From NCBI GenBank assembly GCA_965220745.1, contig CBDCQT010000011.1:334985-398984 (forward strand): a DNA stretch of 64,000 nucleotides, given 5' to 3'. Source of the DNA: Alphaproteobacteria bacterium (GTDB lineage: Bacteria > Pseudomonadota > Alphaproteobacteria > UBA828). Below the pieces are notes generated by a model, which worked only from the letters and a program-made list of their open reading frames with translations, was not told where the DNA came from and searched no databases. A program made the translations under genes and the position numbers. This document shows positions 1 to 64,000 of the stretch, one piece after another (within the stretch, counting starts at the first letter, position 1; each line of letters starts with the position of its first letter).

Positions 1-586
1 GGGCAATGAGATGAGCCGACACTGCCTGGCGCAGGGTCTCGATCAACTGCCCGAAGCTCTCGGGATCGCGATAGGCCCATCCCTTGACCGTGGCAAAGTC
101 CCGGCTCCGCCCGCCACCAACCATGTAGGTCGCGAGCGTCCACGGCGCCCCGGCAAAACCCAGCACCGTCGCCCCAGCCGGCGCCGCAGCCACGACCCGC
201 TCCATCACCTCGTAGACAGGCGCAAGATGCCGCCTTTGGCGTTCCACATCGAATTCGGGCAGGGACCCACCCTCCGGAATCGCTTTGAGCCTGGGTCCCT
301 CACCCTCCTTGAACCAGAGCTTGACGCCGAGCGCCTCGGCAACCACCAGGATGTCCGAGAACAGGATAATCCCGTCGAGGGGGAAACGACGCACGGGCTG
401 AAGAGTCGCCTCCGCCGCCAAAACCGGGTCGTAGCAGAGATCGAGGAAGGACCCCGCCTTCGTCCGCAACGCTCGGTACTCGGGGAGGTAGCGCCCCGCC
501 TGGCGCATCAGCCAGAGCGGCGGCGGATGCTGTGCCTTCCCTCGAAGCGCCGCGAGAAGCGGCTTGATATCTGCGTCCACGGTCAC
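1..586 (-). CDS. hemE: uroporphyrinogen decarboxylase, N-terminal part (3-prime end runs off window start)
   Basis: Hand translation of the minus strand gives VTVDADIKPLLAALRGKAQHPPPLWLMRQAGRYLPEYRALRTKAGSFLDLCYDP...ILFSDILVV. LWLMRQAGRYLPEYR is the HemE N-terminal signature. GTG start at 586 with an in-frame TAG upstream at 619-617. Absent from the ORF track because there is no stop in the window. Confidence 0.9.
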   Translation of the reverse strand, partial: MTVDADIKPLLAALRGKAQHPPPLWLMRQAGRYLPEYRALRTKAGSFLDLCYDPVLAAEATLQPVRRFPLDGIILFSDILVVAEALGVKLWFKEGEGPRLKAIPEGGSLPEFDVERQRRHLAPVYEVMERVVAAAPAGATVLGFAGAPWTLATYMVGGGRSRDFATVKGWAYRDPESFGQLIETLRQAVSAHLIA

Positions 587-999
587 GAGTCGGTTCTTGT
601 CCCCGGCTTCGTCAGACTATCTTCATTAAATGAGTCTTAGTAAGGGTGGATGATGATGTTGGTGCGGATGAGGGGATTGTGGCGTTCATCCCATGGGTCG
701 GGTGAATGATCACATGGGTCGTGCCACAGACGGACTCAACGTGAAGAAGCGATGAATGACCAACGCGGCGGCGTGTTTCAACGGTTGTGGGGAAACTAGG
801 ATAGTGTGGAAGGGCACCTGGCAGCACCGGTCATGAGAGTGTTATCCCCGTTTTGACGGTTTTGTGACAGGGATGGTCGGATAAGCTGAGGATAGATTGG
901 GGGTTGTCTGGCTGGGTGCCGTTGCCCACGGATTCCCCACATGAAGGCGCTGAGAAGTCGTGCCGGTGCGGGCGCAGCGCGGAGGGTCGTAGCGGGTTC
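587..999. other. candidate chromosomal replication origin (oriC) / divergent promoter region
   Basis: 413-bp non-coding, AT-richer gap between divergent hemE and the PDRP-maf-aroE-coaE-dnaQ block. Contains several 6-7/9 DnaA-box-like 9-mers with an orientation switch and three GANTC sites. The hemE-adjacent position is known for alphaproteobacterial origins. Confidence 0.5.
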
Positions 1000-1815
1000 A
1001 TGCGAAGGTTTCATCTGCATCTGGTCTCGGACGCTACCGGCGAGACCTGCATCACCATAGCGCGCGCGGCGGCAGCGCAATTCCAGGGCGTGGATGCGGT
1101 TGAGCACCTGTGGTCGCTGGTGCGCACCGAGAGTCAGCTGCGGCAAGTTCTCGCCCACGTCGAGGCGGAGCCCGGCGTGGTGATGTTCACCCTCGTCGAC
1201 CCGCAGCTTCAAGCCCTTCTGCACGAGGAGTGCCGGCGTATCGAAGTTCCGTGCATCCCACTGCTCGACACGGCGATCACGGCGTTGAGCGGCTTCCTCG
1301 GCATCGAGAGCCGTAATCAGCCGGGCAGCCAACACGTCATGGACGAAGCCTATCTCAAGCGCATCGAGGCGATGAACTACGCGCTCGCCCACGACGACGG
1401 GCACTCGCCGACATCGCTGCGGGAGGCTGATATCGTGCTTGTCGGCGTATCGCGGACCTCGAAGACCCCCACCTGCTTCTACCTCGCCAATCGCGGTCTC
1501 AAGGCGGCCAACGTGCCGGTGGTGCCGGGTAGTCCGTTGCCGCCGGAGCTTGCAGCACCGCAGGGTGCGCTGGTGGTTGGCCTCACCTGTCACCCAGAGC
1601 AGCTGATCGATATCCGGCGAAGCCGCATGCGCATGATCGGCGATATCGGCGAGACCGCTTACGTAGACCCCCTTCAGGTCGAAGAGGAGGTGCGGCAGGC
1701 GCGGCGCCTGTACGCAGAGGCGGGATGGCCGGTGATCGACGTGACCCACCGCTCGATCGAAGAGACAGCCGCCGCGATTCTTCAGCTATACGACCGCCGC
1801 GCCCTCTCCCCCTGA
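1000..1815 (+). CDS. pyruvate, phosphate dikinase regulatory protein (DUF299 kinase/phosphorylase)
   Basis: MRRFHLHLVSDATGET N-terminus and P-loop VLVGVSRTSKTPT in the 904..1815 ORF. ATG at 1000 chosen because family members begin at this motif. Confidence 0.85.
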   Translation: MRRFHLHLVSDATGETCITIARAAAAQFQGVDAVEHLWSLVRTESQLRQVLAHVEAEPGVVMFTLVDPQLQALLHEECRRIEVPCIPLLDTAITALSGFLGIESRNQPGSQHVMDEAYLKRIEAMNYALAHDDGHSPTSLREADIVLVGVSRTSKTPTCFYLANRGLKAANVPVVPGSPLPPELAAPQGALVVGLTCHPEQLIDIRRSRMRMIGDIGETAYVDPLQVEEEVRQARRLYAEAGWPVIDVTHRSIEETAAAILQLYDRRALSP

Positions 1816-1887
1816 GCGGTTGGCGCGGCGCGGGAAGCGTATATTCTGCGGCGCAGTAAGAGCGAGCCGGGACAGGAAAGCGGACCC

Positions 1888-2529
1888 ATGGCAATGGCTG
1901 AGGCGGACCCAGCCTTGCACGGAGAGGCCGGCGAACGGAATGTGGTGCTCGCCTCTCAGGCGGCGGTGCGAGCGGCAATGCTGCGGGCTGCGGGCCTCAC
2001 ATTCACCGTGCAGCCGGCGCGGGTGGACGAAGGCGCGGTCAAGGAGGCCATGCGAGCCGAAGACCCCGAGGGCCACGGGACCGCACGGGCGCTCGCCGCC
2101 CTCAAGGCTCGGCGAGTGAGCGCCGGCGCTCCGGGCGCCTTCGTCATCGGCGCGGATCAGCTCCTGGTCTGCGGCGACGAGTGGTTCGACAAGCCGGTGG
2201 ATGTGGCCGATGCCAGGGGGCAGCTTCAGCGGTTGCGCGGCCGGCGCCACACGCTGGTGACCGCGGTCTCCGTGGTCCGCGACGGGGCCGAGATCTGGGG
2301 CGACCTGGCGTGCCCGGCGTTGACGATGCGCCCTTTCTCCGACGCCTTTCTGGAGCGCTATCTGGAGCGCGCGGGCGACGGAATCCTTGCTTGCGTCGGG
2401 GGCTACGAGGCCGAGGGTCTGGGCGCGCAGTTGCTCGCGGAGATCGAGGGGGACTGGTTCGCGGTGCTGGGCCTGCCGCTGCTGCCACTGTTGGCGTTCC
2501 TCCGCGAGCACGGGCTGGTGGAGACATGA
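1888..2529 (+). CDS. maf: Maf-like nucleoside triphosphate pyrophosphatase
   Basis: VVLASQAAVRAAML...VIGADQLLV...GGYEAEGLGAQLL pattern typical of Maf/YhdE. Conserved position upstream of aroE. Confidence 0.85.
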   Translation: MAMAEADPALHGEAGERNVVLASQAAVRAAMLRAAGLTFTVQPARVDEGAVKEAMRAEDPEGHGTARALAALKARRVSAGAPGAFVIGADQLLVCGDEWFDKPVDVADARGQLQRLRGRRHTLVTAVSVVRDGAEIWGDLACPALTMRPFSDAFLERYLERAGDGILACVGGYEAEGLGAQLLAEIEGDWFAVLGLPLLPLLAFLREHGLVET

Positions 2530-3365
2530 TTCTCTCCGGCGCGGCGCGGCTGGCCGGGGTCATGGGCTGGCCGGTGGCGCATTCGCGCTCGCCGCGTATC
2601 CACGGCTACTGGCTCGAGGAGAAGGAGATCGACGGCGCTTACCTGCCACTCGCGGTCCGGCCCGAGAGGCTCGACGCCGCGCTCGATGCGCTTGCTGCTC
2701 TGGGTTTTCGCGGGTGCAACCTGACCGCCCCGCACAAGGAGGCCGCGCTCAAGCGCATGGATACGCTGTCGGAGACCGCGCGCCGGATCGGCGCGGTTAA
2801 CACCGTGACGGTCGGGGACGATGGGGCGCTGCACGGCGACAACACCGACGGCTATGGCTTTATCAGCCACCTGCGCCAGGAAGCGCCGGGCTGGGAGGCT
2901 GGGGCGCCGGTGGCGGTGCTGGGCGCCGGCGGCGCTGCGCGGGCGGTGTTGGATGCTCTCTCTGCCGCGGGCGTTTCCGAAATCCGCCTGCTCAACCGTA
3001 CGCGCGCGCGCGCGGCGGCGCTCGCGGAGGAGGCGGGCGAGACGGTGCGTCCCCTGCCGTGGGACCAGCGGACCCACGCGTTGGCGGACTGCGGCTTGCT
3101 GGTCAACACCGCGCAGCTTGGTCAGGCGGGCAAGCCTGCGCTCGATCTCGCTCTCGACCGGCTGCCGGCCGATGCGGTGGTCTACGACTTGGTCTATGCG
3201 CCGTTGGAGACGGACCTGCTCGAGGCGGCGCGTGCGCGCGGGCATGTGGCGGTGGATGGACTCGGCATGTTGATCCACCAAGCCCGGCCCGGCTTCGCCG
3301 CCTGGTTCGGGGCCGAGGTCGAGGCGACGGCGGCACTCCGCAGCTTTGCCGCCGAAGGGCTGTGA
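2526..3365 (+). CDS. aroE: shikimate dehydrogenase
   Basis: Internal ATG at 2526 of the 2181..3365 ORF gives MILSGAARLAGVMGWPVAHSRSPRIHGYW, NLTAPHKE, NTDGYGF and VLGAGGAARAV motifs. ATGA overlap with the maf stop. Confidence 0.85.
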   Translation: MILSGAARLAGVMGWPVAHSRSPRIHGYWLEEKEIDGAYLPLAVRPERLDAALDALAALGFRGCNLTAPHKEAALKRMDTLSETARRIGAVNTVTVGDDGALHGDNTDGYGFISHLRQEAPGWEAGAPVAVLGAGGAARAVLDALSAAGVSEIRLLNRTRARAAALAEEAGETVRPLPWDQRTHALADCGLLVNTAQLGQAGKPALDLALDRLPADAVVYDLVYAPLETDLLEAARARGHVAVDGLGMLIHQARPGFAAWFGAEVEATAALRSFAAEGL

Positions 3366-3377
3366 CGGGGGTCGGCC

Positions 3378-4046
3378 GTGGTCATCCTCGGCCTCACCGG
3401 CTCCATTGGCATGGGCAAGACCACCGTTGCGAACGCCCTGCGCGCCTCCGGCGCCACCGTCTTCGACGCCGATGCGGCGGTCCACCGTCTGCTGGCGCCG
3501 GGCGGGGCCGCCGTGGCGCCGGTGCTCGCGCGCTTTCCCGATGCCGGGATGGGCGAGGGTGCCGCGCGTGCGGTCGACCGGGGAGCGCTCGGCGCGACGG
3601 TCTTCGCGGACCCCAAAGCCCTGGCGGAACTCGAGGCGATGCTGCACCCCCTGGTCCGTGCGGGCGAGCGGCGCTTTCTCTCGGCCAGCCAGCGCCGCGG
3701 CTGTGGCCTCGCGGTGCTCGACGTGCCGCTGCTGTTCGAGACCGGCGGCGAAGCCCGTTGCGACGCAACACTGGTGGTCTCGGCGCCGGCTTTCGTACAG
3801 CGCGCGCGGGTGCTGGGTCGGGCCCGGATGACCGAGGAGCGGCTGGCCGCTATCCTCGCTCGTCAGATGCCGGACTGGGAGAAGCGCCGGCGCGCGGATT
3901 TCGTGATCCGCACGGGGCTCGACAGACGGGTCTCGCGGTTCGCCGCGCGGCGCATCGCGGCCCGCCTCTCCACCGAGCGTGGCACCCGCTGGCCGCGCTG
4001 CTGGGCCGGCGCGCTGGTGCGGGCTGGAGGACGTGACCATGCGTGA
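3378..4046 (+). CDS. coaE: dephospho-CoA kinase
   Basis: VILGLTGSIGMGKTT P-loop N-terminus, FDADAAVHRLL and DVPLLFETG motifs. GTG start. Confidence 0.85.
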   Translation: MVILGLTGSIGMGKTTVANALRASGATVFDADAAVHRLLAPGGAAVAPVLARFPDAGMGEGAARAVDRGALGATVFADPKALAELEAMLHPLVRAGERRFLSASQRRGCGLAVLDVPLLFETGGEARCDATLVVSAPAFVQRARVLGRARMTEERLAAILARQMPDWEKRRRADFVIRTGLDRRVSRFAARRIAARLSTERGTRWPRCWAGALVRAGGRDHA

Positions 4047-4716
4047 GGTCGTGCTCGACACCGAGACCACCGGCATCGATCCGGCGGCAGGCCACAGGAT
4101 CGTCGAGGTCGGTGCGATCGAGCTAGTCAACCACATCCCCTCCGGCCGGCGCTTCCAGCGTTATCTCGACCCCGAGCGCGACATGCCGGAGGACGCCGAA
4201 CGCGTGCACGGGCTCACCCGCGCCTTCCTCGCCAAGCACCGGCGCTTCGCCGACGAAGTTGAGCCGCTGCTCGCCTTCATCGGCGATGCCAAGCTCGTCA
4301 TGCACAACGCGCCCTTCGATCTCGGCTTCCTCAATGCCGAGCTGGAGCGCATCCGCAGGGCCCCGATCCCGGCGGAGCGGACGGTGGATACGCTCTCCAT
4401 CGCGCGGCGCAAATATCCTGGCGCGCCGGCAAGCCTCGATGCGCTTTGCAAGCGCTTCGGGATCGATCGCTCCATGCGGGAGAAGCACGGCGCGCTGCTG
4501 GATGCCGAGCTGCTCACCGAGGTCTATCTGGAGCTCACTGGCGGCCGTCAGCCTGGGCTCGAGCTGCAGCGGGCGGCGCCGGTGCGGGACGCAGCGCCCG
4601 CGCCCCGTGCCGACCGTGCGCCGCGTGCGCCGCGGCCGCACGAACCCACTGCGGAAGAGGCGGCGGCCCACGCTGCCTTCGTCGCCACGCTCAAAGACCC
4701 GATCTGGAACGATTGA
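4039..4716 (+). CDS. dnaQ: DNA polymerase III epsilon subunit (3-5 exonuclease)
   Basis: MREVVLDTETTGIDP (Exo I), HNAPFDLGFL (Exo II), HGALLDAELL (Exo III). ATG at 4039 overlaps the coaE end by 8 nt. Confidence 0.9.
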   Translation: MREVVLDTETTGIDPAAGHRIVEVGAIELVNHIPSGRRFQRYLDPERDMPEDAERVHGLTRAFLAKHRRFADEVEPLLAFIGDAKLVMHNAPFDLGFLNAELERIRRAPIPAERTVDTLSIARRKYPGAPASLDALCKRFGIDRSMREKHGALLDAELLTEVYLELTGGRQPGLELQRAAPVRDAAPAPRADRAPRAPRPHEPTAEEAAAHAAFVATLKDPIWND

Positions 4717-4809
4717 GGGGAGGGAGGCGGGCCGGGCGTGGCGCCGCCTCGACACCCTACCGGCGATGCGGCAGGATCGCGCGGCTGTTGCGAAGAGGGA
4801 GAGGCCGCC

Positions 4810-5544
4810 ATGACCTACACAGTGCTTGCCAGCAATCCGGACACCGGCGAGATCGGAATCGCGTCCACGACAATCACGATCAACTTCAGCCGGACCTTCC
4901 CGGTGCACCGGCACCTCGTGCCCGACCTGACGGAGCGGGGAATCATCGTTGCCCCGATGGCGACCATCCATCCGCAGAACGGCCACCGGCTCTGCGATCT
5001 GCGGGATGCCGGAGTCGGCTGGGACGATATGGAAGCCGAGCTGGAGAAGCACGACGAACACTGGACCTGGCGGCAGATCGGCGCGGTGACGGCCAGCGGC
5101 GAGACCTGGGTCCGCACCGGGTCTGACGCCTGGAACCACGCGAGCCATGTCGTGGCCGAGGGCTCGATCGCCATGGGCAACTACATGGATGGCCCCGGCC
5201 CGGTGCAGGCGATGGCCAAGGCGCTCGAGGACAACCGGGGCGAAGCCATGGACGAGCGGCTGCTGCGCGCCATAGAGGCTGGCAAGGCCGCCGGCGGGCA
5301 GGGTCAGCCGGATCTCGGCCCGGTGCCGGAATCCTGGGCGATGATCCAGGTGTTCAATGGCAAGCAGCCGTGGCCGGCGGTCGATGTGCGGGTGGACTTC
5401 GACGTAGACCCGGTGCCGAAGCTGCGGCGCCTGGTCACGCAGCTCAAGAACATGGACAAGGTGCTGCACACGATGTCGTTCGACCCGTCGCGGACGTTCG
5501 ACGTCTACGGCGTGGTCTTCGACATGTACAACGCCCAAGTGTAG
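4810..5544 (+). CDS. DUF1028-family (Ntn-hydrolase-like) protein
   Basis: MTYTVLA start with Thr at position 2, as in DUF1028 proteins. ATG at 4810 inside the 4738..5544 ORF. Coding-like composition. Confidence 0.65.
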   Translation: MTYTVLASNPDTGEIGIASTTITINFSRTFPVHRHLVPDLTERGIIVAPMATIHPQNGHRLCDLRDAGVGWDDMEAELEKHDEHWTWRQIGAVTASGETWVRTGSDAWNHASHVVAEGSIAMGNYMDGPGPVQAMAKALEDNRGEAMDERLLRAIEAGKAAGGQGQPDLGPVPESWAMIQVFNGKQPWPAVDVRVDFDVDPVPKLRRLVTQLKNMDKVLHTMSFDPSRTFDVYGVVFDMYNAQV

Positions 5545-5551
5545 CTCGGTT

Positions 5552-5566
5552 CCCCGGCTTCCGGGG
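5552..5566. terminator. short GC hairpin between convergent genes
   Basis: CCCCGG-ctt-CCGGGG perfect 6-bp stem in the 36-nt gap between the stops at 5544 and 5581. No U-tract. Confidence 0.35.
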
Positions 5567-5580
5567 CGCAGGCGAGCCTG

Positions 5581-6450
5581 TCAACCGATCCGGGCCATCA
5601 CCCCGCCGTCGACCGGGAGTGCGACGCCGGTGATGAAGCGGCCGGCGTCAGAGGCGAGGAAGAGCGAGGCCTGGGCCACGTCCCAGGCGCTGCCCATGCC
5701 GCCCCTGAGCGGGCTCCAGGTGTCGCGGTCGGCGGCGATCTCCTCGCGCGGCTTGCCGTAGCGGCGGGCCTGCGTGTCCACCGCCATGGGCGTGTCCATG
5801 TAGCCCGGCAGGATGGCGTTCACGCGCACACCGTCGGGCGCGCAGTCGAGCGCAAGCTGGCGGGAGAAGGCGATCATCCCTGCCTTGCTGGTCTTGTAGG
5901 TGACCGACTTGTAGTCGACCACGGCTGCAATCGACGAGATGTTGGTGATCACGCCGCTGCCCTGGCCGCGCATGACCGGGACCACGTGCTTGCAGGCCAT
6001 CACCGTGCCGCGCAGGTTGATCGCCATCACCCGGTCGAAGCTCGCCTCGTCGAGGTCCGCGAGCGGCGAATCCCCGCCGGTGTAAGCGACGCCCACGTTG
6101 TTCTGCAGCACGTCGATGCGCCCGTGCCGCTCGACGACCGAGCGGACGACAGCGAGCAGCGCCTGCTCATCGGTCACGTCGGCGACCATCGCCTCGGCGG
6201 CACCGCCTTCCGCCTGGATCATGGTGGCAGTTTCCTCGGCGGACTTCCGGTCGCGGTCGAGTGCGACCACGTGCGCGCCGGCGCGGGCGAAGAGCACGCA
6301 GGCGGCCCGGCCGTTGCCGATCACCGGCCCCGGCGTCTGGCCGGCGCCGGCCACGATCGCGACCCGGCCATCGAGGCTCAGTGAGGGGCTTTGCCAGGGC
6401 GCCGCGATGGCGGCGGAAGCCTCTTCGGTCATGGCGATGTCCTGGTGCAT
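5581..6450 (-). CDS. SDR family oxidoreductase
   Basis: VAIVAGAGQTPGPVIGNGRA Rossmann motif, NNVG, and the S...YKTSK catalytic pattern. Start could be 6432 (MTEEAS). Confidence 0.85.
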   Translation of the reverse strand: MHQDIAMTEEASAAIAAPWQSPSLSLDGRVAIVAGAGQTPGPVIGNGRAACVLFARAGAHVVALDRDRKSAEETATMIQAEGGAAEAMVADVTDEQALLAVVRSVVERHGRIDVLQNNVGVAYTGGDSPLADLDEASFDRVMAINLRGTVMACKHVVPVMRGQGSGVITNISSIAAVVDYKSVTYKTSKAGMIAFSRQLALDCAPDGVRVNAILPGYMDTPMAVDTQARRYGKPREEIAADRDTWSPLRGGMGSAWDVAQASLFLASDAGRFITGVALPVDGGVMARIG

Positions 6451-6642
6451 GGTGGGCGGGTGCCCGAAGGCTCCGCAGGCGCGCGCGGCTTGTCAAGGCG
6501 GGTGGTTGCAAAGATGGGGTTCTGGACGAAGTTGTGTCAGCGTAGAGTCAGTGCCAAGAAAGCTAGATTTTGGGGACATACGCCTATGAGCCACAGCATG
6601 TCGTAGACACGCGATAAACTCCTGTTCCTGACAGCGGACTGT

Positions 6643-7233
6643 TTGCCGCGAACGAATGCTTGCCCGGCACGCAAATTGACTTATATATCAATAACTGATC
6701 AAATCCAGGCGCTGGTGAGAGACGGTCGCCTGCATCACATCGAGCCGGTTGATCCTAGCTTAGAGGTGAAGCGGGTCATGGTGGTGGCGAACGACGTTCA
6801 AGCATTGCTCGATGAACCATGGCCCAGTGACTGGCTGGAGCGGCGCGCAGGTAGCCTACGGGCCGACTTAGAGATGTTCGTTAGGGGGCAGGTCCTGAGC
6901 GTTTCAATGACACCCTATGGGCACAAGAAGGCGTATATGGGATTGTTGGACCCTCCGACGAGGGGAGTCTGGGAGATCAGGAGCCGCGATCCGAATCCAA
7001 GCTTGCGGGTCTTCGGGCATTTTGCAGATGTAAATCTGTTTGTAGCATTAGTTTGGCACCCTCGATCCGTCGAAGTCGATGGAAGATCACCTTTGGGCAG
7101 CGCGCGTGATCTGAGCTGGGAGTTCGCAAAATTGGAATGTGAAAAAGCTTGGCAAGGTCTGTTTCCAAATCACCGGCCGCGAATCAGGGAGAAAGTCAGT
7201 GACTTCATCTCAGAAGATGCAATTCTGGTCTGA
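6643..7233 (+). CDS. hypothetical protein with weak RelE/HigB/Gp49-like core (low-GC island gene 1)
   Basis: The segment GVWEIRSRDPNPSLRVFGHFADVNLFVALVWH resembles the conserved strands of RelE/Gp49 toxins. TTG start at 6643; alternative ATG at 6778 preceded by GAGGTG. Confidence 0.5.
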   Translation: MPRTNACPARKLTYISITDQIQALVRDGRLHHIEPVDPSLEVKRVMVVANDVQALLDEPWPSDWLERRAGSLRADLEMFVRGQVLSVSMTPYGHKKAYMGLLDPPTRGVWEIRSRDPNPSLRVFGHFADVNLFVALVWHPRSVEVDGRSPLGSARDLSWEFAKLECEKAWQGLFPNHRPRIREKVSDFISEDAILV

Positions 7234-7642
7234 AATCGAGGATCTGGAAGCTCGTATACCGAAGGGTAAACTGGAGTATTTGCGCGAGCGGTTCCGCAAC
7301 GATTTGTACGACTTTATTCTCAGAAAGTATTTGGAGCAGAGGAAAGGGCGGAACCTTAATCAAGCTGAACTGGCGCGAAGGCTGTCCTATGATCCCGCCC
7401 GGCTCAATCGGCTGTTAGGCGCTCCCGGCAATTGGACACTAGCGACGGTGAGCGATTTGCTCGTGGGAATTGCTGGTGAGTCCTTGGACCTTCAATCGAC
7501 CGCGGTTCGGGGAAATACTGTGCGGAATCAAAATGTGCACGACCTGCTACAGTCGGGGGCGGGTTTGACTATAGAGAGGCATGATGCCGGATCGACAGGG
7601 ACAGGCAGCGTACGCACCATTAGAACGGTGCATGTTCAATGA
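7217..7642 (+). CDS. XRE-family helix-turn-helix protein (low-GC island gene 2)
   Basis: LNQAELARRLSYDPARLNRLLGAPGNWTLATVSDLL is an XRE-type HTH. ATG at 7217 overlaps the gene 1 end by 17 nt. Confidence 0.6.
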   Translation: MQFWSEIEDLEARIPKGKLEYLRERFRNDLYDFILRKYLEQRKGRNLNQAELARRLSYDPARLNRLLGAPGNWTLATVSDLLVGIAGESLDLQSTAVRGNTVRNQNVHDLLQSGAGLTIERHDAGSTGTGSVRTIRTVHVQ

Positions 7643-8061
7643 CTGAAAACGCTGTGCCGAAGGTGGAAATCCTCTCTGCCATCGTGTGCGACGATGTGCG
7701 GGAAGAGCATAACGGTAAGGAAATTCTAATTGGAGTGTATAGCGGTACAATAGCCGTTCAAGAAATTCCAAGTCCACCTTTACCATTAAGATGTTGGGTT
7801 AATCTCAGGATTCAAAGCTCGAGTAAAGTAAGGCTATACTTTAGAGCACGGGATCATGACAACAATGAGATTTTTCAGGCACAATTGAAGACAGAGACGG
7901 ACGACGAGATAGGAATGGGAAGTGTTCCTTTGGGGCCTATCATGTATACGCTTAAAGAGCCAGAGGGAAGCCTAAGGATCGACTATAAGGAGGGAGACGG
8001 CGATTGGTCCAACATTATTACAAAGAACGCAAGGTACCAAAGCAAGCAAACGTTGGGATAG
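7639..8061 (+). CDS. hypothetical protein (low-GC island gene 3)
   Basis: 140-aa ORF whose ATG shares ATGA with the stop of gene 2. No motif I can assign with confidence. Confidence 0.5.
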   Translation: MTENAVPKVEILSAIVCDDVREEHNGKEILIGVYSGTIAVQEIPSPPLPLRCWVNLRIQSSSKVRLYFRARDHDNNEIFQAQLKTETDDEIGMGSVPLGPIMYTLKEPEGSLRIDYKEGDGDWSNIITKNARYQSKQTLG

Positions 8062-8133
8062 TATTCGTTGCCGACTGGGTCATCGACATCGCGTTCAGAA
8101 CCCAATCCGACATCCCACGAGGAGCACACAGAG

Positions 8134-8970
8134 ATGAAAATCGGCGCCGTCATCTTCGCCACCGACTATTGCATCGCGCTGACCGAGCTCGCGCCTGCGC
8201 TTGAGGAGCGGGGGTTCGACTCGCTCTTCGTGCCCGAGCACACCCACATCCCCGCCAGCCGACGCTCGCCCTGGCGGGGCGGGGGAGAGCTGCCGCGGGA
8301 ATACTCCCACACGCTCGACCCCTTCGTGGGGCTGGCGGCAGCCGCGGCAGTCACCAGCACGCTCCGGCTCGGCACCGGCATCTGCCTGGTCACCGAGCGC
8401 GACCCCATCGTCACCGCGAAGGCGGTGGCGAGCCTCGATCTGGTCTCGGGCGGGCGCTTCGACTTCGGCATCGGCGCGGGCTGGAACGCCGAGGAGATGG
8501 AGCACCACGGCACCCGCTTCGAGACCCGTTTTCGGGTCATGGAGGACCGGGTCAAGGCGATGCAGGCACTCTGGGCTGCGGACGAGGCGAGCTACGAGGG
8601 CGAGTTCACGTCCTTCGAGCCGAGCTGGTCCTGGCCCAAGCCGGTGCAGAAGCCACATCCGCCGATCCTGCTCGGCGGAGAGTCCGTGCACACCATGCGC
8701 CGGATCATGGATTTCTGCTCGGGCTGGTTCCCGCGCGGCCCGCTTCTGCCCGATCCGGCCGAGGGCATGGGCAGGCTCCGCGCTGCCGCCGAAGAGGCCG
8801 GGCGCGATCCCGCGACTGTCTCCGCCACGGTCTTCGGTGCCAAGCCCGAAGCCGGCTATCTGGATGCTTGTCGGGAGGCCGGGATGGACCGTGCGCTACT
8901 GATCCTGCCGCCCGAAGGGCGCGACGGGGTGATGCCGGTCATCGACCGCTACGCGGCGCTCATCGGATAA
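8134..8970 (+). CDS. LLM-class (luciferase-like) flavin/F420-dependent oxidoreductase
   Basis: MKIGAVIFATDY...FDSLFVPEHTHIP...GTGICLVTERDP...GRFDFGIGAGWN pattern. ATG at 8134 preceded by GGAG. Confidence 0.85.
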   Translation: MKIGAVIFATDYCIALTELAPALEERGFDSLFVPEHTHIPASRRSPWRGGGELPREYSHTLDPFVGLAAAAAVTSTLRLGTGICLVTERDPIVTAKAVASLDLVSGGRFDFGIGAGWNAEEMEHHGTRFETRFRVMEDRVKAMQALWAADEASYEGEFTSFEPSWSWPKPVQKPHPPILLGGESVHTMRRIMDFCSGWFPRGPLLPDPAEGMGRLRAAAEEAGRDPATVSATVFGAKPEAGYLDACREAGMDRALLILPPEGRDGVMPVIDRYAALIG

Positions 8971-10444
8971 GCAGGCGCCGCCCGAGGTGGGCCGGAGTCA
9001 ACGAGCGAAAAGCCTCTCTCGCAGCCTCGGCGCCGAGCGCGCCCCAAAGCGCGCCACCGAGCACGGCCCCTCCAAGCGCGCCCCATGGCTTCCGTTCCGC
9101 AAGCGGCTGCACAGCCCCGCGCCTGCCCTTGACACGGACCTTGAAGGATTCGGCCGGCGCGGGCACGGGGAACTGCGTGGTCTTCAGGTTGTAGGCGGCC
9201 CGGTCGAGGTCGAGGTCAACCTCGTGCAGGATGGTCGCCATGGTGACGGCGATCTGCACCTCGGCGAAGCCGTTGCCGAGGCAGCGATGGGGGCCGAGGC
9301 CGAAGGGCGCGTAGACGTAGGGCTGCTTGTGCTCCGCACGCTCCGGCGTGTAGCGGTCGATGTCGAAGCGCTCGGGTTCGGGGAAGTATTCCGGCAAGTA
9401 GTGGGGAACGGCGGTGGCGATGATCAACCGCTCGCCGGCGGGAATGCGATGGCCTGCGAACTCGAACGAGTTGGCGGCGGTGCGGATGAGCATCGGGGTC
9501 ACTGGATACATCCGCATGGTTTCCATGGCCGCGCGGTGCGTCGCGTCCATCTCGCGTAGCGCCTGCTCGGCCGGCATGTCGCCGTTGAGGAGGGCGTCGG
9601 CCTCCTCCCGCACCTTCGCCAGCACGTCCGGGTTGCGCAGCAGCGCATACAGCATGAAGGCGGTGGTGCCTGCCACCGTGTCCAGCGCCGCGACGAAGGG
9701 GCCCATCGCCGCGATCTTCAGGTCCGCCTCGGGAAAGAACTTCGGGTCGGCGTCGTGCAAGTCCAGCAGGTCGTCGATCAGGTCCGGCTCCGCACCGTGC
9801 CGCTCCCGCATGGCGCCGGTGTGGCACTCGATCACCTCGTGGTAGAGCTTGTCCACGCGTGCCGAGGCGCGGCGGAAGCGCGGCGACCAGCGCATATAGG
9901 TGCCGGGGACCAGGGTGGCCGAGAGCAGCCCGTGAACGTAGCGGACCAGGTCGTCGTTGTAGGGGCGGGGCGAAACGCCGGCCACCAGGGTGCCCACCTG
10001 GTCGGTGACGATCCGCTGCAGCGCCGGCACCGCGGGCATGGACCGCGAGAGCGGCCACGTCGCGATCTCCCGGCGAGCGATGTCGACCAGGCCGTCGATG
10101 TGCTCCACGGCGTACTCGCGGGAATAGCCCCGCCGTAACGTCCGGCGAAATGCCGCGTGCTCGGGCCCGTCGGAGCTCAGCGTCGACCGCGCTGCGCCGA
10201 ACCAGGCGTTGAAGCCGCTCCAGAACTCGAACGAGCGAACGTGCTTCGTGCCCTCGCGCGCGAGGAAGCGGTTGGCCTCCATCCCGGCCAGCACGGTGAA
10301 GCGACGGTTGAGCAGCCGCATACCGTAGACCGGCCCGAGTTCCAGGTAGCTGTCGGTCATGAAGGCGCGTATGTCGCGCGCCATGTCGAAGACGCTGCCA
10401 ACAACCGGCAGGCCGCGCGCGAACGGTATCGTCGAGGACGCCAT
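8960..10444 (-). CDS. cytochrome P450 with C-terminal hydrophobic Gly-rich tail
   Basis: Heme-binding loop FGLGPHRCLGNGFA and an ETMR (ExxR) motif. ATG at 10444 (MASSTIPFARGLPVVG). Confidence 0.9.
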   Translation of the reverse strand: MASSTIPFARGLPVVGSVFDMARDIRAFMTDSYLELGPVYGMRLLNRRFTVLAGMEANRFLAREGTKHVRSFEFWSGFNAWFGAARSTLSSDGPEHAAFRRTLRRGYSREYAVEHIDGLVDIARREIATWPLSRSMPAVPALQRIVTDQVGTLVAGVSPRPYNDDLVRYVHGLLSATLVPGTYMRWSPRFRRASARVDKLYHEVIECHTGAMRERHGAEPDLIDDLLDLHDADPKFFPEADLKIAAMGPFVAALDTVAGTTAFMLYALLRNPDVLAKVREEADALLNGDMPAEQALREMDATHRAAMETMRMYPVTPMLIRTAANSFEFAGHRIPAGERLIIATAVPHYLPEYFPEPERFDIDRYTPERAEHKQPYVYAPFGLGPHRCLGNGFAEVQIAVTMATILHEVDLDLDRAAYNLKTTQFPVPAPAESFKVRVKGRRGAVQPLAERKPWGALGGAVLGGALWGALGAEAAREAFRSLTPAHLGRRLLIR

Positions 10445-10715
10445 CTCCCAGCCCTCTGCGGTCGTGCCCCTGCCCCTTGTCCCGCGGGGCGGGCGGGCTA
10501 CAGGGTGCCGCCGCCTGCTCCTATCATGGGGTGGGTGACGACCGAATACCAGCACTTCCGCTATGTCGGAAGGCGCGCTCCGGTGTGCCGCCGGCGGGCG
10601 AACCGAGTGGCGCGAGAACTCGGGCTATTCTGGCTTGTCGCTGCCTCTGTCCAGACTGTTCGGGGGTGCTCCGCCCGTGCTATAGGCGCGCGCCGACTTC
10701 AGGGAGAGAAATACG

Positions 10716-11054
10716 ATGGACGTGACGGTCGAGCGGCAGGAGAGCGTGTTGGTCGCCCGCGTGAACGGGCGGATCGATCCCAAAGGCGCCGGGTCGCTGG
10801 AGACGACGATCACGGCGGCGCTCCAGAATGGCGACCATGCCATCATCCTGGACTTCGAGCAGCTCACCTATATTGGCAACGTCGGCGTTCGGGCGCTGCG
10901 GATCACCGCCAGGGTCCTGCGCGACCGAGACGTCCGCATGGCCGTCTGCGCACCGCAGGGTGTCGTCGCCGCGGTCTTCTCAGGCGGCGGCGTGGACAGG
11001 CTCATCGCGGTCTACCAGACCAGGGCCGCGGCGCTCGAGGCCCTCGACGACTGA
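10716..11054 (+). CDS. STAS-domain protein (anti-sigma-factor antagonist-like)
   Basis: 112 aa, SpoIIAA-like layout: VLVARVNGRID...IILDFEQLTYIGNVGVRAL...AVCAPQGVV. Confidence 0.8.
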   Translation: MDVTVERQESVLVARVNGRIDPKGAGSLETTITAALQNGDHAIILDFEQLTYIGNVGVRALRITARVLRDRDVRMAVCAPQGVVAAVFSGGGVDRLIAVYQTRAAALEALDD

Positions 11055-11279
11055 CAAGGGGCTGCGTTCTTCGCGGCCGTCCGCCACAGCGACGGGGAGG
11101 ATGGCCGCCGAATTGCAGACCCTCTGGTATGCCACTCGCGCATATGTGACTGCCCGCGGGGTTGGCACGCGCTATGATCGTTCGTATCGTTCCGCCCCGT
11201 CCGGTTGCAGGGACCGGGCGAGGACATGAGATTTCCCACGGGGGCCCAGAGCGGTGCCCGCCCTCCCAGGGGGTAGAGA

Positions 11280-11492
11280 GTGGACGCGGCACGTATCGTC
11301 ATCGAGGTCCTGCAGTACTACGGCTATGTCGGGCTCGCCGTCACGGCCGCGTTTCTGCTCTATGGCATCGAGCGGGTGGATGAGGGCGCGCGGCGCTCCT
11401 ACGCCTTCCGGCCGCTCCTGATCCCCGGCTGCATCGTGCTCTGGCCGCTGGTGATTTGCCGCTGGGTCGCGGCGGAACGGCAGCGCGGCTGA
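11280..11492 (+). CDS. small membrane protein (2 predicted TM helices)
   Basis: 70-aa ORF with hydrophobic segments YYGYVGLAVTAAFLLYGI and LLIPGCIVLWPLVIC. First gene of a tightly packed same-strand cluster. Confidence 0.45.
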   Translation: MDAARIVIEVLQYYGYVGLAVTAAFLLYGIERVDEGARRSYAFRPLLIPGCIVLWPLVICRWVAAERQRG

Positions 11493-11505
11493 GCGGGCTC
11501 TCGCC

Positions 11506-11685
11506 ATGCAGCGCCGCCACCGCACCACCCACGCCTACATGTGGAAGGTGCTTGCCATCTTTTTGCCCGCGATGCTGATCGCGGCGCTCGCCATTCGCCA
11601 GCACGGGCCGATGGAGAAATCCGCCGTCCAGATCGAAAAGCCCGCGGCCGAAACCGAAGCGCCCGCCGCCACGGCGGACGAGTAA
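11506..11685 (+). CDS. small membrane protein (59 aa, below ORF-track cutoff)
   Basis: Hand translation: MQRRHRTTHAYMWKVLAIFLPAMLIAALAIRQHGPMEKSAVQIEKPAAETEAPAATADE. One TM helix. Fills the gap between neighbours. Confidence 0.35.
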   Translation: MQRRHRTTHAYMWKVLAIFLPAMLIAALAIRQHGPMEKSAVQIEKPAAETEAPAATADE

Positions 11686-11700
11686 GGGGGCGGCTGAGCG

Positions 11701-12783
11701 ATGAGCGTGCGTTACGCGCCGGTCGGCTGGAACCGCAACAAGATCATCTACGACGTCGTGGTGCTCGCCGCCGCCGTCGCCTACATCCTGCTCTACATCA
11801 AGATCGCGCCGGGCTTCCAGGACGTCACCAAGCCGACCAGCGGGGCGATCCTGCGGGCGCAGGCCTTCGGTACCTGTGCCTTCCTGATGCTCACCTTCAT
11901 CCTCTGCATCGGGCCGCTCACACGCCTGGATGCGCGCTTCCTGCCGCTGCTCTACAACCGTCGCCACTTCGGCGTGATCACGTGCGCCATCGCGTTTACG
12001 CACGCCACCCACGTGGTCAGCATCTATTACTCGTTCAGCCCGCTGAACAAGTACGTCGCGGTGCTGGCGAGCAACACGAGCTACGACCGCTTCCTCGGCT
12101 TCCCGTTCGAGACCTTCGGCATCTTCGCGCTCTTCCTGTTGTTGGTGCTCGCGGCCACGAGCCACGACTTCTGGCTCAAGTTCCTGACACCGCCGATCTG
12201 GAAGGCGATCCACATCTCGGTCTACGTCGCCTATGCGGCGATCGTCTGCCATGTGGCGCTCGGCTCCCTGCAGTCGAAGCAGAGCCCGCTGCTCGCGGTC
12301 ATCGTGGGCTTGAGCGTGGTGGCGGTCACCGGCCTCCACCTTGTCGCCGGGCGTATCGAGCGGCAGAAGGACCGGAATACCGCCGAGGATGCGGCCGGGA
12401 GTACCGACGAGGCGCCCTGGGTCGTCGCCGGCGACGTGGAGTCGGTGCCCGACGGCCGCGGCATCGTCGTGCCGCTGGAGGACGGCGAACGCGTTGCGGT
12501 GTTCCGTTATGGTGACAAGCTCTCTGCGCTCGCGAATGTCTGCGCCCATCAGAACGGCCCGCTCGGCGAAGGGCGCATCATGGACGGTTGCGTGACCTGC
12601 CCGTGGCACGGTTTCCACTACCGGCCCGAGGACGGCTGCGCGCCGCCGCCCTTCACCGAGAAGGTCGCGACCTATCGGCTCAAGCTCGATGGCCGGCGGA
12701 TCCTGCTCGATCCCCGACCAAACGAGCCCGGCACCTATGTCGAGCCCGTGCGCGTCGCTCCCCCGAGCGTGACGGAGGCGTAA
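11701..12783 (+). CDS. ferric-reductase-like (MsrQ/YedZ-type, di-heme b) transmembrane domain fused to a C-terminal Rieske [2Fe-2S] domain
   Basis: Six hydrophobic helices with conserved His (RRHFGV..H..H; SHDFW..WKAIH..Y), then Rieske ligands CAHQNGPL ... CPWHGFHY. Confidence 0.8.
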   Translation: MSVRYAPVGWNRNKIIYDVVVLAAAVAYILLYIKIAPGFQDVTKPTSGAILRAQAFGTCAFLMLTFILCIGPLTRLDARFLPLLYNRRHFGVITCAIAFTHATHVVSIYYSFSPLNKYVAVLASNTSYDRFLGFPFETFGIFALFLLLVLAATSHDFWLKFLTPPIWKAIHISVYVAYAAIVCHVALGSLQSKQSPLLAVIVGLSVVAVTGLHLVAGRIERQKDRNTAEDAAGSTDEAPWVVAGDVESVPDGRGIVVPLEDGERVAVFRYGDKLSALANVCAHQNGPLGEGRIMDGCVTCPWHGFHYRPEDGCAPPPFTEKVATYRLKLDGRRILLDPRPNEPGTYVEPVRVAPPSVTEA

Positions 12784-12784
12784 G

Positions 12785-13573
12785 ATGGCAGGCAGGGCGC
12801 GTGATCCCGGTTTCTTCGTCGGCTACCTGAACAGCGTGCCGCGCCCGCTCGCGATCTTCCTGGTGGTCGGTGCTGCCGCGCTCGTCGGCGGCATGGCTGG
12901 GCTGGCCTTCGCGCTCGGCACCAACGTGAACGACCCCGGCGACGGCACGTTCGCCCGCAAGCTCGGCAAGCAGGAGATGACCGGGGTCCTGCTGGAGAAG
13001 CCCTATCCGATCCTGCGCGTCCGCCCGGACGCGAAAAATCCCGAAGCGCGCACGGTGATGCTCACCGTGCCCGGCAAGCGCAGTGTCAAGCGGCGCGGCC
13101 GCAAGCTCTTCGATCAGCTCGTCGACGTGAAGGGCTTCATGTTCCAGCGCGGCGACATCGACATGCTGCAGGTCCAGGGCAAGGGCGCGTTGAAGGCGGT
13201 GGAGGTCGCCGAAGGCGAGCCGCCACCCGAATTCACCCCGGCGCCCGCCGAATCCCTCGGCCGCTGGCGCCTCATCGGCGAGATCTGCGACAGCAAGTGC
13301 CATCTGGGCGCCATGCGGCCGGGCGACGGGCTCGCGCACAAGGCCTGCGCCAACCTTTGCATCTCCTCCGGCGCACCGCCGATCTTCGTCACGGCGGAGG
13401 AAGGCGCGGTCGAGGGCGAGACCTTCCTGCTGATGGCCGATCAGGACGGCGGGCCGCTCCCCGACCATTTCGGCGACTACGTGGCGATCCTCATTCAGCT
13501 CGAAGGCGAGGTCGAACGGCTCGACGATCTGCTGGTTTTCAAGGTCGATATCGACGCGGCCAAGGTGTTCTGA
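12785..13573 (+). CDS. membrane-anchored hypothetical protein with four-Cys motif
   Basis: N-terminal TM helix LAIFLVVGAAALVGGMAGLAFAL, later CDSKCHLGAMRPGDGLAHKACANLC. Start is 2 nt after the previous stop. Confidence 0.6.
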   Translation: MAGRARDPGFFVGYLNSVPRPLAIFLVVGAAALVGGMAGLAFALGTNVNDPGDGTFARKLGKQEMTGVLLEKPYPILRVRPDAKNPEARTVMLTVPGKRSVKRRGRKLFDQLVDVKGFMFQRGDIDMLQVQGKGALKAVEVAEGEPPPEFTPAPAESLGRWRLIGEICDSKCHLGAMRPGDGLAHKACANLCISSGAPPIFVTAEEGAVEGETFLLMADQDGGPLPDHFGDYVAILIQLEGEVERLDDLLVFKVDIDAAKVF

Positions 13574-13576
13574 GCG

Positions 13577-13828
13577 ATGAAGCGTGTCGCCTGGATCATA
13601 GCCGGCGCGATCGTGACCGCCGGCCTCGGCTACGCCTCCTACTGGGTCTATCTGGAGGTGCAGCAGCAGGTTCGCGGCACGCTCATTTCAGGCTTCGGCA
13701 TCTTCGTCGGCGTCATGGGTGCCTTCGCCATGCTCGGCGTGGCCCACATCGTCTTCACCTACGCCGAGCGCCTGCTGTGCAAGCGCAAGACGCCCCCGGC
13801 CGAAGACAAGACTCCAGAGGGCGCGTGA
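13577..13828 (+). CDS. small membrane protein (2 TM helices)
   Basis: 83 aa, VAWIIAGAIVTAGLGYASYWVY and ISGFGIFVGVMGAFAMLGVAHIVF. Start is 4 nt after the previous stop. Confidence 0.5.
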   Translation: MKRVAWIIAGAIVTAGLGYASYWVYLEVQQQVRGTLISGFGIFVGVMGAFAMLGVAHIVFTYAERLLCKRKTPPAEDKTPEGA

Positions 13829-13881
13829 CGATCGAATAGACGCGGCACGCGAGCCGTTCAGTGGCGGGAGGCAGGGTCCCC

Positions 13882-15492
13882 ATGAACAAGATCGCGATCA
13901 AGACGCTCGACGAGTTGGAAGACCGACAGCCGGCCTATGCGCTGGTCGGAGACATCGATCTTTGCTTGGTTCGCTACGACGACAATGTCTCGGTCTTCTA
14001 CGGCCGCTGCCTGCACCGGGGCGCGCTCATGGCCGACGGCTACGTCGACGGTGAGAACCTGATCTGCGGCGTCCACTATTGGGACTACCGCCTCGATACC
14101 GGCGTCAGCGAATACAACAACGAAGAAATCCTGCCCAAGTTCGCCTCGTGGATCGAAGACGGCCAGGTCCTGGTCGATGCGGACGAGATCGGCGCCTGGG
14201 AGGAGGACCACCCGCAGCCCTTCAAGCGGGACGAGTACCTCGGCCTCTACGCCGACACCCACCCCGCAGCCGAGGAGCCCCACGTCGGGCTGATCCAGGG
14301 CTACGCCAGGGACGGCCTCAGCAAGACCGGCCATCACGGCGTCGTGGTGGCCATGGGCGTGCCGCGCCAGGACCTGCCGAGCTGGGACGACATTCAATTC
14401 ATCACGGCGCAACTCCACCGCATGCCGCACCTGGATGACGAGCCGGTCGGCACCGAGGTGGTGATCGGGCCCAACGCCCAAAAACCGCTCACCCTCGAGA
14501 TTCCGCTCCTCGTCTCGGACATGAGTTTCGGGGCGCTGTCGGAGCCAGCCAAGGTCTCACTCGCGCGCGGCGCCGAGCTTTCCGGCACCGGCATCTGCTC
14601 GGGCGAGGGCGGCATGCTGCCGGAGGAGCAGCAGGCCTGTAGCCGTTACTTCTACGAGTATGCCTCGGGCCGCTTCGGTTTTTCGTGGGACAAGCTTGAG
14701 AACGTGCAGGCCTTCCACTTCAAGGGCGGCCAGGGCGCCAAGACCGGCACCGGCGGTCACCTGCCGGGAAACAAGGTGAGGGGCAAGATCGCCGAGGTGC
14801 GGGGGCTGCCGGAAGGCTCGCCGGCGGTCTCGCCGCCGCGCTTCCCCGACTGGACCGACTGGCGCCAGGTGAGGGATTTCGCCGACGAGGTGCGGAGTCA
14901 CACCGGCGGCATCCCGATCGGCTACAAGCTCTCGGCCCAGCACATCGAAAAGGACATCGACGCCGCGCTTGAGGTGGGGGTCGATTACATCATCCTGGAC
15001 GGCCGGGGCGGCGGCACGGGCGCTGCGCCGCTCATCTTCCGCGACAACATCTCGGTGCCGACCATCCCGGCGCTCGCACGGGCGCGCCGCCATCTCGACG
15101 CATCGGAGCGCGAGGACGTGACGCTGGTGATCACGGGCGGCCTGCGCAAGCCCGCCGATTTCGCCAAGGCGCTGGCGCTGGGCGCGGATGCGGTCGCGGT
15201 CTCCAACGCCGCGATCCAGGCGATCGGCTGCCTCGGCATGCGCGCCTGCCACACCAACAACTGCCCGGTCGGTATCGCGACCCAGAAGCCGAGTCTGACC
15301 GCGCGGATCGAGGTCGAGAAGTCGGCGCGGCGCCTTGCCAACTTCTTCGAGGCGAGCGTCGAGCTGATGAAGATCATGGCGCGTGCCTGTGGGCATTCGC
15401 ACCTGAACCAGCTCGCGCTCGACGATCTCGAGACCTGGAAAGAGGATATGGCGCGGCTGTCGGGCGTCGCCTACGGCGGCGTCGGCGGCTGA
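13882..15492 (+). CDS. Rieske [2Fe-2S] domain fused to a glutamate-synthase-like FMN/[3Fe-4S] domain
   Basis: N-terminal CLHRGALM ... CGVHYWDY Rieske ligands. GltB-type core FKGGQGAKTGTGGHLPG, ILDGRGGGTGAAP and the cluster motif CLGMRACHTNNCPVGIATQ. ATG at 13882 after GGAGG. Confidence 0.85.
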   Translation: MNKIAIKTLDELEDRQPAYALVGDIDLCLVRYDDNVSVFYGRCLHRGALMADGYVDGENLICGVHYWDYRLDTGVSEYNNEEILPKFASWIEDGQVLVDADEIGAWEEDHPQPFKRDEYLGLYADTHPAAEEPHVGLIQGYARDGLSKTGHHGVVVAMGVPRQDLPSWDDIQFITAQLHRMPHLDDEPVGTEVVIGPNAQKPLTLEIPLLVSDMSFGALSEPAKVSLARGAELSGTGICSGEGGMLPEEQQACSRYFYEYASGRFGFSWDKLENVQAFHFKGGQGAKTGTGGHLPGNKVRGKIAEVRGLPEGSPAVSPPRFPDWTDWRQVRDFADEVRSHTGGIPIGYKLSAQHIEKDIDAALEVGVDYIILDGRGGGTGAAPLIFRDNISVPTIPALARARRHLDASEREDVTLVITGGLRKPADFAKALALGADAVAVSNAAIQAIGCLGMRACHTNNCPVGIATQKPSLTARIEVEKSARRLANFFEASVELMKIMARACGHSHLNQLALDDLETWKEDMARLSGVAYGGVGG

Positions 15493-15645
15493 GAGCGCGT
15501 CCGTCTTTGACGAACGCGCGACAGGCCGCGACCGCGGCCCGCCGCTTAAGCGGCGCCCTCACGGAGGCGCCGGCCGTAGGCCGGCTGCCGTGAGCGATAA
15601 AGTGCGAGGGCGTTTCCGTGCGAAACGGGAACGCTTTAGCGAGCG
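15493..15645 (+). repeat. stacked-hairpin intergenic repeat, copy A
   Basis: Shares long identical blocks (GCGACAGGCCGCGACYGCGGCCCGCCGC, GGAGGCGCCGGCC, GGCCGGCTGCCGTGAGCGA) with 19794-19961 and, inverted, 62346-62487. Fills the convergent gap exactly. Confidence 0.85.
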
Positions 15646-16704
15646 CTAGAGGCTTTTCGCAAACTCTTTGTTTGCAGCCGGTATCTCGGGAACGGTCCCC
15701 AGGTAGGCGTGGCGGGACATGTCCGGCGAGTGCTTGCTCGCCGGCGGCTGGCGGCCGAGCGCTTCCGCCATGCTGCGGATGTGGTGGGGGGCCGCGCCGC
15801 AGCAGACCCCGAGGTAGCCGACGCCGAGCGCCTGCGCCTCTCTGGTGAACTCCGCGATCTCGTAGCGGTTGCAGGCGAGGTTATCGAGCCCGGTGGGGAA
15901 GGCGCGTCCCTCGGGCAGGCAGGCGCAGCCAGGATCGCTGAGGGAGAGGAAGGTCGGCTCGTCCTCGGTGGTGCGATAGGCCACCGGCAGCGCGGAGACG
16001 TGGCAGCTCACCGCTTCGTGGATCGGGCCCAGCAACGGCAGCATGGTCGCGGGGCCGCGCACGCAGTTGAGGCCGACCACGTCGGCGCCCGCGTCCTCCA
16101 GGCGCTTGCAGGCTTCGGCCGGGGTCAGTCCCTCGCGGGTGTGCGGGTCGCGGAAGATGGCGAGGTTGATCACCGCCGGCAGCCCGGTCTCCTTGATCGC
16201 TTCGAGCGCGAGCAGGGCCTCGCCCACGTGGCTGATGGTCTCGGCGACGAAGAAGTCCACGCCCTCATCGACGGCCCAGCCCACCTGCTCATCGAACATG
16301 GCGCGCACAGTCCGCGCGGACTCGGGATCGCCTTCGACGAAGATGTTGGAATTGCTGACGTTGCCGGCGACCAGGGCATTGCCTTCCTCCGCGACCGCCC
16401 GCGCAAGGCGGACCGCGGTGCGGTTCATTGGCTCAAGCTGGTCCTCCTTGCCGATCAGCCTGAGCTTCTCGCGATGGGCGTAATAGGTGAAGGCCAGCAT
16501 GACGTCCGAGCCCGCGTGCAGGAATTCGCGATGCAGCTGGATTACGGCGTCAGGATGTTCCAGCACTGCTTCGGGCACGTAGGCGCCGGCGGTGAGATAG
16601 CCGCGGCGCTCGATCTCGAACAGATAGCCCTCGGCGCAAATGACGGGTCCTGCCGCCAGCCATTCGAGCAGACCCGATCCGATAGGCGGAGCAGCGCGGG
16701 TCAT
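15646..16704 (-). CDS. betaine-homocysteine S-methyltransferase family protein (paralog 1)
   Basis: 352 aa from ATG at 16704 (MTRAAPPIG). Pfam S-methyl_trans-like features, with Zn ligands in VGLNCVRG and GVCCGAAPHHI. Confidence 0.85.
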   Translation of the reverse strand: MTRAAPPIGSGLLEWLAAGPVICAEGYLFEIERRGYLTAGAYVPEAVLEHPDAVIQLHREFLHAGSDVMLAFTYYAHREKLRLIGKEDQLEPMNRTAVRLARAVAEEGNALVAGNVSNSNIFVEGDPESARTVRAMFDEQVGWAVDEGVDFFVAETISHVGEALLALEAIKETGLPAVINLAIFRDPHTREGLTPAEACKRLEDAGADVVGLNCVRGPATMLPLLGPIHEAVSCHVSALPVAYRTTEDEPTFLSLSDPGCACLPEGRAFPTGLDNLACNRYEIAEFTREAQALGVGYLGVCCGAAPHHIRSMAEALGRQPPASKHSPDMSRHAYLGTVPEIPAANKEFAKSL

Positions 16705-16763
16705 TGAGGTGATCTCCTTGTTCGCGAAGGCCGCGGCCGGGGGCCGCGCGCGGGTGACAAGTG

Positions 16764-17822
16764 CTACAGGTTCTTCGCAAAATCCTTGTACACAGACGGG
16801 ACCTTGTCCGAGGTGCCGTAGAAGGCGTGCGTGGACATGTCGGGCGAATACTTGCTCCCCGGCGGGCGGCGGCCGAGCGCCTCCGCCATGCTGCGGATGT
16901 GGTGGGGGGACGTGCCGCAGCAAACGCCGAGATAGTTGACGCCGAGCGCCTGCGCCTTCTTGGTGAACTCCTCGATCTCGTAGCGGTTGACGGTGAAAGG
17001 ATCGAGCGCGGTGGGAAAAGGCTTCTCCCGCGGCAGGCAGGCGCAATCGGGATCCTCCAGGGACTGGAAGGTGGGCTGGTCGGCGGTGGTGCGGTAGGCC
17101 ACCGGCAGCGCCGCCACGTGACAACTGACGGCCTCGCAAATGGGGCCGAGCAGCGGCAGCATGGAGGCCGGACCGCGCGCGCAGTTGAGCCCGACCACGT
17201 CGGCGCCCGCGTCTTCCAGGCGCTTTGCCGCTTCGGCCAAGCTCAATCCGTCCCGTGTGTGCGGGTCGCGGTGGACCGCGAGGTTGATTACCGCCGTCTG
17301 GTCGGCCGCCTTGATCGCTTCGAGCGCGAGCAGGGCCTCGCCGACGAAGGAGATGGTCTCGGCGACGATATAGTCCACACCCTCGTCGACGGCCCATTCC
17401 ACCTGCTCGTCGAACATCGCGCGCACCTCGCGTGCGGACTCGGCGTCGCCCTCAACATAGATGTTGGAGTTGGACACATTGCCGGCGACCAGCGCGTCGC
17501 TCCCGGCCGCGGCCTCGCGCGCGAGGCGCAGCGCGGTGCGGTTCAGCTCCTCGAGCGCGTCCTCCTTACCGATCACACGGAGCTTCTCGCGGTGGGCGTA
17601 GTAGGTGAAGGCGAGCATGACGTCGGAGCCCGCGTACAGGAAGTCGCGGTGCAATTGGGCTACGACCTCCGGGTGATCCAGCACCGCTTCCGGCACGTAG
17701 GCCCCGGCGGAGAGATAGCCGCGGCGCTCGATTTCGAACAGATAGCCTTCGGCGCAGATGACGGGCCCTGCCGCCAGCCGCTCAAGTAGGTCCGCTCCGC
17801 TCGATACTGCGGCGTCAGTCAT
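16764..17822 (-). CDS. betaine-homocysteine S-methyltransferase family protein (paralog 2)
   Basis: 352 aa, ungapped alignment to paralog 1 with about 80 differences. VGLNCARG and GVCCGTSPHHI. Confidence 0.85.
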   Translation of the reverse strand: MTDAAVSSGADLLERLAAGPVICAEGYLFEIERRGYLSAGAYVPEAVLDHPEVVAQLHRDFLYAGSDVMLAFTYYAHREKLRVIGKEDALEELNRTALRLAREAAAGSDALVAGNVSNSNIYVEGDAESAREVRAMFDEQVEWAVDEGVDYIVAETISFVGEALLALEAIKAADQTAVINLAVHRDPHTRDGLSLAEAAKRLEDAGADVVGLNCARGPASMLPLLGPICEAVSCHVAALPVAYRTTADQPTFQSLEDPDCACLPREKPFPTALDPFTVNRYEIEEFTKKAQALGVNYLGVCCGTSPHHIRSMAEALGRRPPGSKYSPDMSTHAFYGTSDKVPSVYKDFAKNL

Positions 17823-17843
17823 GGATAGCGCTCCTCATTGGTA

Positions 17844-18827
17844 CTAACCGGCAGGGCCGGGGTGCAGCGGTGAGTCCTTCACCCGCCAGAGAAAGCGCCG
17901 CACGATATCGCCGTAGCCAGTGAACAGGAAGGCGCCATTGTCGGCGAGCACGCGCTCCCGCTCCGCCCTGTACACATGGGGCAGGTCGTACCAGGCGATG
18001 CCGGGCCGCTCGTGATGGAGCGCATGGAAATTGTTGCCGAGGAAGAGCAGCCTCATCAGCGGGCCGGCCTCCACGATGGCCGTGCGCTGGGCTTGGTCCG
18101 GCGCGGGCCGATGCTCGGTGTAGGAGCGCAGCAGGATCAACGCGGTGCCCGGATAGACGTAGAGAATCACGTAGGCCCAAAGCGGTATGCCGCAAACGAC
18201 CAGCACCCAGGTCAGCACCAGCGCGGTCAGCACCGCGTGCGCGGCCCAGATCTGAACGCATCCCGGCTCGCCCCGGACGAACCGCGCGCCTTCCTCCCGC
18301 CAGAAAGCCAGAATCGTCATCGCCGGGCCGAGCAACAGCCGGCCCGCCAAAGTGTTGTGGACCCGGAGCAGAAGCCGCCCGCCCGGCCCGAGGCGCTGCC
18401 AGCGCGCTGGCTCCAGGTAGAAGCTCTCGGTATCCGCCAGCGGGTCGGTGAGGTGCGGCGTGGCGTGATGCGAGAGGTGGCGGCTGCGGTAGAGGGGAAA
18501 GGGCAGCCAGAGCGCGAGCGGCGCCACGGCGAGTGCGGTGTTGACCCAAGGCCGGCGTGTGGGATGGCCGTGGATGATCTCGTGCTGCAGACCGCCGTGC
18601 CAGCCGACCAGCCAGCCGCCCAGTGGCAGGACCAGCCACCAGGGCAGCACATGGTGGTACCAGGTGAGCGCCAGCCAGCCGCCGTAAACCGCCGCCGCCA
18701 CGAGCCAGGTCGGCCCCTCGATGCGGCGCCAGAGGACAGGGAGGTCCGCTTGAGCGAGGGGATTGTCGAGGTTTCGTACCACGGTGACCCGGCTGTGGCG
18801 GCGACTTCGGTCCACTCTGTGACCCAT
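17844..18827 (-). CDS. fatty acid desaturase family membrane protein
   Basis: Three His boxes: HEIIHGH, HLSHHATPH, HALHHERP. ATG at 18827 or TTG at 18842. Confidence 0.8.
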   Translation of the reverse strand: MGHRVDRSRRHSRVTVVRNLDNPLAQADLPVLWRRIEGPTWLVAAAVYGGWLALTWYHHVLPWWLVLPLGGWLVGWHGGLQHEIIHGHPTRRPWVNTALAVAPLALWLPFPLYRSRHLSHHATPHLTDPLADTESFYLEPARWQRLGPGGRLLLRVHNTLAGRLLLGPAMTILAFWREEGARFVRGEPGCVQIWAAHAVLTALVLTWVLVVCGIPLWAYVILYVYPGTALILLRSYTEHRPAPDQAQRTAIVEAGPLMRLLFLGNNFHALHHERPGIAWYDLPHVYRAERERVLADNGAFLFTGYGDIVRRFLWRVKDSPLHPGPAG

Positions 18828-18944
18828 CTTGCGGTGAAACAACGTGGGAATTCGCTCGCTTCGTCATACCGTGCGTCAATTCTCGGAGGTTTGTGATATT
18901 TTGCGCCTATTGATGATTTTTTACTGAACTTGGGGAATTAGCGC

Positions 18945-19793
18945 ATGGATAGGCGTGACACGGCGCAACGGTTCCGCGGGCGGCTGCTCGAGGCCATGGA
19001 GAAGGGGCAGGTCAACCGATCTACGCTCGCCGCGCGGATCGGCATCGACCGCTCGACTCTCTCGCAGCTTCTATCGGCCGAGGCCGACCGCCTGCCGCGC
19101 GCCGACACCGCCGCAGCGATCGCGTCCGCCCTCAACGTGAGCCTCGACTGGCTGCTCGGGCTCAGTCAGCACACCAAGCTCGTCGCCGATATTCTGCAGG
19201 AATCGGTCGAGGTGAAGCCGAGTGCGGACGAGCCGGCGGATGAAAGTCTCGCCGCCTGGTACGCCGAAGCCGCCGGCTACAAGATCCGACACGTGCCGAC
19301 CAGGCTCCCGGACCTGCTGAAGACCGAGGCGGTGCTGGACTACGAGTACCGCGATTTTGCCGCGAGGTCGGCCGACCGGGCGATCGCCATATCCCACGGC
19401 CGCCTCGCCTACGTGCGGCTACCGGAGACGGACATCGAGATCTGCATGTCGCGTCAGTCCATGGAATCCTTCACCCGTGCCGAGGGAATTTGGCGCGACC
19501 TTTCGTTATCGGCCAGGCACGAGCAGCTCGATCACATGATCGGATTGATCGACGAGCTCTACCCCACGCTGCGTGTGTTCTTCTTCGACGGCCTGACCCA
19601 CTTCTCCGTGCCCTACACGGTGTTCGGGCCGCAGCGGACGGTGGTCTACGTCGGCCAGATGTTCTTCGCCTTCAACACGATCGAGCATATCCGCGTGCTC
19701 ACGCGCCACTTCGACGCCCTGGTGCGGGCCTCGACCGTGCCGGCCCACGTGGCCGGCGATTTCCTGCGCGAGCTGCGGCGGGAGCTTAGTTAG
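18945..19793 (+). CDS. XRE-family transcriptional regulator with a large C-terminal domain
   Basis: HTH segment VNRSTLAARIGIDRSTLSQLLS. Divergent from the desaturase-BHMT operon. Confidence 0.75.
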   Translation: MDRRDTAQRFRGRLLEAMEKGQVNRSTLAARIGIDRSTLSQLLSAEADRLPRADTAAAIASALNVSLDWLLGLSQHTKLVADILQESVEVKPSADEPADESLAAWYAEAAGYKIRHVPTRLPDLLKTEAVLDYEYRDFAARSADRAIAISHGRLAYVRLPETDIEICMSRQSMESFTRAEGIWRDLSLSARHEQLDHMIGLIDELYPTLRVFFFDGLTHFSVPYTVFGPQRTVVYVGQMFFAFNTIEHIRVLTRHFDALVRASTVPAHVAGDFLRELRRELS

Positions 19794-19961
19794 AGCGAGT
19801 CCGTCTTAGACGGACTCGCGACAGGCCGCGACTGCGGCCCGCCGCCCCTGCGGCGCCATCGCGCGCCCGCGCGCGTGGACGCGCGACGCGGAGGCGCCGG
19901 CCGTCGCGCCCATAGGCGCGCGGACTCGCGCGACGGCCGGCTGCCGTGAGCGACAAAGCGC
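19794..19961 (+). repeat. stacked-hairpin intergenic repeat, copy B (expanded variant)
   Basis: Same conserved blocks as copy A, but with an extra nested GC hairpin inserted and without the terminal GCGTTTCCGTG module. Fills the convergent gap exactly. Confidence 0.8.
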
Positions 19962-21278
19962 CTAACGCTCGCGGCGCCAGCGGATTTCGTCGAGGGCGAG
20001 GCGGGCGCGGACGCCCAGGTAAGTGATGGGTGCGGGCGGCAGCGGGTCCGGCTTTCCCTGCGCCTCCAGATCGGCGATGAGCGCATTGTCCTGGCTGGTG
20101 GCCATGTCCGCCGCAAGCACGCCCGAGATGGTGCCCTTGGTGACGCCGACCCCGTTCTGGCACACCGCCGCGAAGGTGTGGGGCCCCACCTTGCCGAAGC
20201 CCGGCGCGTGGTTGCGCGAGAGGCAGACGTAGCCGCGCCAGGTGTGTTCGATCTTGACCTCCGGCAGCATGGGGAAGCGTGCCTCGAAGGCCTGCTGGTG
20301 GTCGCGGCGAATCGTCACTGTCTCGGCGTCCGACCGCCTCAGCCTCGGCGCGTAATAGAATCGCTGGCGGATCAGGATGCGCCGCTCGGTGGTGTAGCGC
20401 ATGGTGACGCTGATGTGGGAGTTGGCCGGGGTGAGTCCCCAGTCATCCACGCCGCCGAGCGCCTGGTGTTCGGCCTCGGTCAGCGGCCGGGTCAGGCTGC
20501 CGTGGGCGGCGAAGGTCAGCAGCTTGCCTTTGAAGGCGTCGAACTGCGGCGCATAGCCGTTGACCGCGAGCACCATGGCCTGGGCGTCGACCATGCCGCC
20601 GGGGGTGGTCGCGCGAATGCCGTTCCGTTCCTCGATCTCCATCACCGGCGTGTGCTCGTGCAGCGTCACGTTTCCCGGCAGCGTGTCGGCGAGGCCCTTG
20701 GTGAGCCCCGCCGGGTTCATGAGCCGCCCGCCCGGCGTGTAGAGGGCCGACGTGTGATAAGAGGTGCCGAGCTCCCGCTTGAGGTCGGCGGCCTCGACCC
20801 AGCGATAGGGCTCGCCCAGCGAATCAAGCACGCGCGCGAAGGGCTCCAGGATTTTCTCGCGCCCGAGGTCGGTGCGGGCGGCGTGATACTTGCCGCGATG
20901 GGTGTAGGCGCACTCGATCCCGTTCTGGTTGACGCAGGTGTCTAGATAGTCGATCGCCGCGCGGCTGAGGCGGATGTAGCCGTGTGCGCCGGAAAGCTCC
21001 TCGAACTCGCCGCCGACGTTGTGCGGCAGGTCGATGGCGAAGCCTGAGTTGCGCCCGGAGGCGCCTTCGCCCACCTCGTGCGCGTCCAGCAGGACGACAT
21101 GGTCGTCGGGCCGGTTCTCGGCGAGCCGGCGCGCTGCGGCCAGGCCGGCGAAGCCCGCGCCCACCACCAGCCAGTCGGCCCGCACGTCGCCCTTGAGCGC
21201 GGGCGTGGGCTCTCGCGGGGGCAGGATGCGGCTCCAGCCGTTGGTGGCGTCTTCCTTGGGTAGAATCTTGACCGCCAT
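19962..21278 (-). CDS. FAD-dependent oxidoreductase (DAO family)
   Basis: Dinucleotide-binding motif DWLVVGAGFAGLAAARRLAE near the N-terminus. 438 aa. Confidence 0.85.
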   Translation of the reverse strand: MAVKILPKEDATNGWSRILPPREPTPALKGDVRADWLVVGAGFAGLAAARRLAENRPDDHVVLLDAHEVGEGASGRNSGFAIDLPHNVGGEFEELSGAHGYIRLSRAAIDYLDTCVNQNGIECAYTHRGKYHAARTDLGREKILEPFARVLDSLGEPYRWVEAADLKRELGTSYHTSALYTPGGRLMNPAGLTKGLADTLPGNVTLHEHTPVMEIEERNGIRATTPGGMVDAQAMVLAVNGYAPQFDAFKGKLLTFAAHGSLTRPLTEAEHQALGGVDDWGLTPANSHISVTMRYTTERRILIRQRFYYAPRLRRSDAETVTIRRDHQQAFEARFPMLPEVKIEHTWRGYVCLSRNHAPGFGKVGPHTFAAVCQNGVGVTKGTISGVLAADMATSQDNALIADLEAQGKPDPLPPAPITYLGVRARLALDEIRWRRER

Positions 21279-21337
21279 GAGCTGGCCTCCGCGCGCGTGA
21301 TCGTGCCCGCCCGCTTATCCCACTACGCGGGCAATTT

Positions 21338-22177
21338 CTAGTTCGCGTTGGGGATGAAGAGCCGCTCGCCGTCAATGGCGAAGCCGTCGATCGCCGCCTG
21401 GCCGCCGGGCGAGAGCAGCCATTCGGCGAAGACTCGCGCGAGCGCCGCCTTCACGTGCGGATGCCGCTCCGGGCTCACCAGGGTGACTCCGTACTGGTTG
21501 TGGAGCCCGGCATCGCCCTCGACCATGACCCGGAGGTCGAGCCTGCCGCGCATGGAAAGCCAGGTGCCGCGATCGGCGAGCGTGTAGGCCTCCATCATCG
21601 TCGCCGTGTTGAGCGTCGCCCCCATGCCTTGGCCTGCTTCGCGGTACCAGGTGCCCGACGCAACCGTGGGGTCCACGCCCGCCGCCGCCCAGAGCGCGCG
21701 CTCGCGCCGGTGGGTGCCGCTGTCGTCACCGCGCGAGACGAAGGGCGCCTTCGCCGCCGCGATGCCGGCAAGCGCTGCCGCCGCGTCGCCCATACCGGCG
21801 ATTCCGGCCGGGTCGGCGGCGGGGCCCACGAGCACGAAGTCGTTGTACATCAGGTCGAAGCGTTCGCTGCCGTAGCCCTCGGCAACGAACGCCTCCTCCG
21901 ACGGCGTGTCGTGCACCAGCAACAGGTCCGCATCGCCGTTCCGCGCGAGCCGAAGCGCCTGGCCGGTGCCGACCGCGACGACACGCACTTCGATCCCGGT
22001 CTCGGCCTCGAACAGCGACAGCAGATGGTCGAAGAGCCCGGCGTTCTGCGTCGACGTGGTCGAGGCGACGGTGATGAAGTCGCCGGCCCGTGCTCCCGGC
22101 ATCGCGAGCAGGAGCGCGCCGGCCAATGCCGCGAGCAGCCGGAAGACGCGGCCTCGGGAGCGGCCGGGCAGTCGCAT
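21338..22177 (-). CDS. tupA: tungstate ABC transporter substrate-binding protein (TupA-like)
   Basis: Signal peptide MRLPGRSRGRVFRLLAALAGALLLAMPGARA. TupA-type anion-binding motifs VASTTSTQNAGL and FVSRGDDSGTH. Confidence 0.75.
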   Translation of the reverse strand: MRLPGRSRGRVFRLLAALAGALLLAMPGARAGDFITVASTTSTQNAGLFDHLLSLFEAETGIEVRVVAVGTGQALRLARNGDADLLLVHDTPSEEAFVAEGYGSERFDLMYNDFVLVGPAADPAGIAGMGDAAAALAGIAAAKAPFVSRGDDSGTHRRERALWAAAGVDPTVASGTWYREAGQGMGATLNTATMMEAYTLADRGTWLSMRGRLDLRVMVEGDAGLHNQYGVTLVSPERHPHVKAALARVFAEWLLSPGGQAAIDGFAIDGERLFIPNAN

Positions 22178-22194
22178 GGGCCGGGTTCTCTGGG

Positions 22195-22950
22195 TCAGGT
22201 TCTGGGCGGGGTGAGCTCGCGGCGCTCCCACCACAGCAGCTCGCCGCGCAGGAAGGCGCTGGCGAGCTCGTTCTCAGGCCCCGCGAAGAATGTGTCGGCT
22301 GCGGCATGCTCCAGCAGGCGGCCGCGGTGCAGGAACATCACCTCGTCCGCAAGCCGGCGCGCCTGGCCGAGATCGTGCGTGGTCATGATGATCTTGGTGC
22401 CCTCCTCGGCCATCGCCTCGATCACGCCCTCTATCACGTGGGTTGCCGCCGGGTCGAGATTGGCAGTCGGCTCGTCGAGGAAGAGCACCTGCGGGTGCAG
22501 CGCCCAGGAGCGCGCGAGCGCGAGGCGCTGCTGCTCACCGAAGGAGAGCACGCGCGCCGGCACCCGTGCAAAGGCGCCGAGCCCGGTGCGCTCCAGCGCG
22601 TCCGCGATGAGTTGCCGGCGCTCGGGCCGGGGGATGCGTCGCAGGCTGAGCGCGAAGTCGATGTTGGCGGCGACCGAGCGGCGCAGCATTACCGGCCGCT
22701 GCATCACCATCGCCTGGAAGCGCAGCGGATCTCGGCCGGCGGCGCCGTGCCACAACACCTCGCCCTCGCTCGGCGCGATCAGCCCGTGGCAGAGCCGGAG
22801 CAGGAGGCTCTTTCCGGCACCGTTGGGCCCCATGATAATCGTCTTCGGCCCCTCCGCGACGCGCATCGAGACGGACTTCAGCAGCCGCTGCCGGTCGCGC
22901 TCGAAGCTCACGCCGCGAAGCTCCAGCGGCAGGATGGAGGGCGCCGTCAT
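22195..22950 (-). CDS. tupC: ABC transporter ATP-binding protein (TupC-like)
   Basis: Walker A GPNGAGKS, signature FGEQQR, Walker B LFLDEPT. Overlaps the permease stop by 4 nt. Confidence 0.8.
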   Translation of the reverse strand: MTAPSILPLELRGVSFERDRQRLLKSVSMRVAEGPKTIIMGPNGAGKSLLLRLCHGLIAPSEGEVLWHGAAGRDPLRFQAMVMQRPVMLRRSVAANIDFALSLRRIPRPERRQLIADALERTGLGAFARVPARVLSFGEQQRLALARSWALHPQVLFLDEPTANLDPAATHVIEGVIEAMAEEGTKIIMTTHDLGQARRLADEVMFLHRGRLLEHAAADTFFAGPENELASAFLRGELLWWERRELTPPRT

Positions 22951-23654
22951 CGCGGTCGTCCTTGCGCCAGCGTGCCGCGCAGGAGCGCGGCGGCGGCGCT
23001 CACCGCAATCGAGAGCGCCACCAGGACGATGCCCAAGCCCAGCGCGAGCGCGAGGTCGCCCTTGGAGACCTCAAGCGCGATCGCCGTGGTCATGACGCGG
23101 GTCACGTGATCGATGTTGCCACCCACGATCATCACCGCACCGACCTCGGCGATGGCGCGGCCGAAGCCCGCGAGCACGGCGGTGAGCAGGCTCACGCGCC
23201 CATCCCAGAGCAGCGCCATCAGCGCTCGCCGCGGCGTCGCACCCAGCGAGCGGAGCTGCTCCTCGTACTCGACCCACAGGTCCTCGATCACCTGGCGGGC
23301 GAGCGCCGCGACGATCGGGGTCACCAGCAGCACCTGGGCAATGACCATCGCGGTCGGCGTGAAGAGAAGCCCGAGCACGCCGAGCGGGCCTGCGCGCGAA
23401 AGCACGAGGTAAACCACGAGGCCCACCACCACCGGCGGCAAGCCCATGAGCGCGTTGAGGATGACGACGATCGCCCCACGGCCGGGGAAGCGGAAGAGCG
23501 CCACCGCCGCGCCCAAGGGCAGGCCGACCGCGCTCGCCACCGCCACGGCACCGACGCTGACCTGGAGCGAGAGCAGCACAATCTCGCCCAGGTCGCTGTC
23601 GAGGTGATAGACGAGGGAGAAGGCCGCCGCGAAGGCCTCGGCGATGTCGGTCAC
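22947..23654 (-). CDS. tupB: ABC transporter permease (TupB-like)
   Basis: 235-aa polytopic membrane protein with an EAA-like loop (RSLGATPRRALMALLWDGR). First gene of the tup-like operon. Confidence 0.8.
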   Translation of the reverse strand: MTDIAEAFAAAFSLVYHLDSDLGEIVLLSLQVSVGAVAVASAVGLPLGAAVALFRFPGRGAIVVILNALMGLPPVVVGLVVYLVLSRAGPLGVLGLLFTPTAMVIAQVLLVTPIVAALARQVIEDLWVEYEEQLRSLGATPRRALMALLWDGRVSLLTAVLAGFGRAIAEVGAVMIVGGNIDHVTRVMTTAIALEVSKGDLALALGLGIVLVALSIAVSAAAALLRGTLAQGRPR

Positions 23655-23803
23655 GCTGGCGCCCTACCGCCCGCTGAGGTGAGTGCCGGCCGCCGCCCGG
23701 CGCCGGTGCCGGCCATGGTCCCAACAGCGCGTGCGGAACGCAACCGCCCGTTGACTTACCGCACTGAGGACGCGCAAGCCGCGAATAGGGCGAGCGAGCC
23801 GGG

Positions 23804-24883
23804 CTATGCGACCTTGGGCAGCACTTCGTTCTTGAGCAACGCCATGGACTGGTGCCAGTCCTCGTAGGGCTCCCAGTCGTGGCCCATGGCGAGCAGGGTT
23901 CCGAAGGGGCCGATCTCGCCCCTGAGGTCGTTCAGCTTCTGCGCCACCTCGTCGACACTGCCCACGATGAAGACATTGTCCACCAGGTACTCGATGGTCA
24001 CGTCGCTGTCCGCCATGTCCTGATCGTTCTTCAGCAACTTGAGCATGCCGACTTTGGGCAGGAGCCGGAAGAAGTAGTCGCGGAAATCGCGGGCGAGGAC
24101 CCCTTCGCACGCGAGCTTGCGGGCCTTGGCGCTGGTTTCCGCCACCACGACCTCGCGGGCGACGCGCCACTCGCTGGCGTCGGGGGCGCGGCCCGCCTCC
24201 TGCGCGCCGTCCTCGATCGCGTCCCAGTGGGTCTTGAGCAGCACCGGGGGCACGAGGTTGATGGACATGGGCATCCAGCCCTTCACCGCGGCCATCTTGA
24301 GCGTGGATGAGCGCGGGGAGACGCCGGCGACGCCAATCGGCGGATGCGGCTTCTGGTAGGGGCGAACATGCGCACGCAGCCCGTAATCGGTAACGGTCTC
24401 GGGGATGAGGAAGCGAAAGCCGTCGCTCTCGTAGACGCCGGGCTCAGGATCGGTCCAGAGCTTCAGGATCGTGTCGAGCGCGGCACGCGTGTAGCTCTGG
24501 TTGTTGATGGCGGGGTTTTCGCCCCAATAGCCGAAGACCTGCATGTCGCCGGGGAAGCTGCCGGTGCCGACGCCCCAGTTGAAGCGGCCCTCCGCCATGT
24601 GGTCGAGCTGCGCGATGCGGTGGGCGAGCACGAAGGGATCGTGGTTCGGGATGCAGCTGACGCCTGTGCCCAGCCTGATCTGCTTCGTCAGCGGGATCGC
24701 CTGCGCGATGAGCAGGTCCGGCGCCGGGATGTTCTCCCACTCCGACGTGAAGTGCTCCCCGATCCAGACCTCGGCATAACCCAGCTCGTCGAGCTTGACG
24801 ATCTGGTCCAGGTCCGCCTTGAGCGTCTCGGTGAAGTTCGCGCCTGGCGGGTGCAGCGGCATGGTAAAGAGACCGAGTTGCAT
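23804..24883 (-). CDS. LLM-class flavin-dependent monooxygenase
   Basis: MQLGLFTMPLHPPG...GYAEVWIGEHFTSEWE...GRFNWGVGTGSFPGD. ATG at 24883 with a GGAGAAAG RBS. Confidence 0.85.
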   Translation of the reverse strand: MQLGLFTMPLHPPGANFTETLKADLDQIVKLDELGYAEVWIGEHFTSEWENIPAPDLLIAQAIPLTKQIRLGTGVSCIPNHDPFVLAHRIAQLDHMAEGRFNWGVGTGSFPGDMQVFGYWGENPAINNQSYTRAALDTILKLWTDPEPGVYESDGFRFLIPETVTDYGLRAHVRPYQKPHPPIGVAGVSPRSSTLKMAAVKGWMPMSINLVPPVLLKTHWDAIEDGAQEAGRAPDASEWRVAREVVVAETSAKARKLACEGVLARDFRDYFFRLLPKVGMLKLLKNDQDMADSDVTIEYLVDNVFIVGSVDEVAQKLNDLRGEIGPFGTLLAMGHDWEPYEDWHQSMALLKNEVLPKVA

Positions 24884-24961
24884 CGAACTTTCTCCGGCAG
24901 TGGGATCAACGGTCGTAGCCAGCATAGCGAGACGCTTTGCCGGTCGCCAATCCGCGCGCTG

Positions 24962-25915
24962 TCAGCTCGGCGGCGGGGCGCCGGCCTTGGCGGCGATGGT
25001 CTCCCGCGCCACCCTGGCCTCGCGGTAGGCGAGGTAGAGCGTGCTCACGAAGATGACGATGCCGCCGATCCAGACGTAAAGCACCGGCACCTCGTTGAAG
25101 AGCAGATAGCCGTAGAGCGACGCCCAGATCAGGCGGAGGAAATCGACCGGAAGCACGACCGTGGCATCGGCCTCGCGGAAGGCCTGGGCGAGGCAGAGAT
25201 GGGCGAGCGTCCCAAAACTCCCCATCAGCGCGAACCAGCCGAGGTCTTCGAGCGAGGGCCATTGCCAGACGAAGGCCGCCGCGATCGACGAGAGCGGCGT
25301 GAGGAAGACCGCCATGTAGGCGGTCATCGTCAGGCTCGATTCAGTGCGGGACAGCAGCTTGATGATGATCATCGCGCCGGCCCAGACGGCAGACGAGCCC
25401 AGCACCAGCAGCGAGCCGGGGTCGAGCGCCACCATCCCCGGACGAACAATGATCAGCGCCCCGGCGAAGCCCGCGATGAGTGCGACGATGCGACGGACGC
25501 GCACCACCTCGCCCAGCAGCAGTACCGCGCCCACGGTGACGAAGAGCGGCGCGGTGAAGCTCAGTGCGGCGACGGTGCCGAGCGGCGTGATCGGGACTGC
25601 ATAGAAGAACATCATCATAGCCGAGACGTGGATCGCGCCGCGTGCGGCATGGAGCGGCAGCTTGCTCGTGCGCAACGCGCCGAAGCCGTGGCGCAGCAGG
25701 AACGGTGAAATGAACAGCAGGCCGAAGAGATTGCGGAAGAACGCGATTTCGAAGGCATGCTGCTCGCTCGATGCGATGCGGATCACCGCGTGCATCGACG
25801 CGAAGCCGATGGTAGCTCCCAGCAGCAGCAACATGCCGCGCGCCGGCGGCGGCAGGGTGTAGTAGGCGGCGAGCAGCTGCGCGAGCGGCCCGGCTCGCGG
25901 AGGCTCAGCCCGCAT
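24962..25915 (-). CDS. DMT (EamA-like) family transporter
   Basis: 317 aa, about 10 hydrophobic helices in two EamA-like halves. Confidence 0.8.
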   Translation of the reverse strand: MRAEPPRAGPLAQLLAAYYTLPPPARGMLLLLGATIGFASMHAVIRIASSEQHAFEIAFFRNLFGLLFISPFLLRHGFGALRTSKLPLHAARGAIHVSAMMMFFYAVPITPLGTVAALSFTAPLFVTVGAVLLLGEVVRVRRIVALIAGFAGALIIVRPGMVALDPGSLLVLGSSAVWAGAMIIIKLLSRTESSLTMTAYMAVFLTPLSSIAAAFVWQWPSLEDLGWFALMGSFGTLAHLCLAQAFREADATVVLPVDFLRLIWASLYGYLLFNEVPVLYVWIGGIVIFVSTLYLAYREARVARETIAAKAGAPPPS

Positions 25916-26349
25916 GGCTCGCCACGATCATGGTCTGCGTCGCGTGGGACGCGCGCGGGGCGCATAATGCACGACCCGGCCGACCGGCCGGAAAGCCGAC
26001 GCCACTCCCGACCCACCTGACTCTCCGGACCATGGTGCGGGGCACAGGACGCCGCGTTCGCGCCAGGATCGGCCCATGTTGTGCACGAACGAAGGCGTCG
26101 CGGCTGGCGGGATGAGTGGGCGTTGCTCGCCCTGGGAATCCCCACCTGTCCCGCCTAATCCCGGCGCGTCCCAATTCGAAATTATGATTCTTGTCTCACA
26201 TCTCGCGCGCCGCCCTTCGGGTCGCGCCCAGGCGCCCGCCCGCGTCGTCGCGGGCCTCAACCGTATTCCCCGATACGCTTTTCGGCCCGCTCCTTGCGGA
26301 TCGAACGCCTGGACGCGACGCAGGCCGTGACCCTGGTGAGAAGTGCGGG

Positions 26350-26745
26350 TTAAGGACGCGGCTTCTCCTCGGTCGGGCCGCCCGCCTCTTTCCACGCGCC
26401 GAAGCCGCCGGCGATGTGAGCGACTGGGCTGAGCCCCATGTTCTGCGCCGCCTGCGTGGCCAGCGCCGAGCGCATGCCGCCGGCGCAGAAGAAGACGAAC
26501 TTCTTGCCGCTCGCGAAGAAGGGCTTGTGATAGGGGCTCTCGGGATCGATCCAGAACTCGATCATGCCCCGCGGCACATGGCGCGCGCCGGGGACGGCCC
26601 CCTCGCGCCACAGCTCCCGAATGTCACGGATGTCGACGAGTTCGACGCCCTCGTCGTCCACCAGCGCGATGGCGTCGGCGGCCGAGAGCGTCTCGATTTC
26701 GGCCTCGGCCTCGGCCACCAGCTCCTTGATGCCCTTCGTGATCAT
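26350..26745 (-). CDS. rhodanese-like domain protein
   Basis: ATG at 26745 (MITKGIKELV). Active-site loop FFCAGGMRS. VDIRDIRE motif. Confidence 0.8.
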   Translation of the reverse strand: MITKGIKELVAEAEAEIETLSAADAIALVDDEGVELVDIRDIRELWREGAVPGARHVPRGMIEFWIDPESPYHKPFFASGKKFVFFCAGGMRSALATQAAQNMGLSPVAHIAGGFGAWKEAGGPTEEKPRP

Positions 26746-26829
26746 GGCTCCTCCCTGCGGTGCCCTGGAGCGCCGCGATGATGGCCGATGCCGGCTGCCG
26801 GCACCAGCGCTGCGCACCCTCGGTTTGCG

Positions 26830-27792
26830 TTACGCCGCGTCTCCTGGCCTCGACGGGGTCTCCAGTGCCGTGAGAAGTGCGAGTAGCCGCGTATCGCGCT
26901 CGGCCGCGAGCGCCGGGATCGATTGGCCGTCCAGCATGTCGTCCACTGCGCGGCTCATGGTCTCGATCGCGGTCTCATCGAGGCGCGGCGTGCCGGAATC
27001 CGCCCACCAGCGTTCCAGCCCCGGCCCGAAGTGGTTGAGAGCCCCGCGCGTGCCGCCCTCGCCGCCGGCCAGGTGCATGGTGAGAAACGGCCCCATGAAG
27101 GCCCAGCGGAGCCCTGGGCCGTGGGAAACCGCCGCGTCGATATCGGCGGCGCTGGCTGCGCCCGAAAGCAGCAGATGAAAGGCCTCGCGCAGGAGCGCCG
27201 CCTGCAGCCGGTTGGCGATGTGGCCCGGCACCTCGCGCTCGACCCGGATCGCGCGCTTGCCGTGGGCGTTGTAGAAGGCGAGCGCCCAGTCGACCGTAGC
27301 CGGGTCGGTCTCGCGCCCGCCCACCACCTCGACCAGGGGGACGAGATGGGGCGGGTTGAAGGGGTGGCCGACGACGAAGCGCGGGCCGCTGCGCAGCCCC
27401 TCCTGAAGCTCGCTGATCAACAGGCCCGACGTGCTCGATGCGAGCACCGCGTCCGGCGTGAGCGCCCCGTCGATGCGCCGGTAGAGTTCGCGCTTGAGGG
27501 CCGTGTCTTCCGGCGCGTTCTCCTGCACGAAGACCGCGCCGTCCACGGCGTCCTCGGGGTCTGCGACCACACGAACTCGGCCGGGATCGGCGCCGGGCTC
27601 AAGGCCGAGCCGCTCCATCGCGGGCCAGGCTGCCTCGATGAAGGCGCGGAGGCGCTCAGCGGTGCCGGGCGCCGGATCCCAGGCCGTGACCGAGAAGCCG
27701 CGCGCCAGAAAATACGTTGCCCAGCTCGCACCGATGGTGCCGGTGCCGAGCAGCGCAATCGTGTTGACCGCCGTAGGTGCGGGCCGTGCCAT
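26830..27792 (-). CDS. 3-hydroxyacyl-CoA dehydrogenase family protein, L-carnitine dehydrogenase-like
   Basis: IALLGTGTIGASWATYFLARG NAD-binding fold, GHPFNPPHLVPLVEVV, PGHIANRL. About 320 aa, as in carnitine dehydrogenases. Confidence 0.75.
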   Translation of the reverse strand: MARPAPTAVNTIALLGTGTIGASWATYFLARGFSVTAWDPAPGTAERLRAFIEAAWPAMERLGLEPGADPGRVRVVADPEDAVDGAVFVQENAPEDTALKRELYRRIDGALTPDAVLASSTSGLLISELQEGLRSGPRFVVGHPFNPPHLVPLVEVVGGRETDPATVDWALAFYNAHGKRAIRVEREVPGHIANRLQAALLREAFHLLLSGAASAADIDAAVSHGPGLRWAFMGPFLTMHLAGGEGGTRGALNHFGPGLERWWADSGTPRLDETAIETMSRAVDDMLDGQSIPALAAERDTRLLALLTALETPSRPGDAA

Positions 27793-27937
27793 GGGAGCCT
27801 CCTTCGCCTGCCGGCGGGACGTTCACGGAGTGGTTCAGTCGAATTAAGGGCTGGGCGCTTCCGCCCGGCGCTATATATACCGATCGAGCCCGGCAATCGA
27901 GGAAACGGGGCGCGGCAGTGCGCTGCCGAGGGAGGAC

Positions 27938-28360
27938 GTGATGGCGGACAAGGTGGTGAAGACGGATGCGGAATGGCGCGCGGCGCTGACCGAGGAACAG
28001 TACTACGTCACCCGAATGGGAGGCACCGAGCGGCCTTTCACGGGTGCCTACTGCGACGAGAAGACGCCGGGCGAGTATGCCTGCGTCTGCTGCGGCGCCG
28101 CCCTCTTCAGCTCCGGCGACAAGTTCGATTCAGGCACCGGCTGGCCGAGCTTCACGAGGCCGGTCGATCCGGGGAACGTCGGCTCGGTGGAGGACATGAG
28201 CTACGGGATGCGCCGGACCGAGGTGGTGTGCAGCCGGTGCGGCGCCCATCTCGGCCACGTCTTCCCCGACGGGCCGGCGCCCACGGGCTTGCGCTACTGC
28301 ATGAACTCCGCCGCGCTCGTGCTTACACCCAAGGACGACGGCGGGGCGGGAGGGACTTAG
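27938..28360 (+). CDS. msrB: peptide-methionine (R)-S-oxide reductase
   Basis: CVCCG...GWPSF...[12 protein letters not shown]...RYCMNS, the MsrB Zn and catalytic motifs. Confidence 0.9.
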
Positions 28361-28372
28361 CCAAGCCGGGAC

Positions 28373-29299
28373 TCAGGCGTCTCTCGACGACGCGGTCTCC
28401 CGCACGATTCCCCGGAAGCGCCCGAACGGCGACAGGTCGTCGGAGGAGCGCCGCGACACCATTCCGGTGCGGTGACGATACGTGCCGAACGTCACCGGCA
28501 GGGGCTTGAGTGGATGTCCGGGCAAACGCTCCAGGAAGGTCAGCGACAGCCAGGAGAGGTAGGGGCCTGCTGCCATCAGGAACAGTCCGGCGGAACCGGC
28601 GCGTGTGACGGTCTTCACCCGCTGGCCGGTTCTCTCATAGAGCTGGTCGAGGACTCCGGCCAGCGAAGGCCGACCGTTGGCGGCGTCCGCCCGCATGGGT
28701 GCATCGAAGTCGATCCACGGGTATTGGACAAGCGCGTCATCGCTCACCGTTCCGGAATGGAGCGGATGGTCCTTGTGGGCGACGATGCCCCACGTCATGT
28801 CGATGAAGCGTTCGCTCTTGAGGAACTGCGGCAAGGGTTCGTTGCTGTTGATGCCGCCGCAGTGAATGTCGCTATCGCCGTTGGCCAGGAGGCGAACACC
28901 CTCGGTCATCGGAAGGGTCTTCAGCTTGAGTTCCACGCCGGGGCAGGTCTCGTGGAACTTGGCGATCGCATCGGGAAGCACGGCCCGCATCCACATGGGG
29001 CCAGCCGTGACGCGCAAGCTGCCAGTGCGGCCCGCGAGGGTCGCGGTGATCTTCTCTTCGGCAGCTTCGATTTCGTAGAGGATATGGCGTGCCAGATCCG
29101 CGACGACGGCGCCGAGCGGCGTGAGCCGAACGCCCGTGGACATGCGGTCGAACAGCCGGCCTCCGAACTGGCGCTCGAGCCGTGCGACCACGCGCGAGAG
29201 GGCGGGTTGCGTGATGCCGAGCTTGTCGGCGGCGGAGAGGATGGCGCCTGTCTCGGCAACGGCAAGGAACTTGATCAGATCGTTGCGCTTCTCAAACAT
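28373..29299 (-). CDS. LysR family transcriptional regulator
   Basis: ATG at 29299. HTH region FLAVAETGAILSAADKLGITQPALSRVVARLE. Confidence 0.85.
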   Translation of the reverse strand: MFEKRNDLIKFLAVAETGAILSAADKLGITQPALSRVVARLERQFGGRLFDRMSTGVRLTPLGAVVADLARHILYEIEAAEEKITATLAGRTGSLRVTAGPMWMRAVLPDAIAKFHETCPGVELKLKTLPMTEGVRLLANGDSDIHCGGINSNEPLPQFLKSERFIDMTWGIVAHKDHPLHSGTVSDDALVQYPWIDFDAPMRADAANGRPSLAGVLDQLYERTGQRVKTVTRAGSAGLFLMAAGPYLSWLSLTFLERLPGHPLKPLPVTFGTYRHRTGMVSRRSSDDLSPFGRFRGIVRETASSRDA

Positions 29300-29385
29300 C
29301 TGTGGTCCGCGTCCTTCGCGAATTATCTGCACATAACTCACCTATGCATGTGGCAGCGATGGCAAAATGCGTCCAGAAAGGAATT

Positions 29386-29763
29386 CTAACACTCTCGATA
29401 AGAAGCTCTTATGAATTTGCCTGAAGTTGCGGACATCTGGTTTGGGTGTATTCGCATAATAATGATCGAGTCCTTGAATTTCTGCATCGATAATGTCAGT
29501 CGAACAAATGGCATGACGACTTGGTAGGTTGGCAAATCTGATTTGCGTGTCATTGCATAATCCATTGCAATTACGTTATTTTTGACAACGACGTTCGGAA
29601 GTGGGGAGGAGGAATTCGACAGCTTCCGTGGCCTCCCGGGATCGACCTCGTAGAAATGTTTATGGCCTTGAGCGTCAGAGATAGCTCGAGAAATATTCAT
29701 GATAACGGGCACATGGTGAGCGACTTCCGAAATCAAAACGTTGCTACTATGCACATCAGGCAT
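29386..29763 (-). CDS. orphan hypothetical ORF in an AT-rich patch
   Basis: 125-aa ORF. Sampled line 29521-29580 is 22/60 G+C. No recognisable motif, so it may not be a real gene. Confidence 0.3.
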   Translation of the reverse strand: MPDVHSSNVLISEVAHHVPVIMNISRAISDAQGHKHFYEVDPGRPRKLSNSSSPLPNVVVKNNVIAMDYAMTRKSDLPTYQVVMPFVRLTLSMQKFKDSIIIMRIHPNQMSATSGKFIRASYREC

Positions 29764-29931
29764 GTGCTTTTCTTAAGGGTGCATCCCACACATATCAACG
29801 GGGTGGTGCGCTTCTCGCCGGGCCCGCGCAAGTATCATCTTGCATTGCACGTCGCCGACTTGGTGAAGATCCGGCGGCGGAGTCTCGCGAGGGTAACCGG
29901 CAAAGAGCGGCGCGCCGCACCGCGGTGCGTT

Positions 29932-30861
29932 CTACTCCTCGTCCTGGGACGACGCACTTTGCTCCAAGAGCGAGAGACAGAGCCGTGCGATGGGTCTGAC
30001 GCGACCCTGGTCCGTGAGCGCGGCGCAAAAGTGATTGTCGCGTTCGATATAACCATCGCCGAGTGCGACCAGGGCGCCGGTTTCGAGATGCTGATCGACG
30101 AAGTTTTTCCAGCCGAGCGCGATGCCCTGCCCTTCGACGGCCGCCTCAAGCGAATAGACGTAATTGTCAAAGCTCACGAACCGAGGCGAGGGCTCGGGGC
30201 GCCCAGCGGCTTGAAACCAGTCCTCCCACGACGCCCAGTTCTCACTAGCGCTGCCAGGTTCGAGAAACGAGAGACCACTCCAGCCGCTCACGGGGCCATT
30301 CAGCGTATCCGAATGGGTTGCAGCGTATTCGGGGGCACAGACCGGCCTCACCGCTTCCGCAAAAAGCACCACTGCGCTGTCCCCTCGAATGGTGGCCTCC
30401 CAGTCCAAAACCACGTCGGGCACCGAATCGAGTGGCAGGTTCTGCGAGTAACGATGAAAAATTACGGTTTGTATTTGAGTGCGCTCGCCGAGTGCTTCGC
30501 GAAGCGCATTGTGTCGCGGTCTCAGCACGTAGTGCGACACCGGGTTAGAGCACGCGATCACCACTCGTTCGCCCGATGAGGCCTCGGCGATCTCGGAGGT
30601 GGCCTTGTCGATCATACCGAGCGCAGGGGCGACGCCTGTATGGAAGCGCCGTCCGGCTTCGGTCAGCTTCACTCCGGTTCGGGATCGTTCGAACAGCTTG
30701 GCACCATTCTTCTCTTCGAGGTTTGCGATATGGCGACTAATTGCAGGTTGCGATGTGCCCAGCTCCTTGGCCGCTCCGGCGAAACTTCCGGTCCGTGCGG
30801 CGCATTCGAAGGCGATGAGGGCCGCCGTCGGTGGAATTCGATAGGGGCTGGACTTAGCCAT
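29932..30861 (-). CDS. LysR family transcriptional regulator (GcvA-like)
   Basis: ATG at 30861. HTH region FECAARTGSFAGAAKELGTSQPAISRHIANLE. Confidence 0.85.
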   Translation of the reverse strand: MAKSSPYRIPPTAALIAFECAARTGSFAGAAKELGTSQPAISRHIANLEEKNGAKLFERSRTGVKLTEAGRRFHTGVAPALGMIDKATSEIAEASSGERVVIACSNPVSHYVLRPRHNALREALGERTQIQTVIFHRYSQNLPLDSVPDVVLDWEATIRGDSAVVLFAEAVRPVCAPEYAATHSDTLNGPVSGWSGLSFLEPGSASENWASWEDWFQAAGRPEPSPRFVSFDNYVYSLEAAVEGQGIALGWKNFVDQHLETGALVALGDGYIERDNHFCAALTDQGRVRPIARLCLSLLEQSASSQDEE

Positions 30862-31019
30862 AACGTAATTGATACAAGCATAATCCAAGAATCGCAACGC
30901 ACTTTGGGAAGGCTATGCTTGGGGAGATCAAATATATAACTAAAAATTATATACATACTCGAAGAAGAGAGCCTGTTAAAGATGCTGAAATACATAGTAA
31001 TATAACTTAAGTGAATGCA

Positions 31020-31286
31020 TCCTGCGCAGACTTCTGCACCGAGGCGATCGACATCCCTGTCCTGCCGATGCTCGCCAAGCGGCTCTTCTTCAAGTTCCAC
31101 AGCCTGTGCGACACGATGCGCCTGCCGGAGAAGCGCGCCGCCTGCTTCGCCTTCGTGCACGACGAGGTGGCCTCCGGCGCGTCGAGGCCGATCATCGACC
31201 GGACCTTCCCGCTCGAGCAGATCGCGGACGCGCCTCGCTACATGGAAACCAACACGCGGGGCGGCAAGATCGTGGTTACGACCTGA
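31020..31286 (+). pseudogene. 3-prime remnant of a zinc-type alcohol dehydrogenase / quinone oxidoreductase (MDR) gene
   Basis: Only the C-terminal ~85 residues are present: ...VASGASRPIIDRTFPLEQIADAPRYMETNTRGGKIVVTT, the typical MDR/Qor C-terminus. Coding similarity stops where the AT-rich DNA begins (about 31010). Confidence 0.6.
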
Positions 31287-31335
31287 CCTGCGCCGAGACC
31301 CTTTCTCTCACAGCGGTCGCGGCGATAAGTCTGGG

Positions 31336-31827
31336 CTAAGTCTCGAACGCCAGATCGGCGGGAGAAATCAGCACGCCGAACTGGACGCACCAGATGACGA
31401 CGCTCGGATACTCCTTCAGGTCGACACCCTTGGGGATGGGATATTTCTGGCTGCCCTCGAACGCGCGCAATTTGCCGAGGTCGATGTACATCGTCGATTT
31501 GACGTCGGAGGATTCACGGATTTCTTCGCGTGGAACGAGATAGACGTGAAACGCGGGTCCCGGCCCAACTTTGAAGTCCTCCTCAAGGAATACCAGCTCT
31601 TCATAGACCGTAACCCGCCCCTCACCGTAGTGGATCGGGTCCGAGGGATTTGCGTGAATAAACGTGCCTTGAGCGACAACCTCGGTCTGCTCTTCGGCCG
31701 TGAGAGTCTCCATCGCAGGCGGCGGCGGAAACACGTAGGGAAATATGAAGAAGCCAACGGCCACGCCGAAGGCCGTACCCAAGACGCCCCCAATGAAGAA
31801 GGCGATAATCCATTTCCGCATCGTCAC
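31336..31827 (-). CDS. DM13 domain-containing protein with N-terminal TM anchor
   Basis: GTFIHANPSDPIHYGEGRVTVY...FLEEDFKVGPGPAFHVYL...GSQKYPIPKGVDLKEYPSVVIWCVQFGVLISPA matches the DM13 pattern. Confidence 0.7.
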   Translation of the reverse strand: MTMRKWIIAFFIGGVLGTAFGVAVGFFIFPYVFPPPPAMETLTAEEQTEVVAQGTFIHANPSDPIHYGEGRVTVYEELVFLEEDFKVGPGPAFHVYLVPREEIRESSDVKSTMYIDLGKLRAFEGSQKYPIPKGVDLKEYPSVVIWCVQFGVLISPADLAFET

Positions 31828-32288
31828 CTCCTGCGGTGATCGTTGCTACGGGTTCGCCCAGTTCGGCTCGGGCATTCAGCTAGATAGGCGCGCATGGTAG
31901 GTCGTGATTGCCGAAGCATACAGGCAAGAGATCGTGCACGAATTGGTAACCGAAGATCACTCGTATAGAGAGTGGTTCTGTGCCTCTGCGCTTTCAAGGG
32001 GCGGTGTCCCGTAGGCACCCTAGTTTCTGGTTGGGTATCGGTCGCCGCCGAGGCTTCTTCGACTGGCACCCGTCACCGCCTTTCGCCTCGCGCCTCAATC
32101 GTCGCCCCGCCAATGCTGTTATGGGCATGATGGCGATGCAGCGTCGCAAGCGCGGTGTTATTATCATCTTTACCAGCTGCACCCATCCCAAGGTCCTTGT
32201 ACGACCTGCTGCGGACCGCAGCGACGAGAGCGGCGGCGACTGACCGGGCTAACCGGTTTGCTGCGCTGCGCCAGAGGGAGGACGATCA

Positions 32289-33494
32289 ATGGACAAGACC
32301 AACTCGAAATCGAATTCTGTGCCACACCAGAAGCGCCGCGTATCGCGGCGGAGCGTGCTCAAGGGCGCCGCGGCATTGACGGCCGCGGGGTTCACCTGGA
32401 AGAGCATCGGTCCTTTCGTGCGTGACGCGGAGGCGGCAACGCTGGAGCTGCGCTGGCTCGGCTGGGAGCACTACAACGTCAAGAGCCTGACCGCCGAGTT
32501 CGAGAACCGGCACGACGTCAAGGTCAGCGCCGGGTTTTTCGACGGCAATTCCGAAGCCTGGAACAAGCTGCGCGCCGGCGGCACCCAGGATTTCGACCTG
32601 GTGATGGCCGACGGATTCTGGCCGCGCCTCTATGCCAAGCAGGGTCTGGTACAGGCGGTCGACTATTCGAAGCTGGACCTGAGCAACGTCTTCGACGACT
32701 TCGTGCCGCCAAAGTTCACGTTGCTGCGTGCGGAGGACAGCGAGGACATGATCGCCGCGCCCAACTGCTGGGGCGGGTATGGCTTCACGGTCAACACCGA
32801 CAAGGTTGCGGCCGAGGATCAGGAATCGGTGAACCTTCTGTTCAACGAGAAGTACGAGGGGCATCTCTCGACCAGCGCGCGCTTCGAGGAGAACATCGCG
32901 CTGGCCGGCATCCTCGCCGCGCACAACATGGGCACGCAGGACAGCCCGCGGCCTGATGGCAAGAGCTTCAATCCTTACGTGCTGTCGGATGAGGAACTCG
33001 AAGAGTGCAAGCGCCTCCTGATCAAGCAGAAGGGGTTGCTGGTCAATCGCTGGAACGACGAGGACACGCTGGAGCGGCTGCTGCGCGCCCAGGTGGTGTG
33101 GGCGTCGCCCGAGTGGTCCGGCATCTACCGGCGCATTCACTTCGACAAGCTCGACGGCAAGTCCGATCTCAACATGCGCCACGTCCTCAAGCCCACGGAA
33201 GGCGGGCTCGGCTGGGTGGACCAGTGGTCCATTACCTCGGGCGTGACAGACAGCGAGAAGCTGGAGATCGCGCACAAGTGGATCGACTTCCGGCTCGAGC
33301 GCGAGGCCATGAAGACGGTGGCGGTCGAAATCGGCTGGGCGCCCACCGTGGACGTTCGCGACATGCTGCCGGAGCGCTACGTGGATACCCTGTTCCTGAA
33401 CGAGACCGAGTCAATCCACGGCCTCTATCAGTTTGACGCGCCCTCCTCGCCCGAGAAGTGGGAGCGCATCTGGTCGGCGGTGGAAGCGGCCTAA
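32289..33494 (+). CDS. ABC transporter substrate-binding protein (PotD/PotF-like family) with Tat-type signal
   Basis: Twin-arginine signal SRRSVLKGAAALTAAGF. 401 aa. First gene of a four-gene ABC operon. Confidence 0.85.
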   Translation: MDKTNSKSNSVPHQKRRVSRRSVLKGAAALTAAGFTWKSIGPFVRDAEAATLELRWLGWEHYNVKSLTAEFENRHDVKVSAGFFDGNSEAWNKLRAGGTQDFDLVMADGFWPRLYAKQGLVQAVDYSKLDLSNVFDDFVPPKFTLLRAEDSEDMIAAPNCWGGYGFTVNTDKVAAEDQESVNLLFNEKYEGHLSTSARFEENIALAGILAAHNMGTQDSPRPDGKSFNPYVLSDEELEECKRLLIKQKGLLVNRWNDEDTLERLLRAQVVWASPEWSGIYRRIHFDKLDGKSDLNMRHVLKPTEGGLGWVDQWSITSGVTDSEKLEIAHKWIDFRLEREAMKTVAVEIGWAPTVDVRDMLPERYVDTLFLNETESIHGLYQFDAPSSPEKWERIWSAVEAA

Positions 33495-33637
33495 CCGCAA
33501 ACTCACGACTACACGGTACAGAGGGATCGGACCCAACGGTCCGGTCCCTCTCTTGCTATGGTGGCACGTCTTGCCAGATCGCGGCGTAAGGGCGCGCGGC
33601 GCATGGCAGCGCTGATGATAGCAGGAGTCTGGGCGGG

Positions 33638-34732
33638 ATGAGCGACCAGGCGATCTTGCGCATCGAGGCGGTCGAGAAGCGCTTCGGTGCAGTTCGCGCG
33701 GTCGACGGCGTAAGCCTCGAGGTCGGCCGCCGCGAGTTCTTTGCGCTGCTGGGGCCCAGCGGTTCGGGCAAGACCACGCTGCTGCGCATCGTTTCCGGCC
33801 TGGAGGCGCCCGATCGCGGCCGGGTGGAGATCGGCGGCACCGACGTGACCAGGCTGCCGCCCTATCTGCGCCGCATCGGCATGGTGTTCCAGGACTTCCT
33901 TCTGTTCCCGCACCGCACGGTGGCGGAGAACATCACCTTCCCGCTCAAGATGCAGGGCCGGAGTGTGGCCGAGCGGCAGGAACAGCTCGACTGGATCCTC
34001 GGGTTCGTCCGCATGGAAGGGCTCGGGGACCGCTTCCCCCATCAACTCTCAGGCGGCCAGAAGCAACGCGTCGCGCTCGCGCGGGGGCTGGTCTCGCGGC
34101 CCGAGCTTCTGCTGCTCGACGAGCCGTTGGCCAACCTCGACCGCGAGCTGCGCAAGGAGATGGAAATCGAGGTGCGTCGCTACCAGGAGGAGCTCGGCAT
34201 CCCCTTCGTCTACGTGACGCACAACCAGGAAGAGGCGCTCACAATGAGCGACCGCATGGCTGTGATGCACCAGGGCGTGCTGGAGCAGATCGGACCCAAG
34301 CTGGACGTCTACAACGCGCCGGCCACGCGGTTCGTCGCCTCCTTCGTCGGCGCGCCGAACAAGCTCTCCGGGCGCGTGATCGAGGGCGAGGGCGAACGCC
34401 TCCGCATCGACTGGGACGGCATCACGCTGATCGGACGTTCCGTCGGCGACGCCCGGCCGGGCGATGCGGTGGAGATTTATCTCAAGAGTGAACGGATCGC
34501 GCTCAGCGCTTCGGCAGATGGCATCCATCACGAGAACCGGATCGAAGGGACGGTGCGCGACATCATCTTCAAGGGCCAGTTCGCCGACTACATCGTGCGC
34601 GCCGGTAACGAGGCGGAGCTGGTCGTGAGCGGGCCGCCCAGCATCGCCGGCGTCGACCGTGGCTCCCCCGTGAGCCTGGGCTGGGCGGTCGAGGCGGCCG
34701 ACGTGTTCTTGGCCGGGGACGGCGCGCCATGA
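33638..34732 (+). CDS. ABC transporter ATP-binding protein (PotA-like)
   Basis: Walker A GPSGSGKTT, LSGGQKQRVALAR, LLLDEPL, and a C-terminal TOBE-like extension. Confidence 0.9.
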   Translation: MSDQAILRIEAVEKRFGAVRAVDGVSLEVGRREFFALLGPSGSGKTTLLRIVSGLEAPDRGRVEIGGTDVTRLPPYLRRIGMVFQDFLLFPHRTVAENITFPLKMQGRSVAERQEQLDWILGFVRMEGLGDRFPHQLSGGQKQRVALARGLVSRPELLLLDEPLANLDRELRKEMEIEVRRYQEELGIPFVYVTHNQEEALTMSDRMAVMHQGVLEQIGPKLDVYNAPATRFVASFVGAPNKLSGRVIEGEGERLRIDWDGITLIGRSVGDARPGDAVEIYLKSERIALSASADGIHHENRIEGTVRDIIFKGQFADYIVRAGNEAELVVSGPPSIAGVDRGSPVSLGWAVEAADVFLAGDGAP

Positions 34733-34760
34733 CGCCCAAGGTGTCGGAGGACGGCGCGCC

Positions 34761-35642
34761 GTGAAGGGGCGTCGAGCGCTCCTGCTCGATCCACGCGTCC
34801 GCTTTGCGACGCTGGTAGGGCCCGGCGCGCTCTTCATCGTCCTCTTCCTGCTGATACCGCTGCTCTCGATCGTCGTTTTCAGTTTTTGGCGGACTGAAAG
34901 CTATGAGCTGATTTCCGACTGGAACGTAAACAACTACGAGGCGGTCCTGGGCGAATGGATCTACCTCAAGTTCCTGCTGAAATCGCTCGCCATGGCTGCC
35001 GCGGTCTCCGCTATCTGCCTCGTTTATGCCTGGCCCTGTGCGTACCTGATTGCCAAGCACGGCGGCCGCTACAAGCTGGTCCTCGTGCTCCTCACAGCAG
35101 CCCCGTTCCTGACGGGAATCCTGCTACGAATTACCGCGATGCAGCAGATCTTGGGGCCAATCGGGCTGGTCAACATGGCGCTGATGGAGTTGGGTGCGCA
35201 GCCGATCCAGGTGCTGATGTACACCAACATCGCCAGCGCAGTGGGTCTGATTTATCTCTGGATCCCCTTCATGCTGCTGGCGATCTACCTCTCCCTCTTC
35301 AACTTCAACTTCGAGCTGCTGGAAGTGGCGAAGGTGAACGGCGCAAGACCGTGGCGGGCGTTCTTCGAGGTGACGTGGCCGCTCAACTGGATGGGAACTG
35401 CGATCGGGATCGTGCTGGTCTTCATTCCCACCTTCGCCGCGTCCGTGACGCCGCGCTTCCTGGGCGGGCCCGACGGCTCAATGTTCGTCAACCGCCTCGA
35501 ACATCAATTCGGATCTGCCGGCACGTGGGCGCTCGGCTCGGCCATGGGGGTGGTGATGTGCGTGGCCTCGCTCGCCGTCATCTTCGTGTTGTGGCGCACG
35601 GTCCGGCTGCGCCGGGCGGGATTCACGGGCGCGGGGGCCTGA
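34761..35642 (+). CDS. ABC transporter permease
   Basis: 293-aa polytopic protein. EAA loop LEVAKVNGARPWRAFFEVTWP. GTG start after GGAGGA. Confidence 0.85.
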   Translation: MKGRRALLLDPRVRFATLVGPGALFIVLFLLIPLLSIVVFSFWRTESYELISDWNVNNYEAVLGEWIYLKFLLKSLAMAAAVSAICLVYAWPCAYLIAKHGGRYKLVLVLLTAAPFLTGILLRITAMQQILGPIGLVNMALMELGAQPIQVLMYTNIASAVGLIYLWIPFMLLAIYLSLFNFNFELLEVAKVNGARPWRAFFEVTWPLNWMGTAIGIVLVFIPTFAASVTPRFLGGPDGSMFVNRLEHQFGSAGTWALGSAMGVVMCVASLAVIFVLWRTVRLRRAGFTGAGA

Positions 35643-35643
35643 C

Positions 35644-36462
35644 ATGGCCGCGGTGAATCCAGGCGCGCGCTTCGTGATCGGCGGCCAGACCGCGATGCTG
35701 CTGGCGCTCTACCTGTTCCTCTACTTCCCCATCTTCTACATCGGCTATCTCTCGATCATGGAGAACAACGTGTGGCCCTTCCCGCCGGTCTTCACCGGGG
35801 AGTGGTACGACCGTCTCATGATCATGAGCGACTTTCACGTGGGCCTCTTGAACAGCGTGCTCATCGGTGTCGGCACGGCCTCGCTTTCCACGCTGTTCGC
35901 CACAGCCGCCGCGATCGGAATCCTGCGCTATCCGATCCGGCGCCGAGGGGTGATCGTCGTCCTGTTTCTCGCGCCGCTCTTCGTCGCCCAGATCCTGATC
36001 GGGATCTCGACCTTGATGTTCAACCGCAACGTGCTCGGGATTCCCGGCAACATCGAATCAGCGATCGTGGCCAACACGGCCTACAGCGTGTCGTTCGCGT
36101 TTCTCGTGATCCTGGCGCAGCTGGTGCGCTACGACTGGCGCTTCGACGAAGTCGCGCAGGTGTTCGGCGCGCGGCCGTTTCGTACCTTTCGGGAAGTCAC
36201 GTTCCCCAACATCTGGCCGGCCGTGCTCGGCGCCTTCATCATCAGCTTCATTCTCGGCTTCAACAACTTCGAGATCACCTTCTACAACGTGGCCGCCATC
36301 CCGACGCTCCCCACCATCGCCTGGGGAACGCTGCGCCACGGAATCGAGCCGGAGCTTTACGCGCTGGCGACCATCGTCAATGCGCTGGTGTTCCTTCTCC
36401 TTTTCATCATCTATCTGCTGATCCGCGTCGGCGCGCTCCGTCTCGGCGTGCCCGACGACTGA
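35644..36462 (+). CDS. ABC transporter permease
   Basis: 272-aa polytopic protein. EAA loop DEVAQVFGARPFRTFREVTFP. Start is 2 nt after the previous stop. Confidence 0.85.
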   Translation: MAAVNPGARFVIGGQTAMLLALYLFLYFPIFYIGYLSIMENNVWPFPPVFTGEWYDRLMIMSDFHVGLLNSVLIGVGTASLSTLFATAAAIGILRYPIRRRGVIVVLFLAPLFVAQILIGISTLMFNRNVLGIPGNIESAIVANTAYSVSFAFLVILAQLVRYDWRFDEVAQVFGARPFRTFREVTFPNIWPAVLGAFIISFILGFNNFEITFYNVAAIPTLPTIAWGTLRHGIEPELYALATIVNALVFLLLFIIYLLIRVGALRLGVPDD

Positions 36463-36476
36463 GACTCGTGGCCGGC

Positions 36477-37595
36477 TTACGCCGGCAAGCGATAGTCGCG
36501 GATGACGTCCGGATCGGGCTCGGCGCCGAGGCCGGGGCCGGTGGGGATGCGGAAGTGGCCATTCTCGTCCGGTGAGACAAACCCCGGATAGAGCGTCGCC
36601 TCAAGCCGCGTATAGAAGCGCTCGGCCCAGCCCCCGCCGGGGCGCCCGGTGAGCGGCATCGCCCCGAAAAGCTGCAGGGTCGCGAGCCAGCCGGGACCGA
36701 AGTAGGGCGAGTGCGGCATCACCGTCACGCTGTAACCCTCAGCCAGCGCAAGCACCTTGAGGAACTCGGTCACGCCGCCCACTTTGGTCACGCTCGGCTG
36801 CACGTAGCGCACCGCGCCGGCATCCAGCATCCGGCGAAACTCGAACGCCGTGCAGGCATTCTCGCCGCAGGCCAGGTCGATGCCCGACTCCTGCTGCAGC
36901 CGCGCCAGCGCCCCAAAATCCTCTGGTGGGAAGATGGGCTCCTCCAGCCAGTAGAGGTCGTAGGGCTTGAGCCGTTCCGCCATCGCGCTCGCCTCGGCCG
37001 GCGTCCACGGGCAGTTCGTGTCCGTGCAGAGCGGTATGTCGGCACCCATCGCCTCGCGCGCCGCCCCGATCTCAGGCTCGCCCGTCTCGTGCAGCTTGAT
37101 GGCGGGGTAGCCCTCGTCCAGCGCGTTGCGCACAGTCGCAGCGACCAGTTCCCGATCCCGGTACTTGAGCAGGCTCGCGTAGCCGGGGACGAGCGGCGGT
37201 GTGGCCGGCCCGCCGAGGAGCTGTGCCAGCGGCAGCCCCGCCCTCTTTCCCGCAAGGTCCCAGAGCGCGATGTCGATGGCGGAGATGCCGAACATGGTGA
37301 CGCCGTAGCGGCCGAAGAGATGCAGCGCCTGCTGCAGATCGCGGTTGAGCGAGGCGATGCCCGTGGCGTCGCGCCCGATCAGGATTGGCGCCACCGTCGA
37401 GTCGACAATCGCCTTGAGTGCCGGCAGGCAGTTGTAGCTGAAGCATTCGCCCCAGCCTGAAGCACCGTCCTCGGTCTCGACCCGCACCAGGAGGATGCTG
37501 AGCCCTTGCCAGGCCTGCCCGCCCCAGGCCGGCGGTGGGCCGCCGTGATCGTGGGGGATGGCGAGGGGGATGGTTTCGATGCGGGTGATCTTCAT
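36477..37595 (-). CDS. enolase superfamily enzyme (mandelate racemase / muconate lactonizing family)
   Basis: MKITRIETIPL...VRVETEDGASGWGE N-terminal capping domain. Metal-ligand region DTNCPW...WLEEP. Confidence 0.85.
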   Translation of the reverse strand: MKITRIETIPLAIPHDHGGPPPAWGGQAWQGLSILLVRVETEDGASGWGECFSYNCLPALKAIVDSTVAPILIGRDATGIASLNRDLQQALHLFGRYGVTMFGISAIDIALWDLAGKRAGLPLAQLLGGPATPPLVPGYASLLKYRDRELVAATVRNALDEGYPAIKLHETGEPEIGAAREAMGADIPLCTDTNCPWTPAEASAMAERLKPYDLYWLEEPIFPPEDFGALARLQQESGIDLACGENACTAFEFRRMLDAGAVRYVQPSVTKVGGVTEFLKVLALAEGYSVTVMPHSPYFGPGWLATLQLFGAMPLTGRPGGGWAERFYTRLEATLYPGFVSPDENGHFRIPTGPGLGAEPDPDVIRDYRLPA

Positions 37596-37628
37596 GGGTG
37601 TATCCCGAGTGCGCGCTGTCGCGGTTGG

Positions 37629-38354
37629 TCAGGGGAGATCGCCGATCAAGTCGCGGATGTGGCCGGGCGGCGGTGGCGGCAGCGCGATGCCGAAGCGGCG
37701 CTTCAACGCGTCGGCGATGAGCTCGAAGCAGGCGCCGTAGCGCACGACCTCGAAGGTCTCCAGGTCGAGCAGGGTCGATGAGGCCCGATACAGGTGATAG
37801 AGGCGAAGCCCGTGGTCGATGACGATATCGGCGATTGCGATCAACTCGGGCTCGATATCCTCGACCCGGAACTTCGTGCCGGACAGCGAGAGGTTCGCCG
37901 ACGAGCCGAACAGCGGGTGCTGCGCCTCGCGGCTGAGCCGCGTGATCGCTGCGTGGAACGGTCCTGCGTTGAGCAGCATCAGCACGGTGCCGGTGCTGGT
38001 GGAGGCGGCGAGCGCGTCGGGCTCCATCTTGCGCAGGATGGGATGGTCCATGCGTGCCGGTGCAATCGCGCCGAGGGGCAGGTCGAGATCCTCGATCAAG
38101 GTGCCGGCGACGTCCCAGCCCTTCTGATCGAGCACGTGAAGCTCACGGTGCAGGGCCATGTCGCCGAGCATCGCGTTCAGCTTCGACGGCGCGCGTTGCT
38201 TGGTCTCGAAGATCGTCTTCAGCGCCGCGGCCGACCCGCCGATGACGGAATAGCCGACACTCATGGGCAGAATGGCGATTCCGCCCCGTTCGAGTATGGC
38301 GAAGGCCCGCTCGGCGTCGCGCTGAACGTCCGATCTCCCCGCCACGGCCGGCAT
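37629..38354 (-). CDS. Sua5/YciO/YrdC-domain protein
   Basis: GGIAILPMSVGYSVIG...LFGSSANLSLSGT pattern of the YrdC fold. 241 aa, single domain. Confidence 0.7.
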   Translation of the reverse strand: MPAVAGRSDVQRDAERAFAILERGGIAILPMSVGYSVIGGSAAALKTIFETKQRAPSKLNAMLGDMALHRELHVLDQKGWDVAGTLIEDLDLPLGAIAPARMDHPILRKMEPDALAASTSTGTVLMLLNAGPFHAAITRLSREAQHPLFGSSANLSLSGTKFRVEDIEPELIAIADIVIDHGLRLYHLYRASSTLLDLETFEVVRYGACFELIADALKRRFGIALPPPPPGHIRDLIGDLP

Positions 38355-38375
38355 CGGCTCGCGCGGCGCGCGCGT

Positions 38376-38783
38376 TCAGATCCCGTGCGTGCCCATCTCG
38401 ATCAGCTCGACCTTGTAGCCGTCCGGGTCCTCCACGAACGCGATCACCGTGGTCCCGCCTTTCACCGGCCCCGCCTCGCGCGTGATGTTGCCGCCCGCTT
38501 CCCGGATCCGCTCGCAGGTTTCGGCGACATTGTCCACGCCGAGCGCGATGTGCCCGTACGCGGAGCCGAGATCGTAGTCCGAGACGCCGTGGTTGTAGGT
38601 CAGCTCCAGCTCGGCCTCGCCGTTCTTGTTGCCGCCGTTGAAGGCGACGAATGCAAGCGAATACCCCTGATCGGGGCGCTCGGTGGTGCGCAGCAGGTCC
38701 ATGCCGACGACCTTGGTGTAGAAGTCGATGGAGCGCTGCATGTCGCCCACGCGGAGCATGGTGTGAAGAAGCTGCATGGTCAT
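38376..38783 (-). CDS. gloA: lactoylglutathione lyase (glyoxalase I)
   Basis: [24 protein letters not shown]...ELTYNHG...YGHIALGV...GYKVELIE, the canonical GloA pattern. Confidence 0.85.
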
Positions 38784-38876
38784 TCTCCCTGGATGGCGGC
38801 GCGGCAGAGTATGCGATCGGGCGTGCGGACCGCCAGCCCGTTTCGTCCCGATGTGCTTGCCCGCTGTCGCGTTCCC

Positions 38877-39695
38877 TCAGTTTGCGTGCAGGACGGCGTT
38901 CAAGAACTGTTGCGTGCGTTCCCGCTCGGGGTTCTCGAACAACTTGGTCGGCGTTCCCTGCTCTTCGATGGCCCCGTCGAAGAAGAAGCAGACGCGGTCC
39001 GAGATCTCCTTGGCGAAGCCCATCTGGTGGGTGACCATCAGCATGGTGAGGTTGTGAGTGTCCACCAGGTGTTTGATCACGTTGGTTACCTCGCTGATGA
39101 CCTCGGGGTCCAGCGCCGATGTCACCTCGTCGAAGAGCATGACCTTGGGTCGCATAGCGAGCGCCCGGGCGATGGCGACCCGCTGCTGCTGTCCGCCGGA
39201 GAGGCGCGAGGGGTGCTGATCGCGCTTCTCGATCATCCCGACCATGTCGAGCAGCTCGAGCGAGCGCTCCTCCGCCTCCTTTCGAGACAAACCCAAGACC
39301 TGCACAGGCCCCTCCATGCAGTTGCCGAGCGCCGTCATGTGCGGGAACAGGTTGAAGTGCTGGAAGCACATGCCGATCTTGCTGCGCATGCGGCGGAGGT
39401 GCGCCGAATTTGCCGACACGAGCCGCCCGTTACGTTCCATGTGCGTCAGCGGCTCCCCCTCGACGTAGATGACTCCGTCGTCGATGGTCTCGAGAGTCAT
39501 CAACATGCGCAGAACGGTCGTCTTGCCGGAGCCCGAGGGGCCGATGATCGTGACCATTTCGCCGGCGGAGACGTCGAGGTCGAGCTGGTTCAGGACGACG
39601 AGCGAGCCGTATCTCTTGGTCACGTTCTGAAACCTGACCATCGGGATACCGTCGCCTTCCAGGCTCAGCGGGTAGCTCTCCATGCTCACGCTCAT
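38877..39695 (-). CDS. polar amino acid / ectoine-type ABC transporter ATP-binding protein
   Basis: ATG at 39695 (ATGA overlap with the permease stop). GPSGSGKTT, LSGGQQQRVAIARAL, MLFDEVTSALDPE. Confidence 0.9.
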   Translation of the reverse strand: MSVSMESYPLSLEGDGIPMVRFQNVTKRYGSLVVLNQLDLDVSAGEMVTIIGPSGSGKTTVLRMLMTLETIDDGVIYVEGEPLTHMERNGRLVSANSAHLRRMRSKIGMCFQHFNLFPHMTALGNCMEGPVQVLGLSRKEAEERSLELLDMVGMIEKRDQHPSRLSGGQQQRVAIARALAMRPKVMLFDEVTSALDPEVISEVTNVIKHLVDTHNLTMLMVTHQMGFAKEISDRVCFFFDGAIEEQGTPTKLFENPERERTQQFLNAVLHAN

Positions 39696-40360
39696 TTCGT
39701 CATTCCCAGCGTCCGCCGCACCCATCTCTCGAACACGTTGATCGCGAAGGCGGACGGCAACGAGACGACGAGGAAGATCGCACCGACCATGGTGTAAGGC
39801 TCCAGGTACCTGTAGCTCTCGGCACCCACGGCCGTGGCCGTGTGCATCAACTCGGCCACGCCGATCACCGACAGCATCGGCGTGTCCTTGAAGATGCCGA
39901 CCAGGTAATTGCCCATCCCGGCCACCGCCGGCGGCAGCGCCTGCGGGATGACGATGCGGCGATAGGTGGTGACGATCGGCAGGTTGATCGCCTTCGCGGC
40001 TTCCCACTGGCCTTTGGGCACGCTCTCGATGCCACCGCGGTAGACCTCGGATAGATAGGCGCCGTAGTGCACCCCGATGGCGATCAGGCCCGCTGTCCAG
40101 GGCGAGAGCGTCAGCCCGAACTGCGGGCCGACGTAGTAGACGAAGAAGATTTGCAGGAGCAGCGGCGTCGAGCGTATGAGCTCGACGAATTCCCGGACGA
40201 CCAGGGTCACGGGGAGAAGCGGCGTGCGCTGGGCCAGAACGAAGACAAGGCCCAGAACGATCGCGATCGTATAGCCGCCGCCGGCGGCGATCAGGGTCTT
40301 CCCCGTCGCGTCGACGAAGCGCGGCGCGAGCTCCCACACCCAATCCCATCGCCACTCCAC
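39692..40360 (-). CDS. amino acid ABC transporter permease (His/Glu/Gln/Arg/opine family)
   Basis: 222 aa. FRSTPLLLQIFFVYY-type motif (IRSTPLLLQIFFVYYVGP). Confidence 0.85.
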   Translation of the reverse strand: MEWRWDWVWELAPRFVDATGKTLIAAGGGYTIAIVLGLVFVLAQRTPLLPVTLVVREFVELIRSTPLLLQIFFVYYVGPQFGLTLSPWTAGLIAIGVHYGAYLSEVYRGGIESVPKGQWEAAKAINLPIVTTYRRIVIPQALPPAVAGMGNYLVGIFKDTPMLSVIGVAELMHTATAVGAESYRYLEPYTMVGAIFLVVSLPSAFAINVFERWVRRTLGMTK

Positions 40361-40364
40361 GGCG

Positions 40365-41030
40365 CTAGACCTTTCCGACCCGCCGGTTCATCAGACGCTC
40401 CAGCCCCCGCATGCCGGGCGTCACGAAGAAGCGGGCAATCACGTAGTAGATGACGATGGCAGTGCCGAACGCTTCAGCCGAGAGGAAAGTGGTGATGTTG
40501 ATCTGACGCACCTCGAACATCAGGTCGGCAACCGCAATCAGCGCAACCAGAGCCGTGCCCTTGAGGATTTCGATGATGAGGTTACCCCAAGGCGGCAGCA
40601 TGATGATGAAGGCCTGGGGAAGGATGATTCGCCTCATCCGGTTATGGGGCGCCATGTTCAAGGCCAGTGCGGCCTCCCATTGGCCCTTGGGCACGGCGAG
40701 GACGGCGCCCCGCACAAGCTCAGCACCATAGGCGCCCATATTCAGTCCCACCGCGAGGAAACCGGCCGTGAACTTGTCCAGGGTGATGCCGAAGAGCGGC
40801 AGAACGAAGAAAATCCAGAAAAGCTGCACGAGCAGAGACGTGCCGCGAAAGAACTCGATGTAGGCGACCGCGACGGCGCGCACCACGGGGCTCCGCGCGA
40901 GGCGCATCAGCCCGAAGGCGAGCGCGGCGACGACCGCGACGAATGTGGCCAGGAAGAACTGGTAGATCGTGACGATGGTGCCGTCGATCAGCCGGCCGCC
41001 GTACACGTCCAGGAATTCAATGTATGTCAT
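40365..41030 (-). CDS. amino acid ABC transporter permease (His/Glu/Gln/Arg/opine family)
   Basis: 221 aa. FRGTSLLVQLFWIFFVLP motif. Confidence 0.85.
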   Translation of the reverse strand: MTYIEFLDVYGGRLIDGTIVTIYQFFLATFVAVVAALAFGLMRLARSPVVRAVAVAYIEFFRGTSLLVQLFWIFFVLPLFGITLDKFTAGFLAVGLNMGAYGAELVRGAVLAVPKGQWEAALALNMAPHNRMRRIILPQAFIIMLPPWGNLIIEILKGTALVALIAVADLMFEVRQINITTFLSAEAFGTAIVIYYVIARFFVTPGMRGLERLMNRRVGKV

Positions 41031-41117
41031 TGCGACGGGTCTTCGTTGCCCAGCGTCGCGCGGAACGGGAGGGGGACCGGCGCGCTTGGACGCGCGCCGG
41101 TTTCCCCGAGTCGGTGG

Positions 41118-41969
41118 CTAGGAGTCGGTTACCGGGCGATTGACGCAGATCCACTCTGTCGCGACATCGCCGGGAACATTCGACCGCGTGTAGTCATAGG
41201 GCGCGACGTTGGCCAGCATCTCGTCGGAGCCGATATAGCCTTCCATCGCCGCGTTGAATGCTTCGCGGAAGCCGTCGTCATCCTGATGGAAGCCAATGCC
41301 GACCCAGTTGAAGGTCCACTGGGGCAGGGCATTGGTGTCGGTCGCATCGATGTCGTCGGCTTCGCGAGCGATTTTGTCCGCCTCCGCCGATGTCATGGCG
41401 CCGGCGTCCGCTCGGCCAGCGCGAACCGCGGCAAGGGCTTCGGTGATACCAGGCACCTGCATGATCTTGTCCTCGGGGATGCCCTCGCTACGCGCCTCTT
41501 CGATATTGATGTAGCCGGTGACCCCGACCATCATGGCGCCGGCATTCTTGATGTCCTGGTAGGTTTGAATCCCCATGGGATTGCCGGCCGGCACGATGAA
41601 GGCGTTTCCGAACTGCCCGATCGGCTCGGAGAAGTCGATGTTCTCGCAGCGGGCCCTGAGGATGTACATGCCGCCGGTGATGATATCGACGCGCTCGGCG
41701 ACGAGGCTGGGAATGAGCCCGCTCCAGTCCGTCACCACCGGCTCGACATTGGTGTGGCCCATCCTCGCCAGCACATCGGTGGTGATGACGTTGACGAAGC
41801 CGAGCGGCGAGCCGTCCTCGCCCGGGTGCGCCCATGGCGGGGCGTTGGCGAAGCCGAGCCGAATGGGTTCGCCTGCGGCGACCCTGTCTTCAAGTGGACC
41901 GGCTTGAACGGAGCCGGCGGCCAGAGCCAGCGCGACGGCGACGGCGCCTGCGGTAAGTTTCCATTTCAT
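41118..41969 (-). CDS. amino acid / compatible-solute ABC transporter substrate-binding protein
   Basis: Signal peptide MKWKLTAGAVAVALALAAGSVQA. 283 aa, family 3 SBP size. Heads the four-gene ABC operon. Confidence 0.8.
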   Translation of the reverse strand: MKWKLTAGAVAVALALAAGSVQAGPLEDRVAAGEPIRLGFANAPPWAHPGEDGSPLGFVNVITTDVLARMGHTNVEPVVTDWSGLIPSLVAERVDIITGGMYILRARCENIDFSEPIGQFGNAFIVPAGNPMGIQTYQDIKNAGAMMVGVTGYINIEEARSEGIPEDKIMQVPGITEALAAVRAGRADAGAMTSAEADKIAREADDIDATDTNALPQWTFNWVGIGFHQDDDGFREAFNAAMEGYIGSDEMLANVAPYDYTRSNVPGDVATEWICVNRPVTDS

Positions 41970-42208
41970 TTGAAGTCTCTCCCTCTGTTTTCTTGCCGGC
42001 CCGAGTTATCCAAGTTTGGATGGCCGGACCTGGCGGCTTATGCCCGCTGCGCGTTTGGCGTCTTTTCGGGGGCAATGGGACGTCTTGCGTCTTTCCTCCG
42101 TCTTGATGGCGAATTCAGAACTTCAAGGGCCGCGTGCGCGGTGTGGCACTGTCAGAAGTTGCGTGTCCTTTAGGCACGGCGAATTCGGGCCTGATCGCGA
42201 TCCCGCGC

Positions 42209-43324
42209 TCATCGCAGGCTCTTCAGCACGAGCTCCTGGAAGCTTCGCACCGAGTCCTCCCACACCGGGGAAAGCACGCCGCCGTCGTCGGCGACGACGG
42301 ATGCGCGGCCTTGCTGGAGCCGCTCGCAGATCACCTGGTCCTCCACGTGCACGTCGCGCCAAAGCGTCGCGAGCTGCTCCGCCTCCTCGGCCGATGGCGG
42401 CTCTGACTTGAGGCTGTAGACGGCGCGGCGCTGGAGGGTGCGGTCCGGCGCCAACGGTACGTCCAGGTGCACGCCAACCTGGTCCGGGTGGTAAATCCCC
42501 AACGAGAAGTTGGGGAAGATCGTGAGGTAGCGGGAATCCGCCGAAAGCGTATCGTCCCGCTTCGCCTCGCTGGAGACATCCACGGCGCAGCCCAGGCAGC
42601 CCGGCTCGTTCAGGGTGTAGTGGTCGGTTAGCGGCTGCTCGGTGGTCGTCGCGTGCACGAAGGGCACGTGATAGGGCTCGATGAAGTTCTCCATCAGGAG
42701 CTTCCAGTTCGCGGCGATCTCGCCCAGATCGACCGTGACCACGTGCTGCATCCGGCCGAGGTCAAGCCCGTCGATCTGGCTCTGGAGCGGGGCGACGACG
42801 TCATCGAGCGGCGGTGCTGCGCCGTTCAGGTTGACGAAGATCCAGTCGTGCCAGGTCGCCACCCGCACCGGCACCAGCCCGTGCTGCGCGCGGTCGAAGC
42901 CGGCCGGCACCGCGCGCGGGTCGTGCCCGCCGAAGTAGGGAGCGACGTGTAGCGCGCCGTCGAGCTTGTAGGTCCAAGAGTGATAGGGGCATTGGATGGT
43001 GGGTCCCACGTTGCCGGGCCCCTCGACGAGCTTGAGGCAGCGATGGCGGCAGACGTTGTGGAACGCCCGCACCTCCCCATCCGCGTCGCGCACCAGCAGC
43101 ACCGGCTTGCCCGCCACGGTGACCGGCACCACATCGCCCGGCTGCGCCAGCTCGTGCGCCAGGCCGGTGAACACCCACGATTCAGTGAAAATCCGCTCGT
43201 TCTCGAGCGCGAAGACTGCCTCGCTCGTATAGGCCGCTGCCGGCAAGCCGCGCGCTACAGCCCCTGGAGCCTCGAACGCAGCAAGCGCCTCCTCTCCCAG
43301 GATCGATTGCAGCGACAGGCTCAT
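42209..43324 (-). CDS. Rieske non-heme iron oxygenase, alpha-subunit-like
   Basis: Rieske ligands CRHRCLKL ... CPYHSWTY, then the mononuclear-iron region NFIEPYHVPFVH. No reductase or beta subunit adjacent. Confidence 0.85.
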   Translation of the reverse strand: MSLSLQSILGEEALAAFEAPGAVARGLPAAAYTSEAVFALENERIFTESWVFTGLAHELAQPGDVVPVTVAGKPVLLVRDADGEVRAFHNVCRHRCLKLVEGPGNVGPTIQCPYHSWTYKLDGALHVAPYFGGHDPRAVPAGFDRAQHGLVPVRVATWHDWIFVNLNGAAPPLDDVVAPLQSQIDGLDLGRMQHVVTVDLGEIAANWKLLMENFIEPYHVPFVHATTTEQPLTDHYTLNEPGCLGCAVDVSSEAKRDDTLSADSRYLTIFPNFSLGIYHPDQVGVHLDVPLAPDRTLQRRAVYSLKSEPPSAEEAEQLATLWRDVHVEDQVICERLQQGRASVVADDGGVLSPVWEDSVRSFQELVLKSLR

Positions 43325-43348
43325 GGCGATCTCCGTCAGAGCGCCGGG

Positions 43349-43873
43349 CTAGGGCACGTTGCGCTTGAGCAGGAACTGGTTCTTGAACATGCCGAGCCGA
43401 GTCATGACCTCGACGTGCGCGATGTCGGGCTGACCGTGAATATGATCGTTCAGGAAGTTCGCGAGCTCGGTTTCCTCGTCGCACACGACCTCGACCAGCA
43501 GGTCGAACCGGCCGCTGACCCACATGACGTAGACGACGGCTTCGTGAGGATCGAGCCGCTCGGCGACTGCGGTGGGAGCCACGCCCGGCGCGGTCTTGAT
43601 GCCGAGCATCGCGTCGGACTCGTAGTCGACGGCCACCGGGTCGACCACCGCCACGATGCGGAGCATGCCGGCGTCCCGCATCCTGGTGACGCGGTTGCGG
43701 ACCGTCCCACCCGACACGCCGAGCTTCTGCCCGATCTCGTCGTAAGTGGCCCGCCCGTCGTCCTGGAGCAGGCGAATGATCTGTTGGTTGAGATCGTCGT
43801 GAGGAGACGAGAGCGGCGAGACATTGCCGCCGTCATTCGCTGCCTGAAACGCCTGCTGCGTAGGTCGGGACAT
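43349..43873 (-). CDS. Lrp/AsnC family transcriptional regulator
   Basis: LNQQIIRLLQDDGRATYDEIGQKLGVSGGTVRNRVTRM HTH plus an RAM-type C-terminal domain. Confidence 0.85.
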   Translation of the reverse strand: MSRPTQQAFQAANDGGNVSPLSSPHDDLNQQIIRLLQDDGRATYDEIGQKLGVSGGTVRNRVTRMRDAGMLRIVAVVDPVAVDYESDAMLGIKTAPGVAPTAVAERLDPHEAVVYVMWVSGRFDLLVEVVCDEETELANFLNDHIHGQPDIAHVEVMTRLGMFKNQFLLKRNVP

Positions 43874-44057
43874 GCGCTCTGCTCCTGGCGCCGCTGGCTG
43901 GGGAGCGCGGCGGACGTTGCCATATCCTCAACGTAGCGTTTATAATGTGATGAATCCTCAGTAATGGTCAACAATAATTCATTAAATTTAAAGGATAGGG
44001 ACCAGTGCGTCGGATTCGTCATCGCCATCGATCGCCACGCAGGGAGGTAAACACCCG

Positions 44058-45476
44058 ATGACTGCGATACCAGGAAGCCTGGCCGAGGCGCTGCCTGACG
44101 TCGAACGCGTCCGTGAGGAGCATGCGAGGCTCTTCGAGGCGGGGGTCCGCTACGTCTTCTCCTGCTGGATCGACATGCACGGCCTGCCCAAGACGAAGCC
44201 GGTGCCGATCAGCGACTTCGAGAACCTGTGCATGGGCAAGGGGCCGCAGTTCGCCGTGCACTCGATCTCCTTCGTGCCCGAGCTCGGCGCGGCAGACTCC
44301 GACCAGATCCCGGTGCCGGACCTCGACTCCTTGGTCATCTGCCCGTGGGATCGCACCTGCGCCTGGATGTTCGCCGACCTCTGGTGGGAGGACGCGCCCT
44401 ACAACCTCTGCCCTCGTCTGGCGCTCAAGCGCGTCATCGACGACACCGCAGCGAAGGGATTTATGGGTTTCGCAGGCATCGAGCCCGAGTTCATCGTGAT
44501 GCGCTGGCGCGACGGCCAGCCGGTCAAGGCCTTCGACAACGACCCGCTCCCCGGCGAAGGCGTGCGGCCGAGACGCCAGGCGTTCGGCTACGACATCGAG
44601 TACACGATCGATTCCATGGGCTTCCTCGGCGCGGTCATCGACATCCTCGAGGACCTCGGCTGGGGGCTGAAGGATGTGGTCTGCGAGGGCGCCTACTCGC
44701 AGTTCGAGCTCGATTTCGGCTACACGGACCTCGTGGGCATGGCCGACCGGCTGGTGTTCCTGCGCGTGCTGCTGAAGGAGGTCGCCAAGCAACAGGGGCT
44801 CTTCGCCACCTACATGCCCAAGCCGACCACCGGCGACTGGCGCTCGGGCGCGCACATCAACTACTCGATGCAGCGGGTCGACAATCCGGGGGTGAACATC
44901 TTCGGCGATCACGACTCAGGTTGGTCGGATGCCGCGTACCACGCGATCGGCGGGCTGCTGCGCCATGGCGGCGCGCTCACCGCCCTCACTGCCACGACCG
45001 TCAACTCCTACAACGGGCTGGTGGCCCGCGTCGGCGGCTTCGAGGGCGGCACCGTGACCTGGGCGCCGACCCATATGACCTACGGCAACAACAATCGCTC
45101 CGCCATGCTGCGCATGCCGCAGAACCGGTACTGCATCGAGAACCGTGCGTCCGACCTGTGCATGAACCCGTACCTCGCCCTCGGCATGACCACTGCGGCG
45201 GCCGTCAAGGGCGTGATGGAAAAGATCGACCCCGGCCCGCCGCTCAACAAGGACCTCTACGACCTCACCCACGAAGAAATTGTTGCAAGCGGTGGGCAGC
45301 GCCTGCCGCGGCATCTGCTGGAAGCAACGGAGATCTTGCGCGACGACCCGCTGGCGGCCGAGGTGCTCGGCTCTCAGATGATGACCTCTTGGTTGCGTTA
45401 CAAGGTCGATGAGTGGGAGCGCTACCATCAGACGGTGACGGACTGGGAAGTGCAGGAGTATCTCCGGCTCTACTGA
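44058..45476 (+). CDS. glutamine synthetase family protein (gamma-glutamyl-amine ligase-like)
   Basis: 472 aa. GIEPEFIV, EGAYSQFELDF, YMPKPTTGDWRSGAHINYS, NNRSAMLRMP, the GS catalytic-domain motifs. Confidence 0.85.
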   Translation: MTAIPGSLAEALPDVERVREEHARLFEAGVRYVFSCWIDMHGLPKTKPVPISDFENLCMGKGPQFAVHSISFVPELGAADSDQIPVPDLDSLVICPWDRTCAWMFADLWWEDAPYNLCPRLALKRVIDDTAAKGFMGFAGIEPEFIVMRWRDGQPVKAFDNDPLPGEGVRPRRQAFGYDIEYTIDSMGFLGAVIDILEDLGWGLKDVVCEGAYSQFELDFGYTDLVGMADRLVFLRVLLKEVAKQQGLFATYMPKPTTGDWRSGAHINYSMQRVDNPGVNIFGDHDSGWSDAAYHAIGGLLRHGGALTALTATTVNSYNGLVARVGGFEGGTVTWAPTHMTYGNNNRSAMLRMPQNRYCIENRASDLCMNPYLALGMTTAAAVKGVMEKIDPGPPLNKDLYDLTHEEIVASGGQRLPRHLLEATEILRDDPLAAEVLGSQMMTSWLRYKVDEWERYHQTVTDWEVQEYLRLY

Positions 45477-45488
45477 GGGCCATTCGTC

Positions 45489-46505
45489 GTGGCAGCGAAC
45501 CACGAGATATTCGAGCTCGGCGACGTAACCCTGCAATCCGGCGTCACGCTGCCGGGAGCCAAGCTCGCCTACAAGACATACGGCTCGCTGAACGCCCGTG
45601 GCGACAACGCGATCGTCATGCCCACATTTTACACGGGCACGCACGTCCGCAACGAGGGCTACGTCAGGGCGGTGCCGGCGCTCGATCCGGAGCGCTACTT
45701 CATCGTGTCGATCAACATGTTCGGCAACGGTCTCTCGTCCTCGCCGAGCAGCACACCGCCACCCTTCGACGGCCCACGCTTCCCCACAGTCACCCTCCAC
45801 GACAACGTCGCCTGCCAGCACCGGCTGCTCACCGAGGCGCTGGGTGTCACGCACATCGCCCTCGTGCTCGGGTGGTCCATGGCCGGCTGCCAGTCCTATC
45901 AGTGGGGTGCACAGTATCCCGATATGGTCGATGCCATCCTGCCCTTCTGCGCCTCGGCGCGGACCTCTCCGCACAACCAGGTGTTCCTCGAAGGGGTGAA
46001 GGCGGCGCTCCTGGCCGATAGCGCGTTCGCGGGCGGCGACTACGCCGCGCCGCCCGAGACGGGCCTCAGGGCGTTCGCACGGGTCTACGCGGGATGGGCG
46101 TACTCCCAGACCTTCTATCGCGAGCGGCTGCACCGCGAACTCGGTTTCGAGACCTGGGAAGACCTGCTTCTCGACTGGGAGCGCGATCATCTCGAATGGG
46201 ATGCCAACGACCTTCTGGCCAAGCTCCGCACCTGGCAGCTGGGCGACATCAGCGCCAACGCACGCTATGAGGGCGACTTCGAACAGGCCCTCGGTGCCAT
46301 CCAGGCACGGGCGATCCTGGTTCCCTGCACGACCGATCTCTACTTCCCGCCCGAGGACAACGCCATCGAGGCCCGGCACATGCCCAACGCCGATCTTCGC
46401 CCCTTCGAATCGGCCTGGGGCCATTGCGCGGCATCGCCGAGCCGCGAAGGCAGCGACTTCATGCGATTCCTCAACCAGTGCGTCAGGGAGTTGCTCGCCG
46501 ACTGA
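45489..46505 (+). CDS. alpha/beta hydrolase, homoserine O-acetyltransferase (MetX)-like
   Basis: FELGDVTLQSGVTLPGAKLAYKTYGSLN N-terminus typical of the MetX family. Nucleophile elbow GWSMAG. GTG start. Confidence 0.75.
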   Translation: MAANHEIFELGDVTLQSGVTLPGAKLAYKTYGSLNARGDNAIVMPTFYTGTHVRNEGYVRAVPALDPERYFIVSINMFGNGLSSSPSSTPPPFDGPRFPTVTLHDNVACQHRLLTEALGVTHIALVLGWSMAGCQSYQWGAQYPDMVDAILPFCASARTSPHNQVFLEGVKAALLADSAFAGGDYAAPPETGLRAFARVYAGWAYSQTFYRERLHRELGFETWEDLLLDWERDHLEWDANDLLAKLRTWQLGDISANARYEGDFEQALGAIQARAILVPCTTDLYFPPEDNAIEARHMPNADLRPFESAWGHCAASPSREGSDFMRFLNQCVRELLAD

Positions 46506-46660
46506 GCCCGTCCGCGTCGGCGACCGGATCGCGCGAGGCTTTCGTGGCCGCGTTTCCTTGCGGCACGTAGCGCGCTCTTGTAACTACCGCTCTCGCCAAC
46601 CGGGAGAGCCGCAATGACCCCACCCCACACCGACAAGGGCGAGAACGCTCGCGGACACGC

Positions 46661-48682
46661 ATGAGCGACGTGGTCCGGGTGGGGGTGGAGGTCGGCGGCA
46701 CCTTCACCGATCTCGTCGCCTTTGAGAAAGACGGCGTGCGCATCACCAAGGTGCCGAGCACGCCGGCCGCGCCGCACCGCGGCGCCATCGCCGCACTCGA
46801 TGAGTCGGGCCTCGCGCTGACCGCCGCCGGCGATCTCGTGCACGGCTCGACCGTCGCCACCAACGCGGTGCTGGAGCGCAAGGGCGCCAGGGTCGCGTTT
46901 TTCGCCACCGAAGGCTTCCGCGACCTGCTCACGCTGCAACGGCAGAGCCGGCGCTCCATCTACGACATCCACTACCGCAAGCCCGAGCCGGTGGTGCCGC
47001 GCCGCGATACCTTCGAGATTCCCGAGCGCATCGGGCCGGGCGGCGAGGTGGTCACCGCCCTCGACGAAGAGACGGCACGGCATCGTATTTCGCAGGCGTT
47101 GCAGGGCGACGGCTATGAGTCCGTCGCGATCTGCTTCCTGAACAGCTACGCCAACCCGTCGCATGAACGGCGGGTGGCGGCGATGGTGGCCGAGCGCTTT
47201 CCCGAGGTCGGGATCACCTGTTCCAGCGACGTGACCCGCGAGTTCCGCGAGTACGAGCGTGCTTCGACCACCACGCTCGCGGCCTACGTGCAGCCGGTCA
47301 TCGACCGCTACTTGAGCGCGTTCGAGCACGCGCTGGACGATCGGGGGTTCGCGGGCCGCTTCAGCCTCATGCAGTCCAACGGCGGCAGGCTGCCGGCGCG
47401 TGGCATGGCCGGCAACGCGATCACCTCGCTCTATTCGGGGCCGGCGGCGGGCGTGATGGGCGCGATCCGCCAGGCCGGGCGCTCGGGCTACCGCGACCTC
47501 ATCACCTTCGACATGGGGGGCACCAGCACCGACGTGTGCCTGGTGCGGGGCGGGACGCCGGTGCTCACCAGCGACGCCGAGATCGACGGTCTCCCCATCC
47601 GCATTCCGGTACTCGACATCGTAACTGTCGGCGCAGGCGGCGGCTCGATCGTCTGGCGCGACGACGGCAGCATGTTGCGGGTGGGCCCCCGCTCGGCCGG
47701 CGCCGAGCCCGGCCCCGCCTGCTACCGGCGCGGCGGCGCGGACCCCACGATCACCGACGCACACCTCGTGCGCGGCACCGTGCTCGCCGACACCTTCCTC
47801 GGCGGGCGCATGGATATTGATCCCGAGCTTTCGCAAGGCGCCTTCGCGGCGTTGGCCGGGCAGTTCGGCCGCAGCGTGGAGCAGATCGCCGACGACGCGG
47901 TTCGGGTGGCCGAGCACAACATCGTCCGCGCCATCCAGCTGGTCTCCACCGAGCGGGGCCGCGATCCGCGCGACTACGTTCTGGTTCCCTTCGGCGGCGC
48001 GGGGCCGCTGCACGCGGCGCGGGTTGCCGAGGTGCTGGGTATTGCCACCATCGTCATTCCGCCTGCGGCTGGCGTGCTTTCCGCCTTCGGCCTCGTCGCC
48101 TCGGACTTCGTGCGCTACGAGAGCCGCACGGTGCGCTTCGCCCTCGACGAGGCGGGCGCTGCGGAGCGCGTGCGCGAGCAGTTCACCGCCATGCGGGCGG
48201 ACGCGGAGGCGGCCTTCGCGGCGCTCGGCCTCACCAGCGGACTCCGCTACACCCATACGCTGGAGATGCGCTACGTCGGGCAGGCCTTCGAGGTGCCGAT
48301 CCCGCTCGGCGAAGAGGAGATCGCGCGCCTCGACGCCGCGCTGCTGCGTGAGCGGTTCAACGAGGCCCACCACCGCATCTTCGAGTTCGACGATTCGCGC
48401 ACCAACCGGCCTGAAATTGTTTCCTTCCGGCTCGGCATCGCGTCGCCGCCGCCCGCCGTCCCCCCGCTCCTGGGCGCGGACGACGCCCCGCACGCAGCCA
48501 CCGTCGCGCTCTTTGACGACGGCGTGCACATTGAGGCCCGCCGGCTCAACCGCAGCGCCCTCGGCCGCGCGGGAGAGTGCGAGGGGCCGCTGCTCATCAC
48601 GGACGACACGTCCACCGCCTACGTGCCGCCGGGATGGCGCGCTGGGGTGGACACGCACCATAATGTCATCCTGACGCGCTGA
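46661..48682 (+). CDS. hydantoinase/oxoprolinase family protein, A (HyuA-type) subunit
   Basis: VGVEVGGTFTDLV N-terminus, FDMGGTSTDV, VTVGAGGGSI, the ASKHA-fold ATPase motifs of HyuA. Confidence 0.9.
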   Translation: MSDVVRVGVEVGGTFTDLVAFEKDGVRITKVPSTPAAPHRGAIAALDESGLALTAAGDLVHGSTVATNAVLERKGARVAFFATEGFRDLLTLQRQSRRSIYDIHYRKPEPVVPRRDTFEIPERIGPGGEVVTALDEETARHRISQALQGDGYESVAICFLNSYANPSHERRVAAMVAERFPEVGITCSSDVTREFREYERASTTTLAAYVQPVIDRYLSAFEHALDDRGFAGRFSLMQSNGGRLPARGMAGNAITSLYSGPAAGVMGAIRQAGRSGYRDLITFDMGGTSTDVCLVRGGTPVLTSDAEIDGLPIRIPVLDIVTVGAGGGSIVWRDDGSMLRVGPRSAGAEPGPACYRRGGADPTITDAHLVRGTVLADTFLGGRMDIDPELSQGAFAALAGQFGRSVEQIADDAVRVAEHNIVRAIQLVSTERGRDPRDYVLVPFGGAGPLHAARVAEVLGIATIVIPPAAGVLSAFGLVASDFVRYESRTVRFALDEAGAAERVREQFTAMRADAEAAFAALGLTSGLRYTHTLEMRYVGQAFEVPIPLGEEEIARLDAALLRERFNEAHHRIFEFDDSRTNRPEIVSFRLGIASPPPAVPPLLGADDAPHAATVALFDDGVHIEARRLNRSALGRAGECEGPLLITDDTSTAYVPPGWRAGVDTHHNVILTR

Positions 48683-48721
48683 GCTCAGGACGACGCGCGA
48701 AGAGCCACGAGGGGCGGGCCC

Positions 48722-50353
48722 ATGGCGCTCGATCAGGTCGACCAGGCGATCATCTCCCAGGCCTTGATCGCCGCCGCGAAGGAAATGGGGATCAAGCTCG
48801 TGCGTTCGGCCTATTCGCCGATCGTGCGCGAGGCCAACGACTGCTCCGCCGCGCTGCTCGATGCCGAGGGCAGCGTGGTGAGCCAAGCGGAGCTCATCCC
48901 GATGCAGCTTGGCCCCATCGGCACCACCTTCCGCCCCTGCGCCGAGCTCTATCCGCCCGAGACGCTGGAGCCCGGCGACTTTTACATCAACAACGACCCC
49001 TATAACGGCGGGCAGCATGTCCCCGATATCTTCATCTTCACGCCCATCTTTTTTGGTGATCGGCTGGTGGGCTTCAGCGCGACCGTCGCCCATCATCTCG
49101 ACCTCGGCGGCGGCGCGCCGGGCCTCAACATGGCGGCCGGCGACGTCCACCAGGAGGGCCTGATCTTTCCGCCGAGCCGCTACAACGTGAACCGCGACTG
49201 GAACGGTGGCCCCTTCGAGCGGCTGGTGCGGGCGAACGTGCGCGTGCCGGAGAAGACCATCGGGGACTGCAACGCGCAGTTCGCCGCCAATGGGGTCGGC
49301 GCGCGGCGCGTGATCGAGCTCTGCGAGAAGTTCGGTGCGGACATGGTCACCGAGGCGATGCAAGGGCTGCTCGACTACGCCGAGCAGCGCATGCGCGCGG
49401 CCATCGCCGCCGCGCCCGACGGCGTCTACGTGGGCGAGGACCAGCTCGACAGCGACGGGGAGAACGACGAGCCGCTCCCGGTGCGCGCGCGGGTGGAGAT
49501 CGCCGGCGATACCGTCTCGGTCGACTACGCGGGCACCTGCGACCAGGTGCGGACCAACGTGAACTGCCCCTTTGCATCGACCATTGCGGCGGGGCTCTCG
49601 TGCGTGAAGTCGGTGCTCACGAGCCCCGACATCCCATTCAACGAGGGCGCGAAGCGGCCCATCGATATTACCGCGCCCTATGGCTCGCTGCTCAACCCGC
49701 GGCCCCCGGCCCCGGTGCGCGCGCGCATGCTCTCGGCCTATCGCGCCTACAACGCGGTGATGAAGGCGCTCGCCGACGCGGTGCCCGAGCAGGTGATGGC
49801 GGCCGGCTTCGACACCACGCACGCGACCTGCATGTCGCACTTGGGCGAGGAGGGGTACGGCATCTATCTCGAAATCTTCGGCGGCGGTTACGGCGCGAGC
49901 GCCGTGGGCGACGGCTGCGACGCGGTGGACAGCCCGCTTTCCAACTGCTCGAACATCCCCATCGAGGCCATCGACATGGAGCACCCGTTCTTCCGGGTGT
50001 CGGAGTACGCGCTGGTGGCGGGCTCGGGCGGTGGCGGCGAGCACCGGGGCGGGCTCGGGGTCCGGCGCGTCTACGAGGTGCTGGCCGACGACGTCGAGTA
50101 CCAGTCCTACTCCGATCGCTTCACGATCCCGCCCGAGGGGCTTTTCGACGGCGATGACGGTGGCGCAGCGTCGGTCAGCGTGTTGCGCGGCAACGAGAAG
50201 TTCGTGCTCGGCTCGAAGACGAGTTTCCGGCTGATGAAGGGCGACCGCGTGGTGATGAGCACCGGCGGCGGCGCGGGCTACGGAGAGCCGGGCCGGCGCT
50301 CGGCCGAGCGGATGGCGCAGGATCGCGAGGGCGGCGCGCTCGCGGCGTCTTAG
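48722..50353 (+). CDS. hydantoinase B/oxoprolinase family protein (HyuB-type subunit)
   Basis: SAYSPIVREANDCSAALLD, INNDPYNGGQHVPD, GGGYG patterns of HyuB. Confidence 0.9.
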   Translation: MALDQVDQAIISQALIAAAKEMGIKLVRSAYSPIVREANDCSAALLDAEGSVVSQAELIPMQLGPIGTTFRPCAELYPPETLEPGDFYINNDPYNGGQHVPDIFIFTPIFFGDRLVGFSATVAHHLDLGGGAPGLNMAAGDVHQEGLIFPPSRYNVNRDWNGGPFERLVRANVRVPEKTIGDCNAQFAANGVGARRVIELCEKFGADMVTEAMQGLLDYAEQRMRAAIAAAPDGVYVGEDQLDSDGENDEPLPVRARVEIAGDTVSVDYAGTCDQVRTNVNCPFASTIAAGLSCVKSVLTSPDIPFNEGAKRPIDITAPYGSLLNPRPPAPVRARMLSAYRAYNAVMKALADAVPEQVMAAGFDTTHATCMSHLGEEGYGIYLEIFGGGYGASAVGDGCDAVDSPLSNCSNIPIEAIDMEHPFFRVSEYALVAGSGGGGEHRGGLGVRRVYEVLADDVEYQSYSDRFTIPPEGLFDGDDGGAASVSVLRGNEKFVLGSKTSFRLMKGDRVVMSTGGGAGYGEPGRRSAERMAQDREGGALAAS

Positions 50354-50407
50354 AAAAGAAATCTCTGAGGCGAAGTTTCGCGAATATCCCATAACTTAAT
50401 TTTAGGC

Positions 50408-50487
50408 GGCCCATTCCGGCCTACTCCGGCCCAAAGTGGCCCAAGGTGGCCCAAGGTGGTCCGCCCAGGCGGTTCAAGGTGGCTCAA
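50408..50487. repeat. eight-unit 10-bp-phased tandem repeat
   Basis: GGCCCATTCC GGCCTACTCC GGCCCAAAGT GGCCCAAGGT GGCCCAAGGT GGTCCGCCCA GGCGGTTCAA GGTGGCTCAA. Lies in the non-coding convergent gap. Confidence 0.8.
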
Positions 50488-50657
50488 GTCCCGCACGCAG
50501 CACGTGGGGTCGCGCTCGCCCGTGCTGCTTGTCCCAACCTGTTGGTTCTTGCGCTGCATGGGGCGATGTTGGCGCAACCGCCGCGCGCCGTGCACCGCAC
50601 CATGGTCCGGTGAGTTGACGCGTGTCCCTCGTCACCAACAGTCGCGAGAAGCGCGGA

Positions 50658-51653
50658 TTAGAGGGGATGCCGGCTCGCCTCGACGAAGGGGGCGATGTCC
50701 GTCTCCGGGCGGGCGCCGTAGTGCCCCACGATCTCGCCGGCCGTCAGCGCCGCGAGCCGACCGCAACGAGCGAGATCGAAACCACGCGCCAATCCCAGGA
50801 GGAAGCCCGCGGCATAGAGGTCGCCGGCGCCGGTGGTATCCACGACATGGGCGACCGGCGCGGCCTCGATGGTGTGAACCGCGCCTTCCCCCGCAACCAC
50901 CGAGCCCTTGGCGCTGCGCGTGAGCACGGCGATGGCGCAATCCGCGCGGGCGGCGGCGAGAGCCGTGTCGAAGTCGGCGACCTGGTAGAGCGCCATCGCC
51001 TCGTCCTCGTTGGCGAACAGGACATCGACGTGGTTCGCCACCAGATCGCGCAACTCCGCCCGGTGGCGCTCGACGCAGAAGGAGTCCGAGAGCGAGAGGC
51101 AGACCCGCCCGCCTGCGGCATGGGCGATCCCGAGCGCCTTGCGGAAGGCGTCCTTGGCCGCCGGCGGGTCCCAGAGGTAGCCCTCCATGTAGAGCAGCCG
51201 CGCGCGCGCGATGAAGTCCGGGTCGATATCGCCAGGCCCGAGCTCGACGCAGGCGCCCAGATACGTGTTCATCGTGCGCTGGGCATCCGGGGTGACGAAG
51301 ATCAGGCACTGCGCGGTCGCGGCACCGTCCACCGCCGCCGGGGTGGGGAAGGAGACGCCCGCGGCCTCGATATCGCGGCGGAACACGGCGCCAGCCTCGT
51401 CGTCCCGCACCTTGCCGACGTAGCCGGCGGCGCCGCCGAGCCGCGCCACGCCCACCATGGTGTTGGCGGCGGAGCCGCCGCAGACCTCGACCGCCCTGCC
51501 CATGCGCGGGCGGAGCGACCTGGCACGCTCGGCGTCGATCAGGGTCATTGAGCCCTTGTGGAGGCTCTCTTCGGCGAGCAGCGCGTCATCGGCCTCGGCG
51601 ACGGCATCGACGATGGCGTTGCCGATCCCGACGACATCCAGCTGAGACCCCAT
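50658..51653 (-). CDS. PfkB-family carbohydrate/nucleoside kinase (adenosine kinase-like)
   Basis: DVVGIGNAIVD N-terminus, GGSAANT, and the C-terminal DTTGAGDLYAAGFL motif. Confidence 0.8.
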   Translation of the reverse strand: MGSQLDVVGIGNAIVDAVAEADDALLAEESLHKGSMTLIDAERARSLRPRMGRAVEVCGGSAANTMVGVARLGGAAGYVGKVRDDEAGAVFRRDIEAAGVSFPTPAAVDGAATAQCLIFVTPDAQRTMNTYLGACVELGPGDIDPDFIARARLLYMEGYLWDPPAAKDAFRKALGIAHAAGGRVCLSLSDSFCVERHRAELRDLVANHVDVLFANEDEAMALYQVADFDTALAAARADCAIAVLTRSAKGSVVAGEGAVHTIEAAPVAHVVDTTGAGDLYAAGFLLGLARGFDLARCGRLAALTAGEIVGHYGARPETDIAPFVEASRHPL

Positions 51654-51786
51654 TCAACTCTCCTTCACGCGACCATGCCGCCGGTGCGGCGGCGGGACTA
51701 TAGGGCCGCGGTCACCGGCGGCAAAGCCAGGTGCGGAAGTCATCAGGCTGGCATGGCGCGGCAGCATCCGCGATAGTCGGCCGACC

Positions 51787-52461
51787 ATGACGGCGAGCGG
51801 CGAGGCAGAAAGAATCGAAGCCGGCGCAGACTGTGCCGGGCTTCCCACGCTGCGCGCCGGCCCCGAGGCGATGGCCGCCGCCCTCGACCAAGTGGCGCGC
51901 GAGGACGCAGCCGTGGTGCCGCTGCTCACGCCGGCGGAGTGCCAGGAGTTCATCGACGCGGGCGCGGACCTCGCCTTCCGCTCTGCCAAGCCGGTCATCG
52001 GCGAAGGCGAGCGCGCGGTCTATCAGGACTTCGATATCTGCCTCTCGATCCCGCGACCGCACCGGCTCTGGCAGCTGACCCAGGCGGTCGAGCGCCTCAT
52101 TGCCGCCGCGCTCGGCACCATGGCCGAACCGCCGTTGGAGACGCTGCCGCTCAACGACCTGGTCTTGCAGCGCTACCCGCCCGGCGCGCGTGGCATCACG
52201 CCGCACCGCGACCACGTGCGCTACGTCGGACTGGTGGTGATCGTCCAGATGAGCGGGGACGGTCGCTTCGGCCTCTGCGCCGACCGCAGCGGCGCCGACG
52301 CCCGCGTGCTCGACGCCGGTCCGGGAGACGGCATTCTGATGCGCGCGCCCGACTTCGGCAGAGCAAAGGACCGGCCGTTCCACTTCCTCGACGGGATCAC
52401 GGTCGAGCGCTACAGCCTCGGCATGCGCAGCGACAAGACGGCGGAACCGGCGGCCGATTGA
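51787..52461 (+). CDS. hypothetical protein, possible 2OG-Fe(II) oxygenase-like fold
   Basis: 224 aa. LQRYPPGARGITPHRDH contains an HxD-type dyad, with a later His in RPFHFL. Weak assignment. Confidence 0.45.
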   Translation: MTASGEAERIEAGADCAGLPTLRAGPEAMAAALDQVAREDAAVVPLLTPAECQEFIDAGADLAFRSAKPVIGEGERAVYQDFDICLSIPRPHRLWQLTQAVERLIAAALGTMAEPPLETLPLNDLVLQRYPPGARGITPHRDHVRYVGLVVIVQMSGDGRFGLCADRSGADARVLDAGPGDGILMRAPDFGRAKDRPFHFLDGITVERYSLGMRSDKTAEPAAD

Positions 52462-52531
52462 GTACCACCCGCCCGGCGAGGCGGCAGGCAGGCCCGTGCT
52501 ATAGTGAACGACTCGTCCCGCACCGTGGTCC

Positions 52532-54829
52532 ATGAGCGAACCGTTCGATCCTGAGCCCGGCCTGCCCGCCGCGCCCGACACGCCGCCGGCTCGTCCGCCG
52601 GCGCCTGCGTCGACCTTTCTCGACGACCTGAACCCGGAGCAACGGCAAGCGGCGGAGGCGCTCGACGGTCCGCTGCTGGTGTTGGCCGGCGCCGGCACCG
52701 GCAAGACCCGCGTGCTCACCACGCGGCTCGCCCACATTCTCGCCACCGGCCGCGCCCGGCCGGGGCAGGTGCTGGCGGTCACCTTCACCAACAAGGCGGC
52801 GCGGGAGATGATCAGCCGGGTGGAGCGGCTGATGGGCCGTTCCGCCGCCGGCCTCTGGCTCGGCACCTTCCACGCCATCGCGGCGCGCATCCTGCGCCGC
52901 CATGCCGAGCTCGCTGGGCTCAAGCCGGACTTCACGATCCTCGACACCGACGACCAGATCCGCCTGCTCCGGCAGCTCATCCAGGCGGCGGACATCGACG
53001 AGAAGCGCTGGCCGGCGCGGACCCTCTCGATCATCATCCAGCGCTGGAAGGACCGGGGACTCACGGTCGACAAGGTAGCGGGCGCGGACGGCGCCGACTA
53101 CGCCAACGGGCGCGCGCCGGACCTCTACAAGGCCTATCAGGAGCGGCTCAAGACCGTGAACGCGGTCGATTTCGGCGACCTTCTGCTGCACAACCTGACC
53201 CTCTTCACGGGCCACAAGGACGTACTGGAGGACTACCAGCAGCGCTTTCGCTACCTGCTTGTTGACGAGTATCAGGACACCAACGTCGCCCAGTATCTGT
53301 GGCTGCGGCTGCTGGCGCAGGCGCATCACAGCATCTGCTGCGTCGGCGACGACGATCAGTCGATCTACGGCTGGCGCGGCGCCGAGGTCGGCAACATCCT
53401 TCGCTTCGAGCAGGATTTCCCCGGCGCGCAGGTAGTCCGGCTGGAGCGCAACTACCGCTCCACCGGGCACATCCTCGCCGCCGCCTCGGGCCTCATCGCT
53501 CACAACGCCGGCCGGCTCGGCAAGACGCTCTGGACCGAGGGCGAGGACGGCGAGAAGGTCCGCATCACCGAGACCTGGGACGGCGACGAGGAGGCGCGCG
53601 CCGTCGGCGACGCCATCGAGGCGCGGCAGCGCGAAGGCGAGAGCCTGGACAGTATCGCCATCCTGGTCCGCGCCGGCTTCCAGACCCGCGCTTTCGAGGA
53701 ACGCTTCCTCGCCATCGGCCTGCCCTACCGCGTGATCGGGGGCTTCCGCTTCTACGAGCGTCAGGAGATTCGGGACGCCGTGGCCTACGTCCGGGTCGTG
53801 GTGCGCCCCGACGACGATCTCGCCTTCGAGCGGATCGTGAACCTGCCGAAGCGCGGCCTCGGCGAGGCCTCGCTACGCCCGATTCACGAGCTCGCGCGCA
53901 CGAGCGACCTCTCGCTCTGTCGGGCGGCGGAACGGCTGATCGAGACCGACGAGCTGAAGCCCCGCGCCCGCTCGAGCCTCGCCGAGCTGATCGGCCAGCT
54001 TCGCGGCTGGCGCAGCGCGCTGGCCGAGACGCCCCATGCCGAGGTCGTGGGCAGGATGCTCGACGAATCCGGCTACACCGAGATGTGGCAGAAGGACCGC
54101 TCGCCCGCCGCCCCCGGCCGGCTCGAAAACCTGAAGGAGCTGGTGGATGCGCTCTCCGAGTTCGAGGACCTCGGCGCCTTCCTCGATCACGTGAGCCTGG
54201 TTATGGACCGGGAGGGCGAGGCCAGCGAGGAGATGGTCAACATCATGACCCTGCACGGCGCCAAGGGACTGGAGTTCGACACGGTGTTCCTGCCGGGGTG
54301 GGAGGAAGGGCTATTCCCGCACCAGCTTGCGCTCGACGAATCTGGTCATGCCGGGCTTGAGGAGGAGCGGCGCCTGGCCTACGTGGGGCTTACCCGCGCC
54401 CGCCTGCGCGCGCACGTGCTCTTCGCGGCGAACCGTCACCGGCACGGGCAGTGGGTGAGCGCCATCCCCTCGCGCTTCGTCGACGAGCTCGCGCCGGACC
54501 ATGTGGCCCTCTCCGACGACAGTCCCGTGCAGCCCGCGCCCGGCGGGCTCTATCGCGGCCACGGCGGAGGCGTCGGCGCGCGACACCTCATGTCCGAGCA
54601 CGCGAGCTACCGCGGGCGGGGGACGCCGCCCACCATCGACGCAACGCCCCTGCCCGTCGGCGACGGCGCGGGGCCCGCAGGCTACGCGACCGGCGACCGC
54701 GTCTTTCACCAAAAATTCGGCTACGGGCGGATTCAAACGGTGGATGGCGACAAGCTGGAGATCGCATTCGACAAGGCCGGCACCAAGAAGATCATCGACC
54801 GCTTCGTTCAACCCGCCGACAGCGTCTGA
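52532..54829 (+). CDS. uvrD: ATP-dependent DNA helicase, UvrD/Rep/PcrA family
   Basis: LNPEQRQAAEALDGPLLVLAGAGTGKT (motif I), LLVDEYQDTN (II), YRS (IV), TLHGAKGLEF (V), YVGLTRAR (VI). Confidence 0.9.
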   Translation: MSEPFDPEPGLPAAPDTPPARPPAPASTFLDDLNPEQRQAAEALDGPLLVLAGAGTGKTRVLTTRLAHILATGRARPGQVLAVTFTNKAAREMISRVERLMGRSAAGLWLGTFHAIAARILRRHAELAGLKPDFTILDTDDQIRLLRQLIQAADIDEKRWPARTLSIIIQRWKDRGLTVDKVAGADGADYANGRAPDLYKAYQERLKTVNAVDFGDLLLHNLTLFTGHKDVLEDYQQRFRYLLVDEYQDTNVAQYLWLRLLAQAHHSICCVGDDDQSIYGWRGAEVGNILRFEQDFPGAQVVRLERNYRSTGHILAAASGLIAHNAGRLGKTLWTEGEDGEKVRITETWDGDEEARAVGDAIEARQREGESLDSIAILVRAGFQTRAFEERFLAIGLPYRVIGGFRFYERQEIRDAVAYVRVVVRPDDDLAFERIVNLPKRGLGEASLRPIHELARTSDLSLCRAAERLIETDELKPRARSSLAELIGQLRGWRSALAETPHAEVVGRMLDESGYTEMWQKDRSPAAPGRLENLKELVDALSEFEDLGAFLDHVSLVMDREGEASEEMVNIMTLHGAKGLEFDTVFLPGWEEGLFPHQLALDESGHAGLEEERRLAYVGLTRARLRAHVLFAANRHRHGQWVSAIPSRFVDELAPDHVALSDDSPVQPAPGGLYRGHGGGVGARHLMSEHASYRGRGTPPTIDATPLPVGDGAGPAGYATGDRVFHQKFGYGRIQTVDGDKLEIAFDKAGTKKIIDRFVQPADSV

Positions 54830-54836
54830 GCGTCTG

Positions 54837-56300
54837 TCAGCCACGCAGGCGTTTGATGGTGCTAGTGGTGCTGTACCCGGCTTCGTTGGCGACGATCATA
54901 ACGATGCCGCCGTAGCCTTGCACGAAGTCGGCGCCCACCACCTCCGCCACCGTGTAGTCGGAGCCCTTGACGAGGCAATCCGGTCGCAGCGCCTCGATCA
55001 GCCGCTCCGGCGCGTCCTCGGCGAAGACCACGACCAGATCGACGGTTTCCAGCGCGGCCAGCACCTGCGCCCGCGCCGCCTCCCCCTGCACCGGGCGGTC
55101 CGCCCCCTTGAGCCGGCGCACAGAGGCATCGCTGTTGAGGCCGACGATCAACCGGTCCGCCGTCTGCCGCGCCTGGCGCAGCAGCGAGACATGGCCGGGG
55201 TGGAGCAGGTCGAAGCAGCCATTGGTGAAGCCGATGCGCTGCCCCTGCGCCCGCCAGCCGGCGGCTGCGTCCAGCGCCGCCGTCAGCGGCACGATCTTGG
55301 CTTGGGAGGCCGAGAGGTCGCCGGTGCGCACCGCGTGCAACAAATCGGCCGTGCTGACCGCGGCAGTCCCCGCCTTGCCGACCGCAACTCCCGCGGCAAC
55401 GTTGGCAAGCTGGGCAGCGGCAATCAGGTCCATGCCCTGGCCGAGGGCTGCGGCGAGCGTCGCCACCACCGTGTCGCCGGCGCCGGAGACATCGAACACC
55501 TCGCGCGCCTCTGCCTTGAGTTGGGCGATGCAGCCGCCCGCCGAGACCAGCGTCACGCCGTCGCGGCCGCGTGTGACCAGGATCGCGCCCACGTCATGGC
55601 GGGCGATGAGCCGCCGGCAGGCGTCGACGACGGCATCGTCGGTCTCCAGACGCGCGCCGGCAGCGACCCCGAGTTCGGTGCGGTTGGGCGTCAGCACCGT
55701 TGCACCGGCGTAGCGCCCGAAGTCGGGTCCTCTGGGATCGACCACGACCGGCCGGCTGGCGCGACGGGCGGCCTCGATCAGGTGTGGCACCAGATCGGCG
55801 GTGAGCACGCCCTTGGCGTAGTCGGAGAGCACGACCACGTCGCAGCCCGAAATAGCCTCCCGCGCGAAGCCGAGCAGGCGCTCTGCCGAGCCGGGCGCGA
55901 TCGGCTCGGTGGTCTCCCAATCGGCGCGCAAAAGCTGCTGGCCCTCGGCAACGAAGCGGGTCTTTTCGGTGGAAAGCCGTCCCCGCTCCACCAGCAGGCA
56001 AGGCTCGACCCGCTCCTCGCGCCCCACCAAGCCGGTAATCCTGCGCCCCACTGCGTCGTCTCCGATCACCGAGAGCAGAGTGGCCCGCGCGCCGAGCGAG
56101 ACGACATTTCGTACCACGTTGCCGACGCCGCCCGGCATGTCGGCGTCGTGGTCGGTGCGCAGGATCGGCACCGGCGCCTCCGGCGAGGTGCGCTCGACCC
56201 GCCCGTAGACGAAGCGATCCAGCATTAGATCGCCGACACAGGCGACCCGGCTTTGACCAAGCAAATTGATGGAGGCGGTAATGGAAGACGGGTCGACCAT
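54837..56300 (-). CDS. hldE: bifunctional D-beta-D-heptose 7-phosphate kinase / D-beta-D-heptose 1-phosphate adenylyltransferase
   Basis: VGDLMLDRFVYGRVERTSPEAPVPIL kinase N-terminus. C-terminal cytidylyltransferase GFTNGCFDLLHPGH. ATG at 56300. Confidence 0.9.
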   Translation of the reverse strand: MVDPSSITASINLLGQSRVACVGDLMLDRFVYGRVERTSPEAPVPILRTDHDADMPGGVGNVVRNVVSLGARATLLSVIGDDAVGRRITGLVGREERVEPCLLVERGRLSTEKTRFVAEGQQLLRADWETTEPIAPGSAERLLGFAREAISGCDVVVLSDYAKGVLTADLVPHLIEAARRASRPVVVDPRGPDFGRYAGATVLTPNRTELGVAAGARLETDDAVVDACRRLIARHDVGAILVTRGRDGVTLVSAGGCIAQLKAEAREVFDVSGAGDTVVATLAAALGQGMDLIAAAQLANVAAGVAVGKAGTAAVSTADLLHAVRTGDLSASQAKIVPLTAALDAAAGWRAQGQRIGFTNGCFDLLHPGHVSLLRQARQTADRLIVGLNSDASVRRLKGADRPVQGEAARAQVLAALETVDLVVVFAEDAPERLIEALRPDCLVKGSDYTVAEVVGADFVQGYGGIVMIVANEAGYSTTSTIKRLRG

Positions 56301-56487
56301 GACCCCAACATCAAGGCGTTCCAACAAAACTGGTCGCACGGTATACGAATAAAGATATCAATAACAGAATTTCGTGTTGCTGAATCTTCCTGCCACGTCC
56401 TGTCGCTGCAACCTCAGCCACACGCGCTTGCCCGGCCCGCGAGCGCGCGCCAATATCGGCAGCACCGCCACCGACCGGAATCCGCCC

Positions 56488-58401
56488 ATGACCAGCCGCT
56501 ACGACGATATCTATGCACGCTCGCTCGCAGAGCCCGAGGCCTTCTGGGCCGAGGCGGCCGAGGGCATCGACTGGGAGAAGCGGTGGGACCGCGTGCTGGA
56601 CGATTCCCGACCGCCCTTCCTCCGCTGGTTTGTCGGCGCCGAGGTCAACACCTGCCACAATGCCCTGGATCGCCACGTGGCCGCCGGCCGCGGCGCCCAG
56701 ACGGCACTGATCTACGACAGCCCCGTCACCAGCACCGTGCGGAGCTTCACCTATGCCGAGCTGCAGGCTCTCGCCGCGCGCTTCGCCGGCGCGCTCGCGG
56801 CGCGGGGCGTGGGCCGGGGCGACCGCGTGGTGCTCTACATGCCGATGGTCCCGGAGGCGGCCGTCGCCATGCTGGGCTGCGCCCGCATCGGCGCGGTCCA
56901 TTCCGTGGTATTCGGCGGCTTCGCGGCGAACGAACTCGCGACCAGGATCGACGACGCCAAGCCCAAGGTCATCGTCTGCGGCTCATGCGGCATCGAGGTG
57001 GACCGCGTCATCGCTTACAAGCCCCTGCTCGACGCCGCGATCGACCTCGCGAGCCACAAGCCCGAGTGCTGCATCGTCCTGCAACGGCCCGAGCTGGAGG
57101 CGCCGCTCACGGCCGGCCGCGACGAGACCTGGGCCGACGCGATGGCCGGGGCGGAGCCGGCGGACTGCGTGCCCGTCGCCGCCACCGACCCGCTCTATAT
57201 CCTCTACACCTCCGGCACCACCGGCGATCCCAAGGGCATCGTGCGCGACAACGGCGGGCACCTGGTCGCGCTGCACTGGACCATGAGCGGCGTCTACGAC
57301 CGGAAGCCCGGCCAGGTGTGGTGGGCGGCGTCGGATATCGGCTGGGTGGTCGGCCACTCCTATATCGTCTACGCGCCGCTGATCTTTGGTTGCCCGTCGA
57401 TCCTCTACGAGGGCAAGCCGGTCGGCACGCCTGATGCCGGAGCCTATTGGCGGGTGATCTCGCAGCACGGTGTGAGCGCCATGTTCACGGCGCCGACGGC
57501 CTTCCGCGCGATCAAGCGGGACGATCCCGATGCGGCCCGCCTCGCCGACTACGACATCTCCTGCTTCGATACGCTCTACCTCGCCGGCGAGCGGACCGAC
57601 CCCGACACCTTGGCCTGGGCCGAGAACCATCTGGAACGCCCGGTATACGACCACTGGTGGCAGACCGAGTCCGGCTGGCCCATGGGCGCCAACTGCACGG
57701 GCCTCGGCGCGCTGCCGGTGAAGCCGGGCTCGCCCACCAAGCCGGTGCCGGGCTATCGCATCGAGGTGGTGGATGAGGCCGGCGAGCAGGTGCCGGCGGG
57801 CGGGATCGGCTCGATCGTGGTCAAGCTGCCGTTGCCGCCCGGCTTCACGCCGACGCTCTGGAACAACGACAAGCGCTTCGAGGAAGCCTACTTCACGCGC
57901 TTCCCCGGCTATTACCTGACTGGCGACGCCGGCGTTCTCGACGAGGACGGCTATCTCTGGATCATGAGCCGCACCGACGACATCATCAACGTCGCGGGCC
58001 ACAGGCTCTCGACCGGGGCGATGGAGGAGGTGCTGGCGGCACATCAGGACGTGGCGGAATGCGCCGTGGTCGGCGTCGCCGACGCGCTGAAGGGGCAGCT
58101 GCCATTGGGTTTCGTCGTGCTCAAGGCGGGCGTCAACCGGCCGTCGGGCGAGATCGTGGTGGAACTCGTGCGCATGGTGCGCGAGACCATCGGCCCGGTC
58201 GCCGCCTTCAAGCAGGCGGTGGTGGTCGAGCGGCTGCCCAAGACCCGCTCAGGCAAGATTCTGCGGGGCACCATGGCGAAGATCGCCGACGGCGAAGAGT
58301 ACAAGACCCCGGCGACCATCGACGACCCGGCGATCCTGGGCGAGATCGCCGACGCGGTTCGCCCGATCGGCTACGGCGGTGGCGCGCCGGCGAACGGCTA
58401 A
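56488..58401 (+). CDS. prpE: propionate--CoA ligase (acyl-CoA synthetase, Acs/PrpE family)
   Basis: ATG at 56488. YDDIYARSLAEPEAFWAEAA, YTSGTTGDPKG AMP-binding motif, and C-terminal PKTRSGKILR. Confidence 0.75.
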   Translation: MTSRYDDIYARSLAEPEAFWAEAAEGIDWEKRWDRVLDDSRPPFLRWFVGAEVNTCHNALDRHVAAGRGAQTALIYDSPVTSTVRSFTYAELQALAARFAGALAARGVGRGDRVVLYMPMVPEAAVAMLGCARIGAVHSVVFGGFAANELATRIDDAKPKVIVCGSCGIEVDRVIAYKPLLDAAIDLASHKPECCIVLQRPELEAPLTAGRDETWADAMAGAEPADCVPVAATDPLYILYTSGTTGDPKGIVRDNGGHLVALHWTMSGVYDRKPGQVWWAASDIGWVVGHSYIVYAPLIFGCPSILYEGKPVGTPDAGAYWRVISQHGVSAMFTAPTAFRAIKRDDPDAARLADYDISCFDTLYLAGERTDPDTLAWAENHLERPVYDHWWQTESGWPMGANCTGLGALPVKPGSPTKPVPGYRIEVVDEAGEQVPAGGIGSIVVKLPLPPGFTPTLWNNDKRFEEAYFTRFPGYYLTGDAGVLDEDGYLWIMSRTDDIINVAGHRLSTGAMEEVLAAHQDVAECAVVGVADALKGQLPLGFVVLKAGVNRPSGEIVVELVRMVRETIGPVAAFKQAVVVERLPKTRSGKILRGTMAKIADGEEYKTPATIDDPAILGEIADAVRPIGYGGGAPANG

Positions 58402-58402
58402 C

Positions 58403-58960
58403 TCAGTCAGCCGCCGGCAAGAGAAATGTGAGCACGGTTCTGCCGTAGCGGCGCTGGTCCTGCACCGTGAGCGTCGCCGGCGGCTCGAAGGGATCGTCCA
58501 CCCCGTGCTCGACCACGACGGTCGCCTCATCGTCCAGCCAGCGGCGCGCTGCCAGCGCTGCCAGTGCTGGTTCCGCGAGGCCGGAGCAGTAAGGCGGGTC
58601 CAGTAGGGCGAGATCGCAGACCGTGACCGCCGGTGGCAACCGGGTGGCGTCGCAGGCGATAACGGTGGCTCGGTCAGCGCAGCCCAGGGCCTCGATGTTG
58701 GCGCGGAGCACCCCGCGCACGTCGGCTTCGCTCTCTACGGCGGTGAGGGACGCGGCGCCGCGGGAGAGCGCCTCCAGGCCGAGAGCACCAGTGCCTGCGA
58801 ACAGATCGACGACATGGGCACCCTCGAGCGGCCTCGGCATCCCGCCGTGGAGCAGGATGTCGAAGAGGGACTCGCGCACTCTCTCCCCGGTCGGGCGCAC
58901 GCGCACGCCGGCCGGCGCCCGCAGCCGGCGGCCGCGCAGGCTACCGCCGACGATCCGCAC
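58403..58960 (-). CDS. rsmD: 16S rRNA (guanine966-N2)-methyltransferase
   Basis: VRIVGGSLRGRRL start (GTG at 58960), DLFAGTGALGLEALSRGA SAM motif, DPPY. The longer ORF to 59035 would overlap the upstream gene by 95 nt. Confidence 0.8.
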   Translation of the reverse strand: MRIVGGSLRGRRLRAPAGVRVRPTGERVRESLFDILLHGGMPRPLEGAHVVDLFAGTGALGLEALSRGAASLTAVESEADVRGVLRANIEALGCADRATVIACDATRLPPAVTVCDLALLDPPYCSGLAEPALAALAARRWLDDEATVVVEHGVDDPFEPPATLTVQDQRRYGRTVLTFLLPAAD

Positions 58961-59735
58961 GCGCTGGCCCTCGCTTGCCGCCGAGCTGGTCGCGGAGCAC
59001 GCGCGGCGGCACTTCGGCGATCTCTCCACGCGCAAGCCCGCCGAGCTGGAAGGGCCCGTAAGCCGTGCGGATGAGGCGGCTCACGGGCAGGCCGAGATGC
59101 GCGAGCACGATGCGGATCTCCCGATTGCGGCCCTCGGCGAGCGCGACGGTGAGCCAGGCATTTTGGCGGTTTTGGCGATCGAGGCGCGCCTCGATGGGCC
59201 CGTAGCGGACGCTGTCCACCGTTATGCCATGCTCGAGGGCGGCGAGCGCGCTCTCCTCGGGTGTGCCACGCACCCGTACCCGATAGCGCCGCCGCCAGCC
59301 CCGCGACGGATGCTCCAGCTCGCGGGCGAGCGCGCCGTCGTTGGTCAGCAGTAGCAGCCCCTCGGAGTTGAAGTCCAGCCTTCCGACGGAGACGACGTAG
59401 CCGAGCAGCGCGGTCACCTTCTCGAACACGGTCGGGCGGCCCTGCGGGTCGCGATGGCTGGTGATGAGGCCCGGCGGCTTGTGGTAGCGCCAGAGCCGGG
59501 CGGGTGCGGGCACCGGCAGGGGCGCGCCATCCACGGTGATGATGCTGGAGTCATCAACGTTGGTAGCCGGATTGCGCACGACCGTGCCGCCGAGGGCCAC
59601 GCGACCGGCGGCGATCAGCCGCTCCGCGTCGCGGCGCGAGCAAACTCCGGCCCTGGCGATGTGCTTGGCGATGCGCTCGCCACGCCGGGCTGCTTCCGAT
59701 CGCGGCCGCTCAGCCGCCATGCCGCCATCCCGCAT
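58941..59735 (-). CDS. pseudouridine synthase, RsuA/RluB family, with S4 domain
   Basis: ERIAKHIARAGVCSRRDAERLI (S4) and catalytic VGRLDFNSEGLLLLTNDG. Start is ambiguous (59735, 59720 or 59774). Confidence 0.8.
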   Translation of the reverse strand: MRDGGMAAERPRSEAARRGERIAKHIARAGVCSRRDAERLIAAGRVALGGTVVRNPATNVDDSSIITVDGAPLPVPAPARLWRYHKPPGLITSHRDPQGRPTVFEKVTALLGYVVSVGRLDFNSEGLLLLTNDGALARELEHPSRGWRRRYRVRVRGTPEESALAALEHGITVDSVRYGPIEARLDRQNRQNAWLTVALAEGRNREIRIVLAHLGLPVSRLIRTAYGPFQLGGLARGEIAEVPPRVLRDQLGGKRGPARADRRR

Positions 59736-59911
59736 CGTGAGAGAGAGCCGCGCCGCACCTCGCTCGCGCGGCAAGACCCAGCGCCAGAGGGCCGATTATC
59801 GTGACATGAGGCGCGAGCGCGATCCAGCAAGCGGGGCATGCCGAATTTTGCGGTCGTGTGTCGCGGCCGTAACGCCCACCATCATCCACGCAGGAATGGC
59901 TGCTTCAAACT

Positions 59912-60022
59912 TGCGCGTAGCATTTTGAGCAGCACAAATAACAGTATACGCAAAAATATCCTGCGCATAAGATTGAAAATTGCGCGTATGTGAGTTATGT
60001 TGCGCTTAAGTCTATACGCGCA
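59912..60022. promoter_or_regulatory. array of TGCGCRTA-like motifs (putative operator array) at the Fic gene 5-prime end
   Basis: Direct copies at 59912 (TGCGCGTA), 59962 (TGCGCATA), 59981 (TGCGCGTA) and 60001 (TGCGCTTA). Inverted copies at 59945-59952 and 60013-60022. The segment is AT-rich (22/60 G+C for 59941-60000). Confidence 0.5.
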
Positions 60023-61453
60023 ATATTGGGTGACAATGTGGCTAGGCGCATCAGAGAAAAGGACCTGCAGGCGATAGAGAAGGTTGTGCGAAGGCATCCA
60101 GAAGGCATGACCGCGCGGGAGATTAGAAGGATTCTGGAGGCTCCACCGGCTCACCGCACCCTACAATATCGCCTCAAGTCTCTCGTCGACAACAATCGCC
60201 TGACGATGGAGGGCTCGGGCCGCTGGGCACGCTACCGCGTTCCTCGGGTCGTTCCAGTTGAGTTGCAGTTTGGTCCAGCCGACGTCTCGGCAAGCCTTGG
60301 CCTGAGCGTCATCGTCGAACCAAAACTCTCTGAGGCTGCCAGTGAAATCCGGGATTATGTGCGACAGCCGGTCGCTGCGCGCGAGCCGGTCGGATATGAC
60401 ACTGAGTTCCTCGGTGCGTACCGGCCTAACTACACCTTCTATCTTTCGCAGGTCGAGCGCGTACGACTCTGGGAGGTCGGCAAACCCGAGGTGGCTGAAG
60501 AGCCCGCCGGCACCCATGCCAAGCGGATACTGAGCAGGCTCTTGATAGATCTCTCTTGGAATTCGAGCCGCCTGGAGGGCAACACGTATTCCCTGCTCGA
60601 CACCGCGCGCCTGATCGAAGCGGGGGAGGAAGCGGAAGGAAGGGACCGGCGCGACGCGCAGATGATCATCAACCATAAGGAGGCTATCGCATTTCTCGTC
60701 GACACGGCGGGGGACATCGGGTTCAACCGCTACACCATCCTCAATCTTCACGCGGTGCTGGCGGATAACCTGCTTCCAGACCCAGATGCAGCGGGCCGTC
60801 TCCGGCGCAGCGTCGTCGGTATCGCTTTCTCGGTCTATCACCCGCTGGAGGTGCCGCAGCTCATCGAGGAGTGCTTCGACCAAATTCTTGCCAAGGCTTC
60901 CTTGATCGACGACCCCTTTGAGCAGGCTTTGTTTGCGATGGTGCAGTTCCCCTATCTGCAGCCGTTCGAGGACGTCAACAAGCGGGTGTCCCGGCTCGCC
61001 GCCAACATCCCGCTAATCAGGGCGAACTTAGCGCCGCTTTCCTTCGAGGACGTGCCGCGCGAGCTCTACACGGAAGCGGTGCTTGGCGTCTACGAGCTGA
61101 ACCGGGTCGAGCTCCTTCGGGACGCATTCGTCTGGGCATACGAGCGGTCCGCACGTCGTTATGGCGCGATTCGGCAGTCGCTCGGCGAACCGGATCCTTT
61201 TCGGATGCGGCATCGGACGGAAATGCGCACGCTAGTCTGCGACGTCGTTCGCGGAGGTATGGATAAAGGGGGGGCGAGCGACCATATCGCCGCGTGGGTG
61301 GAACAGCACGTCGATGAGCGGGAGCAGGAGCGATTTCGCGAAGTCGCTGAGCGAGAGCTGTTGAGCCTTCACAGCGGCAACTTCGCTCGCTATCGCGTCA
61401 CGCCCGGCGAGTTCGCCGCCTGGCATGAGGCTTGGCAACAGCGAAAAGCGTAG
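59990..61453 (+). CDS. Fic/DOC family protein with N-terminal winged-helix domain and a degenerate active-site motif
   Basis: Fic core FAMVQFPYLQPFEDVNKRVSRLAAN (canonical HPFxDGNGRxxR). EGN inhibitory-helix-type motif SSRLEGNTYSL. N-terminal wHTH MTAREIRRILE...LQYRLKSLVDNNRL. The start is uncertain (GTG at 59990 or GTG at 60038). Confidence 0.8.
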   Translation: MSYVALKSIRAILGDNVARRIREKDLQAIEKVVRRHPEGMTAREIRRILEAPPAHRTLQYRLKSLVDNNRLTMEGSGRWARYRVPRVVPVELQFGPADVSASLGLSVIVEPKLSEAASEIRDYVRQPVAAREPVGYDTEFLGAYRPNYTFYLSQVERVRLWEVGKPEVAEEPAGTHAKRILSRLLIDLSWNSSRLEGNTYSLLDTARLIEAGEEAEGRDRRDAQMIINHKEAIAFLVDTAGDIGFNRYTILNLHAVLADNLLPDPDAAGRLRRSVVGIAFSVYHPLEVPQLIEECFDQILAKASLIDDPFEQALFAMVQFPYLQPFEDVNKRVSRLAANIPLIRANLAPLSFEDVPRELYTEAVLGVYELNRVELLRDAFVWAYERSARRYGAIRQSLGEPDPFRMRHRTEMRTLVCDVVRGGMDKGGASDHIAAWVEQHVDEREQERFREVAERELLSLHSGNFARYRVTPGEFAAWHEAWQQRKA

Positions 61454-61676
61454 TCTCATCAAGCTCCCCGTGGTGCCGCGTAGGCCCCCACGCACGACGC
61501 CAGCCCACAAATCGACCGGCGCAAATTGATTGCGCAGGCCGGGGTCTCGCTCTACTGTCACCATCCGGCCCCGAACCAGACGGCATCGCCTGCCTTTGCG
61601 GCCTTGATGGCGAGTGGAGCCCGCGTGCCGTCGCCAGGGAACGGGCCGGACCCGCGAACGATGCGCGGAGGGGAAT

Positions 61677-62345
61677 ATGTTCCGACGCAAGGGCGGAGAT
61701 CAGGAAGAGGACAGTCGGGCTCAAGAGGGCGCCGAGGAGCGCCTCGCTCCCAGCGTCGTCGTGGAATCGTCGCGGCGCAATGTGCCGAACAAGACCGTCG
61801 TCTTTCACCCGGACGTGCCGCGCGGCGCACCCGATCCCGTGCCGGCTGATGCGCCGGGACGTGTGGAGAGTGATCCCAAGCGGCTCACCGTCGGGCGGGA
61901 GACGACCATCAGCGGCGGTACGGTGCTCGATTGCGAGCGCCTGACGGTCGAGGGCACGGTCGAAGCCTCGATGCCGGATGGGCGCCTGCTTGAGATCGTG
62001 AAGGGCGGCACCTTCAAGGGCACCGTGACGGTGGACAATGCCGATATCGCCGGGGCGTTCGAGGGTGAGCTCAAGGTGAAGAAGCGGCTCTTCATCAGGG
62101 CGTCGGGCCGCGTTTCGGGCACGATTCGCTATGGCCAGTTCGAGGTCGAGCGCGGCGGCCGCCTCGACGGCCGCCTCGAATACGACCCGGCGGACCGGGA
62201 GGCGGACCTGCAGCCGGTGGCGATGCCGCCGGCCGCCGACGCCCAAGAGCCGTCGGAGGAGGCTACCGAACCCGACCAGTTGGAGTTGAGTTCGAGCCCG
62301 GTCGAGCTTCCTTCCGTGGCCGCGTCCAAGCTGCGCGCTGACTAA
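61677..62345 (+). CDS. bactofilin-family polymer-forming protein
   Basis: ATG at 61677 after GGAGGGG. Beta-helical repeat pattern TISGGTVLDCERLTVEGTVEASM...FKGTVTVDNADIAGAFEGELKV...ASGRVSGTIRYGQFEVERGGRLDG. Disordered acidic tails. Confidence 0.75.
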   Translation: MFRRKGGDQEEDSRAQEGAEERLAPSVVVESSRRNVPNKTVVFHPDVPRGAPDPVPADAPGRVESDPKRLTVGRETTISGGTVLDCERLTVEGTVEASMPDGRLLEIVKGGTFKGTVTVDNADIAGAFEGELKVKKRLFIRASGRVSGTIRYGQFEVERGGRLDGRLEYDPADREADLQPVAMPPAADAQEPSEEATEPDQLELSSSPVELPSVAASKLRAD

Positions 62346-62487
62346 AGCGCTTCCATTTCACACGGAAACGCTTTAGCAATTTGTCGCTCACGGCAGCCGG
62401 CCTTCGGCCGGTGCCTCCGCGAGGGCGCCGCATTAGCGGCGGGCCGCAGTCGCGGCCTGTCGCGCGTCCGTCCAAGACGGACGCGCT
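62346..62487 (-). repeat. stacked-hairpin intergenic repeat, copy C (inverted orientation)
   Basis: The reverse complement aligns end to end with copy A, including the terminal GCGTTTCCGTG-loop-GGAAGCGC module. Fills the convergent gap exactly. Confidence 0.85.
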
Positions 62488-63120
62488 CTAAGCCGTCTTT
62501 CCCTTATAGCGGCAGAGGTCCCGAACGACGCAGGCCGGGCAATCCGGCGTCCTTGCCTTGCAGACATAGCGGCCGTGCAGGATCAGCCAATGATGCGCGT
62601 GCTGCTTGAAGCGGTCGGGCACGACTTTGTTCAGGCCGTCCTCCACCGCGCGCGGCGTCTTTCCCGGCGCGAGGCCGCTACGGTTCGCGAGCCGGAATAT
62701 GTGGGTATCGACCGCGATGGTGGGCTCGCCGAAGACCGTGTTGAGCACCACGTTCGCCGTCTTGCGGCCGACACCGGGGAGCGCCTCGAGCGCCGCCCGG
62801 TCGCTTGGCACGGCGCCCCCGTGTTCCTCGACCAGCGCCTGGCTTAGCGCGATCACGTTCTTGGCCTTCATGTTGTAGAGGCCGATGGTCTTGATGTGCT
62901 CCTTGAGCCGCGCTTCGCCGAGGGCGACCATCTCCGCCGGCGTTTCGACCTCCTCGAAGAGCGACTTGGTGGCCTTGTTGACGCCCTTGTCGGTCGCCTG
63001 CGCAGACAGCACCACGGCGACCAGCAGCGTGTAGGGGTTTCGGTAGTCAAGCTCGGTGGTCGGCGCCTCGATGCACGCGGCGAGGCGTTCGAAGAATTCG
63101 GTGACCGCTGCCTTTTTCAT
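62488..63120 (-). CDS. nth: endonuclease III
   Basis: LLVAVVLSAQATD, HhH-GPD LPGVGRKTANVVL, and the [4Fe-4S] loop CKARTPDCPACVVRDLC. ATG at 63120. Confidence 0.9.
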   Translation of the reverse strand: MKKAAVTEFFERLAACIEAPTTELDYRNPYTLLVAVVLSAQATDKGVNKATKSLFEEVETPAEMVALGEARLKEHIKTIGLYNMKAKNVIALSQALVEEHGGAVPSDRAALEALPGVGRKTANVVLNTVFGEPTIAVDTHIFRLANRSGLAPGKTPRAVEDGLNKVVPDRFKQHAHHWLILHGRYVCKARTPDCPACVVRDLCRYKGKTA

Positions 63121-63267
63121 GACGCACGGAGAGTAACCCGCCGCGCAGCCGGGGCAAGGGGGAGGGCCGATCGCGGAAATTCGCCGAACGCCCGGCATAC
63201 CTCCTTCCAGCGACAGGCATAATCCCGTACTCTAGAGCGCGACAGGGGCCCCCTTGACAAGCGGTGC

Positions 63268-63282
63268 GAACCAAACTAGAAC
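63268..63282 (+). promoter_or_regulatory. alphaproteobacterial-type SOS box (GAAC-N7-GAAC) in the lexA promoter
   Basis: GAACcaaactaGAAC, 46 nt upstream of the lexA ATG. TTGACA at 63254-63259 lies 17 nt before TAGAAC (63277-63282), so the box overlaps a putative -10. Confidence 0.75.
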
Positions 63283-63327
63283 ATATGCAGACGGTTTCCC
63301 TTTTGTTCGATTTCGCGGAGTTTGCCG

Positions 63328-64000
63328 ATGCTGACCAGGAAACAAAAGGAACTCCTGCTTTTCATCGATTCCTATCTTGATCAACGCGGCATCGCTCCTT
63401 CGTTCGAGGAAATGAAGGAAGCGGTCAATCTCAAGTCCAAGTCCGGTATCCACAGGCTCGTCAAGGCGCTTGAGGAGCGCGGATTCCTGCGACGATTGCC
63501 GCATCGGGCGCGGGCGCTGGAAGTATTGAGGCCGCCACCCTCCCGCGTTGCCGAGGTGCCGGAGCGGCAACCGAGCCGGCGCTTCCGGCCGAGCGTCATC
63601 AAGGGCGATTTCCGTTCCGGACGGGGCACCGAGCGGCCATCAGACGATCGGGCGATCGTTGCGCTGCCGCTCTATGGCCGCATTGCCGCCGGCACGCCGA
63701 TCGAGGCATTGCGCGACGAGACCAACCAGATCGATGTTCCGGGCGGAATGCTGGGGGCAGGCGAGCATTACGCCCTCGAAGTCGACGGCGATTCGATGAT
63801 CGACATCGGAATTCTGGACGGCGACACCGCCGTGATCGAACGCTGCGAGACCGCCGAGAGCGGCGACATTGTCGTGGCTTTGGTGGATGATAGCGAAGTC
63901 ACGCTCAAGCGGCTGCGGCAGAAGGGCGAGTCGGTTGCGCTGGAGCCCGCGAACACGCGCTACGAGACGCGGATTTTCGGCCCCGGCCGGGTCAAGGTGC
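63328..64000 (+). CDS. lexA: LexA repressor (3-prime end runs off window)
   Basis: Hand translation: [56 protein letters not shown]...[15 protein letters not shown]...[15 protein letters not shown]...VTLKRL. Contains the AG cleavage site and the Ser/Lys dyad context. Confidence 0.9.

Follow-up and report, generated by a model that had tools for sequence, protein, structure and literature searches.

A candidate hemE-linked chromosomal replication origin in an alphaproteobacterial lineage represented by metagenome-assembled genomes

Here we describe a 413-bp intergenic region that very probably (roughly 85%) constitutes the chromosomal replication origin, oriC, of an alphaproteobacterium, and that is of the hemE-linked type, for which Cori of Caulobacter was the first to be mapped. 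The window, i.e., the whole stretch of 64,000 nucleotides that was analysed, covers C11:334985-398984 in a metagenome-assembled genome (MAG) of 13 contigs, 4.82 Mb and 67% GC, with a completeness of 99.96%. The lineage is represented by MAGs exclusively, and some related MAGs carry the label Rhodospirillales. The same origin reading had been advanced in an initial annotation of this DNA, and it is supported by the presence of the Cori boundary genes, by a parS site and parAB genes 9 kb away, by the conservation of box positions among relatives, and by a location roughly opposite dif in seven relatives.

The locus is organized as follows.

2-586, minus strand: 5′ part of hemE (uroporphyrinogen decarboxylase), the left boundary gene; TIGR01464, E = 2.4e-62 for the 195 aa that the window includes
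587-999, no strand: the whole intergenic gap of 413 bp, proposed oriC; non-coding, between divergent hemE and PDRP flanks
1000-1815, plus strand: PDRP / DUF299 / COG1806 gene, the right boundary; NF003742, 332 bits against a cut-off of 225

Full-length hemE reaches 374.9 bits with TIGR01464, above the cut-off, and PDRP is followed on the plus strand by maf, aroE, coaE and dnaQ (NCBIfam identification). The GC content of the gap is 0.56 overall, as compared with about 0.70 in its flanks and 0.67 in the genome; locally, it varies between 0.53 and 0.60 across the gap and between 0.65 and 0.70 in the flanks. The gene identifications and the GC profile thus agree with the earlier description of a non-coding, AT-richer gap between divergent hemE and the PDRP-maf-aroE-coaE-dnaQ block. 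No open reading frame with a family match was found in 587-999, an Rfam scan of 400-1200 returned no RNA family, and a simple scan of the gap for sigma-70 promoters and terminators gave no matches. The dnaA gene is present in a single copy on the same contig (C11:660999-662348), 325 kb from the gap.

This arrangement is widely kept. Among 80 alphaproteobacterial loci recovered with the PDRP protein, which come from this lineage and from records named Acetobacteraceae, Sphingomonadaceae and others, 79 have a divergent hemE 301-550 bp upstream of PDRP. Furthermore, when 7-mer enrichment was evaluated without bias over the 80 gaps, the top matches were pieces of the DnaA box: TCCACAG in 44 gaps (3.3 expected), GTTATCC in 38 (3.0), ATCCACA in 45 (4.6), TTATCCC in 47 (4.4) and TATCCCC in 42 (5.4). 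TTGTCCC and TGTCCCC are also enriched. At closer range, an alignment of 15 sequences was built from the present gap and those of 14 relatives whose PDRP identity goes from 100% down to 71%. In this alignment, seven box positions are better conserved than random 9-mers (0.71 vs 0.59, P = 0.015).

The sites in question, scored against the DnaA box consensus TTATCCACA with a threshold of at most two mismatches or recognized by their type and conservation, are listed below.

596-604, plus strand: TTGTCCCCG, a weak DnaA-box-like site of the ATCCCC/GTCCCC type (W-box-like) adjoining the hemE start; conserved in relatives
645-653, minus strand: TCATCCACC, a box-like 9-mer of the sequence inside a 3-base-period tract
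663-671, minus strand: TCATCCGCA, a weak DnaA-box-like site; 2 mismatches, poor conservation (0.49)
672-680, minus strand: ACAATCCCC, a conserved ATCCCC-type site adjoining the proposed unwinding element; from the genus alignment
684-692, plus strand: a better-conserved ATCCCC-type site
786-794, minus strand: TTCCCCACA, a weak DnaA-box-like site; 2 mismatches, poor conservation (0.53)
805-813, minus strand: CCTTCCACA, a very weak box matching at 6/9 positions; G(T/G)GGGA core conserved (0.75)
842-850, plus strand: TTATCCCCG, the best-conserved DnaA-box-like site of the gap; from the alignment
874-895, minus strand: a conserved block TGATCnGATAAGCTGGGGATAAG, which here reads CTATCCTCAGCTTATCCGACCA on the minus strand and comprises box CTATCCTCA (887-895) and a TTATCCGAC half-match
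933-941, plus strand: TTCCCCACA, a weak DnaA-box-like site on the PDRP side; 2 mismatches, conservation 0.78

The best-conserved 9-mers of the gap largely fall on these sites: GTTATCCCC (841-849), which comes first with 0.90 identity, GATAAGCTG (880-888, 0.87), CTTCATTAA (621-629), TGTCCCCGG (598-606, 0.87 over the 14 relatives) and GGGGATTGT (672-680, 0.87 in the genus alignment). Moreover, TTATCCCC[AG] occupies matching positions in many of the 80 gaps, the block 874-895 is also present in the relative G017, and at the position of 933-941 the relatives have TTTTCCACA, TTGTCCACA or TTCTCCACA. The ATCCCC-type sites are reminiscent of the weak W-boxes of Caulobacter (PMC6393856; PMC13643167). 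All the 9-mers of the initial annotation are present, with exact coordinates for 786-794, 805-813, 842-850 and 933-941; two others had been placed one base away, TCATCCACC at 644-652 instead of 645-653 and TCATCCGCA at 664-672 instead of 663-671. That list was nevertheless incomplete, as 887-895 and the better-conserved ATCCCC-type sites at 596-604, 672-680 and 684-692 were absent from it, and the clean switch of orientation that it proposed is contradicted by the minus-strand CTATCCTCA, which lies between two plus-strand boxes.

Every box is weak, none in the gap having one mismatch or less to TTATCCACA. As a group, they exceed what chance would give: the gap contains six 9-mers with at most two mismatches, whereas 5000 shuffles average 0.88 (P = 0.0002), the genome as a whole has 0.415 per 450 bp, and 33 other low-GC gaps have a mean of 0.94 per 413 bp (maximum 3.7). 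The cluster ranks about fourth genome-wide and is the sole window with more than three boxes inside C11:150-420 kb.

Related gaps carry a second enriched motif, which gives a possible key to where the DNA would open. The 7-mer search over the 80 gaps also brought out CTACTAC/CTACAAC, i.e., arrays of CTA or CAA triplets, which are the complement of the 3′-GAT-5′ DnaA-trio (PMC8235120). Arrays of three or more such triplets, running toward hemE, occur in 18 of the 80 gaps, whereas 0.5 would be expected from the flanks, beginning in every case at 60-115 bp from the start of hemE. Toward hemE, these gaps present in order a DnaA box, a short GC-rich spacer, the (CTA/CAA)n trio array and an AT-rich tract; in distant gaps, the box that precedes the array is ATCCCC or ATCCACA. 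Two elements of the present gap can be set against this order.

611-644, no strand: AT-rich conserved tract, proposed DNA-unwinding element; from AT content, conservation and position
645-662, minus strand: 3-base-period tract CAA CAT CAT CAT CCA CC, putative degenerate counterpart of a DnaA-trio array

Here the order is boxes at 663-680, 3-base-period tract at 645-662 and AT-rich DNA at 611-644. The AT maximum of the gap (67.5%) falls in the 40-bp window 618-657, CAGACTATCTTCATTAAAT within the 611-644 tract is conserved throughout the genus, and the tract matches by position the AT-rich DNA that follows the trio arrays of distant gaps. The 3-base-period tract starts 75 bp from the hemE start, contains CAACATCATCAT on the minus strand at 651-662 and keeps an identity of 0.80-0.85 within the genus. 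Its triplets (CAA CAT CAT CAT, later TTA CTA) do not fit the stringent 3′-GAT-5′ consensus (PMC8235120). Judged from this comparison, the layout appears to be retained in the present genome, with triplets that would have drifted from the consensus. Since the succession of box, trio-like and AT-rich elements is kept there, unwinding would take place at about 611-662, on the hemE side. The tract 611-644 probably carries the hemE promoter as well; in Caulobacter, transcription from a hemE promoter has been reported as required for replication (PMC6393856).

Further evidence comes from chromosome organization. A search allowing up to three mismatches gave a single parS in the genome, a perfect TGTTTCACGTGAAACA located 9.2 kb to the left of the gap (C11:326415), and the 20 kb on that side contain mnmE, mnmG (gidA), rsmG (gidB), parA, parB, rho, the dCTP deaminase gene dcd, hemH and hemE. 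At the other pole, a unique dif-like site, AATTCGCATAAGATATATTATGGTAAAT, is found at C13:522538-522565. There, both the GC skew and the orientation-corrected skew reach a maximum, and GGGNAGGG switches orientation, from 12:0 to 0:11; the terminus being cleanly found at dif, the skew method therefore works in this genome. Each of the 11 relatives examined has one copy, and no more, of the dif core CATAAGATATATTATG. Seven relatives with complete or near-complete chromosomes have dif on the same long contig as the hemE gap, and the shorter arm between the two represents a fraction of 0.46 (G004), 0.492 (G018), 0.458 (G016), 0.495 (G017), 0.493 (G014), 0.48 (G012) or 0.421 (G003) of the contig. 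The gap is thus roughly opposite dif, the place expected of an origin, and this evidence owes nothing to the DnaA boxes. The seven relatives share synteny and are not independent samples; the symmetry was assessed in them, the contigs of the present genome being unordered.

The behavior of the skew near the gap is less clear, and it is here that the best-surviving alternative has to be weighed. On C11, the raw cumulative GC skew has its minimum at about 230-236 kb, some 100 kb left of the gap (335.6 kb). Once corrected for gene orientation and codon position, it falls to 220-240 kb, stays flat to about 313 kb and then rises steadily, so that the rise starts about 22 kb left of the gap. The signal amounts to about 100 units per 20 kb, against a standard deviation of 125-165; because noise about equals signal, the position of the switch is defined to no better than some tens of kb. 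The gap lies at the right edge of the resulting zone, which is compatible with an origin and does not confirm it. The raw cumulative GC, GC3 and T-A skews are weak and noisy on all contigs, a principal component analysis of signed 8-mer counts recovered gene orientation and not replication direction, and the skew of GGGNAGGG-like octamers, clear near dif, is flat on C11. In the single-contig relative G004, no V-shaped skew appears in the 400 kb around the homologous gap. GC skew has been described as imprecise for origins of Alphaproteobacteria (PMC1914354). For the initial annotation, which had named a skew minimum elsewhere on the replicon as evidence against its reading, the outcome is ambiguous: a minimum about 100 kb to the left, a rise about 22 kb to the left, and a weak and noisy signal. 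Apart from this, a second skew reversal is observed on C13 near 640 kb, which may reflect a misassembly or a large inversion.

The gap could accordingly be viewed as a divergent promoter and regulatory region, partly regulated by DnaA, with the true origin elsewhere in the ori-proximal part of the chromosome, for example in C11:220-313 kb. The raw skew minimum and a corrected rise that begins at about 313 kb and not at 335.6 kb would agree with it, as would the weakness of every box and the need, in any case, for two promoters in the gap. Nevertheless, the noise is 125-165 per 20-kb bin and the signal about 100, so that a displacement of 22-100 kb falls within the error, and no other window of C11:150-420 kb has more than three boxes. 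Moreover, the boundary genes, together with parS and parAB, correspond to those of the mapped Cori locus, and the trio arrays of related gaps point to unwinding, beyond what promoters would require. Altogether, this alternative appears unlikely.

Even less likely is that the gap serves to titrate or recycle DnaA, as a datA- or DARS-like site, and does not initiate. It could be evoked by a cluster of DnaA-box-like sites that has no dnaA gene nearby. datA and DARS have a compact core of high-affinity boxes plus IHF and no unwinding element, whereas the present gap has an AT-rich tract, its weak boxes are distributed along about 350 bp, and a search of both its strands gave no IHF consensus (WATCAN5WTR or WATCAANNNNTTR). 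The flanks are also those of a mapped origin, and a far better candidate for such a role exists at C13:861456-861535, an array of perfect DnaA boxes that is stronger than the gap. This array was in turn discarded as an origin: it shows no skew switch, spans only about 80 bp and shares its contig with dif, from which it is 339 kb distant. A cluster of boxes upstream of dnaB, at C7:161.4 kb, was discarded as well and is likely a DnaA-regulated promoter. Finally, the idea that these 9-mers resemble boxes by chance, simply because the intergenic region is AT-richer, which could draw on their 2-3 mismatches each and on the 4448 such sites of the genome, is effectively refuted by the shuffles and the other low-GC gaps, by the positions kept in relatives and by the enrichment of the motif class across the 80 gaps.

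The origin reading remains by far the most probable, and with it comes the question of the regulatory layer that accompanies Cori. One further motif of the gap is relevant to it.

626-640, plus strand: TTAA-N7-TTAG with an embedded GAGTC (632-636), CtrA-like motif; read from the sequence

The motif had been correctly located in the initial annotation. It takes the perfect form TTAA-N7-TTAA in five close relatives (L041, L042, L043, L044 and L047), and in the present gap neither the full TTAA-N7-TTAA nor TTWW-N7-TTWW was found. The three GANTC sites proposed at 632, 733 and 931 exist, and the count has to be raised to four, with another at 587, so that the 413 bp contain four, the genome average being 2.18 per kb; GANTC recurs at the 632 spot in many gaps, and 632 is the only one of these sites that is positionally conserved. 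The regulatory meaning given to these motifs is not supported. No CtrA ortholog was found in the genome, the best match reaching 162 bits against a model cut-off of 350, which Caulobacter CtrA passes; this match is CopR-like and fits the heavy-metal response regulator family better (261 bits). Likewise, no close CcrM ortholog was found among the two best PF01555 methyltransferases (N6/N4), which are RsrI-like (116 and 83 bits, vs 51 bits to CcrM, 6PBD); two further matches have 510 and 247 aa. GcrA is present. As orthologs of neither CtrA nor CcrM were found, there is no support here for reading TTAA-N7-TTAG and the GANTC sites as CtrA and CcrM sites, and control by these two regulators is not expected.

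A tentative and rather doubtful extension would be that this lineage has a Cori-type origin devoid of the CtrA/CcrM layer, which would have kept a TTAA-N7-TTAA-like plus GANTC motif in its unwinding element and in which an ancestral single-strand DnaA-trio array would have drifted into a double-strand DnaA-box reading (TCATCATCATCCACC). If this were true, the motif would be bound by a factor other than CtrA, or would be intrinsic to the unwinding element or to the hemE promoter, and the change from trio to box would alter the opening of the origin by DnaA.

As to the functioning of the origin itself, we infer DnaA binding, the site of unwinding and firing from the elements described. DnaA-ATP would bind individually weak ATCCACA- and ATCCCC-type sites over about 350 bp, at 596-604, 663-680, 786-813, 842-850, 874-895 and 933-941. 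From the boxes at 663-680, a DnaA oligomer would spread across the 3-base-period tract 645-662 and would melt the adjacent AT-rich DNA at about 611-644, near the hemE start, where the helicase would be loaded. The transcripts of hemE and of the PDRP operon would diverge from start points inside the gap.

This is very probably an ordinary hemE-linked oriC, whose place and design are already known for Alphaproteobacteria, and the understanding of how such origins work is unchanged. Its value lies in providing a well-supported origin annotation, together with dif and parS sites, for an uncultured lineage known from MAGs only; oriC, dif and parS could be used to order contigs, to define replichores and to estimate growth rates from metagenomic peak-to-trough coverage. 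In addition, the hemE/DUF299 layout, with a module of box, trio array and AT-rich tract facing hemE, is kept across many alphaproteobacterial families, even in a genome where neither CtrA nor CcrM was detectable.

The closest known system is Cori of Caulobacter crescentus, experimentally mapped between hemE and the DUF299/COG1806 gene (PMC6393856; PMC1914354; Taylor et al. 2011, cited in PMC6393856 and PMC13643167). The PDRP gene is the counterpart of Caulobacter CC0001 and of Rickettsia RP001, a DUF299 flank of Cori being described in PMC6393856 and PMC1914354, and hemE-linked origins have been predicted for Rickettsia (hemE/COG1806), Wolbachia, Ehrlichia and Anaplasma (Ioannidis et al. 2007, PMC1914354). 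The placing of oriC beside hemE in Caulobacter (mapped) and in Rickettsia (predicted) by the initial annotation is in accordance with the literature (PMC6393856, PMC1914354). The present gap shares with Cori its hemE/DUF299 flanks, a size of about 400 bp, weak DnaA sites including a TCCCC(A)-type class comparable to the W-boxes (PMC6393856), an AT-rich tract on the hemE side, GANTC sites, the transcription of both flanking genes from inside, and parS/parAB a few kb away. Cori differs by its five CtrA sites, its IHF site and the methylation of its GANTC sites by CcrM, while the present gap presents neither a full TTAA-N7-TTAA nor an IHF consensus, no CtrA or CcrM ortholog was detected in the MAG, and dnaA is 325 kb away.

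The predicted origins of PMC1914354 are very AT-rich, and TTATNCACA boxes were used to score them together with CtrA and IHF sites, whereas the present one belongs to a 67% GC genome and has degenerate boxes only and no accessory sites. CtrA and IHF sites, however, vary between species among those predicted origins (PMC1914354). In the terms used there, the gap presents (a) the boundary genes, (b) the binding sites in part, (c) uniqueness and (d) AT content; as in those origins, the intergenic region exceeds 300 bp and is conserved among close relatives. Finally, with respect to the basal unwinding system (Richardson et al. 2016, cited in PMC13643167; PMC8235120), the difference is that the triplets found here depart from the stringent trio and that their tract partly reads as a double-strand DnaA-box-like 9-mer; the order and the spacing of the elements are the same.

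Beyond the window, the source genome (a 13-contig MAG of a UBA828 alphaproteobacterium) carries the following sites:

C13:522538-522565, dif, single copy, AATTCGCATAAGATATATTATGGTAAAT
C13:861456-861535, DnaA-box array of 6-7 head-to-tail boxes in a gap of some 80 bp between two genes
C7:161349-161526, cluster of DnaA-box-like sites, GAGGATATCGTGGATATT...TTGTCCACA...CTGTGGAAAAC
C11:326415-326430, perfect parS, TGTTTCACGTGAAACA, where mnmG meets rsmG, with parA-parB downstream

The GC-skew maximum and the orientation flip of GGGNAGGG both fall at dif, whose 16-bp core is present in exactly one copy per genome in all 11 relatives examined. A second reversal of GC skew and octamer orientation is seen on C13 at about 620-660 kb, only about 120 kb beyond dif, and the polarity over the remaining 640-1081 kb of C13 matches that of the contig's first half. 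This second reversal suggests that the MAG contig contains a misjoin, or else that a large segment was recently inverted or translocated.

The array on C13 is the strongest DnaA-box cluster of the whole genome and has been kept in six close relatives. Its sequence is GTGGAGAAGCTGTCGATAAGCTGTGGATAACGTTGTGAATTTCCTGTGGATAACCGTTGGAAAACCTGTGAGCGG, in which the boxes are spaced by 11-12 bp and two of them are perfect (TGTGGATAA), and it is flanked on one side by an M20 peptidase/ArgE-like gene and on the other by a gene for a FadB-like enoyl-CoA hydratase/3-hydroxyacyl-CoA dehydrogenase. The array lies 339 kb from dif in the source genome and 287 kb in the relative G011. It could be a site of DnaA titration or recycling (datA/DARS-like), or a DnaA-repressed promoter. 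As for the cluster on C7, the replicative helicase gene dnaB is found directly downstream, and the site is likely a DnaA-regulated promoter.

In G011, the 4.17-Mb contig C1, which is labelled chromosome 1, carries the hemE gap, but the sole dif core lies on a separate contig, C3, together with the DnaA-box array. This “genome” amounts to 7.9 Mb with 9% contamination, and may correspond to two genomes or to a split chromosome.

The parS on C11 is the only perfect one in the source genome. GcrA is present, and neither a CtrA ortholog nor a close CcrM ortholog was detected in this MAG, which is 99.96% complete; this is an unusual set for an alphaproteobacterium.

In the hemE/DUF299 gaps of many other alphaproteobacterial MAGs, a DnaA box is followed by a GC spacer, a CTACTACAACTACTAC array of DnaA-trio-type triplets and an AT-rich tract, the latter often holding GANTC, with 60-115 bp between the trio array and the hemE start. 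This layout is textbook-like in gaps L058, L066, L061, L059, L060, L057, L063, L080, L091 and others.

Follow-up and report, generated by a model that had tools for sequence, protein, structure and literature searches.

Type II toxin-antitoxin pairs such as HigBA and Gp49(HI1419)-HI1420 belong to the RelE/ParE, BECR-fold superfamily (PMC11980606). SecB-like chaperones pair with HigBA, MqsRA and HicAB via variable C-terminal ChAD tails (PMC5105189), and the chaperone of such toxin-antitoxin-chaperone (TAC) systems doubles as a phage sensor (bioRxiv 10.1101/2024.02.24.581848). TAC, represented by M. tuberculosis HigB1-HigA1-SecB(TA) (Rv1955-1957), E. coli HigBAC and CmdTAC, is the clearest case so far of a third protein both stabilising an antitoxin and sensing phage, a role that has been tied to SecB homologues. 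Here we describe three overlapping same-strand genes at positions 6676–8061 (+ strand) of the window, the whole 64,000-nt stretch of DNA that was analysed, which look like a new tripartite toxin-antitoxin-like module and an undescribed cousin of TAC. Our main reading, to which we assign a rough probability of 0.55, is that the block encodes a three-component type II toxin-antitoxin-like module of toxin, antitoxin and accessory factor, mobile across lineages yet old at its present site. The genes have the layout of a type II operon, being small, adjacent, co-oriented, overlapping and always paired, with one DNA-binding product (HTH at family level). The features are:

5581–6450, − strand: SDR gene, left flank of the block
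6500–8100, no strand: low-GC block, with the SDR gene on one side and the luciferase-like monooxygenase (LLM) gene on the other
6676–6691, no strand: degenerate palindrome copy TTGACTTATATATCAA, candidate ORF2 operator
6676–7233, + strand: ORF1, putative toxin, 185 aa from TTG 6676
7186–7191, + strand: Shine-Dalgarno-like GGGAGA, 7 nt before GTG 7199, within the ORF1 3' end
7199–7642, + strand: ORF2, putative antitoxin and autorepressor, 147 aa with N-terminal helix, XRE-type HTH (~residues 50–100) and tail
7639–8061, + strand: ORF3, DUF6941 (PF22091) protein, 140 aa, predicted all-beta sandwich; start overlaps the ORF2 stop (ATGA)
8134–8970, + strand: LLM gene, right flank of the block

An earlier sequence-only reading had placed a sharp drop in composition between the SDR and LLM genes, which the sliding G+C profile and the GC3 values confirmed. 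G+C falls from 0.67–0.73 in the flanks to 0.45–0.56 between ~6450 and 8100, and the trio has 50.9% G+C compared with 66.6% for the whole window (genome ~67%); the hand counts given with that reading, 25/60 G+C for 7741–7800 and 43/60 for 8401–8460, were exact on recount. The GC3 values of ORF1, ORF2 and ORF3 are 0.57, 0.57 and 0.48, respectively, and those of the neighbouring SDR, LLM and P450 genes 0.92, 0.88 and 0.89. The same trend extends to other genomes, the trio having a lower G+C than its own flanks in 33 of 33 loci. All three same-strand ORFs proposed earlier were found on the + strand, and the reported absence of a tRNA and of flanking repeats likewise stood, as we detected no tRNA within window positions 1–20000 and no meaningful repeats flanking the block; there was no Rfam match either. 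Loci L005, L006/L012, L007, L139 and L141 carry this block as well, again at the SDR|LLM site. As this site is occupied in several related genomes, the block is no recent arrival here, and recent insertion via integrase, tRNA or repeats was rejected on the basis of the shared site and the lack of a tRNA or meaningful repeat.

Each of the three is a genuine gene that evolves under purifying selection. Measured against two ~90%-identical contigs, dN/dS was highest for ORF1 (0.30–0.33), intermediate for ORF2 (0.12–0.17) and lowest for ORF3 (0.06–0.08), the most constrained of the trio. In a promoter and terminator scan, the region upstream of ORF1 yielded no convincing promoter, and no terminator was seen downstream of ORF3. 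A −35-like element located ~12–17 nt upstream of the palindrome, combined with the TATAT centre as −10, was not adopted, as the transcription start would fall inside the conserved coding N-terminus.

The homologues of ORF1 begin with MSI..., corresponding to window position 6685, where the codon is ATA and not ATG, and the nearest usable in-frame start is TTG 6676. Within the range of 152–196 aa suggested before, the 196-aa form starting at 6643 had no homologue backing and the 185-aa form is favoured. The ORF1 family includes 20 close relatives and comprises ~1,000 clusters at 50% identity (1,011 cluster representatives matched at E ≤ 1e-3), and it is undescribed, having neither a Pfam nor a PADLOC model. 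ORF1 matched 0 Pfam families at E ≤ 1 and gave no match in NCBIfam, PHROG or PADLOC. It reaches no gathering score of the RelE/ParE-superfamily Pfam models (Gp49 PF05973, HigB, RelE/ParE and others), and sub-threshold Gp49 (PF05973) scores were obtained for 8 of 123 family members, with a best E of 0.0057. Direct comparison of the ORF1 family with three Gp49 sequences by hhalign yielded a probability below 1%, an HMM search against five Gp49 toxins resulted in E ≥ 0.04, both comparisons giving no more than an insignificant match of the β2–β3 motif, and family-profile searches of PDB sequences gave nothing useful; a homologue search with the L018 Gp49 protein, intended for a deeper Gp49 profile, returned the query alone.

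The AF2 model of ORF1 (pLDDT 76, pTM 0.77), obtained from a shallow alignment with four of five models at pLDDT 50–65, has a predicted β-α-α-β-β-β-α order (E31-35, H36-42, H49-66, E95-99, E107-115, E118-126, H143-159) with extra N- and C-terminal parts, which we take to be the RelE/ParE topology. In a Foldseek search with this model, PDB ranks 1–7 were all HigB toxins (probability 0.80–0.99, E 0.008–0.07, TM on target 0.46–0.54), the top match being M. tuberculosis HigB1 (7awk; E 7.6e-3, probability 0.99, TM 0.52 on target). Other matches included S. pneumoniae HigB (6af3/6af4) and, further down, HigB2 (5jaa) and ParE1 (8c24), and the search of BFVD (viral structures) gave no informative match. 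ORF1 thus appears to be a putative toxin with a RelE/HigB-fold core at about residues 30–160, to which are added an extension at the N-terminus, a tail at the C-terminus and a conserved insert modelled with low confidence. The AF2 fold, the HigB matches and the weak Gp49 scores support, to a moderate and not a strong degree, the previous proposal of a RelE/HigB-like core within a larger protein, and the peptide quoted for it, GVWEIRSRDPNPSLRVFGHFADVNLFVALVWH, is present in ORF1. The conserved arginines R99, R108 and R127 (182-aa numbering) are compatible with toxin activity (mRNA cleavage or gyrase poisoning), though not proof of it.

For ORF2, the start best backed by homologues and by the gene calls of related contigs is GTG 7199, the equivalent of which is used in the gene calls of L004 and L006. 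A start at ATG 7217 does give the 17-nt overlap with ORF1 that had been described, but the better-supported GTG gives an overlap of 35 nt and a protein of 147 aa. The ATGA common to the ORF2 stop and the ORF3 start at 7639–7642 was confirmed, and from the two overlaps we read translational coupling of the three genes. The assignment of ORF2 as an XRE HTH protein was upheld at family level. Its own Pfam scores for HTH_3/31/37 were weak and sub-threshold (E 0.02), and among 28 aligned relatives HTH_3 was found in 16 (best E 1.5e-10), HTH_31 in 13, and dnstrm_HI1420 and Xre-like-HTH in one each. ORF2 also matched phrog_1373, a transcriptional regulator. The C-terminal tail comprises 45–50 aa and is S/T-rich, disordered and, as judged from the alignment, variable between relatives; a terminal β-like pattern was observed in 13 of 53 tails compared with 7.1 ± 2.3 in shuffles, which amounts to a weak trend. 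From these sequence properties ORF2 would be both antitoxin and autorepressor.

A 16-bp palindrome of the family, TTGAC(T/A)TATATGTCAA, overlaps the ORF1 start codon. In nearly all loci it lies at that start codon: its position is exact in ~30 genome loci and in the majority of those from metagenomes, as well as on the Rhizobium tropici plasmid, and phage MinM1 has a version whose centre differs. The sequence is kept across proteins only 30–40% identical, and the palindrome is the sole strongly conserved block that is not at the protein level. In the window, an A replaces the G at 6687, which disrupts the right arm and leaves ATA in place of ATG; the ~90%-identical L139 and L141 have an intact palindrome. 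An RNA hairpin at the ORF1 start was set aside: the stem is weak (−5.7 kcal/mol; −1.6 for the window) and the changes affect single arms and are uncompensated, so that DNA recognition is favoured over RNA pairing. The palindrome is probably an operator, a candidate binding site of ORF2.

ORF3 had been described as free of any motif that could be placed, which did not hold. It scored 26.7 bits for Pfam DUF6941 (PF22091), just below the gathering score of 27, and PF22091 is precomputed on its 92–97% identical relatives (P0021–P0023) and on more distant ones. Together with the invariant N-terminal motif VCDDVRxExNGKxxLIGVYS, seen in an alignment, the borderline score and these chains of close relatives (28 relatives were found) place ORF3 in DUF6941; it also matched phrog_31406. 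The AF2 model (pLDDT 90) has ten strands and no helix, and Foldseek matched it to UNC119, PDE6-delta and RhoGDI sandwiches (E ~5e-5 to 7e-4). The best PDB folds for ORF3 are these lipid-binding solubilising factors, small sandwiches in which the tail of a partner protein is shielded; at a TM of 0.35–0.47, an rmsd of 7–9 Å and an identity of 8–13%, the likeness probably reflects a shared generic sandwich and implies neither homology nor lipid binding. A SecB-like fold was rejected, given the all-beta model and its structural matches, and ORF3 had no SecB match in Pfam. Profile searches with DUF6941 against PDB sequences and Pfam returned nothing, and we found no paper on DUF6941 or PF22091 in the full-text literature; as far as our searches show, no earlier account describes its systematic placement behind antitoxin genes. 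PADLOC-DB v2 contained no match for ORF1 or ORF3, nor for their relatives (0/123 and 0/26, respectively), and for ORF2 solely PDC-M64C at E 0.021. The suggestion that the module may match no described family therefore stood for ORF1 (no Pfam or NCBIfam family) and with respect to PADLOC, and is qualified for ORF3, which belongs to a named, though uncharacterised, Pfam family.

The genes also occur together elsewhere. The full trio, in the same order, was found in 26 of 43 ORF3-seeded genome loci, and an ORF2-like gene lies behind the ORF1-like gene in 65 of 65 ORF1-seeded metagenome loci, counting as informative those with at least 350 nt downstream of ORF1. DUF6941 is the third gene behind three unrelated pairs: besides ORF1/ORF2, it stands directly behind a Gp49 (PF05973) and XRE HTH pair (L018, L028, L037, L055) and directly behind a HicA (PF07927) and HicB pair (L030, L034, L049). 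Because DUF6941 directly follows these Gp49/XRE and HicA/HicB pairs elsewhere, ORF1 holds the slot of known toxins. As in ORF2, the antitoxins located before DUF6941 in these XRE and HicB pairs end in a variable, S/T-rich tail of 45–50 aa.

The locus shares with TAC the order of toxin, antitoxin and third gene, a putative toxin whose best structural match is HigB1 of the M. tuberculosis TAC, a variable C-terminal extension on the antitoxin, and a third component found behind several unrelated toxin-antitoxin families (HigBA/MqsRA/HicAB for SecB; ORF1-ORF2, Gp49/XRE and HicAB for DUF6941). It differs in that ORF3 is not SecB, its predicted all-beta sandwich contrasting with the alpha/beta, tetramer-forming fold of SecB, in that the putative toxin of 182–185 aa carries extra segments and lies outside all Pfam RelE/ParE models, and in that the third slot behind ORF1-ORF2 can hold other families. 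Similarly, HigBA and Gp49-HI1420 have the toxin first, overlapping genes and an XRE-type HTH antitoxin, and the β2–β3 motif of ORF1, W/F-E-x-R ... x-R-v/i-x-G, resembles theirs; one ORF2 relative matches dnstrm_HI1420. Unlike these pairs, the ORF1-ORF2 modules include a third gene almost without exception and have their candidate operator on the ORF1 start codon; ORF1 itself exceeds the toxins of these pairs by ~60–80 aa and has both an insert and a conserved domain at the N-terminus.

In the mechanism we propose, the RelE/HigB-fold core of ORF1 would probably act as a ribosome-dependent mRNA endonuclease within its larger protein. The XRE HTH of ORF2 would bind the palindrome TTGAC-N6-GTCAA over the ORF1 start codon (proposed operator sequence TTGACTTATATGTCAA), whereas a separate part of ORF2 would neutralise ORF1. 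ORF3 would assist the antitoxin as an accessory factor that stabilises or chaperones it, most likely by way of the disordered tail at the C-terminus of ORF2; by analogy with SecB in TAC, a trigger such as a phage protein could compete for ORF3 binding and thereby free the toxin. Through the coupling, all three products would be expected to depend on a single transcript. The toxicity of ORF1, its neutralisation, the binding of ORF2 to the operator and the part played by ORF3 are inferred along these lines. Less toxin may be made from the copy in the window, where both the ATG start of the family and one arm of the candidate operator are altered. A bolder extension, which we put forward as a tentative possibility, is that DUF6941 and the alternative third-slot proteins form a SecB-independent accessory class that holds the antitoxin tail as exchangeable sensors, such that one toxin-antitoxin 'warhead' could be coupled to different triggers, e.g. 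phage proteins, through exchange of the third gene, and that the ORF1 family is a large unrecognised RelE/HigB-fold branch with expression set by an operator on its own start codon.

The mutated start raises the question of whether the module in the present genome is a decaying, largely inactive remnant, with the toxin ATG lost and the operator damaged. The ATA codon and the broken right arm are confined to the window, L139 and L141 being intact; IS elements interrupt ORF1 in the syntenic L005, where ORF3 is also broken, ORF2 is split in L007, and the dN/dS of ORF1 is the highest of the three. However, the 185-codon frame from TTG 6676 is open with every invariant family residue retained, TTG can serve as a start codon, and ORF2 and ORF3 are both undamaged and under strong constraint, which leaves decay a quite improbable account. 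Another reading is an ordinary two-gene HigBA-like pair followed by a functionally unrelated, co-transcribed passenger ORF3. DUF6941 does stand alone in several phyla (L039, L043, L045, L051, L054), which, like the independence of its most conserved motif from the partner genes, also counts against the three-component reading, and the correlation of the ORF2 tail with the third gene is weak. This has to be set against the stop/start overlap, a gene order kept in dozens of loci and divergent lineages, the recruitment of one third gene behind three unrelated antitoxin families and the long C-terminal extensions on all these antitoxins, and we regard a mere passenger as distinctly unlikely.

The variability of the third slot needs separate consideration, as ~40% of the ORF1-ORF2 modules have a third gene from another family. 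These alternatives, found behind ORF1-ORF2 and the palindrome, comprise a distantly related family of 146–157 aa, an unrelated family of ~220 aa, for which profile searches against PDB sequences and Pfam gave nothing, and singletons. One fixed third-slot mechanism is accordingly not guaranteed, and ORF1-ORF2 might instead be a non-toxic regulatory cassette, i.e. an HTH repressor with a partner or sensor, controlling swappable cargo with ORF3 as effector or payload. A varying slot behind a constant pair and palindrome, the strongest nucleotide conservation lying in a regulatory-looking palindrome and the tight constraint on ORF3 would all suit such a cassette. We nevertheless consider it unlikely, since the genes preceding DUF6941 elsewhere include genuine toxin-antitoxin pairs, Gp49-XRE and HicAB, whose first gene is of a known toxin family and since the predicted fold of ORF1 matches HigB toxins. 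Furthermore, no catalytic site can be recognised in the small DUF6941 sandwich, and the family occurs in some loci alone, without any neutraliser, a poor fit to a toxic effector.

If the three-component reading is true and DUF6941 does a job comparable to that of the TAC chaperone, the architecture of a toxin-antitoxin pair with a helper or sensor arose more than once, from unrelated folds. It would also give a function to an uncharacterised Pfam family and to a model-less family of ~1,000 clusters, and provide annotators and defence-system finders with a three-gene signature that includes a diagnostic 16-bp palindrome. The carriers of the module include a plasmid, prophages and a temperate phage, and two of them are cultured, Rhizobium tropici CIAT 899 (plasmid pRtrCIAT899b, with intact alleles at 478106–479422) and Synechococcus phage MinM1, making the hypothesis directly testable. 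On pRtrCIAT899b the trio lies amid integrases and IS elements, and in MinM1 directly after an S24 repressor; it adjoins RES-Xre in L001 and a CI-like gene in L056.

The low-G+C block of the window encodes three genes whose best-supported reading is a type II toxin–antitoxin module with a third component. Across ~6450–8100 the G+C content falls from 0.67–0.73 to 0.45–0.56, and a recount reproduced exactly both hand counts by which the sequence-only reading had noted this region. The three plus-strand ORFs it had proposed are present and together fill the block:

6676–7233, plus strand: ORF1, putative toxin
7199–7642, plus strand: ORF2, putative XRE-type HTH antitoxin
7639–8061, plus strand: ORF3, DUF6941 (PF22091) protein

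Their third-position G+C is 0.57, 0.57 and 0.48, respectively, versus 0.88–0.92 in the adjoining SDR, luciferase-like monooxygenase (LLM) and P450 genes. The ATGA at 7639–7642 is indeed common to the ORF2 stop and the ORF3 start, whereas the ORF2 start had to be revised: instead of an ATG overlapping ORF1 by 17 nt, GTG 7199, 7 nt downstream of GGGAGA and the start in gene calls of related contigs, is most likely used, giving an overlap of 35 nt. ORF1, previously bracketed at 152–196 aa, measures 185 aa from the in-frame TTG 6676; its relatives start with MSI..., equivalent to window position 6685, where the codon reads ATA. The reported lack of a tRNA or flanking repeat held: neither a tRNA nor a meaningful repeat flanks the block, and Rfam gave no match. 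Nearby, a plus-strand ORF (4738–5544, 268 aa; region 4711–5568), with the dnaQ-like region on one side and the SDR gene on the other, is absent from the otherwise collinear L006 (blastn gap), a second small gene-content difference adjoining the trio.

Whether the trio co-occurs elsewhere was assessed in two censuses. A genome scan seeded with DUF6941, using one genome per species, yielded 43 loci, mostly from Alphaproteobacteria, which were sorted by iterated HMMs and Pfam checks.

Genes upstream of DUF6941 in the 43 genome loci
ORF1-like then ORF2-like (full trio): 26
First gene divergent ('MLTFNTT') or unknown, followed by an ORF2-like HTH gene: 5
Gp49 toxin then XRE HTH: 3 (L018, L028, L037)
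HicA then HicB: 3 (L030, L034, L049)
DUF6941 alone: 5
Contig too short for judgement: 1

A metagenome scan seeded with ORF1 gave 78 loci, 65 of them with at least 350 nt downstream; an ORF2-like gene followed ORF1 in all 65, and the third gene could be judged in 54.

Third gene behind ORF1–ORF2 in the 54 metagenome loci
DUF6941: 26
146–157 aa family, distantly related to DUF6941 (hhalign probability 44%, E 2.4e-4): 6
Unrelated ~215–250 aa family, no Pfam or PDB match: 13
Singletons: 4
None coupled: 5

Together, the two censuses establish ORF1–ORF2 as an obligate pair and DUF6941 as a promiscuous third component, common to two classical toxin–antitoxin families, in a slot that is exchangeable. 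The 146–157 aa family (MENIWSVLCSK...; L079 1873–2313, L091 1159–1596, L100 3972–4445, L105 3193–3645) seems remotely related to DUF6941. The ~215–250 aa family also occurs at L057 1467–2126, L059 2512–3174 and L060 2019–2669, and its conserved motifs include RY.F, NDGVVV and ERR...NRYFS.APL.T..H; its ORF1–ORF2 pairs carry the same start-codon palindrome as described below. In L039 (region 3120–5438) and L043 (region 3524–5408), a stand-alone DUF6941 gene lies downstream of a conserved 258–281 aa ORF, with a divergently oriented 151–174 aa ORF close by and no antitoxin-like gene in these surroundings.

ORF1 has no matching model in Pfam, NCBIfam, PHROG or PADLOC. A word-indexed search found only 20 relatives, while an exhaustive profile search reached 1,011 representative clusters with E ≤ 1e-3, of which 684 had E ≤ 1e-10, revealing a sizeable family without description. 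The AlphaFold model is moderate (best pLDDT 76, pTM 0.77; other four models pLDDT 50–65) and comprises a strand (31–35), two helices (36–42, 49–66), three strands (95–99, 107–115, 118–126) and a helix (143–159), the element order of RelE/ParE, preceded by a confident N-terminal helix–strand unit and interrupted by a conserved, low-confidence insert at residues 73–90. In a Foldseek comparison with the PDB, ranks 1–7 were all HigB toxins, led by M. tuberculosis HigB1 (Rv1955; E 7.6e-3, probability 0.99, TM 0.52 on target), the toxin of a toxin–antitoxin–chaperone (TAC) system, and including S. pneumoniae HigB; HigB2 and ParE1 came lower down. Weak Gp49 (PF05973) matches occurred in 8 of 123 diverse family members, yet comparing profiles directly with Gp49 sequences gave nothing significant and aligned only the W/F-E-x-R...R-v-x-G hairpin. 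The RelE/HigB-like core that had been proposed thus gains structural but not profile-level agreement, and ORF1 is likely a RelE/HigB-fold toxin.

For ORF2, the window protein itself gave only weak HTH matches; its assignment as an XRE-type HTH protein is borne out in relatives, where 16 of 28 aligned sequences match HTH_3 (best 1.5e-10) and one each matches the dnstrm_HI1420 and Xre-like-HTH antitoxin models. Beyond the HTH extends a poorly conserved, S/T/P/A-rich tail of 45–50 aa. ORF3, in which no motif had been placed, does have a borderline Pfam match to DUF6941 (26.7 bits versus a cut-off of 27), and close relatives are annotated as such. Its N-terminal motif VCDDVRxExNGKxxLIGVYS is (near-)invariant throughout the family. 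The confident AF2 model (pLDDT 90) has ten strands and zero helices; the best PDB matches were the UNC119, PDE6-delta and RhoGDI sandwiches, and because their TM values reach just 0.35–0.47, the modelled resemblance shows a generic sandwich, not homology. A full-text literature search for DUF6941 or PF22091 found no paper.

The only stretch of nucleotides that is strongly conserved in the aligned upstream regions is (A)TTGAC(T/A)TATATGTCAA(T), which includes the ORF1 ATG. This palindrome sits exactly at the ORF1 start in ~30 genome loci, most metagenome loci and the R. tropici plasmid; the cyanophage MinM1 copy has conserved arms and another centre (ATTGACTTCAATGTCAAT). The proteins concerned are only 30–40% identical, and the codons TTG ACT TAT ATG TCA ATA are atypical of genomes with 65–70% G+C, so the constraint acts on nucleic acid. 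Variants show single-arm changes without compensation, and an RNA hairpin here would be weak (−5.7 kcal/mol); we infer a candidate operator of the ORF2 HTH dimer. At 6685–6687 of the window, a G-to-A change turns the family ATG into ATA and the right arm into ATCAA. Both ATG and palindrome are intact in L139 and L141, two metagenome contigs of ~90% identity, so this change is derived.

In the proposed mechanism, ORF1 would act as a HigB-like toxin, ORF2 would neutralise it and repress the operon at the palindrome, and ORF3 would act via the ORF2 tail. Tails preceding DUF6941 differ from those preceding the ~220-aa family (S/T 0.21 versus 0.12, charged 0.19 versus 0.28), and a terminal alternating-hydrophobic pattern is found in 13 of 53 tails versus 7.1 ± 2.3 in shuffles, weakly suggesting a tail–ORF3 contact. 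The closest precedent is TAC, with parallels in gene order, HigB1-like toxin, antitoxin tails and a third component spanning toxin–antitoxin families. SecB-like TAC chaperones occur with HigBA, MqsRA and HicAB antitoxins bearing variable C-terminal ChAD tails (PMC5105189), and in E. coli HigBAC the chaperone doubles as a phage sensor and can be swapped from one system to another (bioRxiv 10.1101/2024.02.24.581848). Unlike in TAC, the third protein of the trio is not SecB-like, which rules out membership. Tripartite toxin–antitoxin systems are a known kind; the toxin family, third component and start-codon candidate operator are undescribed. No trio component matches PADLOC, ORF1 lacks a family model, and no literature was found for DUF6941, in line with the earlier expectation that the module may not match described families.

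The trio recurs on mobile elements. In the cultured strain R. tropici CIAT 899, a full trio with the exact palindrome lies on the conjugative plasmid pRtrCIAT899b (L143, record 478106–479422) among tyrosine recombinase/integrase and IS21/IS66/IS110 genes; its gene table omits the middle HTH gene and lists the first and third as 'hypothetical protein'. In the isolated Synechococcus phage MinM1 (L144, ON981384.1, record 22210–23607), it is directly downstream of, and co-oriented with, the phage's S24-peptidase (CI/LexA-like) repressor gene. A trio adjoins a CI-like gene on viral contig L056 and lies just upstream of a terminase gene in L008–L011, and in L055 a Gp49–XRE–DUF6941 trio is placed between terminase and portal genes. 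Such positions are typical of prophage-expressed addiction or exclusion genes. In a Rhodospirillaceae MAG (L001 2103–3612), the trio adjoins a RES toxin/Xre_MbcA_ParS_C antitoxin pair; two more small genes, which overlap each other (75 and 78–82 aa), complete a small toxin–antitoxin islet.

In the window's own clade, the trio again has the SDR gene on one side and the LLM/P450 genes on the other in L006/L012 (an alphaproteobacterial MAG of 4.0 Mb), in L005 and L007, and in L139 and L141. Compared with L006, flanking proteins are 87–91% identical and those of the trio only 70–76%; dN/dS against L139 and L141 is 0.30–0.33 for ORF1, 0.12–0.17 for ORF2 and 0.06–0.08 for ORF3. All three are thus genuine genes with a long history at this locus, and the block has therefore been inherited within the clade without drift toward host composition. 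Among many lineages, trio G+C is below that of the flanks in 33 of 33 loci, by 0.03–0.21, which fits repeated horizontal transfer. The 174-nt spacer between SDR gene and palindrome (window 6501–6675, L006 8863–9037) is of equal length in both and has no detectable nucleotide similarity, which restarts exactly at the palindrome.

ORF1–ORF2 could alternatively regulate a swappable cargo gene without being toxic, or be an ordinary toxin–antitoxin pair followed by an unrelated passenger gene; both readings are weakened by the presence of DUF6941 behind known toxin–antitoxin pairs as well as by the stop/start codon overlap. Decay of the module in the window genome is compatible with the toxin–antitoxin reading and concerns its functional state in the window only. 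It is favoured by the lost ORF1 ATG, by the split ORF2 of L007 and by the damaged ORF1 and ORF3 of the syntenic L005 (4985–9806 and 9968–11177). There, a cluster of IS/transposase genes divides the ORF1 homologue into an N-terminal fragment (8073–8303) and the remainder (9968–10327), and a short duplication accompanies the break of the DUF6941 gene into two ORFs that overlap, which looks like module decay.

Follow-up and report, generated by a model that had tools for sequence, protein, structure and literature searches.

The locus examined here raises the question of whether six closely spaced genes, two of which encode different Rieske fusions, provide a route for electrons across the membrane, and in which direction such a route would run. 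The window, i.e., the whole 64,000-nt stretch of alphaproteobacterial DNA that was analyzed, carries these genes, termed g1 to g6, all on the + strand in the ORF list (Table 1). The ORF list, domain searches, and translation recovered every ORF, domain, and Cys motif of the original prediction as described.

Table 1. Coordinates of the genes and sequence features of the cluster in the window
Feature	Position	Strand	Basis or remark
Weak sigma-70-like promoter match	11162..11190	+	225-nt gap upstream of g1; uncertain
g1, 70 aa, two membrane helices, first core gene	11280..11492	+	ORF list, hydropathy scan
g2, 59 aa, one membrane helix, basic N-terminus (MQRRHRTTHAYMW)	11506..11685	+	ORF list, hydropathy scan
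g3, 360 aa, six-helix ferric-reductase-domain (FRD) protein with C-terminal Rieske [2Fe-2S] domain	11701..12783	+	ORF list, Pfam
g3 Rieske domain (CAHQ...CPWHG), predicted cytoplasmic	12418..12675	+	Translation, ligand conservation, topology
g4, 262 aa, N-terminal membrane anchor (about residues 20-46)	12785..13573	+	ORF list, hydropathy scan
g4 conserved Cys/His/Met site (CDSKCHLGAMRPGDGLAHKACANLC)	13286..13360	+	Translation, invariant alignment columns
g5, 83 aa, two membrane helices, last core gene	13577..13828	+	ORF list, hydropathy scan
g6, Rieske plus glutamate-synthase-type FMN/[3Fe-4S] domain, 536 aa	13882..15492	+	Pfam; predicted cytoplasmic
g6 [3Fe-4S]-type Cys triad (CLGMRACHTNNC)	15229..15264	+	Translation, alignment

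A conserved core of five genes

The gaps from g1 to g6 are 13, 15, 1, 3, and 32 nt when g6 is counted from GTG 13861, at which its ORF opens (13861-15492, 543 aa). The range of 1 to 53 nt given previously is correct at its lower end, and its upper end holds if g6 starts at ATG 13882. This ATG appears to be the likelier start because it is preceded by a GGGAGG box at a distance of 10 nt and a length of 536 aa is typical of homologues. The hydropathy scan assigned 2, 1, 6, 1, and 2 membrane helices to g1 through g5, respectively, and found no credible membrane helix in g6. Pfam and NCBIfam searches returned no family match for g1, g2, g4, or g5. It is only the small gaps that suggest co-transcription of the cluster, as scans for promoters and terminators gave no useful information: the single promoter match upstream of g1, with 0.4 expected by chance, is no evidence of function, and no credible terminator was found on the + strand within the cluster.

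The genes were compared with 166 related loci. A scan for g1 to g5 covered 81 loci, and 80 distant metagenome loci were considered as well. It is clear that g1 to g6 are real genes rather than chance ORFs, because g3 and g4 are adjacent in 81/81 scanned loci and g1 lies upstream of g3 in 79 of these. In the distant metagenome loci, among which g1 is also present, the g3-g4 adjacency and the core order are kept wherever there is upstream DNA. The conserved residues of g1 are G18, F25, G29, R32, F43-R44, P49-G50, W55-P56, and R61-W62, and those of g2, which was detected in 67/81 loci notwithstanding its small size, are R6, H9, W13, P21, and R31-Q32. The sequence of g5 diverges quickly (tblastn match in 25/81 loci), and in relatives a small gene is called at its position, directly 3' of g4, with two predicted helices in most loci listed. 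The parts of the module are also physically linked, as g3 and g4 are fused into an FRD-Rieske-g4 polypeptide in four independent cluster representatives (P0421, P0475, P0479, and P0498), g1 and g2 are fused in loci L044, L056, and probably L089, and 4-nt gene overlaps occur in the clusters of relatives.

The invariant core is thus g1 to g5, and the system is widespread among bacteria. The original prediction had treated all six genes as one unit and proposed co-conservation as its check; g1 to g5 are indeed co-conserved, whereas g6 shifts in position or strand or is absent nearby. When all ORFs of at least 90 aa from the 166 loci were clustered, the only widely recurring families were g4 (162 loci), g3 (148), the Rieske-GltS protein represented by g6 (61), and a Rieske-tagged pyruvate-oxidase-like enzyme, Rieske-POX (32). 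The variation of the flanking genes among lineages, together with a g6 that is not always adjacent and stands alone in at least one genome, could be taken to mean that the six genes are chance neighbors, or are merely co-transcribed with no common redox function. This is very improbable, given that the core order is kept from 98% to about 30% protein identity, that fusions exist, and that Rieske domains of one kind form the N-terminus of three unrelated enzyme classes. Literature searches found no publication on this system, in line with the earlier claim that no characterized system has such a composition; in 2013, FRD plus Rieske was recorded as a mere domain combination (model M4).

The predicted di-heme protein g3 and its probable partner g4

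The membrane part of g3 matches Pfam Ferric_reduct (residues 57-181, 44 bits, cut-off 28), and its C-terminal part matches Rieske (240-325, 50 bits). H89 and H101 in TM3 and H171 and H184 in TM5, spaced 12 and 13 residues apart, are invariant, as are H155, H213, and a TSHDFW motif, and 21 sequences all share the Rieske ligands C281, H283, C300, and H303. In a survey of FRD proteins, all four His were tied to the binding of two hemes (PMC3591440). The N-terminus of g3 is predicted to lie inside, the hydropathy scan counting 12 Lys/Arg residues toward the predicted inside versus 6 toward the outside, and the Rieske domain, following an even number of helices, would hence be cytoplasmic; there is no twin-arginine motif ahead of TM6. 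Cytochrome bc1/b6f likewise combines one Rieske cluster with two transmembrane b hemes, but the FRD fold is unrelated to cytochrome b, there is no cytochrome c1 or f, and the bc1/b6f Rieske protein is Tat-exported to the outer side, whereas that of g3 has a low-potential-type motif and is predicted to stay in the cytoplasm.

The 262-aa g4 protein represents a new family of 1,943 clusters at 50% identity that no Pfam or NCBIfam model matches. AlphaFold2 models it as two OB-like beta-barrels, predicted to be periplasmic, with a pLDDT of 85 for the full length and 90 for the C-terminal domain. Foldseek found no structural match in the PDB, the best hits being OB folds at an E value of 0.045. The family-wide core residues are C172, M177, H185, C188, and C192, with H185, C188, and C192 on one helix face, and 239/247 family members retain the pattern D-x-[KR]-C-x2-G-x-M-x-PG-x4-H-x2-C-x3-C. 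The CDSKCH sequence had been highlighted in a way that hinted at a heme c site, but it is not heme-c-like because its first Cys (C168, in just 154/247 members) and its His (H173, mostly Tyr across the family) are not conserved.

The membrane helix of g4 has a basic N-flank and is followed by an acidic DPGDG flank, and in the FRD-Rieske-g4 fusions it comes directly after the Rieske domain, which would place the Rieske and g4 domains on opposite sides of the membrane. The topology suggested by charge bias, the fusions, and the canonical FRD arrangement thus fits the earlier proposal that g4 is a partner on the other membrane side. A Tat-like motif occurs in only 7/247 relatives of g4, so the domain is probably exported unfolded, and its Cys3-His-Met site would be loaded only after export.

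With its three Cys, single His, and single Met, the g4 site resembles a typical soft-metal Cu(I) ligand set. The module might accordingly be a periplasmic cupric/ferric reductase with g4 as metal-binding receiver or chaperone, a special case of outward electron flow. The FRD relatives FRE and STEAP do reduce ferric/cupric ions (PMC3591440), a redoxin with a YHS domain is encoded in one extended operon, and some loci have TonB/ExbBD and Znu genes nearby. Such metal-related neighbors are nevertheless sporadic, no metal transporter or chaperone gene recurred in the clustering of the 166 loci, and no known copper-protein fold was among the structural matches of g4, making this special case unlikely.

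Exchangeable Rieske-tagged partner enzymes

The g6 protein combines a Rieske domain (residues 12-82) with a Glu_synthase domain (202-511, 299 bits) in Pfam, and no signal peptide was found in a sequence scan. It has more than 8,000 relatives, whose sole name is "glutamate synthase-related protein". In 10 diverse Rieske-GltS proteins, the Rieske ligands C43, H45, C62, and H65 and the triad C450, C456, and C461 are invariant, the latter aligning with the C-x5-C-x4-C-P motif of glutamate synthase large subunits. Like those subunits (1ea0, 1llw, and 7mfm), whose FMN domain it matches with an E value of 6e-34, g6 has a TIM-barrel FMN domain and retains a Lys/Arg pair: K287, nearly invariant, and R307, invariant, correspond in the alignment to Lys972 and Arg992, the residues that contact 2-oxoglutarate in the Synechocystis ferredoxin-dependent enzyme. 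In contrast to glutamate synthase, g6 has no glutaminase, central, or GXGXG domain in the Pfam search and no beta subunit, carries an N-terminal Rieske domain instead, has His in place of Gln978, and scores only 125 bits against the NCBIfam large-subunit equivalog (cut-off 1047). Its substrate might be a glutamate-like amino acid or a 2-oxo-dicarboxylate, although this is a guess.

A Rieske-GltS gene lies, at varying positions, within 7 kb of the core in 53/80 genome loci, and g6 is a facultative partner from a set of three or more interchangeable enzymes with Rieske tags. A second class, beside the core in about 27 loci but not present in the window, is Rieske-POX, with a Rieske domain followed by TPP_enzyme_N/M/C. 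In NCBIfam it comes closest to pyruvate oxidase and PoxB, although it scores under every equivalog cut-off. It shares the N, M, and C domains of PoxB with an N-terminal Rieske domain added, and the match ends at position 530 of the 574-position PoxB model, implying that the C-terminal membrane-binding peptide is absent. The third class (5 loci) joins a Rieske domain to an FMN_red-type NAD(P)H flavoprotein. Every recurrent donor-like neighbor therefore has an N-terminal Rieske domain. There is no Rieske-tagged enzyme within 7 kb in 14/80 genome loci with full flanks, nor nearby in most distant metagenome loci, which suggests that the donors are often encoded elsewhere or are possibly different.

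The ancestry of the pyruvate-oxidase-like partner, which descends from membrane ubiquinone reducers and has lost the membrane-binding tail, is in keeping with a respiratory dehydrogenase anchor, in which Rieske-tagged enzymes would feed the quinone pool through g3 in the manner of PoxB or succinate dehydrogenase, and g1, g2, g4, and g5 would act as subunits for structure or assembly, with g4 no acceptor. The invariant TSHDFW motif and H213 of g3 could line a quinone site, a 2025 paper reports that MsrQ, which is also an FRD protein, unexpectedly has ubiquinone as a cofactor (PMC12525009), and a NuoH-like gene lies 3' of one FRD-Rieske-g4 fusion. However, that neighbor occurs in one locus only, ubiquinone reduction on the cytoplasmic side needs no transmembrane di-heme wire, which would waste membrane potential, and no role would remain for the strictly conserved Cys3-His-Met site in g4 or for the g3-g4 fusions. 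We regard this anchor as unlikely, while g3 may still have an outer quinone site, in which case g4 need not be the acceptor.

Proposed outward electron flow and comparison with known systems

True glutamate synthases use electrons received by their 3Fe-4S cluster and FMN to reduce 2-iminoglutarate, and the FMN domains of these enzymes normally run reductively, which counts against an outward model. Given this receiving role, and the triad and Lys/Arg pair that g6 keeps, electrons might instead flow inward, from quinol or a periplasmic donor via the Rieske pair and into a cytoplasmic enzyme that works reductively, with g6 performing a glutamate-synthase-like reductive amination; MsrQ-type proteins are able to draw on the respiratory chain (PMC5449189). 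Yet g6 lacks the accessory domains of glutamate synthase, and the pyruvate-oxidase-like and NAD(P)H:FMN-reductase-like partners release rather than consume electrons, pointing to a direction from the cytoplasm to the membrane. Both Rieske domains, moreover, are of the ferredoxin/NirD type, lacking the additional disulfide Cys that high-potential Rieske proteins have, so quinol electrons would go uphill and against the membrane potential. Inward flow is thus decidedly unlikely.

On balance, we lean toward the reading that the window holds the local version of a modular transmembrane electron-export system, similar to NADPH oxidase and MsrQ. Its fixed part would be the five-protein membrane module, with g1, g2, and g5 as small membrane subunits, g3 carrying two b hemes in six helices and a Rieske domain on the cytoplasmic side, and g4, on its one-helix anchor, holding two OB-like barrels and the Cys3-His-Met site toward the periplasm. 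The variable part would be a cytoplasmic flavoenzyme with its own N-terminal Rieske domain, here of the glutamate-synthase-type FMN/[3Fe-4S] kind and in relatives, instead or additionally, a TPP/FAD enzyme resembling pyruvate oxidase or an NAD(P)H flavoprotein of the FMN_red type. A substrate would be oxidized at the flavin, with electrons passing to the 3Fe-4S cluster and the enzyme's own Rieske cluster, then to the g3 Rieske cluster, the inner heme b, and the outer heme b, and finally to the g4 site for reduction of a periplasmic acceptor. The conserved His, Rieske ligand sets, and Cys triad fit the wire of FMN, 3Fe-4S, two Rieske clusters, and two b hemes proposed originally, but the system cannot be called self-contained, as the final acceptor is still missing.

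The Rieske-to-Rieske docking that this route would require has a parallel: direct electron hand-over between two low-potential Rieske clusters is established in aromatic ring-hydroxylating dioxygenase systems, and the Rieske domains of g3 and g6 resemble dioxygenase ferredoxin and NirD-type Rieske proteins. The proteins of those oxygenase systems are soluble, and the electrons end up in a mononuclear-iron oxygenase, whereas in the module the accepting Rieske domain forms part of a membrane di-heme protein. Like the module, NOX, FRE, and the bacterial "long form" FRD proteins pass electrons from a cytoplasmic flavin dehydrogenase through two b hemes, held by TM3/TM5 His pairs, to an outside acceptor (PMC3591440). 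The FAD/NADPH domain of NOX/FRE is fused to the FRD, whereas the module has a Rieske-pair junction to a separate, exchangeable dehydrogenase, an additional dedicated outer subunit in g4, and three small subunits.

The MsrQ-MsrP system with Fre (E. coli YedZ/YedY), a two-component NOX-like system (Juillan-Binard 2017, as cited in PMC5676040), similarly has an FRD heme b protein that passes electrons from the cytoplasmic side to an adjacently encoded periplasmic partner (PMC5449189, PMC3591440). Unlike g3, which scores 29 bits against the NCBIfam MsrQ equivalog (cut-off 130), MsrQ is without a Rieske domain and usually has three of the four heme-ligand His (PMC3591440), and its system does not share the Rieske-tagged donors of the module. 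The partner of MsrQ is a Tat-exported molybdoenzyme, whereas g4 is a Sec-type anchored, OB-like protein with a Cys3-His-Met site. That site may, at a guess, be a copper or thiol redox center, through which the module could serve periplasmic repair, defense, or metal reduction.

Gene content and the conserved core

The six plus-strand ORFs that the original prediction had joined into one membrane redox operon appear in the ORF list at just the positions it had given, and translation agrees with the motifs it had quoted. Its domain assignments were recovered by Pfam, with Ferric_reduct and Rieske in g3, a fusion of a ferric reductase domain (FRD) to a Rieske domain, and Rieske and Glu_synthase in g6, a Rieske domain fused to a glutamate-synthase-type domain (Rieske-GltS). 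The small membrane proteins g1, g2, and g5 and the 262-aa protein g4 match no Pfam family, nor any in NCBIfam, and none of the six proteins reaches an NCBIfam equivalog cut-off. The successive intergenic gaps are 13, 15, 1, 3, and 32 nt, the last becoming 53 nt if g6 starts at the ATG at 13882, which is preceded by a GGGAGG box and gives a 536-aa product of the same length as its homologues.

Genes of the cluster (from the ORF list; membrane helices predicted by hydropathy scan) and neighboring genes in the window
Feature	Position	Strand	Length (aa)	Predicted membrane helices
luciferase-like monooxygenase, cytochrome P450, STAS anti-sigma-antagonist	8068-11054	+, -, +		
g1	11280-11492	+	70	2
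g2	11506-11685	+	59	1
g3 (FRD-Rieske)	11701-12783	+	360	6
g4	12785-13573	+	262	1
g5	13577-13828	+	83	2
g6 (Rieske-GltS)	13861-15492	+	543	none (soluble)
homocysteine S-methyltransferase (PF02574)	15646-16704	-		
homocysteine S-methyltransferase (PF02574)	16764-17822	-		
Rieske ring-hydroxylating oxygenase alpha subunit	42209-43324	-		
AsnC-type regulator	43349-43873	-		
glutamine-synthetase-like protein	44058-45476	+		

MAGs carrying the label Alphaproteobacteria or Rhodospirillales provide the closest loci (88-98% identity), and the sponge Geodia barretti is the name under which one close g6 homologue is deposited; the host is an uncultured, probably sponge-associated alphaproteobacterium. 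The luciferase-like, P450, and STAS genes just upstream of g1 keep their arrangement in the closest clade only (STAS in 12 of 81 loci), and for this reason they were rejected as members and probably lie outside the system. Directly downstream of the cluster are tandem homocysteine S-methyltransferase paralogues, for which the ORF list of the window gives an over-extended frame (15646-17397); the close relative L001 has the pair as well. The sole other Rieske protein in the window is an oxygenase alpha subunit of conventional type, unrelated to the cluster, whose gene adjoins those of the regulator and the glutamine-synthetase-like protein (42209-45476). Against a background G+C of ~0.68, the window dips to 0.57 at 6001-8000 and 0.58-0.61 at 28001-32000, segments that may be acquired DNA, and no tRNA genes occur across the 64 kb.

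A genome search anchored on g4 returned 80 loci, and a metagenome search anchored on distant g4 relatives returned 80 more, 29-54% identical to the first sequence of that alignment. Neighborhood conservation, as the original prediction would have it, holds for the core of the cluster: g3 and g4 are adjacent in every one of the 81 loci scanned, accompanied by g1 in 79 and g2 in 67, and all distant metagenome loci with upstream DNA have FRD-Rieske directly 5' of g4 and g1 before FRD-Rieske. The sequence of g5 diverges fast, with tblastn matches in only 25 of the 81 loci; a small gene directly 3' of g4 was called in every inspected relative, encoding a two-helix small protein in most loci listed. 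Relatives also show 4-nt gene overlaps, and FRD-Rieske and g4 form a single polypeptide in four independent cluster representatives. From the co-conserved order, the overlaps, and the fusions, we conclude that the conserved unit is a five-gene membrane module, g1 to g5, and that g3 and g4 are almost certainly partners in a complex. A single longer ORF covers g1 and g2 in some lineages (L044, L056, and probably L089, 9608-9973), which suggests that the two act together. The module is carried by many Alphaproteobacteria and occurs in soil, freshwater, and mat metagenomes. At one locus only (L090, 1066-4313), the gene right after that of a 623-aa FRD-Rieske-g4 fusion encodes a 442-aa NuoH/ND1-like protein (PF00146, 353 bits), a complex I quinone-site subunit standing alone.

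The FRD-Rieske protein and its predicted periplasmic partner

Residues 57-181 of g3 match the FRD superfamily (PF01794, 44.3 bits; cut-off, 28), and the protein has six hydrophobic segments with the His pairs H89/H101 in TM3 and H171/H184 in TM5, invariant in all 21 aligned sequences, across which H155 and H213 are also kept. According to a 2013 survey, four His residues mark the two-heme forms of the family, the YedZ-like short forms usually having only two or three (PMC3591440). By the helix and His-pair criterion of that survey, g3 is predicted to be a heme-binding FRD protein. Its Rieske domain scores 50.5 bits against PF00355, and the ligands C281, H283, C300, and H303 are invariant. Within the superfamily, g3 is not MsrQ (YedZ), as it reaches 29.4 bits against an NCBIfam equivalog cut-off of 130, and no molybdopterin oxidoreductase gene of the MsrP type was found in the window cluster or in the loci of annotated relatives. 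It is also neither NOX nor FRE, as the C-terminal domain is Rieske only, lacking the FAD- and NAD(P)H-binding domains of the long form, and a cytochrome bc1/b6f type was rejected because the heme domain is FRD rather than cytochrome b and the Rieske domain, which has no Tat motif, is predicted to face the cytoplasm and not the outer side. The distribution of Lys and Arg (12 inside, 6 outside) favors both ends inside, giving the canonical FRD topology, and no twin-arginine motif precedes TM6.

The single helix of g4 has a basic N-flank and an acidic DPGDG flank, and in the fusions this helix directly follows the Rieske domain, so that the remainder of g4 must, by prediction, lie on the opposite side of the membrane from the g3 Rieske domain, i.e., in the periplasm; the suggestion that g4 is a partner on the other side is thereby upheld. 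At 50% identity the family forms 1,943 clusters, of which 811 have E < 1e-30, and its members are annotated as hypothetical only. AlphaFold2 models g4 as one helix and two beta-barrels (pLDDT of 85 over the full length, with 90 for a model of the C-terminal domain). Foldseek searches of the PDB with both g4 models gave nothing significant, the best being weak OB folds (E of 0.045-0.1), a sequence-profile search of the PDB yielded no match below E 0.08, and relaxed Pfam scans gave only sub-threshold matches of DUF5818 to both barrels. By fold and by profile, these searches thus gave no recognizable similarity of g4 to Sco, CusF, PCuAC, thioredoxin-like proteins, or other periplasmic proteins known to carry copper or active thiols.

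The conserved site of g4 occupies a loop and a helix between strands of the second barrel, where the pattern D-x-[KR]-C-x2-G-x-M-x-PG-x4-H-x2-C-x3-C is kept in 239 of 247 family members. The first Cys of the CDSKCH motif of g4 is present in only 154 of the 247, being absent in about a third, and its His is Tyr in most relatives, which leaves a core of three Cys, one His, and one Met. H185, C188, and C192 all fall within helix 183-194 of the model and, by helical periodicity, should share one helix face. A heme c site was rejected, as the motif is CX3CH rather than CXXCH and its His and first Cys are not conserved. An RRx-hydrophobic-hydrophobic motif is found in just 7 of the 247 members, the window g4 not among them, with RRF before the helix in a few relatives; Tat export and a periplasmic Fe-S cluster were therefore rejected as properties of the family, since the scarcity of this motif predicts that the g4 domain crosses the membrane before folding, which speaks against such a cluster. 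Candidates for the site are instead a metal center loaded in the periplasm, bound heme b, and redox-active thiols, and copper is the obvious candidate metal for a ligand set of this predicted composition.

Rieske-tagged candidate donor enzymes

The Rieske domain of g6 scores 40.2 bits against PF00355, with C43, H45, C62, and H65 invariant, and the FMN domain scores 299 bits against PF01645. The triad C450, C456, and C461 (C-x5-C-x4-C) is invariant and aligns with the [3Fe-4S] triad of solved glutamate synthases. Only the FMN domain of these enzymes is present, the glutaminase, central, and GXGXG domains being absent, and the score against the large-subunit equivalog NF008730 is 125 bits for a cut-off of 1047, so g6 is not a glutamate synthase (GltB). 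Its active site may nevertheless use a glutamate-synthase-like substrate: the nearly invariant K287 and the invariant R307 occupy the alignment positions of Lys972 and Arg992 in the Synechocystis enzyme, residues which we take to be 2-oxoglutarate contacts, whereas Gln978 of that enzyme is His in g6.

The gene for g6 lies within 7 kb of the module in 53 of the 80 genome loci, and its position varies. It is downstream in 13 loci, all from the window's own clade, immediately upstream in 14, and upstream with another gene between in 21; 3 loci combine an upstream g6 with a pyruvate-oxidase-like gene encoded on the other strand, and in 2 g6 is itself on the opposite strand. At 14 of the 80 loci, with complete flanks, no Rieske-tagged gene is nearby. 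The six-gene unit first proposed is therefore a clade-specific arrangement of a broader system in which g6 is facultative. In a single case (L019 and L087), a Methyloligellaceae genome whose module locus lacks a donor gene encodes Rieske-GltS elsewhere on the chromosome (L087, 4104-9617), as a solitary gene immediately 3' of one for an HTH regulator. Past the regulator gene, two genes from Rieske-GltS and encoded on the other strand, are genes for an asparaginase and an Na+/alanine symporter, which may point to an amino acid as the substrate.

At Roseibium-type loci, the product of the intervening gene has 658 aa, with a Rieske domain at the N-terminus and TPP_enzyme_N/M/C after it; among protein families, it matches pyruvate oxidase and PoxB, the ubiquinone-dependent pyruvate dehydrogenase, best. 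Its alignment to the 574-position PoxB model stops at position 530, indicating that the C-terminal membrane-binding peptide is missing. This pyruvate-oxidase-like gene (Rieske-POX) is present in about 27 of the 80 genome loci and absent from the window; in Roseovarius, it follows g5, in the order GltS-small-g3-g4-small-POX. Distant loci have four further Rieske-containing neighbors, all combining Rieske with FMN_red, the NAD(P)H-dependent FMN reductase fold, and a fifth such gene directly follows an FRD-Rieske-g4 fusion. Clustering of ORFs of at least 90 aa from 166 loci revealed no other widely recurring neighbor families. Thus, a membrane protein that exposes a Rieske domain has recurrent neighbors from three unrelated flavoenzyme classes, all of them Rieske-tagged at the N-terminus. 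Neither a signal peptide nor a membrane helix is present in g6 and the other partners. A common clade of docking-tag Rieske domains was not clearly supported; at the modest similarity scores obtained, the domains of the POX-like and FMN_red partners are closer to that of g3 than the g6 domain is.

Proposed electron flow and its implications

Eukaryotic NADPH oxidases and ferric reductases are the well-understood cases of electron export across the membrane by FRD proteins, and Rieske-to-Rieske transfer has precedent in dioxygenase systems. The sequence evidence is most economically read as a modular system related to NADPH oxidase and to the Fre-MsrQ-MsrP chain. In this scheme, a flavoenzyme in the cytoplasm would oxidize its substrate and pass single electrons to its own Rieske cluster, in g6 by way of the 3Fe-4S cluster, from where they would move to the g3 Rieske cluster, across the two b hemes, and out to g4. 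We infer the outward direction from the partner classes, since enzymes of the pyruvate oxidase and NAD(P)H:FMN reductase types release electrons; inward flow is a rival reading of the same components. Outward flow implies that the FMN domain of g6 would run oxidatively on a glutamate-like substrate, and at loci with both Rieske-GltS and Rieske-POX one may speculate that the two act sequentially, from amino acid to 2-oxoacid and then to acid and CO2.

As for the acceptor, no neighbor that would reveal it recurs with the module family-wide among the 166 clustered loci. The main alternative to transfer to g4 is that a quinone is reduced at an outer site on g3, and a dedicated metal reductase is another rival. 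In a soil and freshwater subclade, the neighbors include ECF sigma factors (14 loci), TANGO2-like proteins (12), and an ATP-grasp-looking protein (11), a context that suggests a stress or repair role like that of MsrPQ; none of this subclade's neighbor genes (ECF sigma, TANGO2, nitroreductase, redoxin, DinB, etc.) is in the window. At L113 (3594-14227; also L102, L107, L136, L140, and L145), the module of these relatives sits inside a longer same-strand cluster with genes for a penicillin-binding protein, for g1 to g4, and for a nitroreductase; the others encode a YHS-domain redoxin of the AhpC/TSA type, DinB, a TANGO2-like protein, the unannotated ~370-aa ATP-grasp-looking protein, and Rieske-FMN_red.

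A tentative synthesis, which we consider possible but rather unlikely, is that these proteins form an unrecognized family of membrane redox complexes in which a Rieske-Rieske junction plugs different dehydrogenases (glutamate-synthase-like for amino acids, pyruvate-oxidase-like for 2-oxoacids, and NAD(P)H-dependent) into one di-heme wire ending at a new Cys3-His-Met, OB-like periplasmic center, and that the first two donors might, in marine lineages, work one after the other, delivering four electrons per molecule to a periplasmic acceptor. Set against known FRD transmembrane electron transfer, what is new would be the junction between two Rieske clusters, the interchangeable donors, and the family of periplasmic partners, and g4 and the three small proteins fall outside any described family. 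As of the 2013 survey (PMC3591440), MsrQ was the only characterized bacterial FRD member, and the FRD-Rieske architecture was noted that year as a domain combination only. Full-text literature searches found nothing on the operon, g4, or the Rieske-tagged enzymes, in keeping with the original view that no characterized system has this composition.

If the proposal is correct, the module would be a modular bacterial FRD system with swappable donors, and its paired Rieske clusters would connect soluble dehydrogenases with a membrane wire in a new manner. It would also add, in g4, a large family (~1,900 clusters at 50% identity) with a conserved, predicted outward-facing Cys/His/Met site, and would give the very common "glutamate synthase-related" Rieske proteins their first functional context. 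Cultivated carriers, among them strains of Roseibium, Pseudovibrio, Roseovarius, and Kiloniella, should make direct experiments possible.
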